This document shows, in pieces, positions 1 through 64,000 of a stretch of 64,000 nt of DNA. Numbering within the stretch: position 1 is the first letter of the stretch; each line of letters starts with the position of its first letter. The DNA is from Hadesarchaea archaeon (GTDB lineage: Archaea > Hadarchaeota > Hadarchaeia > Hadarchaeales > WYZ-LMO6): assembly GCA_029259185.1 (NCBI GenBank), contig JAPDJF010000003.1, positions 14,875 to 78,874 of the forward strand, given 5' to 3'. The position numbers and the translations under genes were made by a program. The notes under the pieces are model-generated. The model was not told the origin of the DNA, ran no database searches, and was given only the letters and a program-made list of their open reading frames with translations.

Positions 1-1006
1 TGTGTCTCTTAGCTATAGTAGCCCCAAAAGCGACAAGAGGAACGATCGCGACCATTGTAAGAACCCCAAATCTGAAAGAATACAAAGGATCTATCACCCA
101 AGGTTGGGCACACACCATCCCTGCAAGCAGGGCAACAGCCAGCAAATAGACTGATCTATCACGGTGCTTGAGCACCAAGAAAAATGCGATGAACCCAACG
201 AGAATGAACGGGAGAAAAGCTGTTCCGGGGATTCCTACCGCTGTAAGAGTGAAAGGGAAGAGGCTGTCCGGCATCGGTTGACTCTCAGCGATGGCGTTCG
301 TGACGCCGACGATTTTTTCTCTGAGAGGAGCCGAAGTCATTCCGGCCAAGATGAGCAAAACGAGGACTCCTAGGAACTTCAACTCCCGGAATGGGAGTAT
401 TCGATGGTATCCCAATTGAAACATCACATGAGCCACAATCGTTATGAATATGAAACCAGTGGTCAGGAAGTGGCTTACCGTCAAAAGGCCGAAGAGCACA
501 ATTGAGAGAATAAAGTTCTGGTTCAAACGCAAGACCTTGAAATCAACAATTTTTCCTTCTCCTCGGATGAACTTGATGAAGAAGAGGTAAAAGAGAGGCA
601 TCAAAGCCATCGCGGCCATGTTTTTGAGGATTCCTACTTTGACCGACAAAGCACAACTCATGAGAGCATATACGGCAGTCACTATAAGCGAAATCCGATC
701 ATTTTTTGTTAGATAGTGAATCAGGGTAAAAGCCGACAACACCATCAGTGGGAAAAATATAGCTTGGGCGATTTTTGTCCCGAGGGTGAGGTCGTTGGTT
801 AGAACCGAAAACGCGGTGGCCGTGTAAAAAGCTACTGGCTGGTAGGGTTCGGGAAGTGGCTTGCCTTGCAGAAACTCGCGAATCGCGTAGGGGTAATAGG
901 GAGCGTCAACTCCGGAGATCAGAGGATTTGAAAGTACTCCAATCACCGCTCCGAGAAAAGTTATGGAGAAAATGGTGAGCGCGATTAGGAGGGTTTTTCG
1001 TCTCAT
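1..1006 (-). CDS. Polytopic integral membrane protein. Partial: the start codon is at 1006 and the gene runs off the left window edge.
   Basis: Minus-strand frame is open from the ATG at 1004-1006 (MRRKTLLIALTIFSITFLGAVIG...) to position 1. It has many hydrophobic helices. It is absent from the ORF track because the stop lies outside the window. Confidence 0.5.
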   Translation of the reverse strand, partial: MRRKTLLIALTIFSITFLGAVIGVLSNPLISGVDAPYYPYAIREFLQGKPLPEPYQPVAFYTATAFSVLTNDLTLGTKIAQAIFFPLMVLSAFTLIHYLTKNDRISLIVTAVYALMSCALSVKVGILKNMAAMALMPLFYLFFIKFIRGEGKIVDFKVLRLNQNFILSIVLFGLLTVSHFLTTGFIFITIVAHVMFQLGYHRILPFRELKFLGVLVLLILAGMTSAPLREKIVGVTNAIAESQPMPDSLFPFTLTAVGIPGTAFLPFILVGFIAFFLVLKHRDRSVYLLAVALLAGMVCAQPWVIDPLYSFRFGVLTMVAIVPLVAFGATIAKRH

Positions 1007-1121
1007 TTGCCGTCTGAGGAGAAAAAATGCCACCAACCATACAACCACCAGCAAGAACAAAATCAAGAGGCCGCCGGAAACACTTAGTCCAGCATACTTT
1101 CCTTCCAGTCCTTCCACCCTC

Positions 1122-1910
1122 TCACCTCTTCAATTTCCCAGCTCTTTGTCGGCGAAGGGAGATGATAGAGGCCGGAAAGAAGGCCAGCGCGATCATAACG
1201 TCGGTAAGTGCTCCGAGGTTGAATGATCCTCCCCAGAGGAACTGGAACGCGTAGCGGAAACCCGTGTCCATCCCGGGGGGCTGTCCGACATAGAGGAGGA
1301 GGAAAAAGCCCATTATGATAGCCACCAAGATGTTAAGCCGTCGCGGTGGGTACAGCAGGAGGAGGAAGCCGTAAACCATACCCAGAATGGCCGTTTCGTT
1401 GAGACCCAGCGGACCCCACTCCCCGGGCAGGACCTGAAGACCATTCAAGAAGCCGAAAAGGATGCCGATGATGGCGAGCGGATAGAAAATCTTTTCTCTG
1501 TTCAGGTCGAGACCAGCAGTAGGTCGGATTGCTTCACTCGCAAATGTCAAGTAGAACAGCGTGAAAATTAGCCAGATTGGAAACGCCAACAGTGCTACCG
1601 GGACCAGAAACCACGGGAGGATCTCCGCTACATCCATTGTGCCCATTTCGTAGGGTTTGGTGCCAGGAATCACGGTTGAGAGAACGTAGCTGAACATCAG
1701 TACGGCCGCCCAAGCCATTAGAATGCGGTACCACTGAAGCCGGCGGTTTTCCGGCACGAGGAAGTAGGCAGAGCACACGAGGAGAGTGGCAAGCGTGCTG
1801 TCGACTTGGAGACCCGGCCTCCAGCGCGGGTTCTCAGATGAATAGATTAGCCCAGCTACTCCCGCGATCGCGAGAACAGCAATAATGGAGAGCGCCACTA
1901 AAATCTTCAT
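1122..1910 (-). CDS. Integral membrane protein (about 7-8 TM), function unknown.
   Basis: Minus ORF. The likely true start is MKILVALSIIAVLA at 1910. The upstream extension in the ORF track (MGIIMSEDAQ...) is read-through of the IS-derived repeat. Confidence 0.55.
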   Translation of the reverse strand: MKILVALSIIAVLAIAGVAGLIYSSENPRWRPGLQVDSTLATLLVCSAYFLVPENRRLQWYRILMAWAAVLMFSYVLSTVIPGTKPYEMGTMDVAEILPWFLVPVALLAFPIWLIFTLFYLTFASEAIRPTAGLDLNREKIFYPLAIIGILFGFLNGLQVLPGEWGPLGLNETAILGMVYGFLLLLYPPRRLNILVAIIMGFFLLLYVGQPPGMDTGFRYAFQFLWGGSFNLGALTDVMIALAFFPASIISLRRQRAGKLKR

Positions 1911-2132
1911 TTTGACCACCGCGGAAGGTTTAAGGCACTTCCGCGGGGAGAAACGGCTTGGATGTGGTCCGGATACCCGAAAACCCGAATAGTGCTCCGG
2001 ACCGAAGCGGGCGGAGGAGTCGAGCAGGCTCGCTCTAGACTGGCCGCCGTCAACCGGCCCCGTGCGGGTCTGAGCGTCTTCGGACATGATGATCCCCATG
2101 CAAGCCCCTTCCTTTAGGCAGGGGTAGTTGAC
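1911..2132 (+). mobile_element. MITE-like non-autonomous derivative of an IS200/605 (TnpB-type) element. Its left end is shared with the element at 44800. Its right end (...gtcttcggacatgatgatc...gggtagttgac) is shared with the element at 46852-47777.
   Basis: Direct sequence identity of the terminal blocks among the three copies. It is inserted immediately 3' of TTCAT (1906-1910), which is the complement of the ATG-AA start of the adjacent gene. A perfect 9-bp subterminal hairpin (ccgcggaag...cttccgcgg) is present. Confidence 0.55.
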
Positions 2133-2329
2133 TCAGCCACTCTACTCCGAGACGCGATTTAGTCTTTTGCGTGTGGACATCGTTCAAATAAAAGCCTCCT
2201 CCCAAGCTTTTAGCTCTCCTTCTTCGCCTGATCACGAACTTCGTCCGTCATGGCAGACGGGAGACGCCAGCGCACCAAGCATGGGTCTGGCCGGAGCTTG
2301 GATGAAATAGCTGGATGGATAATCGCGCT

Positions 2330-2425
2330 CGCGCGCGCTCGGTGAGTGTCTACGCTGTGGCTCCAAAACGCCATCCAGACCCGGTGATGGATATCTCTCT
2401 CTAGGGCGAAAAAAAGTAATTCGAA
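2330..2425 (+). repeat. Repeat E, copy 1 (about 95 bp; about 80% identical to the copy at 3408-3505).
   Basis: Shared string cgctcg(c)tcggtgagtgt.ca.gctgtg.ctccaaaacgcc...gtgat.g.tat...aaaaaaagt seen in both copies. Confidence 0.4.
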
Positions 2426-3033
2426 GCCCTAAGCCGGTTAGCGACGCGGAGGTGCACAGCTTTGTGGAGCTGGAGCAGACGCTTGATGCTTCCACGTTGA
2501 GTTCAGCAGGGAGTCACGAGTTTTCGAAGAAAACCAGAAATGTGAAAAATATGTAAGTGGGCGGGGTGGTTTTTGAGAGGGCCAGAACGGTTCGAATTTA
2601 CGCTTGTGGACATCGAGATGCTCGTGACCCGCTCCGGTGGGGATCGAGTCCGGTGGATGAACTCAATGCAGAGCGCAATCCCTTTCCGAAAGGGAGGTAG
2701 TGAGGCGAAAATATTTATGGAGAAACAACAAACCAATGGCCGGTTAGGTTCCGAAGGAGATCAACACGCCTCTTTCGTATGGGGCGTGGGCTTCGGAGAA
2801 CGCCACCCAGCAGGCGTCAAACGCGCTGGGCGGTCAACTCTCCGAAATAGAAGTGCATCGGGCGAAAGCCGCAAAGCTGGTCGGAACCTGACTGAGGCGG
2901 CTCGGTATATCCGAACCGCCGGGGGCGCTACCGTGAGCACCCACGGTGGAGTGACCGCGCCCGAAAGTCCCGCCGGCAATGGCGTGCAAAGGACAACCGG
3001 AAGCCCCGTCCGAAAGGGCGGTCACTTCCGTAT

Positions 3034-3130
3034 GGGCCCGTGGTCTAGTGGTCATGAGGGGAGAACGGATCCCCTGACAAACGTCGCCTTGACGAGGCGA
3101 AGATCCTGGGTTCGAATCCCAGCGGGCCCA
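3034..3130 (+). tRNA. tRNA-Val(GAC) with a 24-nt intron at a non-canonical position (D-stem 3' side, between tRNA nt 24 and 25; genomic 3058-3081).
   Basis: Acceptor GGGCCCG/CGGGCCC with discriminator A. D-loop AGTGGTCA. T-arm CTGGG-TTCGAAT-CCCAG. Anticodon arm TCGCC-TTGACGA-GGCGA gives anticodon GAC with U33 and purine 37. Removing 3058-3081 restores a canonical ...GUCAUGACG... D-stem/position 26. The intron folds as an hBHBh'-like motif: a 4-bp helix GUCA/UGAC flanked by 3-nt bulges UGA and AAA, with an internal hairpin GGGGA-GAACGGA-UCCCC. Confidence 0.7.
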
Positions 3131-3407
3131 CCTTCTTTTGGATCGACTGAAGAGATGGTCGAGCGGAAGCAGACCTACGCCGAGCGCCTGCTGGGGGATG
3201 CGGAGGACAGAGGGTGTGTCGGAAGCTACACCGAGTCGGCGCTCAAGACGATCAAATGTAATATTGAAACGAGAAAGCATTTTTGAAGACTTCAAATTTA
3301 TGCACATAAAAATCGACTACAAAGGTCCTCTTCGGGACTTTTGACCTCTACCGTTGAGTGATATCTGAAGGCTGGTCTCGAGGAGGGTTCGAAGTGGGGC
3401 CGAAGCG

Positions 3408-3505
3408 TCCACGCTCGCTCGGTGAGTGTTCATGCTGTGACTCCAAAACGCCCACCAGACCAAGTGATTGGTATTTTCCCCAGTCAAAAAAAAGTCGTGT
3501 CCGAG
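3408..3505 (+). repeat. Repeat E, copy 2 (direct repeat of 2330-2425).
   Basis: See copy 1. The two copies bracket tRNA-Val and a GC-rich segment without ORFs. Confidence 0.4.
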
Positions 3506-3670
3506 ATTTCAAACGGCTGATAACGTAAAGATCGCATTTCGCGGGGGTTGGTAGGAACACTCGATGCTTATGCATCAGGTCGTAAGAAAGAGAGGTCACA
3601 AATTCCGAACAAAACCCTCGGTAGAAAAGCTGAAAAACTTGGCCAGTTGAATTCTCCGGCCATTGTTTGT

Positions 3671-4414
3671 TCAAACACACATCTCTCTGTACTCGCAGCG
3701 CTCGCATCTACCTCTGTTAGTCGTCGGCTCTGCTTCTCTCTCCCCACGCCAATACTGGAGGGCCCAATCCAGCTCCGCTCTTGCACGTTCCCAATCTGGA
3801 TCCCAAAGAAAAACGTTTTCCTTGCTCGTTTCTCCAACAATTAGCTTTGATATCTTTCTGAAATCCGGAACCAAGTCCGGAGGGATGAGGACGATAGCGT
3901 ACCTCAAGGCAGAGGTATCTAACCCCAACTTTTTGAGGATGAGACAATAGACCCTAGCCTGAACGTGGTGGTAGTGTGTGGGAGTTTTTGTCCCTGTGAA
4001 CTTGTACTCTACTACCCTCAGAGGTTTTCCTTCTTCGAAGACCACAGCGTCGGGTTTTCCGGTTACGAACACGTTTCGGAACTTCGAAAGGAGAAAAACT
4101 TCAGATGCCCAGGTCGGTTTCCCGAGCAAGGCGGAGCGAAGAATTTTTTCCGGAGGTTCGTAAGCCGCCCTTTCCACCAAACCTACGTGTCTGGTCGCAC
4201 CGTCCATCATTTCTTTCGTCCTGATCCTCCCGATGGTGTACCGGAGTTCAACCTTTCGTTCGCAGTAGAATTGGGAAGCGATGTCTGAAACGGTTACCGA
4301 GGGCAACCCGAATCTCAATGTACCTCCCCTTCGACGGAGATCGGAGAGTTCGGTAAGCATTCGCAAATAACGGGTCACGGGATCTTGCTCTTCAGTTCCC
4401 TCGTGAGAAGACAT
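3671..4414 (-). CDS. Cas4-like PD-(D/E)xK nuclease (DUF83/RecB-family fold with Fe-S cysteines), stand-alone.
   Basis: Four Cys residues are arranged as in Cas4: an N-terminal C (QFYCERK) and a C-terminal CERCEYREMC. Motif II/III is D..VVFEEGK...VVEYKFTG (EYK). A Q-h-x-x-Y motif (HHVQARVYC) is present. No cas1/cas2 or CRISPR array lies nearby. Confidence 0.6.
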   Translation of the reverse strand: MSSHEGTEEQDPVTRYLRMLTELSDLRRRGGTLRFGLPSVTVSDIASQFYCERKVELRYTIGRIRTKEMMDGATRHVGLVERAAYEPPEKILRSALLGKPTWASEVFLLSKFRNVFVTGKPDAVVFEEGKPLRVVEYKFTGTKTPTHYHHVQARVYCLILKKLGLDTSALRYAIVLIPPDLVPDFRKISKLIVGETSKENVFLWDPDWERARAELDWALQYWRGEREAEPTTNRGRCERCEYREMCV

Positions 4415-4731
4415 GCACTCTATTAATCCTCTCTCTTAATGAAAAAAGAATTTCGTGGAGGAACGACGAACTGGGAGTTGCTGGTCGGTCGTCCACACCG
4501 AGCGACTTCCTTCGGTTGCGGGTCGGATTCCTAATCCGTAACTAGAAGGCATTTCTACGATTTCAGATAGATTGAAACAGAGCTTGGAGGAAATGATCTC
4601 GAGTAGAAGATGGGGGAATTGGAATCCCAGAAAAAGATAAAAGAAAAATCCTATGGAAGGAAAAAAATCTCAAGTGGTCAGAGTTCGGTCCAGTCTCTGG
4701 GTGGGTTTGGGGATGTTAATAAACAGTCTGG

Positions 4732-5301
4732 GTGGCGAGAACAATGTCAGAAGCTCGGGATCGTCCTGAAGTCGTCGTCCTCCGGATAGGACATCGCCCG
4801 TTTCGGGATAAGCGAGTGACGACCCATGTAGGATTGACGGCCAGAGCCTTTGGTGCCAGTGGTATCGTAATAGCGGATTTCAAAGATAAGGCGGTGGAGA
4901 GAAGCATCGAAAAAATTGTCAGAGTGTGGGGAGGAGACTTCTGGGTCAGGAGCGGAGATTCTTGGAGAGAGGTCGTGGAGGAGTGGAAAAAGAGGGGAAA
5001 AACGGTGGTTCACCTCACCATGTACGGAAAATCCTTACAGGGGGCTCTATCTGAGCTCAGGGGGAAGGATTTGATGGTGGTGGTGGGATCCGAGAAGGTA
5101 CCAAGAGAGGTTTATGAGGTTGCAGACTTCAACGTAGCGATTGGGAATCAACCTCACTCTGAAGTTGCGGCCCTTGCCGTATTTTTGGACAGACTCTTTG
5201 AGGGGAAGGAGCTTCATATGGAGTTCAAGGGGGGAAAAATGAGAGTCATACCAAGTGAGAGGGGGAAAAGAGTGGAGAAGATCAGGATTGGGGGAGCCTA
5301 G
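4732..5301 (+). CDS. tRNA (cytidine56-2'-O)-methyltransferase aTrm56 (SPOUT).
   Basis: About 180 aa with [28 protein letters not shown], which matches the archaeal Trm56 family signature. Confidence 0.65.
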
Positions 5302-6301
5302 TGAGCTCAGTTTTCAGTTCGCTTATCTCCTCCACAGGGGTAGGGTCGACCCCACGTAGGATCGCGAGGTAAAAGGACACGAAATCCCCGAAGTACACGA
5401 GCGACAGTATACGGGAAAGTCTTCCCTTCCCTTCTCCTCTAAGCTCTATCGCTTTCTTTTCACCCACCAACTTCCTAGTGAACTCTATCCTTACTTTCAT
5501 TTTCTCACTCTCCTCTACATCCCTGAAAAATACGAAGGAGACATTCTTAGGAGCAGCTCCCAACCCCACTATCTCGTTGTGGCACAACTCTGGAAAGAAC
5601 TCCACTTTGGCTTGTATCTTGCTGTTCTCGTTGAGCTGGGTTTTGAATCTTTTCGCAGCTCCGTAAAGAGGAGGGGGGGCGTAGATGAAAGGTATCGTGT
5701 CCTTTATTTTTTTCGCCACCACCACCGCTCGATTATTTTCGATCTCCGGGTCCATCTTCTCCCGCAATTCTCTCAGGGTTTTGATGCTCTCCCGTATCTC
5801 TTCATCCCTTCTCGAAACGATACCGCATTCCTTCATGATGACTACGGTCGAGAAAAATAGGTAAGGTAAAGCCACTCTGGGAGGAAGACCGGGAGGGATC
5901 TTTATGAGGGGTTTACCAAACTTGTTACATTCTTCCTCCAGCTTTCCCCCCGAGGTTATTCCTATCAAAGCAGCATCTCTCCTCATCGCATCCGAGAAGC
6001 AGCTCAGCGTTTCTTCCGTGTTGCCTGAATAACTGGTAGCGACCACGAGTGTCTCCCCATCGACCCAATTCGGTAGAAGGTATCCCTTGCACGTCTCCAT
6101 CGGTATCGATGGATCGAGCCAGTCCCGGATGAGATCTCCCGCTATTCCGGATCCGCCCATTCCCGCTAGTACAACCCGGGAGATCTTCTGCTTGGGGGGT
6201 TCCACCCTGAAAGAAAGTGCCTCCTCACACATCTCGGGAAATCGCATCAACTTTTCTATCATCCCCCACCTGTCGATTTCCTTGATGTGGCCCCTTTTCA
6301 T
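5282..6301 (-). CDS. Bifunctional phosphoglucose/phosphomannose isomerase (archaeal SIS-domain PGI/PMI).
   Basis: SIS-domain motifs ([24 protein letters not shown]) and a length of 339 aa. Confidence 0.65.
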
Positions 6302-6302
6302 C

Positions 6303-7271
6303 TCATCTCCATCCCCCTTTTACATTGAAAGCTCTGATGGTTCCATATAAACCGACATCTACGCCCAAGGGTGTGAGGATTATCGTTGGGGTCTTGTTGT
6401 AGGCGTGGGCTCTCACCCACTTCCGGATGAAGGGTAGGATCAACTTTGAATTTCTTAGCGCAATGCTCCCTCCTACGGTCATCAATGATGGGTCGAAGAT
6501 CTCTACCAGATCGGTAAACCCTATTCCGTTGAATTTCCCCAGCTCCCTTACCAGTTCGAGTGAGAGCCTATCCCCCCGTCTAGCACATTCGAAGAGAAGT
6601 TTGGCATCAAGTTTGGAGAGATTTTTGCCACCGAGCTCGAACAGCTTGCTTTTCGTTTCCCTACCCTCTCTGATCCTCCACTTCACGAACTTCGGTATCC
6701 CAGCTCCCGAACAGTACGCCTCCCAGTGTCCCTTTTTCCCACATCCACACCTCAGCGATCCGGTAGGGTCTACGGTGAGATGTCCTATCTCGACAGCGTT
6801 TCCATCTTTCCCTTCAAGTAGGTGCCCGTCGACATACGCTCCCCCACCTATCCCCGTTCCCATCCCCACATAAACTAGATCCTCTACTCTTCTTCCAGCC
6901 CCGAACTCCCGTTCTCCAATCGCAGCAACCGTGCAGTCGTTCATCAGTAAAACAGGGATCCCGAACTCTTCCTCCAAGGGTTTGACGATCGGAATCCGCT
7001 CGAATGGAAAATTAGGTGGATCCCTAAGCTCTCCTCTGTTGAGATCTAGGGGCCCCGCTGAAGCTACGCATATCCCATCCAACTTCTGATGTCTGATACC
7101 AGATCTTTCACATAAGCGAGCAATGATTGAAATTATCTGGTTCGATGGGTCCTTGGGACTGTTCTTTTGTGTTCTTTCGTCGATCCTTTCTAAAAATTTT
7201 TTTCCGTCCGAAAGGGCAGCTCTTAACCTCGTAGCTCCAAGATCTACCCCAACCACGAGCATCGCCACCAC
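6303..7271 (-). CDS. ROK-family sugar kinase (glucokinase-like).
   Basis: N-terminal VGVDLGATRLR. ROK zinc motif GHLTVDP...CGCGKKGHWEAY. Confidence 0.7.
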   Translation of the reverse strand: MVAMLVVGVDLGATRLRAALSDGKKFLERIDERTQKNSPKDPSNQIISIIARLCERSGIRHQKLDGICVASAGPLDLNRGELRDPPNFPFERIPIVKPLEEEFGIPVLLMNDCTVAAIGEREFGAGRRVEDLVYVGMGTGIGGGAYVDGHLLEGKDGNAVEIGHLTVDPTGSLRCGCGKKGHWEAYCSGAGIPKFVKWRIREGRETKSKLFELGGKNLSKLDAKLLFECARRGDRLSLELVRELGKFNGIGFTDLVEIFDPSLMTVGGSIALRNSKLILPFIRKWVRAHAYNKTPTIILTPLGVDVGLYGTIRAFNVKGGWR

Positions 7272-7432
7272 CCGCTGGCACCCTACCCTATGCTGGGTTT
7301 TCCCCTTTATAAACGATCCCGACCAAAGGGGGGAACGGATTCCATTCCGTTAGCGATGGTCAATGATAACATCATTTTGTGGTGTTTACTCTTGGGTGTC
7401 TCTGGAAAGTTTAGTCGTCTGATCGGGTTTGT

Positions 7433-8143
7433 CTACAAGAAGCTATCCAGCCCCTTGGGCCTCGGTATCCCAGTCACGTATATTCCCTTTCTCGCGGGAA
7501 GGGAGACATTTACTACAAGGGTTCTCCCCATCATCACCTCGAGTTCGGAGGCTCTGTGTGCGTGGGCGTGAATCCAGAGATCCGGTTGTCTTCGCATGAT
7601 GACCTCCTCCAGTTTTCTGTTCCCTATTTCTGGCCATGCCTTCGGATTCTCCCCTTTGATGGTCGTATAGGTTGGAGCGTAGTGGGTCAACACGAGTTTA
7701 ACATCCGAGTTCAGCTTCTTCAACGATTCATCAATGATTTTTACCCTTTTCCGATACAGCTCTCGGATTCCCCGAATGTGGGTCCTTTGCCAAAAAGTTG
7801 GGCGGGCAAGGGATCCTTGGGAGCCAACGATACCGATTCTGAGTCCTTCTACCTCCAAGGTGAGAGAATCATCATCGATCCAACAGATTTCCTTGAACTC
7901 CATGTACTTTTCTCGGTCTTGAAGATATTCCTCGTTTCCAAAACATGCGAGGATTTTTCCTCCGTAGACTTCCCTCACGGCACTGAAAACAGTCTGCAGT
8001 TGAGCACGGTCGTTTTTAAGAACAATGTCTCCCGCGAACAGGAAGAGATCCACCTCGCCTACTCCCTTTAGAGCCTCCACAAACATCTCAAGGTACTTAG
8101 GTGAGTGAACATCCCCCACGGCTGCTATTCTTATCGTCTTCAA
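7433..8143 (-). CDS. Metallophosphoesterase (calcineurin-like phosphoesterase).
   Basis: Motifs AVGDVHS, AGDIV, GNEE and THYAP are typical of the MPP superfamily. Confidence 0.65.
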   Translation of the reverse strand: MKTIRIAAVGDVHSPKYLEMFVEALKGVGEVDLFLFAGDIVLKNDRAQLQTVFSAVREVYGGKILACFGNEEYLQDREKYMEFKEICWIDDDSLTLEVEGLRIGIVGSQGSLARPTFWQRTHIRGIRELYRKRVKIIDESLKKLNSDVKLVLTHYAPTYTTIKGENPKAWPEIGNRKLEEVIMRRQPDLWIHAHAHRASELEVMMGRTLVVNVSLPARKGIYVTGIPRPKGLDSFL

Positions 8144-8224
8144 GTTTCTCCAGAGACGGTCTCATTTATCGTTTTAAAAAATTAAAGACTGCGCGGTCGA
8201 ACTCAAGCAGCTGGTTGGGATCCA

Positions 8225-8485
8225 TCACTCCAAGTGGGTATCAAAAGCCGTTAGGGTAACCGTCTTGCGAACGTGTGGGAGTTTCCTTATCTCGATAATT
8301 GCTTTGTCTATATCCCCATAATTCCCCTCAAGAACGCATACCACATCATACTCCCCGTGAACGAAGTCCGCCTGGCTCACGTTCGGCATCTTCTGGATCT
8401 TGGGTATCACTGCTACTTCGTGCCCGGGCTCAACTTCCATCAGCACATAGGCCCGCTTTTTGAATGCTGCTAGCCCTTCTGCCAC
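8225..8485 (-). CDS. Stand-alone Lrp/AsnC C-terminal (RAM) domain protein.
   Basis: 86 aa. Resembles the ligand-binding domain of Lrp (VLMEVEPGHEVAV...VVCVLEG). Confidence 0.45.
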   Translation of the reverse strand: MAEGLAAFKKRAYVLMEVEPGHEVAVIPKIQKMPNVSQADFVHGEYDVVCVLEGNYGDIDKAIIEIRKLPHVRKTVTLTAFDTHLE

Positions 8486-8597
8486 TTTGTCACCACCCTA
8501 ACTCACCCACGGGGTTTTTAAACCCTATCGGTTTGGTTTGGCGTGTAATTAGAACGGACCCTCAATGTTTTTTTAACTTCCCGACCTTCTTTTCTTA

Positions 8598-11306
8598 ATG
8601 TGTTGTGAGTTCGACAAAAGTTTGAAAGTGCCTAAAGAGTACGATCCACACACCGTTGAACCGAAGTGGCAGAAGAAATGGGAGGAAATGGGTATCTACC
8701 GGTTCAACCCCCAGGATCGGGAGAGGCCAACTTATGTTATAGACACACCCCCCCCATACCCGAGCGGTGAGTTTCACCTCGGAACAGCTTTGAATTGGAC
8801 GTACATGGACATAGTGGCCCGATACAAGCGAATGCGGGGATATAACGTTTTGTTTCCCCAGGGGTGGGATTGTCATGGGTTGCCCACTGAAGTCCAAGTG
8901 GAGAGGAAATACGGTATCCGCAAGGGAGATCTCCCCCCCCAACGATTTCGTGAGCTGTGCGTGAAGCTGACGGAAGAAAACATAAAGCGGATGAAAGAAG
9001 AAATGCTTTCCTTAGGATTTTCGATCGATTGGACGACCGAGTACAAGACCATGGATCCGGAATACTTCTCAAAGACTCAGCTTTCATTCATTCGCTTGTA
9101 TAGGGATGGACTGATCTATCGTGGAGAACATCCTGTGAACTGGTGCCCGAGGTGTGAGACTGCAATAGCGGATGCTGAGGTTGAGTACGAGGAGAGGGAG
9201 GGGAGATTGAACTACCTAAAGTTCAGGATCCAAGGGAAGGATGAACACCTCATAATCGCAACAACACGGCCAGAGTTCTTACCGGCATGTGTGGCCGTGG
9301 CCGTGCATCCAGCCGATCGAAGGTACGAGAGGTACGTGGGAGAAAGAGTGGAGGTCCCCGCCTCCGGGCATGTGGTCGAGATTATAGCCGACCCCGAAGT
9401 CGACCCAGAATTCGGGACGGGGATAGTGATGATATGCACCTACGGGGATAAAACGGATGTACGCTGGGTGGCCAAACACAAGCTTCCTGTGATCAAACTC
9501 TTGGACGAGCGTGGAAGGATGACCGAGGTTGCTGGAAAGTATAAGGGTCTTGATATCGAGGGATGCAGGAGGGCCATACTCACGGATCTCAAGAGAGCGG
9601 GTTTGCTCGAAAGGGAAGAAAAGATATCTCAAAGCGTGGGGGTCTGCTGGAGATGTAAGACACCAGTTGAGATCTTGACAAAAAAACAGTGGTTTATGAG
9701 GGTTCTGGATGTCAAAGAGAGGGTCATAGAGGGGGCGAATCGTGTGAGGTGGGTCCCTGCACACATGAAACAGCGAATGATAAACTGGATCGAGTCCATG
9801 GATTGGGACTGGGTGATATCCAGACAGAGGGTATTCGCCACACCGATTCCCGTGTGGTATTGCAAGAGGTGTGGTGAGACCGTGGTTGCCGAGGAAGATC
9901 AGCTTCCGGTGGATCCGACCAAAAGCAGACCTAAGGTGGAGAAATGTCCGAAGTGTGGGGGGGAGGAATTCGAGGGGGAGCACGACGTGTTGGATACATG
10001 GATGGACAGTTCGATAACTGTAGCCGTCCATGCGGGCTGGCCAAACTTAAATCCTCGCCTCTTTCCGGCCGATCTCCAGCCGAACGGAACCGATATCATA
10101 AGGACATGGGACTATTACCTTTTAGTTCGACACTTAGCGCTTCTTAATGAGATCCCGTATCGAACTGTACTCATAAACGGAATGGTGTTCGGTGAGGATG
10201 GGCGCAAAATGTCGAAGTCTTTGGGCAACTTCATCGAGACGGCATCCGTTTATAAGAAATATGGGGCTGACGCTCTCCGACAGTGGAGCGCCCTCGGAGC
10301 CTCTACGGGCTCGGACGTACCCTTCTCTTGGAAAGAAATAATCTTTGGAAGGAGGTTTCTCCAGAAATTCTGGAACGCTGCGAGATTCGCGGGGCCACAC
10401 ATATCCAAAGCTGTGGAGCTCAGCCCCCGAAGATTGAGATTCAAACTATCTGATCGATGGATCCTGAGTAGGCTCAACCGAGTGATCGAGCGAGTGACGT
10501 CTTTCCTCGAAGAATTTCAGTTTAATCGGGCACTCATCACTATCCAGTCCTTCGTATGGCATGAGTTCTGTGATCAGTACATCGAGGAAGTTAAGTACAG
10601 GATCTATGAGGGGGGAGAAGATTCGGACGCAGCGAGGTATGCCCTGCGCGAGGTTATCTCGAAAGTATCCAAGTTGCTGGCACCATTCACACCCCACCTT
10701 TCGGAGGAGGTTTATCATACCTATCTCCGAGATGAGGGGTATCCAAGTGTGCATCTCGCACCTTGGCCTGAGCCTGACTTCGACATGATAGATGAAGAGG
10801 CGGAAAAAGCGGGTGAGGTACTGAATGCAGTGCTGAGTTCAATTCGGCAGTTCAAATCATCTAAAGGGCTTCCCCTCAGTCACGAGCTTGGAGAACTCAG
10901 AATCTTCACACCTCACAAATGGGTAACTGAAGTGCTTGAAGAAGCGAGGGACGACTTAGTCAATACGGGGCACGTGAAGAAACTTGTTGTGTCTACCGGT
11001 AGGCCAGAGCTAGAGGAGAGAGTGATATCGGTAGAACCCAACCTTTCGAAACTTGGACCGAAGCTACGCTCGCACGCTAAGCGTGTTATTGACTTTTTGA
11101 GGAAAACAGACGTCGGGGAGATCGTCAGACGCATCGAGAGGGGTCCCTTAACACTGGACGTCGAGGGCGCAAGGGTCGAAATAAGCCCTGAGGAGCTCGT
11201 CGTGAAGAAAGAAGTGGTATCCAAGAACGGGGCCGCTGATGTCGTTCGGGTAACTGATCCTGAGATGACCCTTCTCGTTTGGGTAGGATCATCCTCTGAC
11301 ACTTGA
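8598..11306 (+). CDS. valS: Valyl-tRNA synthetase.
   Basis: About 900 aa class I aaRS. It has PYPSGEFHLG (a HIGH-like motif), KMSKS (MSKSLGNF), editing-domain Cys clusters and a C-terminal coiled coil, in the archaeal ValRS arrangement. Confidence 0.85.
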   Translation: MCCEFDKSLKVPKEYDPHTVEPKWQKKWEEMGIYRFNPQDRERPTYVIDTPPPYPSGEFHLGTALNWTYMDIVARYKRMRGYNVLFPQGWDCHGLPTEVQVERKYGIRKGDLPPQRFRELCVKLTEENIKRMKEEMLSLGFSIDWTTEYKTMDPEYFSKTQLSFIRLYRDGLIYRGEHPVNWCPRCETAIADAEVEYEEREGRLNYLKFRIQGKDEHLIIATTRPEFLPACVAVAVHPADRRYERYVGERVEVPASGHVVEIIADPEVDPEFGTGIVMICTYGDKTDVRWVAKHKLPVIKLLDERGRMTEVAGKYKGLDIEGCRRAILTDLKRAGLLEREEKISQSVGVCWRCKTPVEILTKKQWFMRVLDVKERVIEGANRVRWVPAHMKQRMINWIESMDWDWVISRQRVFATPIPVWYCKRCGETVVAEEDQLPVDPTKSRPKVEKCPKCGGEEFEGEHDVLDTWMDSSITVAVHAGWPNLNPRLFPADLQPNGTDIIRTWDYYLLVRHLALLNEIPYRTVLINGMVFGEDGRKMSKSLGNFIETASVYKKYGADALRQWSALGASTGSDVPFSWKEIIFGRRFLQKFWNAARFAGPHISKAVELSPRRLRFKLSDRWILSRLNRVIERVTSFLEEFQFNRALITIQSFVWHEFCDQYIEEVKYRIYEGGEDSDAARYALREVISKVSKLLAPFTPHLSEEVYHTYLRDEGYPSVHLAPWPEPDFDMIDEEAEKAGEVLNAVLSSIRQFKSSKGLPLSHELGELRIFTPHKWVTEVLEEARDDLVNTGHVKKLVVSTGRPELEERVISVEPNLSKLGPKLRSHAKRVIDFLRKTDVGEIVRRIERGPLTLDVEGARVEISPEELVVKKEVVSKNGAADVVRVTDPEMTLLVWVGSSSDT

Positions 11307-11480
11307 GAGGACGAATATCAACCCAAGGATTATTGTCATCAGGAAGAAAAATAGGATCCTAGCACGTCTAATCCTTCTTTGTTGGATCATGAACACTTCT
11401 TCGCAAGCCTCGGAGCAAAACAGTTTGTCCCTTTCTATAGCTTTTCCACACATCATACAGTGGCGGTGATCTTCGACCAC
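11289..11480 (-). CDS. Small zinc-ribbon protein with a C-terminal TM helix (DUF2116-like).
   Basis: 63 aa with CMMCGKAI...FCSEAC and a hydrophobic tail. Confidence 0.4.
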   Translation of the reverse strand: MVEDHRHCMMCGKAIERDKLFCSEACEEVFMIQQRRIRRARILFFFLMTIILGLIFVLSSVRG

Positions 11481-11484
11481 GCGT

Positions 11485-12186
11485 TCACCTCAGTATTTCG
11501 GTTCCCCTATGTTTTTTTCCACCCAGTATATCGGGAAATCTGGAGATTTCTTCCTTTCCCAACACCAATATCCGGATATTCAAACGCTCGAATAGCTTAA
11601 CCGCTACCGGATCCAGCACCGTGTTCATACCGGGAGTCACCTTGGGCCCCACGAGTTTGAGCAATTCTTGAGTGGTTATCCTGTCAAATTTTCTCGCACT
11701 CGGATCAGATTTGGGGTCTGCGCTGTAGATCCCATCTACATCCGTGAAGTAGACCAACAAGTCTGAGTTGCTCGCCCTCGCCGCCATGGCTGCGACCGCA
11801 TCGGTCGTATGTCCGGGGACGGTTCCTCCCATCACCGGAACTTTCCCCTGAAGGAGGATTTGAATAGCCTCCCTGAAATTCAGCGGGGGTTCAGGATCAG
11901 AGAGATCCCCCAAAGCTAGGCTTAGCAACCTGGCGTTCACACGGGTGATGTCAATACCGAGTTTATGAAGGGAATTCTCAGAGATCCCGAAATTCCTGCC
12001 GACCTCTATGTATCTCCTAGCCGGTTTTCCTCCACCCACCACCACAAAGACATCGTGCTTTCTCGCTTTCAGTTCGCGGATCATGTTCACTGCAGACCTC
12101 ACCCAGCTGAAGTCTGGCCAATCAGGTACCAGAACCGAACCACCGAAATTGATTGTAACTCTCACACATATCCCTATTAAGCCCAT
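11485..12186 (-). CDS. pyrH: Uridylate (UMP) kinase, archaeal type.
   Basis: Amino-acid kinase fold motifs FGGSVL, VVVGGG and TDVDGIYSADP. Confidence 0.8.
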   Translation of the reverse strand: MGLIGICVRVTINFGGSVLVPDWPDFSWVRSAVNMIRELKARKHDVFVVVGGGKPARRYIEVGRNFGISENSLHKLGIDITRVNARLLSLALGDLSDPEPPLNFREAIQILLQGKVPVMGGTVPGHTTDAVAAMAARASNSDLLVYFTDVDGIYSADPKSDPSARKFDRITTQELLKLVGPKVTPGMNTVLDPVAVKLFERLNIRILVLGKEEISRFPDILGGKKHRGTEILR

Positions 12187-12198
12187 GACTAAAAATCG

Positions 12199-13458
12199 TT
12201 GGGAGCCATGTCAACCAAAGCGATATATCAGTTCAAGCGGATGCTGGAGGAGCTTGAGCAGAAGAGGGGAAGGGGAACTGAACTCATCTCCGTGTACATC
12301 ACCCCCGGATTCGATCTCAATAAGGTTGTCGCTCAGCTTCGCGAAGAGCAGGGGACGGCGGCGAACATCAAATCGAAAACCACACGTAAGAACGTGATAT
12401 CAGCGCTGGAGCGGATAATCCAATTCTTGAGGGCATTCATAGAAGCGAGGCAGACGACTCCTCCGAACGGGATGGCGATCTTCTGTGGAAACGTAGCCGG
12501 GAGAGAGGACACGGCAGACATACAGCTGTATTGGGTAGAGCCACCTGAGCCCGTGCCGATCCGCCTCTATCGGTGCGACCAGCAATTCGTGACGGGGCCA
12601 CTTCGAGAAATGCTTGAACCGAAAGAGGTAGTGGGCCTGATAACGATGGATGGAAAGGAGGCCACTATAGCCGTTCTTAAAGGAAAACACACGGAAGTGG
12701 TCGAACACCTAACTTCGGGGGTTTGGGGGAAACACTCCCGGGGAGGGCAATCTGCGAGGAGGTTCGAGCGTATAAGGGAATACGCGATGCACGAATACAT
12801 GAAGCGGGTAGCGGAATCCGCCACGAGTGCTTTTAAACAAGTCCCCAATCTCTACTGCATAATAGTAGGGGGGCCCGGTCCCACCAAGGAGGAGTTTTTG
12901 AAGAAGGAACTCCTTCCCCCCGAACTCAAAAAGAAAGTAGCGGCGGTGGTGGATACCGGATATACGGACGAATACGGCGTGAAAGAACTCGTGAACAAAT
13001 CGAGAGAGGTCTTGGAAAAGCTAGAGATAATGAAGGAAAAAACGATCATGCAGCGCTTCATGACAGGACTCGTGTCACCTGAGGTGGCCGTAGCCTATGG
13101 TGAAGACGATGTAAGGAAAAAACTGGAGGCTGGGGCGGTGGATCTCCTCCTCATCTCGGAAGTGCTTCGCAAAACCAGAGTGAAACTGCGCTGTTTGAAT
13201 TGTGGGAAGATATTCCAGGAATCCACGAGGAATTTAGGATTTTACGAACAACAACTTCGGGATAAGTCATGCCCATTCTGTGGAGAGAACAAGCTTTCAA
13301 TCATCGAGAGCAAAGACGTTGTCCAGGAGCTTATAGAGCTTGGGGAGAAGTTCAACTCCAAGATAGAATTCATCTCAACCGAAACCGAAGAGGGGAAGCA
13401 GCTCGCCGAGAGCTTCGGAGGGGTCGGAGCGATCCTCCGGTTTGAGGTCCACTACTAG
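12199..13458 (+). CDS. prf1: Peptide chain release factor aRF1 (eRF1 homolog).
   Basis: GGQ motif (HSRGGQSARRFER), NIKS-like region (NIKSKTTR) and a C-terminal zinc ribbon. Confidence 0.85.
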   Translation: MGAMSTKAIYQFKRMLEELEQKRGRGTELISVYITPGFDLNKVVAQLREEQGTAANIKSKTTRKNVISALERIIQFLRAFIEARQTTPPNGMAIFCGNVAGREDTADIQLYWVEPPEPVPIRLYRCDQQFVTGPLREMLEPKEVVGLITMDGKEATIAVLKGKHTEVVEHLTSGVWGKHSRGGQSARRFERIREYAMHEYMKRVAESATSAFKQVPNLYCIIVGGPGPTKEEFLKKELLPPELKKKVAAVVDTGYTDEYGVKELVNKSREVLEKLEIMKEKTIMQRFMTGLVSPEVAVAYGEDDVRKKLEAGAVDLLLISEVLRKTRVKLRCLNCGKIFQESTRNLGFYEQQLRDKSCPFCGENKLSIIESKDVVQELIELGEKFNSKIEFISTETEEGKQLAESFGGVGAILRFEVHY

Positions 13459-13892
13459 CTCGTCTCCTTAAAAGTCTCTATTGCCACCAAAGTCTCGATT
13501 TCTCTCACAGAATCTGAGGAGTCCGTCAGATTTTCTAGGAACTTGTTGAGGCTGGCCATATCCCGGGCCCTTATTTTCAACATCAGTCCATGTTTGCCCG
13601 TTACCCTGTGAAGTTCATACACCCCCTTGTATCGGGATAGCATCCGAATGAAATCCTTCACGTACCTAGGGTCTACGTCCAGATTGGCAAAAGCCGTTAG
13701 CCCCAGCCCCAGTTTCTTGTGATCCACTACCACCGTATACTTCTTTATCACCCTCAAGTTCTCTAAGCGTTTGATTCTCTTCCTCACCGCGGAAACGCTG
13801 AGTCCCACTTCTCTTCCGAGTTCCCGGAGCGTCCGTTTGGAATTTTCACCCAACAACCTCAACAGTTTGAGATCGATACTGTCAACTAACAT
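13455..13892 (-). CDS. Lrp/AsnC-family transcriptional regulator (HTH plus RAM domain).
   Basis: N-terminal HTH (LDLKLLRLLGENSKRTLRELGREVGLSVSAVRKRIKRLE) and a C-terminal RAM domain. Confidence 0.75.
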   Translation of the reverse strand: MLVDSIDLKLLRLLGENSKRTLRELGREVGLSVSAVRKRIKRLENLRVIKKYTVVVDHKKLGLGLTAFANLDVDPRYVKDFIRMLSRYKGVYELHRVTGKHGLMLKIRARDMASLNKFLENLTDSSDSVREIETLVAIETFKETS

Positions 13893-13976
13893 GGGTTTAA
13901 TTCCTTTTCTGAAATTTCTTATTTATTTTTTGTTTCCAGTTTTTGCTTTATCACAATTTCTGGAATATTTTAGAGC

Positions 13977-14160
13977 GGAATCGAGCGAGAAACCCCGCGC
14001 GCTTTAGCCGTGGGGTGAATGCGTGCCGAGGGCCGATTCCGCAATAGCTAACGGCCCGAGCGAACGCCCGGAGACCAAGACCCCCGTAACCCCCCTTCCA
14101 AGGGGGATCGAGCCTGGTCGTCGAAGCATGAAGCCACCGCTTTAGCGGTGCGGTAGTTCA
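13977..14160 (+). repeat. Repeat F, copy 1 (about 185 nt; hairpin-rich; other copies at 35552-35730 and 48487-48675).
   Basis: Near-identical blocks (gaatcgagcgagaaaccccgcg(c)gctttagc(c)gtgggg...ggccgattccgcaatagctaacggccc...ccgtaacc...gggggatcgagcc...ccgctttagcggtgcggtag) in all three copies. Confidence 0.5.
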
Positions 14161-15681
14161 TCTCCTTGCAGGTCTCTCGAACTTTCGGAGTTCAATTACC
14201 TCCACCCTCACGTTTGCCTTCGAGCAAGTTTCTACAAGCGAACTACCCCATCTCTTGGGATCGTTAAAGAGTAAAACCCTGCGATACATCTTTCCGTACC
14301 TTAAGAGATATTCCGAAAGCGATTCACACACCGTGTTAATCTGTGCTTCATCCAGCTCTTTTGGAACCACCACTTGGCCTAAGGGATAAAAATCCTCTAG
14401 CTCCTCGGGGACTACCCCGAATGGTGGCACGAGTCTCACCACGTGAATAGATTCAAGGTTCTCCAACATTACCTTGCGTTTCTCAAAGGATGGCAACAAA
14501 ACCAGAGTTTCGGCCGATGGGGGCTTATATCTCCTCATCCTAGATCGGTGTCGGAGAACCTCCGGACGTCTCACAGCCTCAGAACCGAGATAATCGAACG
14601 CCGAGGGTTTTGTGACGGGATCGAATCGCTCTATGAATTCGGTGTAGTTCATGAGTCTCCTGAGTCCCTCGAGTAGCTTGGGGTGAGATCTGCACTTTAG
14701 CTCAACGTATTCCCACAACCTCCCCTCGACTATCGCCTGTCTTATCCTTCGGATCTCCCCAAAGAGAACATGCAGGTTGTGTCGAGCCAGAACTCTGATC
14801 CTCTCGTCGGTTGGGGCTTCCTTCAGTTCTCCCACCGAATATCCAGTGCAGACCGGACACTCACACGGGAGGAAGGCGAGGTCCTCAAGTTTCAGGGTTT
14901 TCTCGTGGGTAAGATACCGACCGTCTCTTGCGTACAGTATGTATGAGGCTGAATCGAAGAGGTCACAGCCCATGAGCACCAACATCGATAGAACCATTGG
15001 GTGTCCAGCTCCGAAGAGATGGACTGGTCGATCTAGGGGAAGGTGCATTTTGGCGGTCATCACCAAATCGACGATGTCAGTGTACGCATATCCCTCCAAG
15101 AATTCGACAGGGCTACCGATCGCGTGGATATGGTAGTCCATCGTACCCATCCTCCGGGCACACTCAGCGACCAAATCCAAATATTTCCCCCCTTGGACGG
15201 GAGCACACCAAATCGTTTCTGGATTCGATCTGAAACGTGTTGCTCGTTCAGCACGCTCCACTGTCGCCCTAACCGTTTCCAGCGCATGATTCCTCGAAGC
15301 CGCTGCTCCGGTCGGGACATCCAAAATGGTCGCGATGTCTGAACCTATCGAATCTTGGTACTTCACCACTTCGTCAGGATCAGCATCGATTTCTCCGTAT
15401 CGAAGGATTTGATACCCTCCGGAATCGGTAGCGATGGGGCCGTTGTAGTCCAGCATCTCGTGGACTTCTCCGTCTCCAAACTTCTTCATCAAAAAATAAG
15501 CATTAGTCATAATCAAACTCTCTTTGAATTCTCGCTTGATCTCAGATGGTTTGATGATGAGGTTGGATGGATCGACTACGGGCATTAGAGCGGGGGTGAG
15601 CACTCGTCCATGTCCGGTTCTCAGTTCGCCTGTTCTACCCATCCCATCCCGGTGGATTATTCGAAAAAATCCTCTTGACAT
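14158..15681 (-). CDS. tgtA: Archaeosine tRNA-guanine transglycosylase (ArcTGT, TIM barrel plus C-terminal PUA).
   Basis: 507 aa. TGT signature (DSGGYQ, zinc CxCxxC ... LFGAGHP) and C-terminal extension domains. Confidence 0.8.
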   Translation of the reverse strand: MSRGFFRIIHRDGMGRTGELRTGHGRVLTPALMPVVDPSNLIIKPSEIKREFKESLIMTNAYFLMKKFGDGEVHEMLDYNGPIATDSGGYQILRYGEIDADPDEVVKYQDSIGSDIATILDVPTGAAASRNHALETVRATVERAERATRFRSNPETIWCAPVQGGKYLDLVAECARRMGTMDYHIHAIGSPVEFLEGYAYTDIVDLVMTAKMHLPLDRPVHLFGAGHPMVLSMLVLMGCDLFDSASYILYARDGRYLTHEKTLKLEDLAFLPCECPVCTGYSVGELKEAPTDERIRVLARHNLHVLFGEIRRIRQAIVEGRLWEYVELKCRSHPKLLEGLRRLMNYTEFIERFDPVTKPSAFDYLGSEAVRRPEVLRHRSRMRRYKPPSAETLVLLPSFEKRKVMLENLESIHVVRLVPPFGVVPEELEDFYPLGQVVVPKELDEAQINTVCESLSEYLLRYGKMYRRVLLFNDPKRWGSSLVETCSKANVRVEVIELRKFERPARR

Positions 15682-15690
15682 CTCAAACGA

Positions 15691-16902
15691 TCAGCAAACT
15701 TCGATCTTTCCTTCAGCTAGTGCATCACAGAAATCGTCTATGTGTTCAAGGGCTAGATTCATCTTCTCCAATATTTCATTCCTGATCTCCCCGATCGATG
15801 TTCCGGGTTTCGTTATCACCCTCGTTATACCTATCGTGGGCTGATCAATCGGCTTGCCAATTTGACTCACGAGCCAAACATAGACCTCCACCACACCCGG
15901 AATCTCCTCATAGATTCGTTGGGCAATGGAATGGGTGAGCAAATTGTATATCTTCCCCACATGACTCACAGGGTTCTTCCCCGCCGCAGCTTCTGAACCC
16001 ATCGGCCTGTTTAGTGGAATGACTCCATTTGAGCGGTTCCCCCTTCCGACTTGTCCCGAATCCGCACCATCCGCACTCGTTCCGAGCACGGTGAGGTATA
16101 CCCCCTCCTCTCCGTGACCACTCGTGTCCAGGGTATTGAGGTCAATTCTGACTTTCTTGAAATCTCCTCTTTCCTTCACGTACCTCTCTATATCTGCGAG
16201 TACCTCCGATTTTTTCCGGAAGTAGTCTTCTTCGTTCATGACGAATCTATCGACGAAAGCTATCCCCACTGTAAGATGTACCTCATCGTTCTTCCTTACC
16301 CCCATCACTTTCACATCCTCGCCGGATTCGGGGAAAGTTTTCTTGAATCGCTTGGAATTGATGTATTTCTCAAGGTCGAGCACCAGTCTTTCCAGGCGTG
16401 AGAGTGGGGCATAACCCACGGCGGCCGAGGTGTCGTTGGCATTAAAGGTTTTGCCTTTCCGCCTGAATATACTGGTGAGGGAAGCTGAGCCTGCTTTGAA
16501 CTCCACTTGATAGTTGATGTGTTTGTCTGGATAAACAAACCTCATGTGCTCAGAGAACCAGTTCTTAGCGGCTTTGATCGCGAGGTCTCCCACAGGAATT
16601 TCAACGTCTTCGACCTTAGAGGTCGCTCGGTCCCCAAAGACGAGCAACATGGGTTTTTTTACCTCCCCTCCACCGAACTTGGTTTCAACTTCTCCTGCAA
16701 CTAGGAGGGATTTGTCAACGTTGTAGTGGAGTATTTGGCCGAATCTCCTCTTGTACTCCCTATCTAGCTCCACCGAGATCTTGTCGAATATCAGATCACA
16801 GATCGTGTCGGGGTGACCCAATCCCTTGCGTTCGACTATTTCGAGTTTCTGTTCTTCCATCGGCTCTTGGTTCAGTTCCTCCACTATCAAATTCCTTCCC
16901 AA
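15691..16902 (-). CDS. S-adenosylmethionine synthetase, archaeal type.
   Basis: About 400 aa. GLGHPDTICD and other blocks are characteristic of archaeal MAT. Confidence 0.8.
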   Translation of the reverse strand: MGRNLIVEELNQEPMEEQKLEIVERKGLGHPDTICDLIFDKISVELDREYKRRFGQILHYNVDKSLLVAGEVETKFGGGEVKKPMLLVFGDRATSKVEDVEIPVGDLAIKAAKNWFSEHMRFVYPDKHINYQVEFKAGSASLTSIFRRKGKTFNANDTSAAVGYAPLSRLERLVLDLEKYINSKRFKKTFPESGEDVKVMGVRKNDEVHLTVGIAFVDRFVMNEEDYFRKKSEVLADIERYVKERGDFKKVRIDLNTLDTSGHGEEGVYLTVLGTSADGADSGQVGRGNRSNGVIPLNRPMGSEAAAGKNPVSHVGKIYNLLTHSIAQRIYEEIPGVVEVYVWLVSQIGKPIDQPTIGITRVITKPGTSIGEIRNEILEKMNLALEHIDDFCDALAEGKIEVC

Positions 16903-16997
16903 TTCTTCACCTGCTGAAGTAGATTTTTTTCACCACTTAAAGCTTTACCCCCAGCTAGTGTACCGACAAAGTTAATGGCTCGTCTCACATAATCTTT

Positions 16998-17720
16998 GTG
17001 GAAGATGGTATGGATCCTGTGAAGGAGCGGGTGGCGAAGCTGATAGCAGGAGACATTACCCTTTCTGATAGACCGAACGAGGCCCTGAAGAGATGGAGGG
17101 AAATATTCAACCTCAGCCAGAAAACACTCGCCGAAGCCCTGAAGGTTTCTCCCTCGTTTATAAGTGACTATGAAAGCGGGAGGAGAAAATCGCCCGGTAC
17201 TACCACTATAAAACGTATCGTCGAAACGCTTATCCGAGCGGATGAGGAACGTGGTGGAAAGATGATTCTGGCTTTCAAGGGGATGTTTGGTGCACACTTT
17301 TCACCAGATATCATCTTGGGTATCACCGAATTCAAGAAGCCCATCAACGGTCAAAGCGTTTGCAGGGCGGTGAACGGGAGGGTCGTAGCGAATCGGCATT
17401 TGCTCAACCGAAAGCTCTTCGGTTATACCGTTATAGACAGCTACAAAGCCGTAATGAAGTTATCGGTTGATGAATTTAAACAGCTTTACGGGCTCAGTTC
17501 TGAACGTGCGCTTGTCTTCACCAGGGTCACCACTGGGAGGACGCCCATGGTGGCCGTGAAGGTGATCGGTATCACTCCGGGAATGGTCGTGTTGCACGGG
17601 CCCCTAAAGCGTGTGGATCCCCTGGGGATAAGGCTGGCGGAAAGCCTACACGTTCCTCTCGTTCACTCTCACGTGCCATCCGTCGACGAACTTTTAGAAA
17701 AGTTGAGACATCTGGAATGA
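16998..17720 (+). CDS. HTH (XRE-like) domain transcriptional regulator, archaeal conserved.
   Basis: N-terminal HTH ([25 protein letters not shown]). The start may be the ATG at 17010. Confidence 0.45.
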
Positions 17721-17799
17721 AGCACTCGTTGACAGCTCCATCAAAAGAGTGGCCTGGGAAATATTTAAAATCCCAGTTCAAAGGTTGCTTGAGGTCTGG

Positions 17800-18849
17800 A
17801 TGAAAGTCGGGATAGTAGGATATGGGGGATACATACCCCGTTATCGCTTGAAGGTAGAGGAAATCGCGAAGGTGTGGGGGGTAAACCCGAGGCAGATCAA
17901 GAGGGGGTTGGGGGTAGAAGAGAAATCCGTGCCCGGTCCGGATGAGGATACTGTAACGATCTCGGTGGAGGCCGCTAGGAACGCCTTGAGGAGGGCGGGG
18001 ATAGATCCGAGATCCATAGGGGCCGTATACGTGGGGTCCGAATCTCACCCTTACACGGTGAAACCCACCGCAACCATCGTGTCCGAGGCAATAGGAGCCA
18101 CCCCCGAATTGACGGCGGCTGATTTCGAATTTGCTTGTAAAGCGGGTACGGCGGGGATCCAAGCGTGTATGGGGATGGTAGAATCCGGAATGATCAAGTA
18201 CGGTTTGGCCGTGGGGGCCGATACCGCCCAGAGTAGCCCCGGCGATGCTTTGGAATATGCCGCGGCGGCAGGGGGGGCTGCTGTGATAGTGGGAAAAGCT
18301 GAGGATGATGCCTTGGCCATCATCGAGGGAACTTATTCGTACACCACGGATACCCCAGACTTCTGGCGCAGGGAGATGAAGCCGTATCCAAAGCATGGTG
18401 GGAGGTTCACGGGGAAGCCTGGGTACTTCAAGCATACGCTCTCCGCAGCATACGGTCTGCTCAGGCAGCTGAAGCTGACTCCAAAGGACTTCGACCACGC
18501 GGTGTTCCATCAACCCAACGGGAAATTTCCAGTAGAGGCGGCAAAGGAACTCGGATTTTCAATGGATCAGATTCGAGCAGGTCTCCTCGCGCCTAAGATA
18601 GGGAACACGTACTCTGGCTCTAGTTTGCTTGGACTCGCGTCCGTGCTTGATCAGTCGAAAGAGGGTGATAGGATCCTCTTGGTATCCTACGGTTCTGGAG
18701 CAGGGAGTGATGCTTTTAGCCTCATCGTGACCGAAAGCATAGAGTCCAAACGAGATCTCAGCCCCAAAATTTCAGATTTCATCGAGGACAAGGTTTACAT
18801 CGACTATGCGACCTATTGTAAACTAACACGGAAGTTGGTGAGGAAGTAA
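17800..18849 (+). CDS. Hydroxymethylglutaryl-CoA synthase (archaeal HMGCS).
   Basis: [16 protein letters not shown] start. Thiolase-fold catalytic Cys region ([11 protein letters not shown]). The upstream extension in the ORF track starts at GTG. Confidence 0.8.
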
Positions 18850-20012
18850 TGAGAAGGGTAGCCTTGGTCGGGGTCGGTCAGACCAAATTCGGAGAGCTGT
18901 GGGACACATCTTTTAGACAGATGATAATCGAGGCTGGGACGAGGGCCATCGAGGATGCGGGGATGGAGGGTGAGAAAATAGGAGCGATGTACGTGGGGAA
19001 CATGTCGGCTGGGCAGTTCATCCATCAGGAGCACATAGCCTCCCTCATAGCCGATCACTCAGGACTAGCACCCATCCCTTGCACGAGGATCGAGGCTGCG
19101 TGTGCTTCGGGGGGGCTGGCGTTACGGGAGGCGATGATTGCAGTTGGCTCTGGGATTCATGATATCGTGGTCGCCGCTGGAATAGAGAAGATGACCGATG
19201 TGATTGCGGAACAGAGTCTCGAAGCACTAGCCACGGTTTCTGATCAAGAGTGGGAAGCTTTCGTTGGTGCGACATTTCCGGCCCTTTTCGCCCTGATGGC
19301 CCGCAGGCACATGCACGAATTTGGGACCACGGAGGAACAGATGGCGTTGGTAGCAGTGAAGAATCACCATAACGCTCGTCTCAACGCATACGCTCAGCAT
19401 CACATCGAGATAACCGTTGACCAAGTTCTGCAGTCGCCGCCCATATGCTCACCATTGAAAATGCTCGAATGCGCATCGATCACCGATGGTGCCGCGTGCG
19501 TGATCCTTGCCCCGTTGGAGGAGGCGAGGAAGTACACGGATACTCCCATAGAGATAGTGGGAGCAGGACAGGCTAGCGATACCATAGCACTCCATGATCG
19601 TCAATCGCTCGTGAACCTTCGCTCAACCCGTGAGGCAGCTAAGGCAGCCTACCAAATGGCGGGCTTGCGCCCGGAGGACGTAGATCTGGCTGAGGTACAG
19701 GATAGTACCACCATCTCAGAGATAATAGCTATCGAAGACCTTGGTTTTTGCAAGAAGGGTGAAGGAGGGAAGGTCACCGAGGACGGCATGACAGCCATAG
19801 ATGGAGCACTTCCCATAAATCCAAGCGGAGGTTTGAAGGGGAAGGGCCATCCCATAGGGGCTACCGGCATATCCCAGGCGGTTGAAATAGCACTTCAGCT
19901 CCGGGGGGAAGCGGGAAAGAGGCAGGTGAAGAATGCTGAGATAGGGTTGACCCACAACATAGGTGGAAGTGGGGGGACGGCAGTAGTTCACATATTCAGG
20001 AGGCAAGATTAA
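18849..20012 (+). CDS. Acetyl-CoA C-acetyltransferase (thiolase).
   Basis: [21 protein letters not shown] and a C-terminal GHPIGATG motif. 1-nt overlap with HMGCS. Confidence 0.85.
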
Positions 20013-20428
20013 TGCACGTACCACGTTTCTGGAGGGAGATACCGAACCGGTACAATCTGATAGGGACCAAATGTAATCACTGTAACAAGGTGTTTTTCCC
20101 GCCTAGAGCCATATGTCCGAATTGTAGAAGGGTGGGGAATCTAGAACCGTGCAAGCTTGAGGGGAAGGGAAAGGTTCTCTCCTTTACGGTGGTACATGTT
20201 GCCCCTCAAGACTTCAAGGACCAAGTCCCCTACGTGTTAGCCATAATCGAGCTCAAGGAGGGGCCGAAGCTCATGGCTCAGGTCACCGATTGTGATCCCG
20301 ATGAGGTGGAAATCGGAGCCGAAGTCGAAATAACCTTCAGGAGGATAAAGGAGGATAGCGAGGAGGGAATAATCCACTACGGACCCAAAGCCAAACTCTT
20401 GAGGTCTAAACCCTCCGAGCAAACGTGA
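20012..20428 (+). CDS. DUF35 OB-fold/zinc-ribbon protein (scaffold of the thiolase/HMGCS complex).
   Basis: CNHCNKVFFPPRAICPNCRR zinc ribbon followed by an OB fold. Adjacent to the thiolase. Confidence 0.75.
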   Translation: MHVPRFWREIPNRYNLIGTKCNHCNKVFFPPRAICPNCRRVGNLEPCKLEGKGKVLSFTVVHVAPQDFKDQVPYVLAIIELKEGPKLMAQVTDCDPDEVEIGAEVEITFRRIKEDSEEGIIHYGPKAKLLRSKPSEQT

Positions 20429-21164
20429 GATACCCCGTGTGGGCTACCATTCTTGTCTTGGGTCTTGTAGCTCCCGGTTTTACTTCGAATTCTCTGACCA
20501 AGCATTCGATCGTTTTGAGGTTCGTGAATTTGTATGCGGGGAACTCGGAGTAAAGACGTTGAACGTGTTCGATGCAGGGGGTAAAGGCAGCTAGGTATCC
20601 ACCCGGCTTTAAGGCCACCTCAGCATGAGGTAGCACCTTTTCAGGAGTTGGGATGTCGAGGGTTACTAAGTCGAGGTCCTCCTCCTCTATACCCTCACAT
20701 ATGTCTTTAAGCTTGATCTCGATGATCTTCTCGAGCCCTGCCATACGTACATTCTCCATCGCGACACGGGCGAAGTCTTCCCTCACTTCGTAGCTCACCA
20801 CCCTACCCCCGGGTTTTACGAGGTTTCCCAGAAAAATAGCCAATGAGCCCGAACCCGTTCCCCCATCCACCACTCTGTCTCCCGGTCCAACTCCTGTGTA
20901 TGCCACTATCTGGGCAGCGTCTTTGGGGAGCACTATTTGGGGCAGCCTGCGTATCTTTTGCAAGATGTCACTCATCCTAGGCTGAAGGACCGTGAATTCT
21001 CTTCCCATATGGGACTTCAGCTTGTCACCGAACGGGATCCCTATCGCGCTACCTAGGTCCACGACTCCAAGATCCGTGTGGATGGGTTTCCTAGTTGCGC
21101 GCACCAAGTACTTTCTCCCCAGTTCATCGATCAAGAGAATGCGTTGACCTTCCGTAACCCGCAT
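20406..21164 (-). CDS. trmI: tRNA (adenine57/58-N1)-methyltransferase TrmI.
   Basis: Class I MTase motif VVDGGTGSGSLA, with N- and C-terminal TrmI-like domains. Confidence 0.7.
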   Translation of the reverse strand: MRVTEGQRILLIDELGRKYLVRATRKPIHTDLGVVDLGSAIGIPFGDKLKSHMGREFTVLQPRMSDILQKIRRLPQIVLPKDAAQIVAYTGVGPGDRVVDGGTGSGSLAIFLGNLVKPGGRVVSYEVREDFARVAMENVRMAGLEKIIEIKLKDICEGIEEEDLDLVTLDIPTPEKVLPHAEVALKPGGYLAAFTPCIEHVQRLYSEFPAYKFTNLKTIECLVREFEVKPGATRPKTRMVAHTGYLTFARRV

Positions 21165-21213
21165 AGTTCTTTCATTTATTAACTCCGTTTACATTTAAAA
21201 ATGGACAAAGGGG

Positions 21214-22098
21214 ATGGGGTTGGATCTTACCCGACATCTCAAAGAGTGGAGTCCGCGCAGGATGGCACTTATCCCGCTAGCGATAGCCCTCTTTTTCTCG
21301 TGTAGCCTTTTGGTTTTCAACATCCCGCTGGGGAGGGACTTCAGAGGAGGAACACTGATTCAAGTGAGGGGACTCGAGACCGCTCCGTCCGTTGAGAACA
21401 TCCAGTTATTGGCGAGCCACTTGCTCGGAGCGAGCGTTGAGGTTCAACTCACCGAGTACGGGGGGACATTCGGTGTTGATATCGAGGCAGACAATCGTGA
21501 TCTCTCCGATGGGGTGAGGGAAGAGCTTGAGAACGCTCTCGCGAATACATTGGGGATAAGTGCGGATAAGGTTGGTGTGTACAACATGGGATCCGTGTTG
21601 ACAGAAATCTCGAAGGGTCAAGCAAAGAACGCGATAATCGCGGCCTCTATCGCTATGGCGATTATCGTGTTCATTAACTTTAGGAGGGGCGTGCTTGTGA
21701 GTTCCATGCTCGTGTCCATAGGGTTGGACGCGTTGGATGCCCTCGGTTGTATGGCGATTTTTGGTGTACCGCTGAGCATAGCATCTGTTGCTGGATTCTT
21801 GATGCTCATAGGATACTCTGTGGACACGAACGTTCTGTTGGTAACTCAAGTCGAGCGGGGAATCTCCGGAACGCCGAGAGAGCAGGCGGCCTCAGCGATG
21901 AAAACAGGTCTAACGATGAGCATCACCACACTGACGGTTCTCATCGCACTGAACATTCTGACTACCTCCCCCACCATCGCGGAACTGACATACGTTTTGA
22001 TCTTCGGGGTGATATTCGATATCATCAACACTTGGTTCTTCAATGCGAGTGTTGTCATCTCAAGAAAGAAGAGGAGGGAAATACCTGTTGCTCTCTAA
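21214..22098 (+). CDS. secF: Protein-export membrane protein SecF.
   Basis: SecD/F-family TM topology. Followed by secD. Confidence 0.7.
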   Translation: MGLDLTRHLKEWSPRRMALIPLAIALFFSCSLLVFNIPLGRDFRGGTLIQVRGLETAPSVENIQLLASHLLGASVEVQLTEYGGTFGVDIEADNRDLSDGVREELENALANTLGISADKVGVYNMGSVLTEISKGQAKNAIIAASIAMAIIVFINFRRGVLVSSMLVSIGLDALDALGCMAIFGVPLSIASVAGFLMLIGYSVDTNVLLVTQVERGISGTPREQAASAMKTGLTMSITTLTVLIALNILTTSPTIAELTYVLIFGVIFDIINTWFFNASVVISRKKRREIPVAL

Positions 22099-23935
22099 AG
22101 ACAAATACGTGCTCCTCACCCTGTTTTTGGTAGTCCTCTCTACACTCTCGATCTGGAGACCATGGGTACCCGTGGACGAGAGAGCAGAAAACACGATGGG
22201 GGTGGTGAGTCACTTCACCCGGGGGCTGAATTTCGGTGTAGATATAGTTGGTGGCTCTAGGATAATCCTAGCTCTAGAGGCATCCCACCTCACCATACAT
22301 CTCCCCCCAGATGACCCTGAAAACAAGTATCGAAAGGTGTGTGAACTGCTTGAGGATCGCCTCTTCACCAGGGTTCTGCCCGTAGACGCAGAAGGAAAGC
22401 TAATTTCTTCTGGTCTCCCCTACGATCCCGTGACGAACATCGCTATCATTGAAATAGGTCTGCCAGCCACAGGAGGCGTGTTGAGTTCGATCGAGAACCT
22501 AATAGGTGATCTCGTTGAGATAGTGAAAATCGAAAACGCGGTGTGCGGTGATACCCGTGACGAGGTGATAGAAATCCTGAAGAACCGGGTGGATCCCACC
22601 GGCACGCGCGGGGCCGTGTTGAAGTCATTGGGTGCGAACCTCGTTCTCTACGAGATTCCGGAACTCACTCCTCAGGAGGCTGAAGTCCTGCTGGGTAGAC
22701 GGGGGGAACTCGAGATATTCTTTGAAAACCAACGAGTGCTCCAAGGTGGTGATATAATCAGAGTGGATCCCCCCCATCCGAGTCTGGAGAAGACCAACAC
22801 GGTGGAACTCCCGTTCAGACTAACCGATGATGGTGCTGAAAGGTTCAGGAATGCGGCGGCGGGAAAACCTAATTATCCCACCGTGGTGTACGTCGACCGC
22901 CCCAAGGATGGAGTGATTCTCTTCGACGAATCCATTCTAGATCACCTCCACCGCTTCACCTATGATTCTTCTGCTTACATGTTTAAGGCCACGGGGATGC
23001 CTTCGGAGGGTGGTGGATATTATCTCCAAGTTCCAGCGGTTGGAACTCCGAAGGATGCTCTCTCAACCGATGCATTACGATTTCTGGAAGCTCAATCGGG
23101 GATCAAACTCAGAATCCTCTTAATCGGAGAATTCTCCCAGCGGGTGATAGGAAGCATTCCAAAGGGGTACTCGGTAGAGAACGTGGCGAGACTTACGGAG
23201 GTCGAGGATTGGATAAAGCAAGCGTGCGGATGTGAGAGCGTGATTACCATCAGCCCGGCGCTTGCTCAAGAGTTTGCAGAGGGAAAGGTGGTCAGAGACC
23301 TTGAGATAACCATCACGAGAGCATCGGTTGAGGAAGCGATGCGAGAAGCCAAAAACTTGAGAACAATTCTGACTCAGACCCTTCCGGTAAGTATCTCTAT
23401 CGAAGGAGAAACAGCGATAGAACCGAGGTTGGGGTCCATGTTCTTTAAGGAGATCGTGTGGGCGGGGATCATATCCCTTGTCGGGGTGGGACTAGTTATT
23501 TATCTCCGGTACAGGTGGTTGAGGATAAGCTTGGCCATCATGGGGGCGATGATATGTGAGCTCATCATCACCTTGGGTATAGCCTCCGTTCTTCCTTATA
23601 ACATGGATCTCGCGGAGCTTGGAGGAGTAATATTGGTAATAGGTACGGGTGTCGATTCACAGATAATCATTACGGACGAGCTAATGCGTGAAATGATTCC
23701 GTTCGTGAGACGGCCGAGCATGACCGAGCGAATAAAGAGGGCGTTCAGGGTGATATGGGGTTCCGCTTTGACCACGCTCGTGGCGATGATAGCGTTAGCC
23801 ACCCTTGGTTTCGGAGCGATGCGTGGGTTCGCCATCATCACTTTGCTCGGTATACTCGTCTCGGTGCTTATCACGAGACCATTTTATGCTAGGGTCGCGA
23901 GCAATATTATACCCGGAAAATCAAGTATGGGGTGA
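22043..23935 (+). CDS. secD: Protein-export membrane protein SecD.
   Basis: Large periplasmic domain plus a C-terminal 6-TM SecD/F domain. The true start is probably an internal TTG/ATG near 22090-22200. Confidence 0.7.
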   Translation: MRVLSSQERRGGKYLLLSKDKYVLLTLFLVVLSTLSIWRPWVPVDERAENTMGVVSHFTRGLNFGVDIVGGSRIILALEASHLTIHLPPDDPENKYRKVCELLEDRLFTRVLPVDAEGKLISSGLPYDPVTNIAIIEIGLPATGGVLSSIENLIGDLVEIVKIENAVCGDTRDEVIEILKNRVDPTGTRGAVLKSLGANLVLYEIPELTPQEAEVLLGRRGELEIFFENQRVLQGGDIIRVDPPHPSLEKTNTVELPFRLTDDGAERFRNAAAGKPNYPTVVYVDRPKDGVILFDESILDHLHRFTYDSSAYMFKATGMPSEGGGYYLQVPAVGTPKDALSTDALRFLEAQSGIKLRILLIGEFSQRVIGSIPKGYSVENVARLTEVEDWIKQACGCESVITISPALAQEFAEGKVVRDLEITITRASVEEAMREAKNLRTILTQTLPVSISIEGETAIEPRLGSMFFKEIVWAGIISLVGVGLVIYLRYRWLRISLAIMGAMICELIITLGIASVLPYNMDLAELGGVILVIGTGVDSQIIITDELMREMIPFVRRPSMTERIKRAFRVIWGSALTTLVAMIALATLGFGAMRGFAIITLLGILVSVLITRPFYARVASNIIPGKSSMG

Positions 23936-23939
23936 GAGA

Positions 23940-24761
23940 ATGATCAGGGTGTCCCTGTGTGGGGCGTGTGGGCGGATGGGTAAAACCATAGTTCAAAAGA
24001 TATCGAAACAAGAGGACATGAAGCTCGTGGCAGCGATCGATGCACCCCACACACCGTTGAAGGGAAAGGATGTAGGTGAGGTCGCAGGGGTGGGTAGGCT
24101 CGGGGTTGAAGTGGTGGGGGCGGATGAACTTGAGAGAGTCTTGGCGGAGACGAAGCCCGATGTGCTCGTGGACTTTACGATGGCAGAAGCAGCCGTTAGC
24201 AACATCAAAACGGCAGCCAAACTCAAGGTTCCAATCGTCGTTGGGACTACCGGGTTCTCGACGGGACAGATGGAAGAGATCCGGAGTGTTGTTAGGAATG
24301 CCAACATCCCTGCTTTGCTCGCTCCGAACATGTCCGTAGGTGTTAATGTCTTCTTTAAAATCCTCAGCGAGATGGCAAGGATTTTGGGAAAGGATTACGA
24401 TGTGGAGGTGGTGGAGATCCATCACCGTGGTAAACTCGATTCTCCAAGCGGTACGGCACTCAAAGCGGCGAAGATCGTGGCGGAGGAGTTCGGACGCGGC
24501 GAAGGAGCCGTGAAGATTGGAAGGTCCGCTGGAAAATCGAAGAGGGGTGGGGAGGTGTGTATTCATTCGATTCGGGTAGGAGACGTGGTGGGTGAACACA
24601 CAGCGATATTTGCCGGACCAGGTGAGAGAATGGAGCTTACCCACCGGGCACACAGCAGGGAAGCCTTCGCGGAAGGGGTGATAAAAGCCATCCGGTTCTT
24701 AGTGAAGGAGGGGAAACCTGGGGCGATCCTTGGTATGGAAAACGTGTTGGGTCTGAAGTAG
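23940..24761 (+). CDS. dapB: 4-hydroxy-tetrahydrodipicolinate reductase.
   Basis: MIRVSLCGACGRMG Rossmann N-terminus. HHRGKLDSPSGTA motif. Confidence 0.8.
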   Translation: MIRVSLCGACGRMGKTIVQKISKQEDMKLVAAIDAPHTPLKGKDVGEVAGVGRLGVEVVGADELERVLAETKPDVLVDFTMAEAAVSNIKTAAKLKVPIVVGTTGFSTGQMEEIRSVVRNANIPALLAPNMSVGVNVFFKILSEMARILGKDYDVEVVEIHHRGKLDSPSGTALKAAKIVAEEFGRGEGAVKIGRSAGKSKRGGEVCIHSIRVGDVVGEHTAIFAGPGERMELTHRAHSREAFAEGVIKAIRFLVKEGKPGAILGMENVLGLK

Positions 24762-24769
24762 GTGATCGG

Positions 24770-24979
24770 ATGCCTAACTGTATCCTTTGCGAGCATCTCA
24801 TGATTGATGGTGATGAGTATCTCTGTAAGGTGAAAGGAAAGCTCGACCTCCCGACTTGGCTTCTCCATCGATTTTCACCTTGTTGCGGCTGGAGCAGGTG
24901 TTCATCCTTTGATTATCTCCTCTTTTTGGAGATGGGGAAGATAGGAAAGGGGTGCACGAGTTTCAAGCGGAAGCACTAA
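24770..24979 (+). CDS. Small Cys-rich hypothetical protein (69 aa).
   Basis: ORF directly after dapB with CILCEH...YLCK...SPCCGW. Coding status uncertain. Confidence 0.25.
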   Translation: MPNCILCEHLMIDGDEYLCKVKGKLDLPTWLLHRFSPCCGWSRCSSFDYLLFLEMGKIGKGCTSFKRKH

Positions 24980-25163
24980 GATGTGCCGGGTCTGTGGTAA
25001 GGACATTTTATCCCCCTCTTGCAAAATCTACATTTCTCTGGGGGCGGGGGGGAGGGGAGAGGTTTTACCATGCGTCCGTACTTCCTCCGGGGCATAGGGG
25101 CACGCAAATCAATTAATGCATCAACACATAAAAAGTTCCGCGACGAGTAGGAAAAGGAAACCG

Positions 25164-26294
25164 ATGAGGATTCCCGTCGGAATACTCGGTGCTACGGGCG
25201 AAGTGGGGCAGAAATTCGTGCTCAACCTGCAGGAGCATCCTTGGTTCGAGATAGTGGGTTTGTACGCCTCCAAGCGGTCTGCAGGAAGGACCTATGGGAA
25301 GGCTTTGAATTATGGGGAAGAGACCTCTAGGTGGTTCTGTGCAGGGGAGCCCAAGCGGGATATATTGGATATCCAGGTTGGCAATGTGGACGAACCGGAT
25401 GAGGGTATAGATCTATTCTTTTCTGCCCTGCCTTCGGAGGCTGCGTTGGACGTAGAAGGGAAAATCGCGAAAAAAAAACCCGTGATCAGTACGGCCTCTG
25501 CGTACAGATACTTTGACGATAGCTTCGTGTTCCTTCCCGGGGTTAACGAGTCCCATGCCGGGATGATAAAGATCCAACGAGAAAGGAGAGGGTGGAAAGG
25601 TTTCGTAGTGCCCCAGCCGAATTGTACTACGATAGGACTCGCTATGTCCCTCAAGCCCATATATGCAGACTTTGGGCTCCGGCGAGTTATCATGGTGTCC
25701 ATGCAGGCGGTTTCCGGAGCGGGATACGAGGCGGTGGGTAAGTGGGCGGAGCAAAGAAAGATTCAGGGAATCGAGCTTCCCCGGCCGCTAGAGGAGTTCA
25801 TCCCCAACACCTTCGAGGGGAATGTTATCCCTCATATACCAAAAGAGGAGGAGAAGGTAAAGCGTGAAACTCTGAAGCTCCTCGGGGAGTTCGATGGGGA
25901 GAGGATAAAGCAAGCGAGCTTTCAGATAGCTTGTAAATGCAATCGCGTCCCCGTGCTTGAGGGGCACACGGAATCCGTGTTCATCGAGACCGAGAGGAAG
26001 TGTGGTGTGAACGAGCTGAAGGAGAGCTGGAGAAAATACCGGGGTGAGGCTCAGAGACTGAACCTCCCTTCCGCTTCTCCTCATCCGATTGTGGTCAAAG
26101 ATGAAGTCGATAGGCCCCAACCGAGATTCGATGCCAACACAGAGGGTGGGATGTGTGTAGTCATCGGTGGGGTCGAAAGCAACGTTTTCGAAAATGGCTT
26201 CCAGTACACCGTGCTTTCACACAACACAGAACTTGGTGCGGCGAAGGGGGCTGTGCTGGCTGCGGAGTATTTGCTCAAAACAGGATGGATCTAA
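25164..26294 (+). CDS. asd: Aspartate-semialdehyde dehydrogenase.
   Basis: MRIPVGILGATGEVGQ. Catalytic Cys region (PNCTTIGLAM). Length about 377 aa. Confidence 0.85.
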   Translation: MRIPVGILGATGEVGQKFVLNLQEHPWFEIVGLYASKRSAGRTYGKALNYGEETSRWFCAGEPKRDILDIQVGNVDEPDEGIDLFFSALPSEAALDVEGKIAKKKPVISTASAYRYFDDSFVFLPGVNESHAGMIKIQRERRGWKGFVVPQPNCTTIGLAMSLKPIYADFGLRRVIMVSMQAVSGAGYEAVGKWAEQRKIQGIELPRPLEEFIPNTFEGNVIPHIPKEEEKVKRETLKLLGEFDGERIKQASFQIACKCNRVPVLEGHTESVFIETERKCGVNELKESWRKYRGEAQRLNLPSASPHPIVVKDEVDRPQPRFDANTEGGMCVVIGGVESNVFENGFQYTVLSHNTELGAAKGAVLAAEYLLKTGWI

Positions 26295-26366
26295 GACCAT
26301 ACTGGATTTAGAACATCTCAATAGCTTTTGAAAGCATCTCCTGGACTCAAGACCAGATGTCTAGGA

Positions 26367-26525
26367 TGGTAGCGGGGGCTGGACTTGAACCAGCGACTTC
26401 CGGCACCCACGTTTTGCGCGGGCGTCTCCGGGTCTCGCAGAGGTTTGGGTTCTCCTATGAGCCCGGCGGGCACTCCACGCTGCCTTGGGGGCAGAGTAGG
26501 TGCTCTACTTCTGCTCTACCCCGCT
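26367..26525 (-). tRNA. tRNA-like gene with encoded 3' CCA. Too long (about 159 nt) for an intron-less tRNA; probably intron-containing; identity unresolved (possibly a CCA anticodon, Trp).
   Basis: Minus-strand 3' end ...GCTGG-TTCAAGT-CCAGC-CCCCGCT-A-CCA forms a canonical T-arm plus the acceptor 3' strand. The matching 5' strand AGCGGGG lies 150 nt upstream. Two internal hairpins carry CCCAA loops. Confidence 0.4.
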
Positions 26526-26642
26526 ACAATAACTCCCCGCTACCGTAGGTTGGTTTTACTTCTCGGGATAAATGATTTACGTATCCACCTCAGGCTCCCT
26601 AAGGGCATCTCCACTTAAATAACTGGAAGAGAGACTGAGCTT

Positions 26643-27563
26643 GTGGAAACCGTAGTGTATCTTTGTATCCTCTTGGCTAGCATCGCGCTGATCTGGAGAG
26701 CTGGAGATATTTTTGTAGATTCTGCTTGTGAGATCGCGCGTGGGTTGGGGATCTCCCGTGCTGTTGTTGGCTTGACGCTCGTAAGCTTCGCCACGACCGC
26801 CCCCGAGTTCGCTACTTCGACGATAGCAACAGCAACGGGAAGCGTGGGGATGGCCTATGGGAATGCCGTGGGGTCGGTCATCACGAACATGGGGCTCATC
26901 CTCGCTTTGGCCACCATTCTGTCAACGATAAAGATTGAAAAGGGAAGCTCGAAATGGGGGGGAACGATGTTGGGGTTAGGAATCATGGCCGTTTTCATGA
27001 CGCTGGATTTCGAACTCGCCCGCATTGAAGCGTCCCTGTTGTTTTTGGTTACCCTGTTGTTCCTGCTCGTCGTGTCGGTGAAAAACAGTGGGGGTGGAGG
27101 TGGGAGAGAAAAGGTTTACCTTCCAAAGGTATTTTCACTATTCGTCTTAGGCGCCGCTGGAGTCGTGGTGGGGAGCAGGCTACTCGTCTTTTCGGGGGTC
27201 GAACTCGCATCCTCCTTGGGGGTATCAGAGGCCGTGATAGGGTTCACGCTCATCGCGTTCGGAACCTCCGTCCCAGAGTTGACTACAGCTTTGATCTCCG
27301 TCTCGAAGAAGGTTCCCGAGCTATCGCTCGGAAACATCTTGGGGGCGAATATAATGGATTTGGGATGGGTACTTGGGGTGGCAGGGATCATAAGTCCACT
27401 TACCGTTGAATCAAACACTTTAGCGTTTGGAAACTCAGTAATGCTTTTGGCCATGGTTATCCTGCTTGTCTCTCTCACACGAAACAAACGATTGGGACGT
27501 CTCACCGGGTGCATGCTATTGGGATTGTACGGGATTTATCTGCTCGGGATGATTATTCTGTAG
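26643..27563 (+). CDS. Ca2+/cation antiporter (CaCA family, YrbG-like), 10 TM.
   Basis: Two alpha-repeat motifs (GLT..SFATTAPE and FGTSVPELTT). Confidence 0.7.
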   Translation: METVVYLCILLASIALIWRAGDIFVDSACEIARGLGISRAVVGLTLVSFATTAPEFATSTIATATGSVGMAYGNAVGSVITNMGLILALATILSTIKIEKGSSKWGGTMLGLGIMAVFMTLDFELARIEASLLFLVTLLFLLVVSVKNSGGGGGREKVYLPKVFSLFVLGAAGVVVGSRLLVFSGVELASSLGVSEAVIGFTLIAFGTSVPELTTALISVSKKVPELSLGNILGANIMDLGWVLGVAGIISPLTVESNTLAFGNSVMLLAMVILLVSLTRNKRLGRLTGCMLLGLYGIYLLGMIIL

Positions 27564-27579
27564 TCTTTCTCCGAATCTG

Positions 27580-27625
27580 TAATGTACAAAAGTGTACTAC
27601 AAAGTATTAAAAAGTACAACAAAGA
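27580..27625 (+). promoter_or_regulatory. TRP-box-like motifs (TGTACA, TGTACT, AGTACA) upstream of trpE.
   Basis: ...aatgTGTACAaaagTGTACTacaaagtattaaaaAGTACAac... lies immediately 5' of the trp operon. TGTACA is the TrpY operator motif described in Methanothermobacter. Confidence 0.35.
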
Positions 27626-27646
27626 AAGAAAAGGAGATGAGGGGAC

Positions 27647-29115
27647 TGGGAGAGAGCACGACCGTAGACATGGTAAAAGCGATGGTGGATGAGCTTGAGA
27701 GACCTTGTATAGTTCCCATGATAGCACGCGTCCAAGGGTACAAGGATCCAGCTAAGGTATACTTTAGCGTCCGTAGGAGATCCTCTGTCTCCTATCTGCT
27801 TGAGTCAGCGGAGATAGCTGGAGGGACCGCCCGTTATTCCGTCATAGGATATGATCCTCTGTTACATCTCAAAGTCAAGGGGAAAAGATACTTACTCGAA
27901 GGGAGAAAGGAGCTGGCAGATATGGGGAGCAAGAGGGGGGTGGGGGGGGACGCGCTGGAGGTTCTGAAAAGGATGTTTCTTTTCGATGAACTCGAGGTGC
28001 CGAGACTGAAGCCGGGGTACTTGGTGTCCGCGGTCGGATACGTGGGATATGACTACGTGCGTTCTTTCTTGGACCTGGGGGGACGAGCTAAAGACGATTT
28101 GGGGCAACCCGAGCTAGAGTTTTCGCTCCCCGGCAAAGTGATCGTCTTCGATCACGCGCGTGGGGAGACCATCTACTGTGTGAACACACTCCTTTCGGAG
28201 AACTCCGATTTCCAAGAAGTCTGTCACAGGGGAAAGATCGTATTGAAGGAAATGATGAAGGTGGGTGAAATTGAACCTCAAGAGAAAAGGAGGAAGATCA
28301 GGGTGAGGTCTAACCTCACGGCGAGAGAGTTTGGGAGAGCAGTAGAAATAGCCAAGCAGTACATCCACGAGGGAGATGTCATCCAAGTTGTACTCTCCAG
28401 GAGGATTGAGCTAGATCCCGCACCCCCTCTCGAATCGTTTTACGTTAACCTGCGCAGGATAAATCCTTCTCCGTACATGTTTTTCCTCGATTTTCCTGAG
28501 CGAAGCGTGATAGGATCCAGTCCTGAGGTTCAGGTGAAGCTGGATGGAGAGAGGGTAACGGTTCGCCCTATAGCGGGGACGAGGAGAAGGGGGGCGAATC
28601 CAAGCGAGGATGGAAGGCTGGAGCGGGAACTCCTGATGGATGAAAAAGAGAGAGCGGAGCACGTGATGCTCGTCGATCTCGCGAGGAACGATGTGGGGAA
28701 GATATCAAGGTTTGGTTCCGTGAAGGTTACGGAGTTCATGAGGGTGGAGAAGTACAGCCATGTCCAGCACCTAGTTTCGAACGTTGTAGGAGAACTCTCG
28801 CCGGGGAGAGACGCTTTTGACGCTTTTAAAGCGACCTTTCCGGCCGGGACCGTTACGGGTGCCCCAAAGGTCAGGGCAATGGAAATAATCGAAGAGCTTG
28901 AGGGAACGCAGAGGGGAATCTATGCCGGTGCTGTGGGCTCCTTCAGTTATATAGGGGACATGGACTTCGCCATAGCTATCAGAACTTTGATCGCGGAGCG
29001 AGGGAGGGGATACGTACAAGTTGGTGCGGGTGTGGTCGCGGACTCAGTTGGGTGGAAAGAGCACTATGAAACGAAAAATAAGGCCAAAGCATTGCTCCGT
29101 GCGGCGGGGATCTAG
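27647..29115 (+). CDS. trpE: Anthranilate synthase component I.
   Basis: LLESAE...RYS N-terminal block and a C-terminal chorismate-binding domain (GAVGSFSYIGDMD). Start uncertain; the track calls 27592. Confidence 0.85.
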
Positions 29116-29691
29116 ATGCGGGTCGTCGTCATAGACAATATAGATTCCTTTGTTTACAACCTCGTCCAGTATATTGGTGAACTCGGGGCCAAACCGGTGG
29201 TGTTCACCAATCGAGTTCCCATTCGAGAGATCAAGAAGGCCAAACCCGATCGGATAGTGATCTCCCCGGGGCCTAGGACACCCAAGGACGCAGGGATTTC
29301 GGTAGGGGCCGTGCGCGAGTTGGGGGAGAAGATACCCATCTTGGGTGTGTGTTTGGGACACCAATCCATAGCCTACGCTTTCGGTGCGCGGGTGGTGAAA
29401 GCTAAGCGGATAATGCACGGGAAGACCTCACGAATAAGGCATGATGGTTGCCCTCTCTTCAAAGGCGTGCCCAACCCATTTGAGGCAACGCGTTATCATT
29501 CCCTCGTGGTGGATGGTGGGAGCCTGCCAGAGTGTCTGCGTGTTACGGCTCTGACCGATGATGAGTATGGGGAGATCATGGGAATAAGGCATGAGAAGTT
29601 TCCCGTGTTCGGGGTCCAGTTCCATCCGGAGTCCATTCTCACTCCAAACGGGAAGACCATCATCAAAAACTTCTTGGAGGTGGAGCCGTGA
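29116..29691 (+). CDS. trpG: Anthranilate synthase component II (glutamine amidotransferase).
   Basis: GATase-1 motifs GVCLGHQ and HPES. Confidence 0.85.
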   Translation: MRVVVIDNIDSFVYNLVQYIGELGAKPVVFTNRVPIREIKKAKPDRIVISPGPRTPKDAGISVGAVRELGEKIPILGVCLGHQSIAYAFGARVVKAKRIMHGKTSRIRHDGCPLFKGVPNPFEATRYHSLVVDGGSLPECLRVTALTDDEYGEIMGIRHEKFPVFGVQFHPESILTPNGKTIIKNFLEVEP

Positions 29692-30758
29692 ATCCAATCC
29701 AGCTTGCCATCCGAAAGCTCGTGGAAAGAGTTAACCTCACTGGAGGAGAGGCCAAAGAGGCGATGAAACAAATAATGTCGGGCGAAGCAACGCCAGCCCA
29801 GATAGGAGCATTTCTCACGGCACTGAGGATGAAAGGGGAGACCGTGGAGGAGATCGCAGCTTTTGCAAGCGTTATGAGAGAATTCGCTTACAGGATAAGT
29901 CCGAGGATCAGAGATGAACTCGTTGACACATGCGGAACGGGAGGGGATAAGATTAAAACTTTTAATGTGAGTACTGCTGCAGCCTTCGTAGCCGCAGGGG
30001 CTGAGGTGTTCATAGCGAAGCACGGAAACCGATCGGTGACGAGCAGAGCGGGTAGTGCTGATGTGGTTGAAGTCCTTGGAATCAAGCTCGACCTCCCGCC
30101 CGAGAGGGTTCAGAGGTGTATTGAGGAGGTAGGGATAGGGTTCCTCTTCGCCCCCCAGTTTCACAGAGCTATGGGTCACGCAATCGGTCCCCGGAAGGAA
30201 ATGGGCATACGTACGGTCTTCAATATCTTGGGTCCTTTAACGAACCCGGCACGCTGTAGTGCCCAACTCGTGGGTGTTTATGATCCTTCTCTTACCGAAA
30301 AGCTCGCAGAAGTCCTCGCGAGGCTCGGGTGTAAGCGCGCGATGGTGGTTTCGGGGGTTGATGGTATAGACGAACTCTCGACCTTGGGTGAGACGAGGGT
30401 CTCGGAGGTGAGGGATGGCAGAGTTTTCACCTATACGGTGAGCCCAGAGGATTTCGGAATCGAGAGGACTATCCCCGCGAATATCGCGGGAATGGATCCT
30501 GAGCGTAATGCGAGGATCTTACTCAAAATTCTACGTGGAGAAAGAGGGCCGAGGAGGGATATAGTGGTGCTCAATGCCGGTGCAGCCATAACCGTGAGTG
30601 GGAAAACGGAGGATCTGAGAGATGGGATAGAGATGGCGAATGAAGCCATAGATTCGGGTAAGGCCTATCGAAAACTCCTCCAATTGGTGGAAGCCACGGG
30701 CGGTGATCCTCAGACGATCAAAACACTGGAGGAGGGGTTAGATGAACGTGCTAGATGA
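29688..30758 (+). CDS. trpD: Anthranilate phosphoribosyltransferase.
   Basis: DTCGTGGD motif and KHGNRSVTS. Confidence 0.85.
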   Translation: MNPIQLAIRKLVERVNLTGGEAKEAMKQIMSGEATPAQIGAFLTALRMKGETVEEIAAFASVMREFAYRISPRIRDELVDTCGTGGDKIKTFNVSTAAAFVAAGAEVFIAKHGNRSVTSRAGSADVVEVLGIKLDLPPERVQRCIEEVGIGFLFAPQFHRAMGHAIGPRKEMGIRTVFNILGPLTNPARCSAQLVGVYDPSLTEKLAEVLARLGCKRAMVVSGVDGIDELSTLGETRVSEVRDGRVFTYTVSPEDFGIERTIPANIAGMDPERNARILLKILRGERGPRRDIVVLNAGAAITVSGKTEDLRDGIEMANEAIDSGKAYRKLLQLVEATGGDPQTIKTLEEGLDERAR

Positions 30759-31506
30759 GATAGTGAGAAAGGTTAGAGCGAGGACCAAGGAACTGGCCGA
30801 GGCAAGACCCATCTCTTCGATGAATATTCCGAAGTATAAGAGGCGTAGCTTGGTCTCGGCGATAGAGAAAGCTTGGAAGGTAGCCCTTATAGGGGAGATA
30901 AAGAGGGCCTCTCCTTCTGCTGGAGTTATACGTTCAGGAGTCGATGTGGTCGATGTGGGGCTCGCCATCGAGAGAGGTGGCGGAACTGCGATTTCGGTGC
31001 TTACCGAGCCGGAGTACTTCATGGGGGATTTGTCCTCGATCAAGCTCTTGAAGAATGTGGTGAGGGTTCCGATACTCCGTAAAGATTTCATCGTGGAGGA
31101 GTATCAGCTTTACGAATCCGCTGAAGCTCAAGCTGATGCCGTGCTCCTCATAGTTAAGATCTTGGGGAAAAGATTGCCTAGATTTCTTGAACTCACTCAC
31201 GAGCTAGGAATGGAAGGACTCGTAGAAGTCACCACCGAAGAGGAGTTGGATCTTGCTCTCTCGGCTGGAGCTGAACTCATTGGAATCAACAACAGGGACT
31301 TAAGCACTTTTGAGGTGAATGTGGAGCGAACTCTCGAACTTGCCCCATTAGTTCCTGAAGAAGTGGTCCTAGTAAGCGAGAGTGGCATCAGGTCTCGTGA
31401 AGATGTGGAAAGGGTCGTGAATGCGGGCGTCGATGCCGTGCTCGTGGGGACCTCTCTGATGCGGGCTAAAAACATTGAGAAAAAGGTGAGATCCCTACTA
31501 GGGTGA
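30742..31506 (+). CDS. trpC: Indole-3-glycerol phosphate synthase.
   Basis: IGEIKRASPS and the IGINNRDL motif. Confidence 0.85.
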   Translation: MNVLDEIVRKVRARTKELAEARPISSMNIPKYKRRSLVSAIEKAWKVALIGEIKRASPSAGVIRSGVDVVDVGLAIERGGGTAISVLTEPEYFMGDLSSIKLLKNVVRVPILRKDFIVEEYQLYESAEAQADAVLLIVKILGKRLPRFLELTHELGMEGLVEVTTEEELDLALSAGAELIGINNRDLSTFEVNVERTLELAPLVPEEVVLVSESGIRSREDVERVVNAGVDAVLVGTSLMRAKNIEKKVRSLLG

Positions 31507-31510
31507 AGAT

Positions 31511-32158
31511 GTGGTGAAAGTCAAAATATGTGGGTTCAAAAGGGAGAGAGACGTGAGGGCGGCATGTAATATGGGGGTTGATATGATAGGCATAAATCTC
31601 GTGCTTGGGTCCCCTAGACGTGTAACACTAGGAACGGCGAAGAAGCTTTTCGAGGTAGTCCCGAGGGAAGTAAAAAAGGTTGCCGTGCTTAGACCTAGAG
31701 AGCCCTGGGAAATAGAGAAAGTTTCTGTGAGACTCAAGCCGGATGTCCTTCAAATTAATCCGCAGTTCTCCCTCTCCAAGCTAATGGGGGTGAAGATGGG
31801 GGGTGGGGAAGAGCTGATTCTCACTATTTCGATTCCATCCAGCGGAGTGAATCGTGGGGAGGTGATTAGAAAAGCTCTCGAGGCTAGTAGGATAGCGGAC
31901 TACATACTGCTTGATACGAGAGGACCAATTGGAGGTGGCACCGGGTTGCCTCACGACTGGACACTGAGTGGAGAGATACGGAAGATGTTGAAGAAACCGG
32001 TTTTCTTGGCCGGGGGACTCACACATTCCAATGTACGGAAGGCGATCGAAATCGTCCGACCTTACGGAGTGGATGTGGCGAGCGGGGTCGAATCCAAGCC
32101 CGGAATAAAAGATCCAGAACTCATGTATAAATTCGTGAAGGCCGTGAGGAGTCCATGA
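31511..32158 (+). CDS. trpF: Phosphoribosylanthranilate isomerase.
   Basis: VKICG...IGINLV N-terminal motif. Operon position. Confidence 0.8.
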   Translation: MVKVKICGFKRERDVRAACNMGVDMIGINLVLGSPRRVTLGTAKKLFEVVPREVKKVAVLRPREPWEIEKVSVRLKPDVLQINPQFSLSKLMGVKMGGGEELILTISIPSSGVNRGEVIRKALEASRIADYILLDTRGPIGGGTGLPHDWTLSGEIRKMLKKPVFLAGGLTHSNVRKAIEIVRPYGVDVASGVESKPGIKDPELMYKFVKAVRSP

Positions 32159-32260
32159 TGTTAATATCCTCTGTCCCTCCGAAGTTCAGCGGTACCAGCT
32201 TCGAGATCAGAAGATCGCGAGCGAGTACTAGCTCTCCTCCGAGGCTCGACTTAGAATTGG

Positions 32261-33496
32261 GTGAGGAGGGATGATGTGTCCTCGCGAACGATAAACTGGG
32301 CGCGACTTACGAGGAGATATCCGGATCATCGTGGATACTTTGGGCCCTATGGTGGAAAATTCGTACCGGAGACCTTAATGTCAGCTCTTGAGGAACTCGA
32401 GAGATACTACTTGAAGATCAAAAAAAGCAAAAGGTTTCAGCGAGAACTTCAAGCGTTGCTGAGGGAGTATGGGGGCAGGCCTACTCCTCTCTACCATGCT
32501 AAGAGGTTAAGCGAACTGATCGGTTCCAAACTGTACTTGAAAAGGGAAGACCTGTTGTTCGGCGGTGCACATAAACTCAACAACACGCTAGGGCAAGCGC
32601 TTCTGGCCAAATATATGGGGAAGAAGCGCATAGTCGCGGAGACCGGGGCGGGACAACACGGGGTCGCCACCGCCACGGCCGCTGCCATGCTCGGTTTGGA
32701 GTGTGATATCTATATGGGTGTCACGGACATGGAGCGACAGAAACTTAACGTGTTCCGGATGCGGTTGCTGGGGGCCAGGGTGATCCCGGTCAAGAGCGGT
32801 TCCCGCACCCTGAAGGATGCCATAAATGAAGCTCTTCGGGATTGGACGACGAACGTCGAGACCACCCACTATTTGCTCGGCTCCGTGGTCGGACCTCACC
32901 CTTATCCGATGATCGTGAGAGATTTTCAGCGGGTAATCGGTCGGGAGACCAAGAAACAGATTCTAAAGCATGAAGGGCGACTACCAGATGCAATCGTAGC
33001 CTGTGTTGGTGGGGGGAGCAACGCCATCGGGATATTCTATGATTTTCTAGATGACCCTGTTCAACTCTTCGGTATCGAGGCTGGAGGAGAGGGGCTTGAA
33101 ACAAACATGCATGCCGCTCCTCTCTGTGCCGGTTCTGAAGGTGTTCTTCATGGGTCACGGAGCTACGTTATGCAGGATCGATTCGGACAGATTCTCCAGA
33201 CCCACAGCATCGCTGCTGGGTTAGACTATCCAGGTGTAGGACCGGAGCACGCTTTTCTGAAGCTTCGGGGGAGGGTGAAGTATGACTACGTTACGGATGG
33301 GGAGGCCTTAGAAGCGTTTAGGATCGTATCGAAAACCGAAGGGATCATCCCTGCCCTTGAGTCGGCCCACGCGATAGCCTACCTGAGGAAGAGAGCCTCC
33401 AAATTCAGGGGCAAGCTTGTGGTAGTTAACCTCTCGGGGAGGGGGGATAAGGATGTGGAACTTGTGGCGAAAACTTTGGGGGGATCTAAGGATTGA
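32261..33496 (+). CDS. trpB: Tryptophan synthase beta chain.
   Basis: [13 protein letters not shown] and PLP-binding HKLNN. The in-frame start is apparently GTG. Confidence 0.85.
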
Positions 33497-34308
33497 GTCG
33501 AATAGCGGAAAAATTTGAGGAACTCCGGAGAAGAGGAGAGGGTGCGCTCATAGCATTCATCACCGCGGGGGATCCGGCACCAGAAATAACCCCTTCGATC
33601 GTTCAGGTGTTAGCTAAACATGCTGATGTTGTGGAGTTGGGGTTGCCTTTTTCCGATCCCATAGCGGATGGACCAACTATCCAAGAAGCCACGGATAGAG
33701 CCCTGAGAGCCGGGACAGACACCGATACGGTGCTCGAGATCGTTAAGGAAATCCGAGAAGGGAGCGATGTGCCACTTGTGATTCTCACGTATTTCAACCC
33801 AGTACTACAATTCGGTATCCGGGAATTCTTAAGCAGGTTAGCTCACATGGGGGGCGATGGGATAATCGTGCCCGACCTCCCCATAGACGAGTCCGGAGAG
33901 TTTAGGAAGATCGCGAGGGAGGTGGGAATCGATACCATTCAACTCGTGGCACCCACCACTCCACCTTCGCGCGTGAAGACTATATGTGAAAGATCGAGTG
34001 GCTTCGTGTACGTGGTGTCCTTGTTGGGTGTCACGGGGCCGAGAGAAAGGCTCTCTGAACTCGTGAGGCCGACGATCAAGAAGGTAAAGAGGCTTTCGAA
34101 AATACCAATAGCTGTGGGGTTCGGTATCTCAAAACCTGAGCACGTGAGGGCCGTGCTGGACGCTGGAGCGGATGGAGCTATAGTGGGCAGCGCGTTCGTT
34201 AAACTCATCAAGGAGAATCTCAGCGATGTCGGAAAAATGTTGGAGGAGCTGGAAACCTTTAGTGCGGACCTGAAGAGGGCAACGAAGAAGTTGGCAAAGT
34301 TTAAATGA
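33493..34308 (+). CDS. trpA: Tryptophan synthase alpha chain.
   Basis: [11 protein letters not shown] and TIM-barrel TrpA blocks. 4-nt overlap with trpB. Confidence 0.85.
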
Positions 34309-34352
34309 ATAAATATAAGTGTAGAGAGGACATATCACGGATGACTGAATAG

Positions 34353-34913
34353 GTGGTTTTCACGAAGGAGGGAGTACTCAAACTGTCTTTGACCGCACTT
34401 TCGATAATCCTTTGGATTGCACCTCTTATCGCCGCCTTCGGGGCGAGTGGATGGGACCTGCAGACCACGCTCGCACCCCGAGAAGACATCGAATCCCTAA
34501 CGAGCAGGACTGAGAGCATCGTCACCAGCCTCGAGGATGTGAGGAATTCCATCGAGAACGCTTGGGTTGGGTGGACGGATGAGCTAACCTTAGAGGTCAA
34601 GATCTCCCTAAGCGTACCGGAGGGAAATGTGAGGATAGATAACTTCTCGGCTAATGCGTATTGTGCTACACACGATGTATTCCTGGGGACGATCAAACTT
34701 CAAGCCCCCGTTGAACTTTCTCCTGAGACGAGCGGGGAGGTGGCCATAGTTTTAACACTGACACGAGAGGGCAAGGCCCACATCGACTCCGCACACGGTG
34801 GAGAAAACTCGTTGGAGATCAGAATTGAAAACTTGCAAGTAGCGATCTACGGTATTAAGGTCTCTATCGGAGAGTCATTAGTGGTTACAATTCCACTGGG
34901 GGAGACGGTATGA
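34353..34913 (+). CDS. Signal-anchored beta-rich extracellular protein, hypothetical.
   Basis: N-terminal TM/signal (LSLTALSIILWIAPLIAAFGASG) followed by a soluble domain. Confidence 0.45.
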   Translation: MVFTKEGVLKLSLTALSIILWIAPLIAAFGASGWDLQTTLAPREDIESLTSRTESIVTSLEDVRNSIENAWVGWTDELTLEVKISLSVPEGNVRIDNFSANAYCATHDVFLGTIKLQAPVELSPETSGEVAIVLTLTREGKAHIDSAHGGENSLEIRIENLQVAIYGIKVSIGESLVVTIPLGETV

Positions 34914-35515
34914 ACATGGATCTTGTCAAAGGGATAAACTGGTTCGGGGTCGCAGGAGGGGTTCTAATGCTTATCCTCCCCTTTTCAGGACCGTGGTGGC
35001 AAGCTCACGCGGGGGATGGAATGATGGATTTATCCTTCTCACCTTTCGATCTCCATTTGTCTATCCTCGACCAATCCATGGAGTCTCCTCTCGTGAACTA
35101 CGCCCTTCTGGCTGCGAAGCTTACGGTTCTGGTGGGGGGGCTCCTGCTGGTACTCGGGTCTATTTTCACCGGTCGGTGGTGGTCTAAGCATTTAATGAAG
35201 TTTGGTGCTACCAAGGTATTTTGGATGGTGGTGGGGATGGTGTTGCTTCTCGTGATGGGAGCGTTCTTAGCGAATAGATTCCTTCCGACCTTGGTTTCCT
35301 CCATAGTCAAAGAGGGAAACATCGACATCGATGTGGAAATCCCTTACCTCAGCGGCGAGAGCAGCGGCATAACCGTGCAGGCGGGTTCCACCGCAGTAAA
35401 CGTTCCCATCACAACCTTTTTGACCTCTAGGTTCTGGATCGCCACCGTCGTGGGATTTCTCGGAATAGCCGCCCGCGTTTATCATCGGAAGTTCACCCAC
35501 CAAAGTATGGGGTGA
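34910..35515 (+). CDS. Polytopic membrane protein (4-5 TM), hypothetical.
   Basis: ATGA overlap with the upstream gene suggests translational coupling. Hydrophobic segments present. Confidence 0.45.
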   Translation: MNMDLVKGINWFGVAGGVLMLILPFSGPWWQAHAGDGMMDLSFSPFDLHLSILDQSMESPLVNYALLAAKLTVLVGGLLLVLGSIFTGRWWSKHLMKFGATKVFWMVVGMVLLLVMGAFLANRFLPTLVSSIVKEGNIDIDVEIPYLSGESSGITVQAGSTAVNVPITTFLTSRFWIATVVGFLGIAARVYHRKFTHQSMG

Positions 35516-35551
35516 ATTCGACCTGGGAAAATTGATGATGAAGCTTTAGAA

Positions 35552-35730
35552 CGGAATCGAGCGAGAAACCCCGCACTTTAGCGTGGGGTGAATGCGTGCC
35601 GAGGTCCGATTCCGCAATAGCTAACGGCCCGAGCGAACACCTGGAGATCAATACCTCCGTAACCCCCTTCCATGGGTGATCGAGCCTAGTCGTCGAGGAG
35701 GAAGCCCCGCTTCAGCGGTGCGGTAGTCCA
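35552..35730 (+). repeat. Repeat F, copy 2.
   Basis: See F copy 1. The first hairpin has compensatory changes (ccccgcactttagcgtgggg). Confidence 0.5.
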
Positions 35731-35850
35731 CTGTCTTAGTAACCTCAAACCCGTACCTCGAACGAGTGGGCCCCCCGGATTTTGGGTATACCGGAAAATG
35801 GGCCTTAGATTTGACCACAAGTATTTAAAAGGTCTTGAGGAAGAGGGAAG

Positions 35851-36216
35851 ATGGAAGAGCTATCGAGGAACTTAGAAGCCGAACTTAAAGAGGAGCTGTC
35901 CAGGGTCATCAAGACCGAACTCCAGCAGAGTTTGGCCGAGGAACTCAAGCGCATGATGGAATCCAACTTGAAACAAGTTATCGCAGAAAGCCTCGATAAA
36001 TTGAAAATGAACGAACTTAAGGTTTCGATCGTCCAGAAGATCAAGAAAAAAATAGAGGGGAGGCTGGATCAGCTCATCGAGGAGGTGCTAGATCGGACTA
36101 CCCCCCAAGACATAAGCCGAGCGCTCCTCTCAGCGCTGAGCATGAGCATCGAGGAGGTCAAAAAGGTGCTTGAGGGAGTGGGAGCCGAAAAAACTGGAGA
36201 AAACTCCAATCCGTAG
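35851..36216 (+). CDS. Charged coiled-coil protein, hypothetical (121 aa).
   Basis: Heptad-like E/K/L-rich sequence (ELKEELSRVIKTELQQSLAEELKRMMESNLKQ). Confidence 0.4.
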   Translation: MEELSRNLEAELKEELSRVIKTELQQSLAEELKRMMESNLKQVIAESLDKLKMNELKVSIVQKIKKKIEGRLDQLIEEVLDRTTPQDISRALLSALSMSIEEVKKVLEGVGAEKTGENSNP

Positions 36217-36218
36217 AG

Positions 36219-37232
36219 GTGGAAGCGATGGGGATACTCGAATCGATTGAACTACTTAAATCCAAGTTCGGTGGTGAGTTCGATAAGGGAAAGATTTCGG
36301 TCGTTCTCCGGCCCTTAGAAGAGAAGCCTTCTGAGGTGGGTGGAGCGGAGATCACCCGGGAGATCTCAGCAGGTGAAGCCAAGCCCACGGGAGACCTATC
36401 TCAAGTTGGGGGGAAAACCCGTCACATGTTTCCTAAGTGGGATAACTTGGTTGAGAAATGGAACTCCGTAGCCCTTGCGATAGGGTTGGGGTTTTTGAAT
36501 CTCTGGAACAAAAAACACTGGGTGTTTCCGATTCTCTTGTTCGGATGTGGTATAGCACTGTGGTATCAGAGCGTTTCATCCTCTCTCCTCTCATTCACCC
36601 TTTGTATAACGGTGCTTCTCACGACCCTTGTCTTGGCTTTCGTTGGGCTTGTGGTAATGGATCAGATCCAGCGGGATATCGCCTCCACCGGAAGGATAGT
36701 AACCCAAACGCTGGTCGGCATCGTGATGATAGTTGGGTTCCTCCTCTACTTGGACCTCTCCATAGGAGGTTTCCTCCCGGCACCCCCTCTGGTGCTGTTG
36801 ATAGGGGTGATGTGGGCTATTCCACTCGTTCCCTATGTCACGCTAGCAATACTCCTTCCCCCCTTGCTTGGGAGTATCCCTAGGTTCAAACCTAAATGGA
36901 ACGCGTTGAGGGGAAAGTATCCATTTTGGGGGATATATTGTGCAGTACTTGGGGGATTGCTCATCCTGTACGTTCCACTAAAATTCTTTCCACTTTACAT
37001 GTACTCCTCTCTAGTCTTCTGGGGGATGTTTTTGGGGAGTTCCACTTTAGCTTTGGCGGCTATCCTAGCTATGTTTCCACGAAAGGATTCCACTAAGGTG
37101 ACTGGTCTGTTCTTGGTCATCTTGGCTGCGCTTTCATGGGTAGGGACGCTAGGAGGTGTTATACTGGGATCCATCCTCTGCGTGGTGGGGGGAGCCCATG
37201 CGTATGCATGGACTCCAACTTCAAGGTCATAG
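36219..37232 (+). CDS. Membrane protein: N-terminal soluble domain of about 80 aa followed by 7-8 TM helices. Hypothetical.
   Basis: Hydropathy visible by eye. The start is 3 nt after the preceding stop. Confidence 0.45.
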   Translation: MEAMGILESIELLKSKFGGEFDKGKISVVLRPLEEKPSEVGGAEITREISAGEAKPTGDLSQVGGKTRHMFPKWDNLVEKWNSVALAIGLGFLNLWNKKHWVFPILLFGCGIALWYQSVSSSLLSFTLCITVLLTTLVLAFVGLVVMDQIQRDIASTGRIVTQTLVGIVMIVGFLLYLDLSIGGFLPAPPLVLLIGVMWAIPLVPYVTLAILLPPLLGSIPRFKPKWNALRGKYPFWGIYCAVLGGLLILYVPLKFFPLYMYSSLVFWGMFLGSSTLALAAILAMFPRKDSTKVTGLFLVILAALSWVGTLGGVILGSILCVVGGAHAYAWTPTSRS

Positions 37233-37269
37233 GAGGGCCTATGACAAAAAACGAAGGAGGGAGTAAAGA

Positions 37270-37773
37270 ATGGAAGGATTTGGAAAAATAGCAGGTGTGG
37301 GGCTGGCGTCTATCTTCGGTATAGTGGTGATGACTTCGATGGCGGGAGTGAGCCTAGGAATGCCAGTGAGTGACTTCCAATTCAGTGCCGATGGGATCCA
37401 GGGACGAGGATTAAACCTCTATGCTGGGACTATATCTGAAAATTCTGGAGAGCTGGGAAAGATTTTCATAGAGCTGGATGGTGCCGATATAGCGGAGATG
37501 TGTATATCCAAGGAGATGTCTATTGGAGGACTCACCGTGAGAGCTATTGTTAAGGGATCTAGCGCTGAAGCGATGAGTGTGCTGATGAAGTGCGAAAACT
37601 TCATGGCGACCACGATGGCGGCGGAGAACTTGGGAATGGGTCCCTCCGGGGACAAAGAGTTCGCTACTACTGCCGACGTTCTCAACGTTAAAAATGTCAG
37701 GGCTTGGGTGAGTCATATGAACGTGGGCTCCATCGACTTAAACGATCTCGTGATAAAGCTCGAAATAGTGTAG
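37270..37773 (+). CDS. Secreted/anchored protein, hypothetical (167 aa).
   Basis: N-terminal hydrophobic segment (IAGVGLASIFGIVVMTSMAGVSLG). Confidence 0.4.
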   Translation: MEGFGKIAGVGLASIFGIVVMTSMAGVSLGMPVSDFQFSADGIQGRGLNLYAGTISENSGELGKIFIELDGADIAEMCISKEMSIGGLTVRAIVKGSSAEAMSVLMKCENFMATTMAAENLGMGPSGDKEFATTADVLNVKNVRAWVSHMNVGSIDLNDLVIKLEIV

Positions 37774-37813
37774 CCGTAAGACGCCAGCCTCTTTTAATTT
37801 TTGGGGGACCTGC

Positions 37814-38338
37814 ATGCGATTTCATCAAGGTTTCAAGTTAGCCTTCCTCGTTTTCCTGAGTTTATTTGCTCTCATCATCTTTCCCGTTCCCTTGCTTGGG
37901 GGAAGCGAGCCCACTTTCCAAATCTGGGCAAACTCTTCTTCCACCGATCAAATAAATATCGTGGGGGATGTCAACGAAAACATCACTTTGGTCACCACCC
38001 TATCGATACATCTTGAAGGGGTGACGATACTAATCGATAACGTGTGCTTGTGCTTGGACGACGTGGATCTCGAAAATTTTTACATGTGTGTGGAGTATCT
38101 GGAAACCGATATCGAGATCTTCGGTGTGATCCCGCTCGCCCATCTCGTCATAAACGGGTCCCATGTTGATGAGGGGATACCACTCCTCGGGGCGATATTG
38201 GGTCTTCAAACGTGCCATACGGCCGATGCCCATCTTGGTCCACCCTTGACTTCCCTCATCCGGATGAATAACATGTATGTCGTGGCCAGAGAGCTGAGTT
38301 GTAAGCTGGAGGCCGAAAACGTGGTCATACGGGTGTGA
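37814..38338 (+). CDS. Secreted protein, hypothetical (174 aa).
   Basis: N-terminal signal-like segment (FKLAFLVFLSLFALIIFPVPLLGG). Confidence 0.4.
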   Translation: MRFHQGFKLAFLVFLSLFALIIFPVPLLGGSEPTFQIWANSSSTDQINIVGDVNENITLVTTLSIHLEGVTILIDNVCLCLDDVDLENFYMCVEYLETDIEIFGVIPLAHLVINGSHVDEGIPLLGAILGLQTCHTADAHLGPPLTSLIRMNNMYVVARELSCKLEAENVVIRV

Positions 38339-38412
38339 AACGTACTCTCAAGTGCTCGACCTAGGTCCGGAAGGGATATCTACCCCTTGCACCTAGTTTT
38401 TTTTGGATAAGG

Positions 38413-38787
38413 GTGTACAGGTGGAGACACTTCAGACACGGGCCCGGGAGGCCCATGAAACCCAGATTCATAGGGTTAAAACCATGTCTCTTCACGTTTA
38501 TTCCTTCCTCATGTGAAGAATTTCCCCCTGGAACTCCGGATCCAATTTATATGGCATACGATGAGTATGAGGCATTTCGGCTAGTGTACCATGAGGGGTT
38601 GAATCAAGAGGAGGCTGCCAAGCGGATGAGAATTTCGCGGGGGACGCTGTGGCGCTGTCTTGAGAGTGCGAGGAACAAAATAGCGCGTATGCTAGTGGAA
38701 CACCGCCCCCTTGTGGTCACCCCCGCACCCCATCCGACTCCGGGAGCCACCTCGACTGGGAGTTCCCCTCCGCTCATCCATCGTTAG
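38413..38787 (+). CDS. Sigma-70 region-4-like HTH protein (archaeal DUF134/UPF0251-type).
   Basis: LNQEEAAKRMRISRGTLWRCLESARNKIA resembles a sigma-70 r4/LuxR-type HTH. Confidence 0.45.
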   Translation: MYRWRHFRHGPGRPMKPRFIGLKPCLFTFIPSSCEEFPPGTPDPIYMAYDEYEAFRLVYHEGLNQEEAAKRMRISRGTLWRCLESARNKIARMLVEHRPLVVTPAPHPTPGATSTGSSPPLIHR

Positions 38788-39845
38788 AAATACTTGTCTA
38801 TATTCTCTAACGCTTTTGTGACCAAGGAGCTTGCTGAAGTCATGTCATGCATGTCCAGCATCTCTACTGAGGAGTGGATGTATCTGGTGGGAATACCTAC
38901 TACTCCTGTGGGAATGCCGGCCCGTGTTAGGGATATGGCGGTCGCATCAGTAGTTCCACCCTTAGCCACGTCCAACTGGTATGGGATTTTGTGCGCTTCC
39001 GCTGTTTCGGTCAGCCACTTCAGTACGTTTCTGGAGACGATGATCCCCCTTCCACTCGCATCCACCACCGTTATGGATGGTCCCTTCCCTAGCTCCAGAG
39101 ACGAGTCTTTCTTCTCTATTCCTAAGTGATCACCAGGTATTGAGACATCCAAGGCTATAGCCACGGATGGCTGAAGCCCAAAAGCGGAGGTTTTAGCTCC
39201 TTTCAGTCCAACCTCCTCCTGCACAGTCCCTACCGCATACACGGTGGCACTCGTTTTTGTCTTCTTCACAGCGTCTATCATTATAGCTAGTCCCGCCCTA
39301 TTGTCGAACCCTTTTCCCGTCACCCTATTGTTTATGAGGAATCTGACCGTTCTATCCAAAGTCGCCACGCTACCGATCGTTACCCCAGCTTTTTTTACCT
39401 CTTCCTCGCTTCGAGCTCCCACATCTATGAACATGTCGTCTGCTTTGATGGGTTTCTTCTTCTCCTCTTCCTCTAACAAGTGGGGCGGCTTTGACCCTAT
39501 CACTCCGTACACCTCTCCTCTCTCGGTTTTGAACACAACTCTTTCGTTCAGGAGAGTTTGTTCGAACCATCCCCCTATGGGAACGAAACGTATGAACCCC
39601 CGTTCGTCTATGTATTTGACCATCAACCCGATTTCATCCATGTGAGCCGCAAGCATGCAAGAGGTAGACGAACCATTTTTGATTGCTATCAAGTTTCCCA
39701 TCGTGTCGATCTTTATCTCATCCACATGACCTTCCAACTCCTCCTTGAGGATCTCTCTTATCTCATCCTCACGACCCGAAACACCGTGGGCATTGGACAG
39801 CTTCTCCAGAAGTTCTTTCATCTCGGACACCCAAACCTCTCTCAC
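38784..39845 (-). CDS. M42-family aminopeptidase (TET/FrvX-like).
   Basis: 353 aa with M42 blocks (AHMDEIGLMV, GKGFDNRAG, DVAKGGTTDA). Confidence 0.75.
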   Translation of the reverse strand: MREVWVSEMKELLEKLSNAHGVSGREDEIREILKEELEGHVDEIKIDTMGNLIAIKNGSSTSCMLAAHMDEIGLMVKYIDERGFIRFVPIGGWFEQTLLNERVVFKTERGEVYGVIGSKPPHLLEEEEKKKPIKADDMFIDVGARSEEEVKKAGVTIGSVATLDRTVRFLINNRVTGKGFDNRAGLAIMIDAVKKTKTSATVYAVGTVQEEVGLKGAKTSAFGLQPSVAIALDVSIPGDHLGIEKKDSSLELGKGPSITVVDASGRGIIVSRNVLKWLTETAEAHKIPYQLDVAKGGTTDATAISLTRAGIPTGVVGIPTRYIHSSVEMLDMHDMTSASSLVTKALENIDKYF

Positions 39846-40045
39846 TTTAATTCAAAAAACTTTTCCCATGTCGAAACGAGGACTCGGCAGAAAATTTCAT
39901 CCCGTGAGCACAGTTGCAGGAGGTTCGGTCCCTCGTGTGTGCCACCCCGGCCGTTTTATCGGTACCTCAGTACTGGTCGGTGAACTACCCCGCCCTAAAG
40001 GACGGGGCTTCTGCGCTCGCTGGCCAACGGGTAACTTCAGGGTCT

Positions 40046-40210
40046 TCATCGCTTGGGCCATTTGACTTCACCTTTTCGATCCTTTTCCACAAGCTTGAGC
40101 ATGTACTCGCTCGTGTCCTTAAACTTCAGAACCTTCGCCCGGTACTGTGCCCAAGCCCACAGCTCCTCGTCACTCTCGTCATGGAGCACCAAGGATGTGT
40201 GTTTTGCCAT
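40046..40210 (-). CDS. Small ribbon-helix-helix-like protein (54 aa). Below the ORF-track length cutoff.
   Basis: Manual translation gives MAKHTSLVLHDESDEELWAWAQYRAKVLKFKDTSEYMLKLVEKDRKGEVKWPKR. The beta-strand/helix/helix pattern is typical of CopG/Arc-type RHH proteins. Confidence 0.35.
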   Translation of the reverse strand: MAKHTSLVLHDESDEELWAWAQYRAKVLKFKDTSEYMLKLVEKDRKGEVKWPKR

Positions 40211-40430
40211 ACTTGCCAAACGTATATACGTGGCTAGGTTTTATATCTTTTTGGGGTAATCGGCCCCATCCCCTCCCTTGCGGAGGGGTCTTCTCGCGGA
40301 GGCAGATAAATTCTCGTCTTTGATCTTCGAGCTGACTTTCGTCATCCGTTATCTTGGACTCGGTGAGAGACTTGGTTTTTTTTCAAAAAATGTCTAGCGG
40401 TAGAATTAAACGGTAATTTGTCCGAGTCAG

Positions 40431-41129
40431 GTGATGGGGGCGGATTTCGATCGAATAGCATCTAGTTACGACAAGTGGTATGACACCCCTCTTGGCAAAT
40501 ATGCTCATGAGCTGGAGAAGGAATTGATCCTCCAGTTCGCCGCTCCGAAGAAAGGTGAAAGGATACTTGATGTGGGGTGTGGAACCGGGATATATGCCAT
40601 AGAACTAGCGAAAATGGGATTAGATGTAACGTGTTATGACCGTTCCAGAAACATGCTTCGAGTTTCTTGGAACAAAGCACAGGAGAGGAGAATCCATATG
40701 AATTTCGTGTTGGGGACAGCCGAAAAGCTTCCTTTTAGAGACAGGAGCTTTGATCTCATCATCTCGATAACAACTTTAGAGTTCATAGAACACCCAGCAC
40801 TCGTAGTAAATGAGATGAAACGGGTTCTCCGGAGGAGCGGGAGAATAGTCCTTGGAGTCCTTAACAGCTGGAGTTCTTGGGCTATCGAGAGGAAACTCAA
40901 ATCCTTGGTGCGAGAGTCCGTCTTCAAGTATGCCAGATTCTATAACCCTTTGGAGCTGACAACGATGTTACGACCTATGAAGGTAGAGTGGGATTCGACT
41001 CTCCTCCTCCCACCCGAGACTCCAGAGTTCGTTTTGAATGGGGGTAAAAAGATAGAAAAGTTCTTGGTGAAGATACTCAAACCCTTTGGGGCGTTCATAT
41101 GTTTAAAAGCGACATGGAGGGGGAGATGA
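40431..41129 (+). CDS. Class I SAM-dependent methyltransferase.
   Basis: Motif I ILDVGCGTGIYA, an acidic residue after beta2 (CYDRS) and motif post I. Confidence 0.75.
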   Translation: MMGADFDRIASSYDKWYDTPLGKYAHELEKELILQFAAPKKGERILDVGCGTGIYAIELAKMGLDVTCYDRSRNMLRVSWNKAQERRIHMNFVLGTAEKLPFRDRSFDLIISITTLEFIEHPALVVNEMKRVLRRSGRIVLGVLNSWSSWAIERKLKSLVRESVFKYARFYNPLELTTMLRPMKVEWDSTLLLPPETPEFVLNGGKKIEKFLVKILKPFGAFICLKATWRGR

Positions 41130-41917
41130 TGGAGATAATCTATGGTCCGGTTTCCTCTTGGAGACTTGGTAGGTCACTTGGGATTGACCTGATATGCAAA
41201 GAGGAAGGGAAAGTATGCAGCTTCGATTGTATATATTGCTCGCTCGGAAGAACCACCGAGAAAACCCTTGAGAGAAAGCTCTACGTTCCCACCGATCTAA
41301 TGGAGGAGGATTTACGAAAAACGTTGAAGGAAGTTGATGCTGATATCATCACTTTTTCGGGAACGGGTGAGCCGACCCTAGCTCTCAATTTGGGGGAAGC
41401 CATAATGGCCGTGCGGAAGATAACCGATCTCCCGGTTGCGGTGTTAACCAATTCTACGCTGATGGTTAGAGAGGATGTGAGGAGGGAGTTGGCCAAAGCG
41501 GACGTGATTAAGGGAAAGCTAGATGCTCCGAATGGAGAAGTGCTCGAAGCGGTGAACCGCCCCCACCAAGGTGTTGGGTTCGAGGAGCTCGTGAAGGGGA
41601 TGAAGCTTTTTCGGAAAGGTTACAGAGGAAAGTTCTCTATCGAAGTGATGTTCGTGCCTCAGAACGTAAGGTATGCTGGGAGGATAGCGGAAGTGATTAA
41701 GGAAATCGGACCAGACGAAGTGCAGATCAATACACCTACCCGACCGAGCCCCGTTGGTCCCCTCACACCAAAACAGATCGAGGAAATCGAAGAGAACTTC
41801 AAGACAATGAATTTCATATCGGTTTATAGGGCTGAGAGGGTGAGAATCGAGAAGATCGTTGGGGGGAAAAAAGTGGGGAGGTTAAAGCGTCGAGAGGGTG
41901 GAGGCTCCCGAAGTTAA
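41099..41917 (+). CDS. Radical SAM protein (archaeal COG0731-like).
   Basis: CxxxCxxC (CSFDCIYCSLG) preceded by GPVSSWRLGRSLGIDL. The start probably lies within 41099-41130. Confidence 0.65.
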   Translation: MFKSDMEGEMMEIIYGPVSSWRLGRSLGIDLICKEEGKVCSFDCIYCSLGRTTEKTLERKLYVPTDLMEEDLRKTLKEVDADIITFSGTGEPTLALNLGEAIMAVRKITDLPVAVLTNSTLMVREDVRRELAKADVIKGKLDAPNGEVLEAVNRPHQGVGFEELVKGMKLFRKGYRGKFSIEVMFVPQNVRYAGRIAEVIKEIGPDEVQINTPTRPSPVGPLTPKQIEEIEENFKTMNFISVYRAERVRIEKIVGGKKVGRLKRREGGGSRS

Positions 41918-41950
41918 ATTTTTCAATGGAATCTCCAGAGTTATACAGAA

Positions 41951-42703
41951 ATGAAAATCGTTTACGGTGAGAAATATCGTACCGTCTACTCTTCTGATCC
42001 AGCGGCTGCGCCTGGCAGGATGGAATCAATCTTGGACGAACTCGGCGGGGCCTTTGATTTCGTGGAACCAGAACCCGCAAGCGAGGAAGACATTTGCTTG
42101 GTCCATACCCGTTCCCACTTGGATCGGATCAAGAAGAAACCCGTGATTTACGAGGTAGCGCTGTTATCGGCGGGAGGTGCGATAAAGGCATCCGAGATAG
42201 CTATGGAAGAGGGCCCCGCGTTTGGACTTATAAGACCTCCAGGACATCACGCGAACCCTGATAACTGTTGGGGATTTTGTTATTTCAACAACATCGCTGT
42301 TTCGGTTGAGAAGCTGAGAAAAAGTGGAAAAATAAAGAGCGCGGTGATCGTGGATTTTGATCTCCACTATGGTGATGGTACCGCGAATATTTTCGCACAC
42401 GTGGATGAGGTCGTCTACCACCACCTAGGGGGGAGAGACAGAATCGCCATCTTGGAAGATCTGGAGTCATTCCTTTCCAGCCTCCGTACGTGCGATGTTA
42501 TATGCGTTTCTGCAGGATTCGACAACCATGAGGAGGACTGGGGTGGCGCGCTGAAGACCCAAGATTACAACGAAATCGGAAAGATCATTAAAGAGCGAGC
42601 CGATGCCTTGTGTGGTGGAAAGAGATACGGAGTTCTAGAGGGGGGGTATAATCATGTGGTGCTCGGTAAGAATGTTCGGGCATTTCTTGCTGGATTTGGA
42701 TGA
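41951..42703 (+). CDS. Histone deacetylase-family (HDAC/AcuC-like) amidohydrolase.
   Basis: RPPGHHA and DFDLHYGDGT zinc-site motifs. Confidence 0.7.
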   Translation: MKIVYGEKYRTVYSSDPAAAPGRMESILDELGGAFDFVEPEPASEEDICLVHTRSHLDRIKKKPVIYEVALLSAGGAIKASEIAMEEGPAFGLIRPPGHHANPDNCWGFCYFNNIAVSVEKLRKSGKIKSAVIVDFDLHYGDGTANIFAHVDEVVYHHLGGRDRIAILEDLESFLSSLRTCDVICVSAGFDNHEEDWGGALKTQDYNEIGKIIKERADALCGGKRYGVLEGGYNHVVLGKNVRAFLAGFG

Positions 42704-43834
42704 ATGTGGGGGGAAGGGATGCTTGAGTTGGAAATGCTTAAAAAAATCTCGTATGAAATCGGGCCTATAAGACCACCCTCGGAAGGGAGGCACTCGTTAC
42801 TCTTGAGGCTCACGAGGAACTGTCCTTGGGGTCTCTGTAAGTTCTGCTACGGTAAGCCCTACAACCGAGAGAGGTTCAAGATCCGAGGGATACAGGAGAT
42901 CGAGAGGGAGATCGAGAATGTGAAAACCTTGAAGGATGGGATAGAGACCATCTCCAAGAAGCTAGGTGGTATGGAGTGGACAGCGTTGGCTCTAAGCAGT
43001 TACTCCCTTTATGGGAAAGAAGTTTCTGAGCTGAATCTAGGCGAGTTCTTGAATTTTCAGTGCATAATGAATGTATTTAGTTGGATCAGGGATGGCGCTA
43101 GGACCGTGTTCCTCCAAGATGCGGATAACTTGATGATGCGAACAGACGACTTGGTAGAGATTTTGAGGTTTTTCAAGAGAACTCTTGGAGCTCCGGAGCG
43201 AGTGACTTCGTACGCTAGGGGTAGAACTGTTTTCAAGAAACCTATGAGTGAATTGAAAGAGATCAAAAAGGCTGGGCTCTCAAGACTTCACGTGGGGTTA
43301 GAAAGTGGGGATGAGCTAGTCCTGAAGTATATGAACAAAGGGATGACGCCCCAAGAACTCATCGTGGGTGGGAAGAAAGCTATAGAGGCTGGGTTCGAGC
43401 TCTCCCTTTACGTCATTTTGGGACTGGGTGGGAAATCGATGTGGAGGCGACACGCGGAAAACACGGCGAAAGTGTTGAACGAGATAAACCCTGATTTCGT
43501 AAGGGTTCGCCGACTGGTTCCACTGAAAGACACTCCTCTTTTCGAAGAATGGAAGAGGGGAGAATTCATCCTGCTGTCACCTCACGAGGAGCTGAAAGAA
43601 ATAGCAACTCTTATCAAAGGGTTGGAATTTGAGGGAAAGGTATGCTTTGATCACTTTGCTAACCCATTTTATCACACGGGAGCGGGTTTTAGGTGGGTCT
43701 TCAAACAAGACAGTGAGGGGTACCAATTTCCTCAAGAAAAAGAAGAAGTTCTAAGGAGGATAGAGAAAGCGCTGGAGATAGATGAATCTAACTTCATCGC
43801 GGCGGGGGATCTTTCCACGCTGGAAACTTTGTGA
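42704..43834 (+). CDS. Radical SAM protein (376 aa), unknown specificity.
   Basis: CPWGLCKFCYG (CxxxCxxC). Its start is adjacent to the stop of the HDAC-like gene. Confidence 0.6.
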   Translation: MWGEGMLELEMLKKISYEIGPIRPPSEGRHSLLLRLTRNCPWGLCKFCYGKPYNRERFKIRGIQEIEREIENVKTLKDGIETISKKLGGMEWTALALSSYSLYGKEVSELNLGEFLNFQCIMNVFSWIRDGARTVFLQDADNLMMRTDDLVEILRFFKRTLGAPERVTSYARGRTVFKKPMSELKEIKKAGLSRLHVGLESGDELVLKYMNKGMTPQELIVGGKKAIEAGFELSLYVILGLGGKSMWRRHAENTAKVLNEINPDFVRVRRLVPLKDTPLFEEWKRGEFILLSPHEELKEIATLIKGLEFEGKVCFDHFANPFYHTGAGFRWVFKQDSEGYQFPQEKEEVLRRIEKALEIDESNFIAAGDLSTLETL

Positions 43835-43840
43835 TTTGGA

Positions 43841-44020
43841 TCATTCCGGAAAACTTATGGCACCCGCAGTACATACTGCTTCACATGCTCTGCAGTCTAC
43901 ACACTCGTCGGGCTTAACGACCTCACATTTTTCATCCTTGACTTCTAGCACTTCGACAGGACAGGCGTTTACACACTCCCCGCAACCGGTGCACTTCTCT
44001 CTATCTATTACGGGTGGCAT
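43841..44020 (-). CDS. 2x[4Fe-4S] ferredoxin (59 aa). Below the ORF-track cutoff.
   Basis: Manual translation gives MPPVIDREKCTGCGECVNACPVEVLEVKDEKCEVVKPDECVDCRACEAVCTAGAI, which has two CxxCxxCxxxCP motifs. Confidence 0.55.
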   Translation of the reverse strand: MPPVIDREKCTGCGECVNACPVEVLEVKDEKCEVVKPDECVDCRACEAVCTAGAISFPE

Positions 44021-44154
44021 TTTATTTGATGGATTCTAGTTATATTTAAATTTTTAGTTATGGGGCGATTCGTTGGAGGTTCGAGCGAAGTGCAGTGCGA
44101 GATCGCGGAAGGGATTAGACCACCGTTTCGGCTTGGATCGTTTGGGGGAGGGTT

Positions 44155-44799
44155 CTACAAAAAGTACTCCTTTATGAATTCAAAATTTCTTTTAGTCTTT
44201 TCCGCCCCTTTGACCACGCCACCGTGGCCTGGGAGCAGGTAGTGAATATCCAACTCGGAAACCCTTCTTATGGAGTCCTTCAATTTCTCCAGATCACCGC
44301 CTGGAAAGTCTGTGCGACCCACACCACCCTCGAACAGGAGATCCCCGCACATCAGTAACTTCAGTTCCTCACAGTAAAAGCTCACACTCCCGGGTGTGTG
44401 ACCGGGAGTGTGAATCACCACGAATTTCATTTTTCCCCCCAGTTTGTCCTCCAAAAAAATATCAACATCGAACTTCGGCATCTCCATTCCGAAGTACCCA
44501 GCGAACTCCATACTGAATGAGAGGTGTTCTAATTCCTCACGGTGCATCGCTATCTTAGCCCCTGAGAGGGTCTGAAGTGCACGGTTGGCCCCGCAGTGAT
44601 CGGGGTGGCTGTGGGTGTTCGCTATTAGGTCTATTTCTCTGATATCGAAACCATCGTTTTCCATCTCCGATAAGCGCTGACTCAAATATCTTGGATTTCC
44701 GGGATCGATGAGCACGCAAGGATTGTTGTCTATCAAGTAGGTGTTGCAGTCACCGATAGCTTTCTCGGGATACCAATAGACATTTTTGACCAGTTTCAT
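44155..44799 (-). CDS. MBL-fold metallo-hydrolase (glyoxalase II-like).
   Basis: THSHPDHCG (HxHxDH) motif. The probable start is MKLVKNV at 44799. Confidence 0.7.
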   Translation of the reverse strand: MKLVKNVYWYPEKAIGDCNTYLIDNNPCVLIDPGNPRYLSQRLSEMENDGFDIREIDLIANTHSHPDHCGANRALQTLSGAKIAMHREELEHLSFSMEFAGYFGMEMPKFDVDIFLEDKLGGKMKFVVIHTPGHTPGSVSFYCEELKLLMCGDLLFEGGVGRTDFPGGDLEKLKDSIRRVSELDIHYLLPGHGGVVKGAEKTKRNFEFIKEYFL

Positions 44800-45627
44800 C
44801 TCGACCACCGCGAGGAGACCCCGTCCGAAAGGGCTGGGAGATTTTTAGGTGAAAATGCGCGTGCGATCTTTGAAGACAGTCCAGCAGGGAGAAACGGCTT
44901 GGATGTGGGCCGGATACCCGAAAACCCGAATAAGCTTGTACAGAAATTCTTTCTGGCTCCGCGGATAGCTTTGCAGGAGCCATGAGTTCCTCCGCTACCT
45001 GACACTCTCTACCACCATTCTCGCTTTGTTTGAACACATACCGTAGAGCCTGCTAGAGAAGCTGGCGACGACGGAGGGGAGATCTCCGACTAACTCCTCG
45101 TGGGGAGTTCGTTCTTCTCGTTCATTTACCACTTCTATTCGAGCGCCGAGATCCTCAGCGTGATTTTTCAAATACTCAAAGCCAAAGCGGGTGAGGCGAT
45201 CTTTCCACGCAACGATCACGGTATCGGCCTCGCCAGCCCTAAGCATCTCGAACACTTTTTTCAACCCCCGTCGGTTCTCGAAAGTCGCAACCACTCGTAT
45301 CGCTTGCCCCTCGCGTATTCCTGAAGCATTCGTTTTTGACGTTTCAAATCTTCTTTCTGATCTACTGAGGAAACCCGTGCGTAGGCGATAGCCCGATTTT
45401 TTGGGACTCGTTGACCGAGCAACCGTTTGATTCCGCTCTCTGGGATACGATACCTTTTGGCCGCAGCCTGATGGCCTTGACCCTGCCCGCGTAAATCCAG
45501 CGCTTTATGGTGATGAACGAAATCTCCAAGAGCTTGGCCGCTTGCCCCGGTGGGCAGAGTTTTTCCCCTCGCATGTTCACCTGGGATATAAAAGGATATT
45601 TTAGGTAGCAGTTACATCACCTTCGAC
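44800..45627 (+). mobile_element. Chimeric/degenerate IS: an IS200/605-type left end (shared with the 1911 and 46852 copies) followed by an inverted, frameshifted IS607-type tnpA. The right boundary is approximate.
   Basis: Left-end identity (ctcgaccaccgcgaggagaccccg...gtgaaaatgc) and the block gagaaacggcttggatgtgg.ccggatacccgaaaacccgaata shared with copy A. Inserted 3' of TTCAT (44795-44799). Confidence 0.45.
44995..45580 (-). pseudogene. tnpA: IS607-family tnpA (MerR-like HTH plus serine-recombinase catalytic domain), disrupted by at least two frameshifts.
   Basis: Three minus-strand frames carry consecutive TnpA blocks: HTH (AAKLLEISFITIKRWIYAGRVKAIRL), the active-site region (AIAYARVSSVDQKEDLKRQ) and RGLKKVFEMLRAGEADTVIVAWKDRLTRFGFEYL. 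Confidence 0.6.
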
Positions 45628-45634
45628 AAAGCTT

Positions 45635-46054
45635 TTAGGGGGACGTTATGATTTTAGCTTTTCTTAGTACTTGGGAGGTCGTTTCTGTAATAATTTTTTC
45701 ATTCAACTCACTCGGTGAGAACCACCTGACGTCTGAAACATCTTTCCCTCTTCTGAGCTCACCACCCATGGGTTCTCCCTCAAAGCACACTACGACGTAG
45801 TGATATCTGAGATCCCCCTTCCCATCTCTCCCAATCACGTCATACACACCAAACAAATCAAGCAATTTTATCTTCAGTCCCGTTTCCTCCTCCACTTCTC
45901 GGATTGCTGTGTCTCTAATACCCTCTCCTGGCTCCACTAATCCTCCAGGGAGTGCCCACAACCCTTTTCCCGGATCAGATACTCTCTTAATGAGCACTAC
46001 CCTGTTTTTCCCGTCACGGATCAATGCGGAGGCTCCCACGAGTGGGCCGATCAT
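45635..46054 (-). CDS. Nudix hydrolase.
   Basis: Nudix box GGLVEPGEGIRDTAIREVEEETGL. Confidence 0.75.
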   Translation of the reverse strand: MIGPLVGASALIRDGKNRVVLIKRVSDPGKGLWALPGGLVEPGEGIRDTAIREVEEETGLKIKLLDLFGVYDVIGRDGKGDLRYHYVVVCFEGEPMGGELRRGKDVSDVRWFSPSELNEKIITETTSQVLRKAKIITSP

Positions 46055-46056
46055 CT

Positions 46057-46851
46057 CTATCCACTTGAAGCCGCTCTCTCCACCACTTCACTTAGCTCTG
46101 TCATTTTCTCTAGAATTCTCTCACCCCCCTCCGCATCGAATACAGAGACTCCCTTGAGTTCAGCTCTAGCCACACTTTCTTCGTATGGGATAGAGTATAT
46201 GGGAGGAACCCCAATTTTTTGGAGCTTCGTTGAAATGAATTCATTTTCTCTATCACGATATTTGTTTATTACCCCGAATATCTTGGTTATCCCTAGATCC
46301 TCTCCAAGCTTTTTTATCCGTCCAGCTGTTTCGATGGACCTCAGGCTCGGTTCCACCACTGTCAGGAGGATCTCCACTTTTCTCGTCGTTCCCCTTCCAA
46401 GATGTTCCACTCCAGCTTCCATGTCTAGGAGTAAAACATCAGCGACGCCTGAGAGGTGATCCACGAGTCTCCTCGCCAAGGCATTAGCTGGACAGAAACA
46501 ACCCTGTCCCCCCCTTCTGATTCTTCCAACGATAAGGAGTTTAACGCCATCCTTGCATTGGACTCCGAACTTATCTAATAAATCATCGACTTTCGGATTT
46601 AATTTGAAGATCAGTCCATATCCTTCAGGTGGTGCTCCGGTTCTCTCTTCGATGAGGGAGTCTCTCTCCATCAAAGGGATCAGTTTTCTTTCCGGAACTT
46701 CCCCACCAACTCCTAAGGCCGTGATGAGATTCGGGGAAGGATCGACATCCAGTGCAATGACTTTTTTCCCCCTTCTAGCGTAGGCTCTGGATAGTCCTGC
46801 GGCGATCGTTGTCTTTCCAACACCACCTTTTCCCGTTATGGCGATCTTCAT
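46057..46851 (-). CDS. cooC: CooC/AcsF-type Ni-insertion ATPase (MinD/ParA fold) for CO dehydrogenase/ACDS maturation.
   Basis: Walker A GKGGVGKTT plus the CooC-specific CxC motif (GQGCFCPANA). The probable start is MKIAITG at 46851. Confidence 0.7.
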   Translation of the reverse strand: MKIAITGKGGVGKTTIAAGLSRAYARRGKKVIALDVDPSPNLITALGVGGEVPERKLIPLMERDSLIEERTGAPPEGYGLIFKLNPKVDDLLDKFGVQCKDGVKLLIVGRIRRGGQGCFCPANALARRLVDHLSGVADVLLLDMEAGVEHLGRGTTRKVEILLTVVEPSLRSIETAGRIKKLGEDLGITKIFGVINKYRDRENEFISTKLQKIGVPPIYSIPYEESVARAELKGVSVFDAEGGERILEKMTELSEVVERAASSG

Positions 46852-47777
46852 CTCGACCACCGCGAGGAGACCCCGACCTTTTGAGGCGGGGAGGAACTGC
46901 GGGGGGGTTTTAAGTGAAAATGCATATACGCTGTTCTGATGAGGCTCGCCAAGACCGTCGCGTGCAGGCTTGAGCTCAGCGACGAGGAACGGCATAAGCT
47001 CCTCGCACGCTCCAGGCTTTTCGGGATGCCTGCAACCACATCTCCAAGATCGCCTTCGAGCGCAGGGTGTTCAACCCCGTCGCCCTGCACCACATGGTTT
47101 ACAGAGATACCAGGGCCAAATTCGGCCTGCCTGCGAACCTCGCAATCCGCGCCAGGGATCGGGTGGCCAAAGCATACAAGCAAAGGCGGAACAGGCTCCT
47201 CCGGTTCGACAAGCTCTCGCTCGACCTCGACGCTAGGCTCTTCCGTGTGTTCGAGAAGCCCGACGGGTGGCACGCCTCCATCGCAACGGTTCAGAAGCGG
47301 ATCAAGCCCCCGCTCAAAATAGGCGAATACCAGCGGAAACTGCTCGAGGGTGTCAAGCCGACCCACGCCGTGCTCACCTACAAGAACAAGCGGTTCTTCC
47401 TGCACGTCACCGTCGAGCGAGAAGTCCCGGAGCCAAAAGGAGATAACCCAGCCGCTGTTGATGCGGGAATGAACAATTTGCTCGTCGCTTCCAACGGCTT
47501 CAAGGTCAGGGGCAAAGGTATCCTCAAACGAAGACAGCACTTTCGAGCCTTGCGCTCCTCCCTCCAAGCCAAAGGCAAGCCGTCTGCCAAGCGCGGGCTG
47601 AAACGGCTCGGCTCGAAGGAGGGGAGATGGGTTGCTCGCGTGAACTTGGAGCGGAGAGCCGGCTCTCCCTCCATGGGCCGCCCCGTCAACCGGCCCTATG
47701 CGGGTTTGAGTGTCTTCGGACATGATGATCACCCTGCAAGCCCATCCTTTAGGGAAGGGTAGTTGACCTTCTTAACC
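46852..47777 (+). mobile_element. Degenerate IS200/605-family (TnpB-only type) element. It consists of a left end, a tnpB pseudogene with an internal deletion, and a right end.
   Basis: The left end is shared with 44800 and the right end with 2040-2132. Inserted 3' of TTCAT (46847-46851), which overlaps the cooC start. Confidence 0.6.
46939..47762 (+). pseudogene. tnpB: tnpB (IS605 OrfB family) remnant. N-terminal part only, with one frameshift near 47010 and a deletion of the RuvC/zinc-finger C-terminal region.
   Basis: MRLAKTVACRLELSDEERHKLLAR, then after a frame change TLQAFRDACNHISKIAFERRVFNPVALHHMVYRDTRAKFGLPANLAIRARDRVAKAYK...AAVDAGMNNLLVASNG...KRLGSKEGRWVARVN. The remnant then runs directly into the right end. 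Confidence 0.6.
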
Positions 47778-47804
47778 AAATACTTTAAGAACTCAAAACT
47801 GTTA

Positions 47805-48050
47805 CGTTCACTTTCCCTCGCGCTTCGCGGAAGCTTTCCCCGCTTTAGCGGTGCTCTAGCCCCTGCTTCATCCACCGACCCGATCCCATCCCCCTTCGGG
47901 CGGTTACGGAGATCCAATGTCCATCCTACCCGCGTCGTGGAGGTTTACAGGCGTTGGGTTCGGGGTGGCCCTCTCCACCTCCCGGAAGATTTTCGGCTCT
48001 CATCCCCAGCTCTCGCAGGGAACTTTCCGCTGACAGAATTAAAATAGGAG
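47805..48050 (+). repeat. Repeat D, copy 1 (about 245 nt; candidate structured RNA/MITE; the inverted copy is at 56912-57185).
   Basis: Four long conserved blocks match the inverted copy. They are separated by two variable insertions (19 vs 28 nt and 1 vs 24 nt). Confidence 0.5.
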
Positions 48051-48074
48051 ACATCACAACATTGCTTTGGAAGC

Positions 48075-48485
48075 ATGGGAGAGAAAATAGCGAGAATAAG
48101 CATCACTTTGCCCCAAGAGCTCCTTAAGGAACTCGATAAATCATTGAGGGCTCAACGATATGCAAGCCGGTCTGAGGCGATAAGAGATGCGGTCAGAGAC
48201 TTCTTGGCGGCATACAAGTGGCGAACGGAGTTAAGGGGAGAACAGTTGGGAGTTATCGTCCTCCTTTATGATCACCATACCCGCGGGCTTACGGATGTGA
48301 TCACCGAGATCCAGCACGAAAAAAGTGAGGTGATAAGAGCCTCCCAGCATATGCACATCGATCAGGAAAACTGTATGGAAACCTTGATGGTAAAGGGACC
48401 ATCGGAAGAGATAAAACGACTGGTAGATAGGCTAGGGGCACTACGTGGAGTCAAGCAAGCTAAGCTCATAGTGGTATCGTCTTAG
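48075..48485 (+). CDS. nikR: Nickel-responsive regulator NikR (RHH plus C-terminal metal-binding domain).
   Basis: N-terminal RHH (KIARISITLPQELLKELD...RSEAIRDAVRDFL) and a C-terminal domain with His/Cys ligands (HH...H...C). Confidence 0.7.
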   Translation: MGEKIARISITLPQELLKELDKSLRAQRYASRSEAIRDAVRDFLAAYKWRTELRGEQLGVIVLLYDHHTRGLTDVITEIQHEKSEVIRASQHMHIDQENCMETLMVKGPSEEIKRLVDRLGALRGVKQAKLIVVSS

Positions 48486-48486
48486 G

Positions 48487-48675
48487 TGAACTACCGCACC
48501 GCTAAGGCGGTGGGCCTCTTGCTTCAACGATGAGGCTCGATCCCCCTTGGAAGGACGGGTTACGGAGGTCTTGACCTCACGGGCGTTCGTTCGGGCCGTT
48601 AGCTATTGCGGAATCGGCCCTCGGCACGCATTCGCCCCACGGCTAAAGCGCGCGGGGTTTCGATCCCGTTCTAAA
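48487..48675 (-). repeat. Repeat F, copy 3 (reverse orientation).
   Basis: The reverse complement aligns along its full length to F copies 1 and 2. Confidence 0.5.
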
Positions 48676-48859
48676 TTTTCGATCCGGAGTCCTTTAGCCT
48701 TTTTTTGGAAATCTTTCTAACCTCTTCCCACTCTTTCATTGATTCTAATTTTTTCTTCTTTCGAAAAGCCTCCATTATTTTGTTTTCTTCCATGGCTACT
48801 TCAATATCCCCACTTTCACATCCCAACTACATCACCATCCTCCTTTTTCCTAGACTCTT

Positions 48860-48900
48860 AACCGTAATATATTTATGTGCATTTGCACATAAAGGGGAAG
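48860..48900 (+). promoter_or_regulatory. TATA-like box (aatatattta) followed by a perfect palindrome TATGTGCA-TT-TGCACATA. Candidate promoter/operator.
   Basis: Seen in the sequence (taaccgtaatatatttatgtgcatttgcacataaagggg), 10-50 nt upstream of the 48909 ORF and about 400 nt downstream of nikR. Confidence 0.4.
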
Positions 48901-48908
48901 GTGAAAAA

Positions 48909-49103
48909 ATGTGGTGGTCTGGTTTCGGAAGAGGTCGGGGCTGGTATGGGCCTTGGCCGGGAAGGGGACCGTTCAGCTACCTCCCACCTTGGCAGAGGCC
49001 GGGGTGGATTTTCGGTAGAGGAGCCTGCTGGTGGCTTCTCGGGCCGTGGGCTGGGTGGTACTACTACACACCCTATTACGGATTGCCTCTCTACCCCCTC
49101 TGA
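48909..49103 (+). CDS. Candidate 64-aa W/G/Y/P-rich small protein (MWWSGFGRGRGWYGPWPGRGPFSYLPPWQRPGWIFGRGACWWLLGPWAGWYYYTPYYGLPLYPL).
   Basis: ATG preceded by GGTGA 5 nt upstream. It sits behind the TATA box plus palindrome. Composition is extremely biased. Overlapping ORFs in the other frames make the coding status uncertain. Confidence 0.3.
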   Translation: MWWSGFGRGRGWYGPWPGRGPFSYLPPWQRPGWIFGRGACWWLLGPWAGWYYYTPYYGLPLYPL

Positions 49104-49166
49104 TCTGGGGGGTTGGAGCTTGAGAGGTAGCACCAGCAGCTTACTAGGTGAGAGGAGAGTAGGTGT

Positions 49167-49820
49167 TTGAAAGCTCGGAGCGGATCGGAATCATACAAAT
49201 ACCATGAGCCTATATTACTTTTGATGGGGCTAGAAGTCCTGATCTTGCTACGGGGGGAATACACCCAAGAAAACCTAGCTCTTCCAGCTACTATGGCTTG
49301 TAACATCACTGAGGAGGGAGAGACCCTCTTAGTCCCCTTTCCGTTGGATTCTCCCCGATACTTCCGGTGTGACTCTCCCCCCACCAAGTATACGGTCCCT
49401 CCCGCGATCAGAGATCTCGATTTCGAGGTAATCCTCAGTGATTGGGAGAGTGGATGTCTGGACGTGGGCAAGGCAGTCGTGATATGCGGATTGAGGGGGG
49501 AGAAACTGAAGCCAAGATATGTAAGGGAGAGGGGAATCCCATGTCAAGAGAACATTCTATTCTACACGAGGGGATACACGAGGATCACGGCCCAACCCCA
49601 TGGAGATATAACCATCGAGAGGTTTACCCCAAGATTGACTAAGGAAAAGGAAGTAATAGAGATAAATCATGAGGCATTATGGAGTGGAAATCGAAAAGAT
49701 CTCCCAGAGGAACTTTCATGTTATAAACCCGCAGTAGAGGCGGCGGTAGAAAAAGCTAACTGTCCCAGTTGTAGAGAACCCCATTACGCGTTGAGCAATT
49801 CAAGGTTGGGTAAATCTTAA
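49167..49820 (+). CDS. Hypothetical protein (217 aa; the start may be the internal Met near 49290).
   Basis: ORF only. No recognisable motifs apart from a terminal CPSC. Confidence 0.35.
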   Translation: MKARSGSESYKYHEPILLLMGLEVLILLRGEYTQENLALPATMACNITEEGETLLVPFPLDSPRYFRCDSPPTKYTVPPAIRDLDFEVILSDWESGCLDVGKAVVICGLRGEKLKPRYVRERGIPCQENILFYTRGYTRITAQPHGDITIERFTPRLTKEKEVIEINHEALWSGNRKDLPEELSCYKPAVEAAVEKANCPSCREPHYALSNSRLGKS

Positions 49821-49824
49821 TACT

Positions 49825-50502
49825 ATGTTCAAAATACCCATTCTAATGTCGGAGCTGAAGCTTGTCCTTGAGGCTCTGCTCGATTTCAAAGGGGAAAAAA
49901 TAAGAGACTTTTGTGAGCGGAAACTTGGGGAAGGAACGAGCGCATACGAGATACTCCAAGAACTCAATCGGGGTTTGGATGAGATAGGGAAAGGATATGA
50001 AAATAAAGAGTTCAGAAGATACTTCGAATCAGACCTGATCGTTTCTGGAGCTAACATGAGGAGGGCCATAGAAATCTTAAAACCCGAACTTGAGAAGGAG
50101 GCGAGGAAAGAAACGAAGAGAAGGGGAAAAGTGCTCATCGGCACCGTGAAGGGGGACGTACACGATATCGGTAAAACAATTGCAGGTATCGTTTTACAAT
50201 CGAACGGATTCGAGATCATAGATCTCGGTACGGATGTGGATAAAGCGACATTCGTAAATAAGGTAAGAGAACTCAAGCCTGACATCGTGGGCATGTCGGC
50301 ACTCCTCTCATCCACCGTGCCTTACATGGGGGAAGTGATCAAGGCCTTGGAAGCTGAAGGGTTGAGGAACAGAGTTAAGGTGATAGTGGGTGGCAGAGCC
50401 GTGAGCAAGGAGTTCGCCGAGCGGATAGGAGCTGATGCGTATGCAGAAGATGCGATAGACGGGCTAAAAAAGTGTATTTCTCTCATGGAGGGGAAAGAGT
50501 GA
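49825..50502 (+). CDS. Corrinoid (cobalamin-binding) protein, MtaC/MtbC/MttC-like.
   Basis: N-terminal helical cap plus a B12-binding Rossmann domain with DVHDIGK (DxHxxG), SALL and GG motifs. Confidence 0.75.
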   Translation: MFKIPILMSELKLVLEALLDFKGEKIRDFCERKLGEGTSAYEILQELNRGLDEIGKGYENKEFRRYFESDLIVSGANMRRAIEILKPELEKEARKETKRRGKVLIGTVKGDVHDIGKTIAGIVLQSNGFEIIDLGTDVDKATFVNKVRELKPDIVGMSALLSSTVPYMGEVIKALEAEGLRNRVKVIVGGRAVSKEFAERIGADAYAEDAIDGLKKCISLMEGKE

Positions 50503-51407
50503 GAATTTACATCATCTATAGGGGACCTTTCGGCGAGCAGATCACGAACAATCTCGCGCTTAAGGGATTCGCTGAAATGATCTCTGGAATTTACGAGCTG
50601 AAGCCCGAAACGATAGAGGAAGAGTATCAAGAGGAGGATCTTTGGAACAAGGTGTGGGAGGAACCAGCCAAGTACGTCCCCAAGAGTTTACCTATCAAAA
50701 GGTGTGATCTCCTGCTGGTTTTGGGCATCCATTCTAAACTTGGTGACTTTATTCCCCCTATAGCGGAGAAACTGGGGGCCAAAGCCGTACTTTACCCAAT
50801 AGATGATAAGCAACACGCTCCCGAAGCTAGGAAAACGGTGGAAGAGGATCTGAGAGCGAAGGGAATACACGTGGAATTTCCAGAGCCATTTTGTGTTCTG
50901 GAGGGGAGTGAGGATCCCATGATAAACGAGTTTGCACAACACTTTGGGAGACCGAAATTCAAGATAATCTCAGAAGGGAGCACTATTCACTCCGTAGAGG
51001 TGTTGAGGGACACCCCCTGTGGCTCGGCGACTTCTGTAGCAAAAAAAATGGTGGGGTTCAGTTGTGCGAATCTGAAGGCCTTAAAAGAAAAGCTGTTTAG
51101 TGAACACCACAACGAAGAGAACGAAAATTACTGTCTAGCGGAAATGGATCCCCTCCATCCCTACATGCAGGAAGCTGGTGACATACTAGTGGATGCTTTC
51201 TTCGAGGCCTGTGGCGTTCCCACCCTCCAAGAACTTATCTTGAAAGAAATAGAATCGACCGGGAAGCTGGATCTTTCAATCCTCAAGAGTAAATTCGTCG
51301 ATGAGGAGAAACGATGTGAAACGGGTATGACTATCGAGCGAGTTGTTGATGAGCTAGTTCGGAAAGGAAAGATACCGAGGGACTTGCTTCACTCCCATAC
51401 CGAGTGA
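50472..51407 (+). CDS. Conserved archaeal hypothetical protein (DUF166-like).
   Basis: ORF of about 300 aa. The probable start is the GTG at 50499 (MRIYIIYRGPFGE). Function unknown. Confidence 0.45.
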   Translation: MYFSHGGERVRIYIIYRGPFGEQITNNLALKGFAEMISGIYELKPETIEEEYQEEDLWNKVWEEPAKYVPKSLPIKRCDLLLVLGIHSKLGDFIPPIAEKLGAKAVLYPIDDKQHAPEARKTVEEDLRAKGIHVEFPEPFCVLEGSEDPMINEFAQHFGRPKFKIISEGSTIHSVEVLRDTPCGSATSVAKKMVGFSCANLKALKEKLFSEHHNEENENYCLAEMDPLHPYMQEAGDILVDAFFEACGVPTLQELILKEIESTGKLDLSILKSKFVDEEKRCETGMTIERVVDELVRKGKIPRDLLHSHTE

Positions 51408-51424
51408 ACTCGGTTAGAAACTAG

Positions 51425-53122
51425 TCAGGGGGAGGTGCACTGGTCGAACACTAGTTCACCCATGAGTCTGTAGAGGAAGTTGCTCTCCGATTCGAGGTTC
51501 AAATGCTCGATCCGGCTTACCATTTCTTCCACTTCTTTTCGTTTCTTCCTCGAGACCAACACCTGTCGGGCCCCCTCTAGTGCCGCATTCCCCACCCGTT
51601 CGACCCTACTGAGGGAAACTTCAGGGAGTAGACCTATCCGGTAAGAGTTTTCTACGTTTATGTAGTTTCCGAATGCCCCGGCGAGGTAAATCTTTTTTAC
51701 CTCACCTAGGCTGGTCCCATATTTCTCCAGAAGCACCTTATTTCCCACACAAACCGCCGCTTTCGCGAGCTTCAGCTTGTCTATATCCTCCCCATCTATT
51801 TTTATGGGTCTCTCTCCGGCGACTACCACGAATTCCCGCCCGCCCTTTTTGAATTTTCCTGTTTTGTCTATTATCCCACGATCCAGCATCTGGGCCAGGA
51901 TATCGATCAGGCCAGATCCACATATCCCCACGGGTGGGAGGTCACCTATGGTCTCGTATCGAACCCGCATGCTTTCGTCTATTTCTACCTTGTGTATTGC
52001 CCCCTCTACTGCCCCACTCCCACATTTTATCCCGCTTCCCTCGAAGGCGGGTCCGGAGGCGCATGAGGTGGCGATCATCCTATCTTTATTTCCTATCACT
52101 ATCTCGGTGTTGGTTCCTATGTCTATCATCATGCTCACCTCTCGCCTCTTGTGCATCCCTGTAGCTAAAATGGCAGCAGAGGTGTCGGCCCCCACGAAAC
52201 CCCCGATGAGGGGAAGAGCATAGACGTTTCCCTTGGGATTCATCTTTATTCCTAGCTCTCCTCCACTTCTGTTCACGGGATCTTTGGTGAACGGCTCAAA
52301 CGGGGCCACCCCTAGAGAATCCACCGGGTGGCCTAGGAAGAGATCCCTCATCGTTGAGTTTCCTACCACGACCATCTCGTATACGTGCTGCGGATCGACT
52401 TTCAGCCCCTCGATCATCTCGTTCACCCCACTTCTCACAACGGTCTCCAGTTTGTGCTGCTTTTTCTCCCGAGCACGGGTTATCCTGGCGATGACATCGC
52501 TTCCATACACTTCTTGAGGGTTCTTCATAGCAGTAGTCCCCACGATGAGTCCTTTTTCTAAATCCACGCAGTACATCGCTAGTGTGGTTGTTCCAATATC
52601 CAGAGCTAGCCCGAGCATCTCCCCCTCATAATCCCCGATCTCCCTCACAATTCCATTCCACTCCCAGCGCACCCTCCGTGTTTCTCCTTCACCACCAACT
52701 ACACCTATCACCGGTTCGAGGGGTACTGGAACGACCTTGCCTCTCTCCAGCACCTTGTACCTCCGCTTTGGGACTTCCACGTATATGTTTGCATCTTCTT
52801 TCTCCACTCTGGCTTGGCAGGCGAGTCTGTATCCGGTTTCTTTGATGAACTTCTTTTCGATGTCTCCGGGTTCGTTCAGCCCTTCTCCTTCTACTTTTAC
52901 CACACACTGGCCACACGCTCCGATGCCTCCGCAGAGGGAGCTTATGTCTATCCCGAGTTCTTGGCAATAAGAGAGGATCGTCTTGCCCTTGGTCAGTTTC
53001 GCTTCCTTTCCGTAGTTCCGAAAAAAAATCTTCCCCAATCTCTCCCCTCTAACAAACACTTTTCTTGGATTTAATCTCACCGGCAAGAGGCTTTGTGGTG
53101 GATGAGCGGAGATTCGTTCCAA
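51425..53122 (-). CDS. Reductive activator of corrinoid Fe-S protein (RACo-like; COG3894, ASKHA ATPase with an N-terminal [2Fe-2S] ferredoxin domain).
   Basis: Plant-type 2Fe-2S motif (CGGIGACGQCVV...C) followed by an actin-like ATPase fold (DIGTTT, VDIGTNTE). Confidence 0.7.
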   Translation of the reverse strand: MERISAHPPQSLLPVRLNPRKVFVRGERLGKIFFRNYGKEAKLTKGKTILSYCQELGIDISSLCGGIGACGQCVVKVEGEGLNEPGDIEKKFIKETGYRLACQARVEKEDANIYVEVPKRRYKVLERGKVVPVPLEPVIGVVGGEGETRRVRWEWNGIVREIGDYEGEMLGLALDIGTTTLAMYCVDLEKGLIVGTTAMKNPQEVYGSDVIARITRAREKKQHKLETVVRSGVNEMIEGLKVDPQHVYEMVVVGNSTMRDLFLGHPVDSLGVAPFEPFTKDPVNRSGGELGIKMNPKGNVYALPLIGGFVGADTSAAILATGMHKRREVSMMIDIGTNTEIVIGNKDRMIATSCASGPAFEGSGIKCGSGAVEGAIHKVEIDESMRVRYETIGDLPPVGICGSGLIDILAQMLDRGIIDKTGKFKKGGREFVVVAGERPIKIDGEDIDKLKLAKAAVCVGNKVLLEKYGTSLGEVKKIYLAGAFGNYINVENSYRIGLLPEVSLSRVERVGNAALEGARQVLVSRKKRKEVEEMVSRIEHLNLESESNFLYRLMGELVFDQCTSP

Positions 53123-53219
53123 GTATTCGGATTTCAGCGATCACCATACCAAAAGTTTTTATGTGCAATAGCTAAAAAACATAAGCTTAAAGATGGATGA
53201 GTAAAAGGGGGGAAGGGCC

Positions 53220-53639
53220 GTGAATGGACATGAACCGAGGATTATAGCTTTCTTCTGCAACTTCTGCTCCTATTTAGCAGCAGATATGGCTGGAGTGAGC
53301 AGGATCCAGTATCCGCCGAACGTGCGGATTATCCGACTGATGTGTACAGGAAGATTGAGTCCTCTTTATATTCTAGAAGCGTTCGCGCGAGGTGCTGACG
53401 GGGTGTTGGTGGCGGGATGCCATCCCGGTGATTGTCACTTCATAAAAGGAAACCTGTATGCGAGGAGGAGAGTTTCCATGTTGAAGAAACTGCTTGAGAT
53501 GATGGGGATAGACCCGAGGAGACTCCGACTCGAGTGGGTTTCAGCCTCCGAAGGAAACAAACTCGCGAACGTGATCAAGGAATTCGTTGAAGAAGTTAGA
53601 TCGCTCGGAGCCAACCCGCTGAAGGAGGTTAACGCGTGA
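53220..53639 (+). CDS. mvhD: MvhD-type [2Fe-2S] protein (methyl-viologen-reducing hydrogenase delta subunit family).
   Basis: IIAFFCNFCSY...MCTGR...GADGVLVAGCHPGDCH shows the typical MvhD cysteine pattern. Confidence 0.7.
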   Translation: MNGHEPRIIAFFCNFCSYLAADMAGVSRIQYPPNVRIIRLMCTGRLSPLYILEAFARGADGVLVAGCHPGDCHFIKGNLYARRRVSMLKKLLEMMGIDPRRLRLEWVSASEGNKLANVIKEFVEEVRSLGANPLKEVNA

Positions 53640-55663
53640 TCGACTACGTGCCCACCATCTGTCCGTACTGCGGGTGCGGGTGTGGTATGTACTTGGTGGT
53701 GAAAGAGGGGAGGATAGTGGGTGTGGAGCCATGGAAGGAACATCCAGTGAGTGAAGGAAAGCTGTGTCCAAAAGGGAGGAATTCTTACGAGTTCCTGTAC
53801 AGCCATGATAGATTGAAAAAACCATTGGTACGTCGGGGAGATAGACTTGTGGAAGGATCTTGGGAGGATGCGCTTCGCCGAGTGGTCAACGAGTTCAGAG
53901 ATACCTCTCCAGAGGATTTTGGAATTCTCGCATCGGGAAAGACAACAAATGAGGAGAGCTATGTGTTGCAGAAGTTCGGGAGGGTAGTTATAGGAACCAA
54001 CAACATAGACTACTGTGCTAGGTTCTGTCACGCAACCACGGTTGGTGGGTTGGGGCCCACCTTAGGTTCTGGAGTGATGGCATCTTCCGTGCTAGACTAC
54101 GAGCTTCCCGATTGTTTTTTGATAGCCGGGGTGAATGTTCAGGAGACATTCCCTGCTATCGCGAGACGCATCAAAAGGGCAAAAGAACGTGGGGCAAAGA
54201 TAATAGTTATCGACCCCCGGAAGACGCTTACGGCTAAGCTTTATGCAGATATACATCTCCAACTCTTTCCGGGAACCGATGTTGCACTCATAAATGGGAT
54301 GATGCGCGTGATACTGGATGAGGGACTTGAAAACGGAGAGTTCATCGAGAAGAGAACCAAAGGTTTTGAGGAGCTCAAAGAATACTTGCTCAGCATCGAT
54401 CTCAAAGAAGTGGAAGAAACCACGAACGTCTCGCTAGATGAAATCAAAAAGGCGGCTGAAACATATGCCGGGGCAAAAACCGGTAGCATCCTTTACGATG
54501 AGGGGATCACGGAGTACACGACGGGAGCGGAGAAAATAACCGCGTTGGCCGACTTAGCTTTGCTTACCGGACACGTGGGTAAGCCGGGTGCGGGCGTGAA
54601 TCCGATGAGGGGGCAAATAAATGGAGAAGGCACAGGAGACATGGGGTGTTTCCCGGTGTTCTATCCCGGGTTCAAGCCTCTAACCGAGCAGACATTCGAA
54701 TTTTTCAGGGACGTCTGGAATGTTGAGTCAATTCCCGAGAAAGCAGGCAAGACCGTTATGGAGATGCTCGAGGACTGCAAAAAACTCTACATCGTGGGTT
54801 TTAATCCCATGGTCTCTGCGCCCCACGTCACTCGGGTAAAGGAATTGTTGGAGCAGAAAGAGTTCGTGGTTGTTCAGGACATTTTTCTAACGGAGACCGC
54901 AGCTTTGGCAGATGTTGTCTTACCGAGCGCAGCGTGGGGGGAGAAAATGGGTACACACACATGGACCGATCGAAGGGTTCAACTCGTTAGGAAAGCCGTG
55001 GATCCACCTGGAGAAGCCATTCCCGATTGGCAGATAATCTGCAGGTTAGCTGAGATGATGGGATACGGCGATCACTTCGAATACAAATCTCCACGTGATA
55101 TTTTCGAGGAGATAAGGAGGTGTGTTCCCCAATATAGAGGGATCAGCTATGAAAGATTGGAGAAGAGTTCAGGAGGGATTCAGTGGCCCTGTCCTTCGGA
55201 AGATCATCCAGGGACCTCCACGATGTTCGTGGAGAGATTTAACACCCCTGATGGATTCGGACACTTTGGAGTAGTTCAGTACAGGCCCCCGGCGGAACTT
55301 CCGGATAACGAATATCCGTTCATGCTTACCACGGGGAGGGTGATATTCCATTACCACACCGGCACGATGACGAGGAGAACCGAGAGACTCAGCAACGAAG
55401 TCCCCACGGGTTTTGCCGTGATCCATCCCGAAAATGCTGAGGAGCTCGGGATAATGGATGGGGATGAGATCCTACTTGTCTCAAGACGTGGGAGAGTTAA
55501 AACTTTTGCGAGAGTCTCAAACGAGGTTGCGAGGGGGCTCATATTCATGCCGTTTCATTTCGCCGAACGTGCGGCGAATATCCTGACGAACCCCGTGTTG
55601 GCACCCACTAAGATGCCCGAGTTCAAACTCTGTGCTGTCAGGATCGAGAGGGAGGGCAGTTGA
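53636..55663 (+). CDS. fdhA: Formate dehydrogenase alpha subunit (molybdo/tungstopterin; Cys type).
   Basis: N-terminal 4Fe-4S (CPYCGCGCG...C), the MopB domain and a C-terminal MoCo-binding domain. No in-frame TGA. Confidence 0.85.
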   Translation: MIDYVPTICPYCGCGCGMYLVVKEGRIVGVEPWKEHPVSEGKLCPKGRNSYEFLYSHDRLKKPLVRRGDRLVEGSWEDALRRVVNEFRDTSPEDFGILASGKTTNEESYVLQKFGRVVIGTNNIDYCARFCHATTVGGLGPTLGSGVMASSVLDYELPDCFLIAGVNVQETFPAIARRIKRAKERGAKIIVIDPRKTLTAKLYADIHLQLFPGTDVALINGMMRVILDEGLENGEFIEKRTKGFEELKEYLLSIDLKEVEETTNVSLDEIKKAAETYAGAKTGSILYDEGITEYTTGAEKITALADLALLTGHVGKPGAGVNPMRGQINGEGTGDMGCFPVFYPGFKPLTEQTFEFFRDVWNVESIPEKAGKTVMEMLEDCKKLYIVGFNPMVSAPHVTRVKELLEQKEFVVVQDIFLTETAALADVVLPSAAWGEKMGTHTWTDRRVQLVRKAVDPPGEAIPDWQIICRLAEMMGYGDHFEYKSPRDIFEEIRRCVPQYRGISYERLEKSSGGIQWPCPSEDHPGTSTMFVERFNTPDGFGHFGVVQYRPPAELPDNEYPFMLTTGRVIFHYHTGTMTRRTERLSNEVPTGFAVIHPENAEELGIMDGDEILLVSRRGRVKTFARVSNEVARGLIFMPFHFAERAANILTNPVLAPTKMPEFKLCAVRIEREGS

Positions 55664-56904
55664 TGGAAGGAAGGATGTATCTGGCGATCGCTTCTGACGT
55701 CGAAATGCGAAGGAGGGGGGAATGCGGAGGGGTGGTCACTGCACTGCTCAAGTTCTTGTTAGAGAGCAAAACCGTAAACGCCGTCCTGGCCGTGAAGAAA
55801 AGGGGAAATCGATACGATGGAGTTTCCCAGCTGATCACGGATCCTGAAGAGGTGCTAGAATGTGCTGGATCCCTCCACTGTGTTTCTCCTAACATAGCCA
55901 AGAATTTGAAGAATTATCTCGATGGGGCTCAAAACATGAAGATAGCCGTGGTGTGTAAACCATGTGATGCTCGTGCGATCGTGGAGCTGACCAAGCGAGA
56001 ACAAGTGAACTTCGAGAACCTCATCCTAATAGGTGTTAACTGCACGGGTATCTTCCCTCCCAATATCGCGAAAAGAATGTTGGTGGAGGAATATGGTGTA
56101 GATCCTTCTGAAGTGGTCAGGGAGGACATAGATGGGAAAAATCTGATCATCACGCTTAGGGATGGATCCAGGAGGATGAGGGATCTGGAGGAGTTGGAGA
56201 GGAAGGGATATGGGAGAAGAGCGAATTGCAAGAGATGTGATGTGAAGATCCCGCGGATGGCCGATTTGGCATGCGGGAAGTGGGGAGCGGAGAAGGAAGA
56301 TCAGACATTCGTAGAAGTCTGTAGCGAAAGGGGAGCGGAAATACTGGAGAACGCCGTGAAATCAGGATACGTGATCGTGGAGCCTCCCAGCAGAGAGGCC
56401 ATCGAAGAAAGAAAAAGAAAAGAAACTGAGGCTATCGAGTTTGCCAGAAAGGAAAGAAGGGAGGAGTTTGCCGAGATAGAGAAGATGAATCTTGAAGAGA
56501 GATTCAAGTATTGGAACGGGTATTTGGAGAGATGTGTAAAGTGTTTTGGGTGTAGGGACGTTTGTCCGATATGCTATTGCAGGGAATGTTATCTGGAAGC
56601 AGATCGTGGGCTTGTGAAACCCGGGCGGATTCCCCCCGAGCGAATGTTTCCACTCGTTCGGATAGCTCACGTAGCAGACTCATGTGTTAACTGCGGTCAG
56701 TGTGAGGACGCATGCCCGATGGAGATTCCGATATCTAAGTTATGTTCCATGTTAAACCAATATCTCAGTTCGATGTTTAGGTACATCCCCGGAATGGATC
56801 CTAGGGAGAAACCACCCCTTACCATGGTAACGGATGGGGAGTTCTCTGTTGAGGACATCGATCTCTTCTTTAATCTTAAGTTCGTGTCTGGTAAACCGAG
56901 TTGA
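55660..56904 (+). CDS. fdhB: Formate dehydrogenase beta subunit (F420-reducing FdhB/FrhB family).
   Basis: FrhB-like N-terminal domain plus C-terminal 2x[4Fe-4S] (CVKCFGCRDVCPIC ... CVNCGQCEDACP). 4-nt overlap with fdhA. Confidence 0.8.
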   Translation: MMEGRMYLAIASDVEMRRRGECGGVVTALLKFLLESKTVNAVLAVKKRGNRYDGVSQLITDPEEVLECAGSLHCVSPNIAKNLKNYLDGAQNMKIAVVCKPCDARAIVELTKREQVNFENLILIGVNCTGIFPPNIAKRMLVEEYGVDPSEVVREDIDGKNLIITLRDGSRRMRDLEELERKGYGRRANCKRCDVKIPRMADLACGKWGAEKEDQTFVEVCSERGAEILENAVKSGYVIVEPPSREAIEERKRKETEAIEFARKERREEFAEIEKMNLEERFKYWNGYLERCVKCFGCRDVCPICYCRECYLEADRGLVKPGRIPPERMFPLVRIAHVADSCVNCGQCEDACPMEIPISKLCSMLNQYLSSMFRYIPGMDPREKPPLTMVTDGEFSVEDIDLFFNLKFVSGKPS

Positions 56905-56911
56905 ATCCGGG

Positions 56912-57185
56912 TTTTAACTCTGTCGGCGGGAAGTTCCCTGCGAGAGCTGGGGATGAGAGCCGAAAACCATGTTATTTCCCCTCCAATTTCTTCCGGGAGG
57001 TGGAGAGGGCCACCCCGAACCCAACGCCTTGGAAAACCGATGACCTGCACAGCGCAGGTAGGATGGACATTGGATCTCCGTAACCGCCCGAAGGGGGATG
57101 GGATCGGGTCGGTGGATGAAGCAGGGGCTAGAGCACGCTAAAGCGGGGAAAGCTTCCGCGAAGCGCGAGGGAAAAGCGGAAGCCC
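56912..57185 (-). repeat. Repeat D, copy 2 (inverted relative to copy 1), in the convergent fdhB/cdhE intergenic region.
   Basis: Its reverse complement aligns to 47805-48050. Confidence 0.5.
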
Positions 57186-57214
57186 CCTGCAAAAGCGAGG
57201 GGAGGAGGTCACGC

Positions 57215-58621
57215 TTATTTCCACTTTTCGGCAAGAAACTTTGGGATCCCGGAGGAATCTCTGGGGCCTATGAGAACCTCCCACTCGAAGTTAAGCAGTT
57301 CCTCCAGTTCGCCTTTGTAGCGAGCGGCCATACCGGGTAGGATGACTTTTCGATGCTTTACTTTTTCTTTAACCCCAGATTCCTTGATGGCTTCCGCTAT
57401 TTTCTCGGCCGTCAGTTTTCTTCCCGCTATCGCCGATTCCACACTTATCCCTTCAGTATCGACAACGATCAGATAGGAAGGTACCTTGGAGGATTCTATA
57501 TCACTCACCACCGTGAAGTAGGTCAGGGCGAAATTAGATGTTACCATGATGGGAGAGTTCTCGCCCACGTCTCCAATAGTTCTCATCCCAGGATCCACGC
57601 TTACAGGCTTTCTCGGATCCGTGTATATGTTTTCCCTCAGGATCACTTGGGGCAGAAGAACCCACATCTCGTCGGATTTCAGTATGAGCAGGTCGGCGTA
57701 TCTCACCATCAATATAGTTGCGAGTGAGGTTTCCATCCACATGTTTGCTTCCGACGTTTTTCCCCCGTCTTCCCAGACTCTCAGAGGAGTTCCGACTAGT
57801 GGAAATCCGACTAGTTCATCCCCGCCTTTTATGGCCGTGTTTCTCAATGCCGTGAAGTTATTTATGGTTTCCTTTATTTTTTCCCCGAAGCTAGCTCCCG
57901 GATCCAGCAGGATGTCTTCGATCCCATAAGCTAGTATCGTTTTGGTTAAGGACTTGAGCATTTTCAGGTTCCCGGGGGAATAAATCGTGAGAGGACACCC
58001 ATACTTCGAGGCGAGTTCTGCCATCCCTTTCCAGTTATCCTCGGTAGCGGCATACAACAACGGCTTTCTTTCGGAAACCGTGCTCAGTGCACGCTCCATT
58101 GTTTTTGGATCCATACACCAGAGGATCAAGGGGAGCTTAGTCATCGATGCTTTCTTCACAGCTCTCTCGAATTTTTCAGGATCATTCGTTACACACCGAA
58201 CAGCTATCATGTCGAGCTTGAGGGTCTTCCCTATGTATGTATATCCAAATTCCTCCACTCTTTTGATTCTTTTCAGGATGTCGATTTCGGACATGTCGTC
58301 ATCGACCGTGATCGCTATCGGCACGGGATTGAAATATCGATACTCATGTCTTCTAACCACGAGTTGACCACCCACCTTCACTTGACTTTCTCCAGTACCT
58401 ATGGTGACCTCCTTAACGGGAGGCTTGAGCATCTCTTGCAGCTTTTGGAGGCTCGCCTTGTACTTATCTTCAAAGAGCTCAGGGCACTCCTCGATCGAAA
58501 TTGTTCGCTCAGCCAGCCTAGCCGCGAAGGCCATACAAACACCGGGTTCACATTTGCCACAGTTGGTCTTCGGCAAAAGCGCGTATATGTCCAAAGGTCC
58601 TATCTTCTTCTTGGCGGCCAA
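57215..58621 (-). CDS. cdhE: Acetyl-CoA decarbonylase/synthase gamma subunit (corrinoid Fe-S protein large subunit).
   Basis: N-terminal CGKCEPGVC 4Fe-4S motif, a TIM-barrel/pterin-binding-like domain and a length of 468 aa. Confidence 0.85.
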   Translation of the reverse strand: MAAKKKIGPLDIYALLPKTNCGKCEPGVCMAFAARLAERTISIEECPELFEDKYKASLQKLQEMLKPPVKEVTIGTGESQVKVGGQLVVRRHEYRYFNPVPIAITVDDDMSEIDILKRIKRVEEFGYTYIGKTLKLDMIAVRCVTNDPEKFERAVKKASMTKLPLILWCMDPKTMERALSTVSERKPLLYAATEDNWKGMAELASKYGCPLTIYSPGNLKMLKSLTKTILAYGIEDILLDPGASFGEKIKETINNFTALRNTAIKGGDELVGFPLVGTPLRVWEDGGKTSEANMWMETSLATILMVRYADLLILKSDEMWVLLPQVILRENIYTDPRKPVSVDPGMRTIGDVGENSPIMVTSNFALTYFTVVSDIESSKVPSYLIVVDTEGISVESAIAGRKLTAEKIAEAIKESGVKEKVKHRKVILPGMAARYKGELEELLNFEWEVLIGPRDSSGIPKFLAEKWK

Positions 58622-58625
58622 GACT

Positions 58626-59804
58626 TCACTCCCCTATCCCTATCCAATCTTGGAAGGTAGGTTCCCCTTTTTCACCCATTAGCCATTTGATGACATCTTT
58701 CATCGTTCGGATGGCAGCTGGATGAAGCGTGATGTACAAATCATTTCCCGCCATGAGCATCGTGAGAGCCATGGCCGCCTCCCACATGGGCCCTCTGTAC
58801 CGCCTCGGCCCGAGTTCGGGCTCCGGTTTCCAAGCCTCTCGAGCACCCCATGCGTTCGCGGTTGCGGATCCCATTGGGCACTGAAGCTCTTCATCCCCCA
58901 TCAAGCCTGCCAAACGTATCCGTTCCATGATCGAGAATGCGTATTCGATCCCGTACCCCAAGGGGGCGGAGGTTGGATCTATTATTACTCTCTCCTTCGG
59001 CACATAATCGAAGAGCTTTCGATTCAGCTCCTTAGCTTGGGCCATGTCGATGGAGGTCCAAGCGAGTACTACATGCCCATGTTTTTTGGCAGCCTCGGCA
59101 ACAGGCTCCCACATGTCTAAGGTAGCCGAGCTCAGCAGGACGCGCTCTCCTTCGCAAGTTTCTGCTACCTTCGGTAGGAGCTTGGCATCTTTCTCCGGGT
59201 TGCCCGAGCCCCCCACGACGAGGGGGACGTCAACCGCCTGAAGGATATTTTCAACTAGCTTGCATGATTCTTCGATGGGCGTATTCTTCGTGTAAGGGTC
59301 ACTACTCACTAGCTCTATGTCTACCATATCAGCTCCAAATTTTTCAACGGCTATCCTAGCCCACTCCACAGGATCCTCTAGTGCATCTCCCAAGACCGTC
59401 TTCACCGGGCCTGGAAGCCTGATAGGCATGTCGAACACATCGCCAGCTATCACGGGGGGGTTTGGGAACTTTCCTTCGAAGAAATGCCAGGGGGGAGCGG
59501 TAGCCCCACCTATTTTTATGACTTTTCCTCTAGTGCCCCCATCGGCCCTCGTGGCTCCGAGTGTTACTTCTGCTATCGATCCAGGGTACTCCTGCACGAA
59601 TGGCGAGAATTCGGTCTCCAAAATCGAACTCGGTTTGGGTAGGGAGGGTGGTGAGGGCAAAACGGTTGGAGCGACTTGAGCCAGCGATCTGAACACAAGT
59701 TTGAGATCCTCAGCGTTGAGTTCTACGTTTTGAAGTTCAAACTCATTGTATTGCTTGAGAAGCTCCAATAAACCATCTATTGGGGTTCTCTCCCCTGCCT
59801 TCAT
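58626..59804 (-). CDS. cdhD: Acetyl-CoA decarbonylase/synthase delta subunit (corrinoid Fe-S protein small subunit).
   Basis: 392 aa CdhD/AcsD-like TIM barrel. Position in the operon. Confidence 0.8.
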   Translation of the reverse strand: MKAGERTPIDGLLELLKQYNEFELQNVELNAEDLKLVFRSLAQVAPTVLPSPPSLPKPSSILETEFSPFVQEYPGSIAEVTLGATRADGGTRGKVIKIGGATAPPWHFFEGKFPNPPVIAGDVFDMPIRLPGPVKTVLGDALEDPVEWARIAVEKFGADMVDIELVSSDPYTKNTPIEESCKLVENILQAVDVPLVVGGSGNPEKDAKLLPKVAETCEGERVLLSSATLDMWEPVAEAAKKHGHVVLAWTSIDMAQAKELNRKLFDYVPKERVIIDPTSAPLGYGIEYAFSIMERIRLAGLMGDEELQCPMGSATANAWGAREAWKPEPELGPRRYRGPMWEAAMALTMLMAGNDLYITLHPAAIRTMKDVIKWLMGEKGEPTFQDWIGIGE

Positions 59805-61252
59805 TCTTTGCCACCCTTTCTCTTCTCAATCCTTCGCACTATGAGCTTCTCAGCGAAAATCTTTGCGTTCTTGAGGATTATCTCGAATTCCATTCCTCCG
59901 GGAACCCCCGAGACGGGCATGGTGATGGTGGGTGCAGTCACTACTTCCGTGGGGGGTGCCGCTTCCTCAGCGGTAGCGGCAACCTCGGCCTCGACACCTT
60001 TTAGCCCCTTCACACCGAGCTTCTTTAGGTGTTCACTCGGTTCGACTATGGGGTGACCATGGGCTTTCAGAAATTCTTTCAGCTCCTCAACGCTTTTCAC
60101 GTCCTCCTCGGTGGGGATCTTATCCACCACATCTGGAGGAATGAAATCTTTGACTCTTTCCTTGGCTTCTTTTGGAATCCAAACTATCCTATACCACCCC
60201 CCATCTGCTTGGAGGAATTTCGGAGATCTCATGTATTCAAACGACAGACCATGGAATCCGTCCACCTGCCTCCCACCTGCGGTCGAGTCGGCCATGGTTG
60301 AGAAAGGCACACCATTTATAGCTGGTCCCTTGAAGTCTCGGTGAACGATTCCGAGTCCATCGACCTCAGGTATGTAGAACGCTATGGCCTCGAAACATCC
60401 ACAGGAAGTGTGGGGGTATCCGAACGCCGTGTATAACCACACCTTCTTGACCTCCCCGAGCGATTTTTCCTTAACGGATTCGTTAGCACCAGTCCATTCT
60501 CCCTTCAACGGATCTATGCACTCCCCTATTTTGACCTCGTATATAGGCCCCTTCGGGTCCACCTTTGCAGCGGCTCTTCCATCGAACCATCCGATGGCAC
60601 CACAATTTGCATACCTCTGAGGCGTTATCACGCACACATGGGTGGGGGCAAAAGACTGGCACAGCGTACACCCATAGAACACGTCTACATCTTCATCCTT
60701 GAGCCCCCTCGCGCGGGCGTCACGGGCATCATAAATTTTTAGAGCTTCTGAATACAGTTTTTCCACTTCAGCGGGATCCGTGTAGAACGTCACCTGAACT
60801 TTCTCTATTATGGGACACTCGCTGTGGTACAACCTGGCGATAACCTTTCCCAAGTGCTCTAAGGTCAGCCCTCTTTGTACAGATTTTTTACTCACCCTAC
60901 ACCATATCGTGTTTCTCTGGTTAAGGTGCATGAACCCCTCAACCCAGTTGGTGAAGTAGTGAAGACGTCTCTCAAAGACTCCCTCCATCTCCTCCTCAAG
61001 ATCTTTTCCGCTAGCTTCGACAATGATGGCGAACGGCAGCTTACTTCCTTCCTGCATGTCCTTGAACTCTGGGCCGACCACCTTTATCTTGCCGTCTTCA
61101 ACTTTGTCGGGAGATTTCACTCGAAAGAGTTCAAACTTATGCTTGATGTCTGGACCGCCCAACTCAGCATGCATCTCCCCCTTTCTTATCCGCTCACCTT
61201 CGTACACAACCCCCACGTCAACGGGGATATCCCCAAACATTCCTGATTTCAT
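59801..61252 (-). CDS. cdhC: Acetyl-CoA decarbonylase/synthase beta subunit (A-cluster, acetyl-CoA synthase).
   Basis: MFGDIPVDVGVVYEGERIRK N-terminus and the C..C..GC A-cluster region (HTSCGCFEAI). Confidence 0.85.
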   Translation of the reverse strand: MKSGMFGDIPVDVGVVYEGERIRKGEMHAELGGPDIKHKFELFRVKSPDKVEDGKIKVVGPEFKDMQEGSKLPFAIIVEASGKDLEEEMEGVFERRLHYFTNWVEGFMHLNQRNTIWCRVSKKSVQRGLTLEHLGKVIARLYHSECPIIEKVQVTFYTDPAEVEKLYSEALKIYDARDARARGLKDEDVDVFYGCTLCQSFAPTHVCVITPQRYANCGAIGWFDGRAAAKVDPKGPIYEVKIGECIDPLKGEWTGANESVKEKSLGEVKKVWLYTAFGYPHTSCGCFEAIAFYIPEVDGLGIVHRDFKGPAINGVPFSTMADSTAGGRQVDGFHGLSFEYMRSPKFLQADGGWYRIVWIPKEAKERVKDFIPPDVVDKIPTEEDVKSVEELKEFLKAHGHPIVEPSEHLKKLGVKGLKGVEAEVAATAEEAAPPTEVVTAPTITMPVSGVPGGMEFEIILKNAKIFAEKLIVRRIEKRKGGKE

Positions 61253-61791
61253 TTTTTCTCCATCCCCTGAGCGATTTTTTCGAGGTTCTTATACCACTCC
61301 TCCACGGGGAGATTGGGAAATGACCAACTACAATGTGGCTGATAAAATCTATTTAAAGATATCGTCTTGAGGTGGGGGGCAAAAGATTTGAGTCCAGAGC
61401 CTACCAACCATTCCATGTAATATGGACCAAGGCCTAGCATCAAGACGAGATCGTGGGGGGCTCCGTTATCCGAAACACTCCACTCCGGATCCGTGAGTCT
61501 CCCCCCTATCTCCATCAGGGACATTCTGGCGGTGGGAGTGAAACCCCTCCTCTTGAACTCTACTACGGTCTGAGCCGTGGCTACCACAGGAATGTTGCCA
61601 CCCTTAGCTATGCGGATCGCATAGTCTATGGGAAATTTACCATTGAATTCGTCTCTCAGTGCTCCCGTCCCTACTATGAATAATGGCTTTTTAGCTTTCT
61701 TCACCAAAGCTGGGACCATCTCGGGTTTGTTTATCACCACAGCTTTAATCGGTCCTGGGATTTCCCCCCTCTGCCATGGTTCGAATGCCAA
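61249..61791 (-). CDS. cdhB: Acetyl-CoA decarbonylase/synthase epsilon subunit.
   Basis: 180 aa CdhB-like protein between cdhA and cdhC. Confidence 0.8.
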   Translation of the reverse strand: MAFEPWQRGEIPGPIKAVVINKPEMVPALVKKAKKPLFIVGTGALRDEFNGKFPIDYAIRIAKGGNIPVVATAQTVVEFKRRGFTPTARMSLMEIGGRLTDPEWSVSDNGAPHDLVLMLGLGPYYMEWLVGSGLKSFAPHLKTISLNRFYQPHCSWSFPNLPVEEWYKNLEKIAQGMEKK

Positions 61792-61794
61792 ATT

Positions 61795-64000
61795 TTATCC
61801 CTCCGACTTGGCTCTCACCAGCCTAGGCAATAATGTGGGATCTGGATTGGGATTTTCGTTTTCTTCCCAGCCCTTTTCCTTCAGGAGGGCCATCACCTCG
61901 TCCTTCATCGTCACCGGAATGTCTGCGATCGTTCGAACAAAAAGGTGAACATCGTCAGGAAGCTCTCCGAAGAATCGCCTATGGAGGTCTATGTAGTGGT
62001 TAAGCTTTATCGCTCTGCCTTTAGTGGTATCACTGGCCCTCATGCAGAGTTTGGGGATCAATACCATAGCTTCCTCCATCGTTTCGGCCGCGATGAACAG
62101 GTGTTCGGGGACTGGGCCGGCGTACGCGCTTTTCCCTGTTCTGGCATCTATGACGTACCAAGCTTCTTTGTCATCCTTTCTGCCAAGGAGCATGCGCCTG
62201 TATTTGGAGCCATGGGGACCAACGATGACCGGAATCCCCAGCCTCCAGAATCCGCTCGCTATGGAGGAGGCTTTTTGGGAATATGCACCCCAAGCCACGC
62301 CAACTGCTCCAACCCTGTTGTGGATGTAATCAGCGATCTCCTCATAGTTTGACCTGAGCTTACGCTTTGCGAATATACTAGCGATCTTTATCGCGGCTCC
62401 AGAGATGTGCGGGTTGGAAACGCACGACCCGCAGTTGATCAGACCACCCGCTTCGAACGCGCCTGGGTATGCCTCATACGGGCTTTGTCCGTTTTCGTCT
62501 TTATACATCCCTATTGACATCGCTGCACACCCGGTCGTGCACACGATGTATCTCCGTTTTGTGAACTCGGATGCCATGATAGGGACTTCCTTCCAGGTTC
62601 CGGGATAGTTCGCACAGCCCACGAATGCCACTACTCCCGGGATCTCCCCCATCACGATCGGCTGACCAACTCTCCTTATCTCGACATCTTGAATCGCACC
62701 CCTACCTGCCCGCATCTTGTGCTTTTCCTCCGCTATCCTACGCTTGGAGGCCCCCACTATCAAGGTGTGGGGATGGATTTGAGCTGGGCATATTCCTTCC
62801 TGTTCACACCGACCACACCCGACGCATGACTCGTACAGCTCGGAAAGCGGCTGCAAGTTCCCTTTGCTGGCCTCCTCTAGGGCTTCGGGGATTGGGAGGG
62901 TATTGGGGCAAACCCTGACACAGGCATAGCACTTTCTGCACTTTTTGGCCTCTTCTATGACCGCAGATTCCTCCGGTACTATTTTGAATTTCTTCCGCTT
63001 GGGCGCGATCGCTGTAGCTACCCTAACGGCCACTTCTCCAGCTTTTTCGGAATCTAGGATAGCCACTCCTGGGACTCTTCCCTCTACCAGATCTCGCACT
63101 ATATCGTCAACGGAATCCCCAGTTCGATCTTGGAGACCTTGGAAGTTTTTGTAATGGGTTGAAATCAGCGGGGCGTGCACTTTCTGGGCTTCGACCACGA
63201 TGTCTGTTCTGATGCACTGCTCATCAACTACTATGACATCCGCAAAACCTGATCGGACGAATCTCAATTGGAAGGAAATCGGCCCCACGATCTTTGCCTT
63301 TTGAGAATACCTCGTGAGATCGATAGCTGTGCAACATATCCCACAAACTTCTATACTGTCTTCCAATCCATGATTTCTCATGTAATCAGCTATCTCTACG
63401 GCCGGCGGCACGTTGTGGCCTATTACGAGAATAACGGGTTTGGATTTATCTATGCACCCCATCCCCACTTCGATGAGCGGTGCATCGGGGTCGGCCTTTG
63501 GGAAACCATAAGTAGAGATCTGTGCGATATCAGCGACTTCCATGGAGACGTGATCGATCATTCCCGCGTGGAACACCTTTGATTCGAAATCTATATTGTC
63601 GCCCTCTTGACCCGTATGACATGAGGAGAGCAAATGTACTATTTCAGTCTCACAGTAGTCGAGCACATCCTCCAAGTCCGCCAGCGTTCTAGGCTTTATA
63701 CCCGTAACCAGCCTAATGTTTGGCGCTTCTAAATACACATTTTCCCCCCCCACATCCAGTGGATGATCTCTGCCGAACTTCGCTATTAGCTCTTCCACCA
63801 TGTGTCGGGCGTGACCACAGTGGGTGGCTGCACCTATGGAGCATGAGAGCAGTACGAATCTAGAGAGTTGGGCTTTCATGTCGAGTCCGCATGCACCTCG
63901 CTTACCCTTGCTCAGATCGCACTTACCAAAAGTACACAAACAGCAGAGATCACACCAGGGGAGGTAAAAGGGTTTATACTTGGTGAGGAGCTTGTGATCC
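61795..64000 (-). CDS. cdhA: Acetyl-CoA decarbonylase/synthase alpha subunit (CODH catalytic subunit). Partial: the frame remains open to the window end.
   Basis: CODH C-cluster and Fe-S motifs, including two ferredoxin-like CxxCxxCxxxCP inserts. The minus-strand frame continues past 63939 (...KYKPFYLPWCDLCCLCTFGKCDLSKGKRGACGLD...) to 64000. Confidence 0.85.
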   Translation of the reverse strand, partial: DHKLLTKYKPFYLPWCDLCCLCTFGKCDLSKGKRGACGLDMKAQLSRFVLLSCSIGAATHCGHARHMVEELIAKFGRDHPLDVGGENVYLEAPNIRLVTGIKPRTLADLEDVLDYCETEIVHLLSSCHTGQEGDNIDFESKVFHAGMIDHVSMEVADIAQISTYGFPKADPDAPLIEVGMGCIDKSKPVILVIGHNVPPAVEIADYMRNHGLEDSIEVCGICCTAIDLTRYSQKAKIVGPISFQLRFVRSGFADVIVVDEQCIRTDIVVEAQKVHAPLISTHYKNFQGLQDRTGDSVDDIVRDLVEGRVPGVAILDSEKAGEVAVRVATAIAPKRKKFKIVPEESAVIEEAKKCRKCYACVRVCPNTLPIPEALEEASKGNLQPLSELYESCVGCGRCEQEGICPAQIHPHTLIVGASKRRIAEEKHKMRAGRGAIQDVEIRRVGQPIVMGEIPGVVAFVGCANYPGTWKEVPIMASEFTKRRYIVCTTGCAAMSIGMYKDENGQSPYEAYPGAFEAGGLINCGSCVSNPHISGAAIKIASIFAKRKLRSNYEEIADYIHNRVGAVGVAWGAYSQKASSIASGFWRLGIPVIVGPHGSKYRRMLLGRKDDKEAWYVIDARTGKSAYAGPVPEHLFIAAETMEEAMVLIPKLCMRASDTTKGRAIKLNHYIDLHRRFFGELPDDVHLFVRTIADIPVTMKDEVMALLKEKGWEENENPNPDPTLLPRLVRAKSEG

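Follow-up and report, generated by a model that had tools for sequence, protein, structure and literature searches.

Repeat family D of an uncultured Hadarchaeales archaeon, a probable gene-less derivative of IS200/IS605-type transposons

Repeat family D consists of genuine dispersed copies in an uncultured Hadarchaeales archaeon, with a similarity far above chance, and is probably a new family of gene-less, non-autonomous IS200/IS605 derivatives of the PATE-like type. The full-length copy has IS200/IS605-type end anatomy and follows the guide/cleavage pairing rule of these elements, and the family has no conserved ORFs, no terminal inverted repeats and no target duplications. The original prediction had offered either a structured RNA or a MITE. 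The second label comes close for a dispersed, non-coding and non-autonomous mobile-element family, but strictly speaking D is no MITE, having neither terminal inverted repeats nor a target duplication.

The window (the whole 64-kb stretch of DNA that was analysed) contains two copies of D, and a third lies on other contigs from this archaeon, upstream of aroA′ (L017–L019, about 9558–9836). The two window copies are near-identical over four blocks, as had been predicted, with 47812–48044 (+) aligning to 56912–57174 (−) in segments of 94 nt (96% identity), 55 nt (95%), 41 nt (100%) and 39 nt (100%). Both indels described previously are real, a 9-nt indel (ATCGGTTTT) beside a cluster of substitutions and a 22-nt insert (AATTGGAGGGGAAATAACATGG) that is in window copy 2 and not in window copy 1; a third, 1-nt indel (GCGGTGC vs GCGTGC) had not been listed. 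The spurious peptide DLRNRPKGDGIGSVDEAGARA is indeed shared by ORFs 47729–47917 (−) and 56953–57141 (+). The informative (top) strand of D is, however, the reverse of the one first assigned, and corresponds to the + strand of the window for copy 2. Including a TTTA tetranucleotide, copy 1 extends over 47806–48043 and copy 2 over 56913–57212. The latter had been thought to end at 57185 but is ~27 nt longer, because copy 3 has the same extra segment (GTGACCTCCTCCC...GGGGGCTTCC), which is absent from copy 1.

The three loci have unrelated flanks: copy 1 is upstream of nikR, copy 3 upstream of aroA′, and copy 2 occupies the convergent gap between fdhB (55660–56904, +) and cdhE (57215–58621, −), where it had been placed from the outset. 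There is no fourth copy in the 64-kb window or in ~40 kb of further sequence from the same organism, and every strain examined has all three copies, with neither an empty site nor a presence/absence polymorphism observed. A related species has no D upstream of aroA′, but the locus is rearranged there. Outside this organism there is no match in the public genome, metagenome, viral, plasmid and phage collections searched. An exact-word scan of genome contigs gave only a chance match in a Terriglobia MAG, with a query 20-mer that varies between D copies, and an invariant 19-mer of D found a single metagenome contig (L007); two exact-word scans of viral contigs and a blastn search of plasmids and phages gave nothing.

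Copy 2 is a full-length element of 296 nt (56917–57212, +), with its ends set by the limits of homology with copies 3 and 1 and by IS200/IS605-type end geometry. Directly 5′ of it is TTTA (56913–56916), a putative left cleavage and target tetranucleotide (CL, TAM-like) that is kept at all three loci and is followed by A in copies 1, 2 and 3. The distance from TTTA to the foot of the left hairpin is exactly 19 nt, apart from a spacing of ~14 nt in the left-end variant seen in copy 3. The left subterminal region (56932–56952) has a GL-like AGTT (56932–56935) followed by the imperfect palindrome CCCTGC-GAGA-GC(T)GGGG (56936–56952); it is recognised by its DNA fold and as a direct repeat of the right region, the left hairpin by itself being weak (fold z = −1.0). 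At the right end (57179–57212), delineated by fold and end similarity, GR GAAG (57179–57182) precedes the imperfect palindrome CCCC(C)TGC-AAAA-GC(G)AGGGG (~57184–57202; DNA fold z = −2.6), which is followed by the tail AGGAGGTCAC with CR TCAC (57209–57212) as its last four bases. The right hairpin is thus 10 nt from the terminus of the element, and the end reads in full GAAG-CCCCCTGC-AAAA-GCGAGGGG-AGGAGGTCAC.

The palindromes near the two termini are alike and lie on the same strand, and the two terminal 55-nt segments share a direct repeat (z = 4.3–5.9, p ≤ 0.001). In inverted orientation the same two segments reach only z ≤ 0.9 in three versions, and a search of 56890–57235 finds no terminal pair of inverted repeats. 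There is no duplicated sequence in the flanks of copy 2 (CCGGGTTTTA to the left and GCTTATTT to the right) or in those of copy 3 (ACCGGTTTA and TTAATTAT).

Three internal features are evident. The first, from alignments, is the 22-nt insert (56967–56988), which is present in window copy 2 and in copy 1 of a second strain, is missing, at the same boundaries, from both window copy 1 and copy 3, and is replaced by a 26-nt variant at the same site in the second strain's copy 2. The second, also from alignments, spans 57033–57058 and combines the 9-nt indel (57033–57041) with an adjoining hypervariable short palindrome (57044–57058). The third is a hairpin, (C)CGC-TAAA-GCGG (57136–57148), found within the window only in D and in the mini-elements of a second gene-less family, RE2; CCGCTTTAGCGG has five matches in the window with at most one mismatch (three in RE2 and two in D) against 0.18 expected, and local alignment of this region to the RE2 end is significant (p ≤ 0.003). 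Copy 1 is a truncated D (47806–48039, top strand −) whose homology with the other two copies ends at ...GGGAAAGTGAAC (47806). Its left end is intact, with TTTA at 48040–48043 and GL and the left hairpin at 48004–48024, but it has no right hairpin or TCAC end; having lost its right end, it is an immobile relic.

Two other elements lie near copy 1. An IS200/IS605-type element (46852–47767, +), referred to here as RE1 type, is identified by its TnpB homologues and end anatomy and carries a decayed tnpB (ORF 47067–47762). Its layout is TCAT, 19 nt, GAGA and a hairpin at the left and CAAG, a hairpin and TAGTTGAC at the right, and the TnpB homologues are 72–79% identical, with PF01385 and PF07282. 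An RE2 mini-element (48486–48676, −) just downstream of nikR is part of the context of D and not a copy of it; it has the same type of right end, ...GAGG followed by a hairpin and CGGTAGTTCAC. The last 40 nt of D, delimited independently by the limit of copy 2/copy 3 homology, align end to end with eight RE1 and RE2 ends at z = 2.7–5.0, and their mean score against these ends is above that of every one of 6000 random 40-mers drawn from the window. When the comparison is made with four right ends that belong to full-length tnpB elements of other metagenomes, only 1 in 10,000 random 40-mers does as well. The left end of D has weak sequence similarity to IS left ends (z = 1–2.9), and its geometry matches.

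In IS608, guide and cleavage tetranucleotides pair as G1 with C2, G2 with C1 and G4 with C4 (PMC5934647, PMC3201880). With hairpin feet placed by motif-anchored extraction (RNAfold-defined feet were inconsistent), all 17 right ends keep the G1:C2 pair, and its two bases covary, 8 ends having CAAG/TGAC and 9 having GAAG/TCAC. The right end of D (GAAG/TCAC) satisfies all three pairs; at its left end AGTT and TTTA form two Watson-Crick pairs and one G.T wobble.

The RE1-type element accounts for the nearness of copy 1 to a TnpB-type right end. Copy 1 had been described as directly following the TnpB-type right end; the two are close by, but the right end stops at 47767 and a 38-nt gap (47768–47805) separates them. 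This 38-nt stretch is native upstream DNA of a ParA/CbiA-like gene (46057–46851, −): the gene begins with ATGAA, which reads TTCAT on the opposite strand, and the left end of the IS lies directly against this TTCAT, so that the spacer was displaced from its gene by the IS insertion. The proximity of copy 1 to the right end therefore reflects insertion of the IS at the ATG of a neighbouring gene and not a functional junction with the repeat. Targeting of the repeat by the IS is likewise ruled out, with the RE1-type IS sitting at TTCAT and the 38-nt spacer being native DNA.

These features place D close to several described systems. PATEs, of which the first catalogue came from Haloquadratum walsbyi (PMC3119063) and which are present also in Geobacillus stearothermophilus (PMC10055086), are gene-less derivatives of IS200/IS605 or IS1341-type transposons. 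Like D, they have no terminal inverted repeats, have palindromes near both termini, make no target duplication, lack room for a transposase, have ends related to tnpB-carrying elements of the same genome and cluster with other mobile elements; D differs in being short (about 296 nt), in its Hadarchaeales host, in having a sequence unrelated to any described PATE, and in a mobility that is predicted from its sequence. The paradigm for the parent family is IS608/ISDra2, with 'peel-and-paste' single-strand transposition (PMC3201880, PMC5934647). IS608 shares with D, in which the cleavage sites are putative, a left cleavage tetranucleotide 19 nt 5′ of the left hairpin foot (PMC3201880), a right cleavage site 10 nt 3′ of the right hairpin foot, and guides 5′ of each hairpin with the same three pairs (PMC3201880, PMC5934647). 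Unlike IS608 and ISDra2, D has no tnpA or tnpB and has a G.T wobble at its left end, and its tetranucleotides are TTTA/AGTT and TCAC/GAAG rather than TTAC/AAAG and TCAA/GAAT. MITEs and modular repeats (Correia/NEMIS, ERIC, BOX and RUP, and archaeal SM-type MITEs) are similarly small, non-coding, intergenic and multi-copy, with variants that differ by indels at fixed internal sites, but the definition of a MITE requires terminal inverted repeats and, as a rule, target-site duplications, both of which D lacks.

If D is a PATE-like element, a Y1 (HUH) TnpA supplied in trans would bind both hairpins in single-stranded DNA and would cut after TTTA and TCAC, guided by the AGTT and GAAG tetranucleotides; the excised circle could then re-insert 3′ of another TTTA. 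Copies would also swap blocks by recombination, and such block exchange could explain both the cleanly delimited inserts and the mosaic pattern of D. By analogy with many PATEs, D may also be transcribed to a TnpB guide (omega) RNA that reads out across the TCAC terminus. Several observations count against the PATE-like reading: the wobble pair and the ~14-nt spacing in copy 3 at the left end, the presence of D at only three loci with no empty site, the absence of a Y1 transposase (PF01797) among the called genes of L002, L012 and L017–L019, and the absence, among the sequences searched, of a tnpB with a D-type right end. Whole-element homology between D and RE2 is also not significant, with no nhmmer match and a colinear alignment that is marginal in a shuffle test (z = 2.1–2.75). 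A serine-recombinase fragment (44995–45294) is the sole recombinase-type gene seen.

The same right-end similarity raises the alternative that the main role of D is as a gene for a trans-acting TnpB guide (omega) RNA, a solo module kept for a TnpB encoded elsewhere and not itself mobile. Right ends directly 3′ of full-length tnpB genes, which make up the 3′ portion of omega-RNA scaffolds (the right-end RNAs of IS200/IS605 and IS607 elements), share with D the plan of xAAG, a GC-rich hairpin with a 4-nt A/T loop and an 8–11-nt tail to T(G/C)AC; PATEs 'often encode omega RNAs' working in trans (PMC10055086), and the colinear similarity of D to RE2, weak as it is, points in the same direction. 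No copy of D, however, is beside a tnpB, and D does not overlap a tnpB 3′ coding region, its internal scaffold homology is not significant (the RE2 covariance model gives D 6.5–7.7 bits only), and tblastn finds no TnpB C-terminus remnant in it, unlike the RE1 mini-element, which gives one; no cognate tnpB was found. The kept left-end hairpin and its 19-nt geometry are moreover features of transposase recognition and not of omega RNAs, and we regard this alternative as unlikely. Comparison by eye of the neighbouring omega RNA guide with D gave no match.

A free-standing structured non-coding RNA gene family, with the inserts as expansion stem-loops and no tie to transposition, would fit the intergenic location of D, the position of both inserts in loops of minimum-free-energy hairpins on the originally assigned strand, and a few G-U to G-C substitutions that keep a pair. 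The original prediction of variable stem-loops in such an RNA has nonetheless no support from Rfam, folding or covariation, the first and last of which it had named as checks. Rfam scans at gathering level of the window and the three loci gave no family for D, and in the window a single tRNA and nothing else; at a permissive level on all three copies there was sub-threshold noise, the best matches being HgcC (RF00062; 15.9 and 9.8 bits, gathering score 50) and RT-3 (RF03068; 15.2 bits, gathering score 40.5). Single-sequence folding of both strands indicates no excess stability (z-scores +0.18 and +0.45). RNAalifold on five distinct D sequences of 85–97% identity, a set of low statistical power, yields not one compensatory pair on either strand, at least 8 broken pairs and a positive covariation term, which is a penalty, and in the hypervariable 'hairpin' the substitutions break predicted pairs with no compensation. 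A structured RNA also leaves the transposon-type ends unexplained and is at odds with the divergence of D between strains, more than 10 times faster than in its flanks and the opposite of what purifying selection would give, making it a distinctly unlikely account.

This divergence is seen in two strains that are 99.6% identical, between which D and RE2 are the sole divergence hotspots, at more than 10 times the 0.35% background. The D differences are block-wise and mosaic. Short-read contigs stop at D or jump between its copies (L015, L016, L021 and L029, and the chimeric L027), and, as a point against the PATE-like reading, part of the mosaicism in short contigs is an assembly artefact in L027 and L005, as it probably is in the 5′ flank of L007. 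In L007 this flank consists of RE1 plus 30 nt, which three ENA assemblies covering the locus do not have; it probably stems from a chimeric join comparable to the one in L027.

It is rather improbable that D is instead a generic REP/BOX/ERIC-type intergenic repeat, a terminator or promoter cassette spread and homogenised by recombination alone, whose likeness to IS ends is coincidence or relic. Such a cassette would be consistent with the modular structure of D and its inserts at fixed sites, with T-runs after GC-rich hairpins right behind the cdhE stop codon on the strand first assigned, and with a TTAAAA box ~30 nt ahead of the nikR start codon (ATG). In copy 2, however, this putative promoter box is directed at the 3′ end of fdhB, so that no regulatory role is consistent across the copies, and the 19-nt/10-nt geometry, the direct subterminal palindromes and the guide/cleavage pairing, each specific to IS200/IS605 elements, co-occur in D. 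It is a similarly long shot that the copies are top-strand solo omega-like guide RNAs used by a TnpB, or by a nuclease-dead TnpB-like repressor, encoded elsewhere. The guides would then be the 16–20 nt after the TCAC terminus, antisense to the cdhE stop-codon region in copy 2 and corresponding to the promoter region of a divergent gene in copy 3, and D would represent a distributed RNA-guided system targeting or regulating host loci, none of which has been described in this archaeal phylum.

That D encodes a small protein is hardly credible: on the strand first assigned, an ORF of 29–51 codons per copy starts at an ATG at 47917 (CCAATG after GGAG, an SD-like motif 5 nt upstream), is open in 7 of 7 versions and is kept in frame by the 9-nt indel, but the 22- and 26-nt inserts shift its frame and leave the copies with wholly different C-termini, the substitutions are mostly non-synonymous, DNA of 60% G+C would be expected to contain ORFs as long as this by chance, and a concatenated six-frame peptide query of D finds no homologue among 5.8 billion proteins. 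More generally, the ORFs of D differ between copies with none conserved, and at 296 nt the element is too short for a transposase gene.

With D as a probable PATE-like element, a 'candidate structured RNA' is re-labelled as a miniature IS200/IS605 element, and the exact ends, strand and guide and cleavage tetranucleotides given here make the claim testable. It is at D and RE2 that metagenome assemblies of this organism are interrupted or turn chimeric, and as the sole fast-evolving spots between near-identical strains these repeats are useful as strain markers and are also a source of annotation artefacts. The pairing rule and 19-nt/10-nt geometry of IS608 apply, with covariation, to archaeal TnpB elements as well, and elements like D are raw material for TnpB/omega-RNA mining. 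D probably adds a gene-less IS200/IS605 family to the uncultured Hadarchaeales, a group in which mobile elements are essentially undescribed.

A repeat search recovered the two predicted copies of repeat family D, linking 47812-48044 (+) to 56912-57174 (-) by four blocks (94 nt at 96% identity, 55 nt at 95%, and 41 nt and 39 nt both at 100%), with no third copy in the 64 kb of the window. The peptide common to both copies was likewise found in spurious ORFs of each. Pairwise alignment contains the two indels originally noted, a 9-nt indel beside a substitution cluster and a 22-nt insert in copy 2 only, as well as a third of 1 nt. Exact-protein look-ups placed the window sequence in several ENA, NCBI, JGI and Logan assemblies representing two strains, the window type (identical in L003 and L004) and a second type (L002, L005 and L006). 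A third D locus (L007) came from searching JGI metagenomes for an exact 19-mer; it is located upstream of aroA' and also present on three long ENA contigs (L017-L019), bringing the known loci to three. Copies 2 and 3 share an extra segment (GTGACCTCCTCCC...GCAGGGGGGCTTCC) on the 5' side in the orientation of the original prediction, so the full element reaches 57212 and copy 1 is truncated on that side.

The repeat observation thus holds, with boundaries and strand corrected. On the top strand, copies 2 (56917-57212, +) and 3 are full length, and copy 1 (47806-48039, -) retains its left end and is judged a relic because the right hairpin and TCAC end are lost. No further copies were found in ~40 kb of additional sequence from the same organism, and D is absent from four loci of a related species (82% AroA' identity) and from the surroundings of related tnpB genes. 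Viral, plasmid and phage collections contain no D-like sequence, and an exact-word scan of a genome collection gave a chance match only, using a 20-mer that is variable between D copies. In L017, copy 3 is placed at the aroA' edge of a ~5.5-kb inserted block of nine unannotated minus-strand genes (4585-9525); in a related Hadarchaeales species (L023 9538-10001) aroA' follows a class-III-signal-peptide gene at a distance of 85 nt.

From its sequence we read D as a new PATE-like non-autonomous IS200/IS605 family, with a top strand antisense to the orientation first proposed, because end similarity, direct repeats, geometry, pairing and the lack of target duplication together define PATEs. The earlier MITE reading is supported in so far as it makes D a mobile element, of the IS200/IS605-type PATE class rather than a MITE. 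The right end was delimited independently as the point where the likeness of copies 2 and 3 stops, and the last 40 nt read ...GGAAG-CCCCCTGC-AAAA-GCGAGGGG-AGGAGGTCAC. These were compared end-to-end with eight ends of types RE1 (the right end of the neighbouring IS200/IS605-type tnpB element) and RE2 (a second, gene-less mini-element family), giving z = 2.7-5.0 and a mean score that beats 6000/6000 random window 40-mers; when four right ends of genuine tnpB elements in other metagenomes serve as reference, only 1 in 10,000 random 40-mers does equally well. Within the window the 12-nt hairpin CCGCTTTAGCGG occurs only in D and RE2 (5 matches versus 0.18 expected; local alignments p <= 0.003). The 55 nt at each end of D have in common a direct repeat, GGAAG(TT/CC)CCCTGC(G/A)A(G/A)AGC.(T/A)GGGGA(T/G)GAG (z = 4.3-5.9 in three versions), with no inverted repeat between them (z <= 0.9), and each segment folds, as single-stranded DNA, into an imperfect palindrome.

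IS608, the model element of the family, is cleaved 19 nt 5' of the foot of its left hairpin and 10 nt 3' of the foot of its right hairpin (PMC3201880). Similarly, in copies 1 and 2 of D the bordering TTTA is exactly 19 nt ahead of the left hairpin (the copy 3 spacer is 5 nt shorter), and a 10-nt tail extends past the right hairpin; the neighbouring genuine IS has TCAT, 19 nt, then a hairpin at its left end. Neither copy 2 nor copy 3 has a visible target duplication. IS608 recognises its cleavage tetranucleotides through base pairing to a guide tetranucleotide on the 5' side of each hairpin (AAAG with TTAC, GAAT with TCAA) in the pattern G1:C2, G2:C1 and G4:C4 (PMC5934647). Pre-hairpin and terminal tetranucleotides were examined at 17 right ends (nine RE1 or genuine tnpB, five RE2 and three D). 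G1:C2 is kept in all 17 and covaries, eight ends having CAAG/TGAC and nine GAAG/TCAC; G2:C1 and G4:C4 are each present in 16/17. As in IS608, the D right end (GAAG/TCAC) satisfies all three pairs, as does the left end of the genuine IS (GAGA/TCAT); the left end of D (AGTT/TTTA) has two pairs and one G.T wobble.

TnpB is encoded in truncated form by ORF 47067-47762; its full-length homologues, 72-79% identical, contain PF01385/PF07282. The RE1 right end (...GGGTAGTTGAC) finishes at 47767, is found again at 2132 and 39980 (-), and in L017 and L018, and matches the sequence directly 3' of full-length tnpB genes in L008, L010, L030 and L031; an RE1 mini-element (~1900-2132) keeps a remnant of the TnpB C-terminus. 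RE2 elements (~190 nt) are located at 13968-14161 (+), 35544-35731 (+) and 48486-48676 (-), at L017 19705-19897 (-) and at L012 254-447 (-). They start with TTTAGA(G/A)CGG and finish with a hairpin and CGGTAGTTCAC, differ from one another by ~10%, and end (...GCGGTAGTTCAC) with the same right-end type as RE1/TnpB elements; RE2 is probably another PATE or a solo omega-RNA element. At one site, an RE2-type element in L017 (19705-19897, -) and an RE1-type right end in L018 (19705-19753, -) have an identical junction (GTCAACCATAGAAAC), so two different IS200/IS605-type elements occupy one site in different strains, which could reflect homing or replacement.

Left ends of RE1-type IS adjoin TTCAT in the window (46848-46878, 44796-44826 and ~1911-1928), TCAT in L030 and TTTCAT in L031. 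In all three window cases TTCAT corresponds, on the opposite strand, to an ATGAA gene start (a ParA-like gene, 46057-46851; a metallo-beta-lactamase-fold gene ending ~44799; a membrane protein near 1915), and therefore the element lands exactly on start codons and leaves the ORF unbroken; automatic ORF calls are artificially extended into the IS (312 aa versus 264 aa). The insertion point of the IS at 46852-47767 (+) is thus precisely the ATG of the ParA/CbiA-like gene (46057-46851, -), and the 38 nt separating the right end of the IS from copy 1 are original upstream DNA of that gene. The originally noted adjacency of copy 1 and the TnpB end is not a functional junction; it is a case of mobile elements in one common intergenic region. 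A 99-aa serine recombinase fragment (44995-45294, -; Resolvase domain, ENA gene call) adjoins fragments of an RE1-type left end and of omega-like sequence (44784-44932), pointing to a decayed element of IS607 type.

D may also give rise to an omega-type RNA. Its terminal module matches, but the remaining tests lend this no support: nhmmer gives no match, an RE2 covariance model scores D at 6.5-7.7 bits, colinear alignment reaches only z = 2.1-2.75, and D has no overlap with tnpB coding sequence. That D is a solo omega-RNA gene and not itself mobile is improbable. A role for the dispersed D copies as guide RNAs of a TnpB-like protein is very doubtful.

The proposal that D is an independent structured RNA found no support in Rfam, folding or covariation, and is quite unlikely. 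Permissive Rfam scans of three copies gave sub-threshold noise and no known RNA (best scores HgcC, 15.9 bits versus a threshold of 50, and RT-3, 15.2 versus 40.5). The weak HgcC match is due to the right tail of copy 2 (57199-57212, +; GGGGAGGAGGTCAC), a strong Shine-Dalgarno-like purine run whose opposite strand (GUGACCUCCUCC) resembles the 16S rRNA 3' end and starts 2 nt past the cdhE stop codon. At gathering thresholds the whole window has one match, a tRNA gene (3034-3130, +) whose 97-nt length implies an archaeal intron. Compared with shuffled sequence, neither strand of D shows excess folding stability (z = +0.18 and +0.45). RNAalifold on five distinct versions predicts 67 and 74 pairs on the two strands with no compensatory changes; several pairs are broken and the covariation term is positive (a penalty), and the 'variable hairpin' (CCTGCGCTGTGCAGG, CCCGCGTCGTGGAGG or CCCGCCTCGTGCAGG) varies without compensation.

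Over 20 kb, 0.35% of sites differ between the two strains, and D and the RE2 repeat downstream of nikR are the sole divergence hotspots, each by >10-fold. The strain comparison counts 11 substitutions plus 23 gapped columns in copy 1, and 12 of each in copy 2. The 22-nt insert is missing at identical boundaries from window copy 1 and copy 3 and present in the other strain's orthologous copy 1; copy 2 of the second strain has a different 26-nt insert at this site and an end module of copy-3 type. These block-wise differences look like exchange between paralogous copies rather than drift under constraint, with the caveat that short-read assemblies demonstrably jump between repeat copies. L027 (1-360) is a chimera joining the cdhE 3' flank to the aroA' flank via D, a similar jump occurs at RE2 in L005, and the RE1-plus-30-nt flank of L007 is missing from three ENA assemblies of the same locus; each copy-1 haplotype is reproduced in three independent assemblies. 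L027, a public megahit contig, starts with poly-T and Illumina/Nextera adapter (AATGATACGGCGACCACCGAGATCTACAC...AGATGTGTATAAGAGACAG). We consider it highly unlikely that D is a regulatory cassette spread by recombination.

A small ORF starting at 47917 is an extremely unlikely reading. The long ORFs of the two copies sit in different frames, leaving none conserved across D, and a concatenated six-frame translation has no homologue among 5.8 billion proteins. The ORF on the originally proposed strand (47917-48033, +; 56972-57070, -) is probably spurious; it has 29-51 codons (M(S/P)ILPA...GVGFGV...TSRK), a GGAG-preceded ATG in every copy, the 9-nt indel in frame and C-termini unrelated between copies.

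The PATE-like reading is weakened by several points: no empty site or insertion polymorphism of D was found, no Y1 transposase is present among the annotated loci, the known loci number only three, the left spacer of copy 3 is shorter, and one left-end pair is a wobble. PATEs are believed to move with help supplied in trans and, in many cases, to carry TnpB omega RNAs (PMC10055086). As a PATE-like element, and by analogy with the family, D would have its hairpins bound by TnpA in single-stranded DNA and would be cut after TTTA and after TCAC, and the excised circle would re-insert 3' of another TTTA.

Follow-up and report, generated by a model that had tools for sequence, protein, structure and literature searches.

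When a protein occupies the stretch from the TATA box to the transcription start of an archaeal promoter, recruitment of RNA polymerase is expected to be blocked, and operators that overlap or abut the TATA box or the transcription start are known for the repressors MDR1, Phr, TrmB/TrmBL1, and SurR. NikR, a ribbon-helix-helix repressor, recognizes inverted repeats. The NikR operators described so far are inverted repeats of 27-28 bp with spacers of 13-14 bp, the half-sites being GTATGAT-N13/14-ATCATAC in E. coli and GTGTTAC-N13/14-GTAACAC in delta-proteobacteria (PMC545781). The ORP system of Desulfovibrio vulgaris Hildenborough comprises the MinD-type ATPases Orp3 and Orp4, which carry two [4Fe-4S] motifs, and the orange protein Orp8. 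The complex consists of metal-cluster proteins, and its operons have the sigma-54 enhancer-binding protein OrpR as their activator (PMC6345978, PMC8359166). An archaeal origin has been proposed for this system (PMC8359166). DUF5320 (PF17253) consists of small proteins from anaerobic archaea and bacteria, and no functional study of this family was found in the searchable literature; likewise, no DNA target, regulon, or functional study was found there for DUF134 (UPF0251, PF02001).

The window analyzed here is a 64,000-nucleotide stretch of contig JAPDJF010000003.1 from the assembly of a Hadesarchaea archaeon (GCA_029259185.1). It contains genes for CdhA/C/D, RACo, FlpD, FdhA/B, and a CooC-like ATPase, in keeping with the ACDS/Fdh supercluster named in a preliminary description of this DNA, and no tRNAs were found within it. 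The feature under study is a small, monocistronic-looking gene on the plus strand. Its promoter has a TATA-like box, taatatattta, at 48865-48875, which is read directly from the sequence and had been recognized before. The operator palindrome, TTTATGTGCA-TT-TGCACATAAA (48872-48893, unstranded), begins directly at the TATA-like stretch and has perfect 10-bp arms around a core of TGTGC-N4-GCACA at 48876-48889; the perfect 8-bp arms reported previously (48874-48881 and 48884-48891) are only the inner part of these. A Shine-Dalgarno-like GGTGA (48900-48904, plus strand) precedes the ATG at 48909 by 4 nt, not 5 nt as first counted, and GGTG occupies the equivalent position in relatives. The micro-ORF (48909-49103, plus strand) encodes a DUF5320-related microprotein, an assignment based on homology, alignments, and the codon-position signature. 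Translation yields 64 amino acids, MWWSGFGRGRGWYGPWPGRGPFSYLPPWQRPGWIFGRGACWWLLGPWAGWYYYTPYYGLPLYPL, with no His, as had been noted; the earlier impression of a product rich in W, G, P, and Y also held, with the counts corrected from 14 G, 9 W, 9 P, and 7 Y to 13 G, 10 W, 10 P, and 8 Y. The upstream gene at 48075-48485 was confirmed as nikR by profile matches (Pfam NikR_C at 7.5e-30 plus RHH_1; 164 bits for NCBIfam 'nickel responsive regulator', whose cut-off is 111), and the distance from its stop to the palindrome, estimated at about 400 nt, was measured as 389 nt. An Rfam scan of positions 44000-54000 at E<=1 gave zero matches, so the palindrome and the GC-rich stretch are not known RNAs. 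A 51-aa Lys/Glu-rich ORF at 48671-48826 on the minus strand is divergent from the micro-ORF. It was considered as a split-off DUF5320 coiled coil and rejected; it was taken as non-coding because it had no significant similarity to any ORF in the homologous loci.

The coding status of the micro-ORF was examined by comparison with related genomes. A search of 5.8 billion proteins returned 259 homologues at E<=0.01 (best 4e-17), many of them annotated as PF17253. A scan of one genome per species found a relative encoded in 277 archaeal species genomes, distributed over Bathyarchaeia, Thermoprotei, Nitrososphaeria, Hadarchaeota, Methanomethylicota, Korarchaeia, Brockarchaeota, Thermoplasmata, Thermococci, and Methanocellales. 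Entropy in the core of 70 genes was 0.26, 0.12, and 1.24 at codon positions 1, 2, and 3, and codon differences among homologues were synonymous in 26992 cases and non-synonymous in 5078, a ratio of about 5:1. The reading frame was open in 73 of 73 homologues, and the antisense and shifted frames were mostly closed. The preliminary description had cautioned that the overlapping antisense and alternative ORFs left coding potential to be tested, and had pointed to the reading frame in related genomes as the check; that check came out in favor of a coding sequence. Since homologues keep these other frames mostly closed, the overlapping ORFs seen in the window are shadows of a GC-rich coding stretch.

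An untranslated ORF, with the palindrome acting as an RNA hairpin or being a chance inverted repeat in GC-rich DNA, was weighed against these data. Such a reading draws on the presence of overlapping ORFs on both strands, on the lack of a Pfam match for the window protein itself, and on an exact-sequence look-up of the product in assembled contigs, which found no record of it as a called gene. Set against this are the third-codon-position signature, the synonymous ratio, the 259 homologues, and the uniformly open frame; furthermore, many genomes have the palindrome upstream of the TATA box and hence outside the mRNA, which excludes the hairpin. This reading is therefore given practically no probability and can be regarded as already refuted by conservation, and the comparative sequence evidence indicates that the micro-ORF is a genuine gene under strong purifying selection.

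The microprotein has a near-invariant core, WPGRGPFSYLPPWQRPGWxFGRGACWWL (residues about 16-43; also written WPGRGPFSYLPPWQRPGW-x2-GRGACWWL), with one Cys. In alignments, G20, P26, P27, W28, R30, G32, G36, G38, and C40 are invariant, and C40, G36, and G38 are unchanged across 121 sequences. Two kinds of C-terminus occur among the homologues: an E/K-rich coiled coil, as in canonical DUF5320, with a heptad-like tail of E, K, and L, or a tail rich in Tyr, Pro, and Trp. The window protein is of the second kind and ends in GPWAGWYYYTPYYGLPLYPL. It matches PF17253-annotated proteins at E values down to 4e-17, shares with them the Gly/Arg-rich N-terminal part with the GRGxC cysteine, and has homologues in the same type of neighborhood (DUF134, NifX-like, and MinD-Fer4 genes), whereas it lacks the coiled-coil C-terminus and falls in an archaeal subfamily whose Trp/Pro-rich core is almost invariant and whose tail is aromatic. 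Judged from these alignments, it is a DUF5320 (PF17253) relative whose tail has been swapped and whose coiled coil has been lost. The window protein matched no Pfam family even at E<=1 and did not reach the PF17253 gathering score of 27 bits, which coiled-coil homologues exceed (28.3 bits for P0005 and 30.9 bits for P0053); no NCBIfam model matched it. At 50% identity, the whole family collapses to 121 clusters, because it varies little. An AlphaFold2 model from the 121-sequence alignment had a pLDDT of 53 and a pTM of 0.28, with only short low-confidence helices, and a PDB profile search gave just coiled-coil noise at E>0.1, with no solved relative found.

Conservation of the palindrome was assessed both within the window and upstream of the homologous genes. 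The core TGTGC-N4-GCACA occurs once without mismatch in the 64 kb, and twice when up to one mismatch is allowed (0.74 expected). With a weight matrix derived from the homologous promoters, the window site at 48873 ranked first at 30.7 bits, compared with a maximum of 18.8 bits in 30 shuffles. The rarity of the core and this score indicate that the palindrome is not a chance feature. For the homologues, upstream regions of 90-130 nt were taken 5' of each gene. The core was present exactly within 120 nt upstream of 40 of the 73 homologous genes, and with no more than one mismatch upstream of 63 of 73, where shuffles gave 0 and 0.12, respectively; motif density upstream of the homologues was 412 times that in the other 534 kb of the loci. 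The 158 distinct sites yield the consensus TTwTGTGC-AwwT-GCACAwAA, which the window site matches in full. A promoter alignment of Hadarchaeota, Thermofilum, Methanodesulfokora, and other Thermoprotei has the operator as its sole conserved block, flanked by a TATA-like box and the Shine-Dalgarno/ATG region. Homologous promoters carry TTTATA, TTTTATAG, or TTTAAATA in the corresponding position, immediately 5' of the palindrome.

Distances from operator center to TATA center fall into three discrete classes. At -14 the operator is over the BRE side, at +10 to +15 it sits downstream of the TATA box and ahead of the expected start, and +39 applies to the second site of two-site promoters. The window offset is about +12, as estimated by eye. 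The half-sites are spaced by about 10 bp and would therefore suit a dimer. The palindrome had been said to be placed like a repressor operator; it does lie downstream of the TATA box and ahead of the expected transcription start, an arrangement also seen in other genomes. Like the sites of MDR1, Phr, TrmB/TrmBL1, and SurR, it is a compact palindrome just downstream or upstream of the TATA box at discrete offsets, and in the window it would be expected to occlude TBP/TFB or RNA polymerase; the motif and the uncharacterized protein family proposed to bind it are different from theirs. Where the operator lies 5' of the TATA box, as it does in other lineages, it could serve activation rather than repression. 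On the strength of these alignments and motif counts, the palindrome is a regulatory site that many archaeal lineages have retained. The same 20-bp operator extends from Thermoproteota and Bathyarchaeia to Hadarchaeota, Korarchaeia, and Methanocellales, and its conservation over many classes is unusual among archaeal regulator sites. To our knowledge, regulator sites kept over such phylogenetic distances are rare in archaea.

NikR had been suggested as the binder of the palindrome, which would make the microprotein nickel-regulated. The nikR gene ends only 389 nt upstream, the region is rich in genes of Ni enzymes (CooC-like ATPase, ACDS, RACo), and the palindrome is an inverted repeat in a promoter region, the kind of site that a ribbon-helix-helix repressor such as NikR binds. 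The suggestion was not supported by the comparative data. A tblastn search with the window NikR gave no match within about 3-4 kb of the homologous gene or of DUF134 in 160 loci (80 genome and 80 metagenome), that is, in none of the loci that carry the homologous gene, the motif, or DUF134. The published sites are 27-28 bp long with an N13/14 spacer (PMC545781), whereas the window palindrome spans 20-22 bp with a spacer of 2-4 bp (4 bp in the core) and has another half-site. When the window was searched for delta-proteobacterial NikR-type sites with up to 3 mismatches, matches were at or below chance.

The gene order also bears on the question. The gene downstream of the micro-ORF has its true start at ATG 49224 and encodes a protein of about 190 aa specific to Hadarchaeales. 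In Hadarchaeales relatives, it forms a conserved unit with B12-binding and DUF166 genes beside RACo-CdhD, and a divergent peptidase M54 gene lies upstream of this unit; both nikR and the micro-ORF are missing at this position from the relatives that keep the downstream operon. In the window, a TnpB remnant, nikR, a copy of a GC-rich repeat, and the micro-ORF occupy the interval from the conserved unit to the CooC-like gene. The repeat is a 190-nt element with three copies in the window, one of which, at 48486-48675, lies between nikR and the micro-ORF promoter. Since the repeat element and the TnpB remnant are found at this place and the relatives are without both genes, the adjacency of nikR and the micro-ORF reflects a local rearrangement. 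Control of the palindrome by NikR is therefore strongly disfavored on sequence grounds, and a nickel-regulated microprotein is considered very unlikely.

A different regulator was sought among the neighbors of the homologous genes. All adjoining ORFs in 80 loci were clustered and then scanned against Pfam. The most frequent neighbors were DUF134 (PF02001), with a helix-turn-helix similar to sigma-70 region 4, and Nitro_FeMo-Co (NifX/orange-protein-like) proteins, each in 48 of 80 loci, followed by further coiled-coil DUF5320 paralogues (about 30/80) and MinD/ParA ATPases with two [4Fe-4S] motifs (29/80). A metallo-beta-lactamase-fold protein was found in 18/80 loci, an EncFtn-like ferritin in 9/80, FeoB in 7/80, a NifU-like protein in 6/80, and FeoA and DtxR in 5/80 each. 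DUF134 was the commonest immediate upstream neighbor (22 loci), and in 14 of these 22 it is divergent and shares an operator-bearing intergenic region with the homologous gene; 23 motif matches in this first locus set were in a region shared with DUF134. A second, independent set comprised 80 metagenome loci anchored on DUF134 (316 kb) and contained 41 exact matches, with 0.3 expected, and 87 matches at up to one mismatch, with 8.7 expected. The gene downstream of these 87 matches belonged to the microprotein family in 36 cases, DUF134 in 14, NifX-like genes in 10, other DUF5320 paralogues in at least 7, EncFtn-like genes in 5, radical SAM genes in 4, and MinD-Fer4 genes in 3. The site of DUF134 itself is typically a weaker variant, TGTGC-N4-GAACA, about 20 nt before the start. 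Occurrence of the motif upstream of DUF134 and of its associated genes is the pattern expected of an autoregulated factor with a regulon.

The window contains one DUF134 gene (38413-38787, plus strand, GTG start), 10 kb upstream of the micro-ORF, which is proposed here as the trans-acting regulator of the operator. Its product matches Pfam DUF134 at 3.9e-19 (69.5 bits, threshold 27) as well as Sigma70_r4, and is 58% identical to a DUF134 protein encoded beside a micro-ORF homologue (L012) and 70% identical to one from Hadesarchaea. It carries the invariant recognition-helix motif of its subfamily, SRGTxWR, as SRGTLWR. The window gene thus scores above the Pfam threshold and has the sigma-70 region-4-like helix-turn-helix of DUF134/UPF0251, but it belongs to an archaeal subfamily with the SRGTxWR helix and a Trp/Arg-rich GRGRPxKxR arm, as opposed to the classical form present at one of the loci (L076). 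The GRGRPxK portion of the arm is AT-hook-like. The motif core is highly uniform and does not change among loci that have the SRGTxWR recognition helix. No recognizable operator turned up in a search upstream of the DUF134 gene in the window.

Because DUF134 is the commonest adjacent regulator, shares the divergent operator region, and has a weaker copy of the motif at its own gene, the operator is probably bound by DUF134, not by NikR, and the corresponding regulon is probably linked to metal-cluster handling. The operator could instead be conserved and yet bound by another, unlinked archaeal factor, with DUF134 merely a member of the regulon. In 32 of 80 loci there is no DUF134 within 4 kb, the window DUF134 has no site at its own promoter, DtxR-type and Lrp-type regulators occur in a few loci, and co-localization cannot tell a regulator from a regulated gene. 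This option is nevertheless judged rather unlikely, given the 48 loci with DUF134 against 5 each for DtxR-like and Lrp-like regulators, the divergent shared operator together with the weaker site at the start of DUF134, which is a classic signature of autoregulation, and the uniformity of the motif core wherever the SRGTxWR helix occurs. The kind of system, a palindromic operator with a helix-turn-helix regulator, is ordinary. Neither the operator nor its assignment to DUF134 appears to have been described so far.

In the proposed mechanism, the 20-bp operator of the promoter would be bound by a dimeric helix-turn-helix regulator, and the cognate regulator would be the DUF134 family protein. 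In the window, this protein would act as a repressor; the site is located between the TATA box and the expected start, where the bound dimer would block recruitment of RNA polymerase. The microprotein would then work with the co-regulated ORP-like gene products, namely carriers resembling NifX and orange protein and MinD-type ATPases with two [4Fe-4S] clusters.

In Hadarchaeota, the closest lineage, the usual gene order is DtxR-FeoAB followed by DUF134-MBL-microprotein-small ORF-NifX-NifXx2-MinDFer4x2. NifX-like and MinD-type genes often adjoin FeoAB, DtxR, and EncFtn-like genes. As in the ORP system, proteins with Nitro_FeMo-Co and MinD+Fer4 domains are encoded together, here in operons headed by the micro-ORF homologues, whereas OrpR has no archaeal counterpart, and the archaeal clusters carry DUF134 and the palindrome instead. 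A DUF5320-type microprotein is not described as an ORP component (PMC6345978, PMC8359166). The window differs further in that the ORP-like genes present beside homologues are absent around the micro-ORF. In the whole window, no NifX-like or ORP-type MinD gene was found, only partial matches to ferredoxin domains or CooC-like proteins; of the typical DUF5320 neighbors (DUF134, Nitro_FeMo-Co, and MinD+Fer4), it has DUF134 alone. The microprotein gene of this genome has probably been separated from its ORP-like cluster by a rearrangement that left it beside nikR.

Since the NifX-like and MinD-Fer4 neighbors correspond to Orp8 and Orp3/4, respectively (PMC6345978, PMC8359166), the microprotein is most likely a small subunit or adaptor of a metallocluster-handling system, a reading based on context and one invariant residue. 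The invariant Cys (GRGxC, Cys40) may be used, within an oligomer, to hold or pass a metal-sulfur cluster. That a bridging cluster is held via Cys40 in an oligomer is speculation, because the structural model is of low confidence (pLDDT 53) and no solved relative was found.

The microprotein could alternatively be a regulatory partner of DUF134, a sensor or antagonist, rather than a metallocluster subunit. With its invariant Cys, it would then provide the redox or metal input, and it would act back on the promoter of its own gene. DUF134 and the microprotein are the tightest gene pair in the neighborhoods, and the operator serves the microprotein gene above all. An alignment of DUF134 proteins of the SRGTxWR subfamily revealed no invariant Cys or His, and the microprotein has one invariant Cys; the predicted structure suggests no autonomous folding, which would fit folding on a partner. 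NifX-like genes are, however, as frequent as DUF134 among the neighbors and are often co-operonic with the microprotein gene, and in the window the two genes of the supposed pair are 10 kb apart, so that a partner role is held to be improbable. The same tentative standing is given to a broader view, which we regard as doubtful, in which DUF134 and the Trp-rich microprotein would form a two-gene regulatory module widespread in archaea: the Cys-bearing microprotein would sense a metal-sulfur or redox signal and modulate DUF134, and the pair would control an ORP-like metallocluster and iron regulon by way of the single conserved 20-bp operator. A role as subunit or adaptor in metallocluster handling remains the preferred reading for the microprotein.

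A candidate weak second operator, TTATGTGCAATAGCTAAAAA, was located at 53159-53178 (unstranded), in the divergent intergenic region between the RACo gene (minus strand) and flpD-fdhA-fdhB (plus strand). It scored 19.9 bits, second-best in the window and above the best of the 30 shuffles (18.8 bits), and its right half-site is degenerate. In the broader two-gene view given above, the regulon of this genome might also reach the flpD-fdh/RACo-ACDS promoter region through this candidate site.

The locus illustrates that a microprotein gene under extreme purifying selection can escape gene callers, as it is absent from the called genes of this contig, and that the nearest regulator gene can mislead on function, as the adjacency of nikR is the result of a local rearrangement. 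What makes the finding moderately interesting is that the system spans many archaeal classes and that the microprotein is so extremely conserved. DUF134 and DUF5320, two families widespread in anaerobic archaea, are now linked by a concrete and testable regulatory element, and this link would provide an experimental handle on the archaeal counterpart of the Desulfovibrio ORP system.

In eight loci of the group anchored on the DUF134 (PF02001) helix-turn-helix gene, the site preceding this gene was consistently the one-mismatch variant TGTGC-N4-GAACA, located about 20 nt upstream of the DUF134 start codon, which suggests a lower-affinity autoregulatory operator. In an alignment of DUF134 proteins, the N-terminus of the subfamily forms a Trp/Arg-rich arm (window 38413-38480) ending in GRGRPxKxR, which is similar to the AT-hook core (RGRP); through it, the protein could touch the A/T-rich sequences on either side of the operator. 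The N-terminus of the microprotein encoded by the micro-ORF, GWGRGRGGW, is similar in composition to this arm.

Upstream of nikR, a weak match to OrfB_IS605 (TnpB) was detected at 47067-47762 (+) with an E-value of 3.3e-5, which is under the Pfam cut-off. The match is located in a patch of 57-63% GC (general area 46800-48074), two parts of which recur within the window: 47812-48044 at 56912-57174 (-) with 85% identity, and 47656-47767 at 2022-2132 with 83% identity. These features indicate that nikR and the micro-ORF are surrounded by mobile or repeat DNA. Immediately between the nikR stop codon and the micro-ORF promoter lies one of three intergenic copies of a GC-rich repeat of approximately 190 nt (48486-48675 (+), 13969-14160 (-), and 35545-35731 (-)), which are 83-88% identical to each other. 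The consensus fold of this repeat has a free energy of -57 kcal/mol with one compensatory pair only, and a search of Rfam with the 48486 copy gave no match. Two readings are possible for the repeat: a family of structured non-coding RNAs, or a miniature mobile element such as a remnant related to the TnpB guide RNA or to a transposon end.

The TnpB remnant and nikR are closely preceded by a gene for a CooC-like MinD/NifH-type ATPase (46057-46995, -), and NikR is more plausibly tied to this gene and the Ni-dependent CODH/ACS genes than to the micro-ORF.

Downstream of the micro-ORF, 49224-49820 (+) encodes a hypothetical protein that is rich in Cys and about 190 amino acids long, with its true start at ATG 49224 rather than TTG at 49167. 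It had no match in Pfam or NCBIfam, and its eight database relatives are confined to the Hadarchaeales. Together with a B12-binding protein (49825-50502) and DUF166 (50472-51407), it forms a conserved unit adjoining RACo and CdhD, which was also present at four loci of Hadarchaeales relatives. The protein probably has an accessory role in the corrinoid/ACDS system.

The second-best weight-matrix score in the window (19.9 bits, compared with a shuffle maximum of 18.8) was obtained for a candidate operator-like site, TTATGTGCAATAGCTAAAAA, at 53159-53178, where the RACo gene and flpD-fdhA-fdhB diverge from a common promoter region. This site, if functional, would link formate dehydrogenase or ACDS activation to the proposed regulator of the micro-ORF operator.
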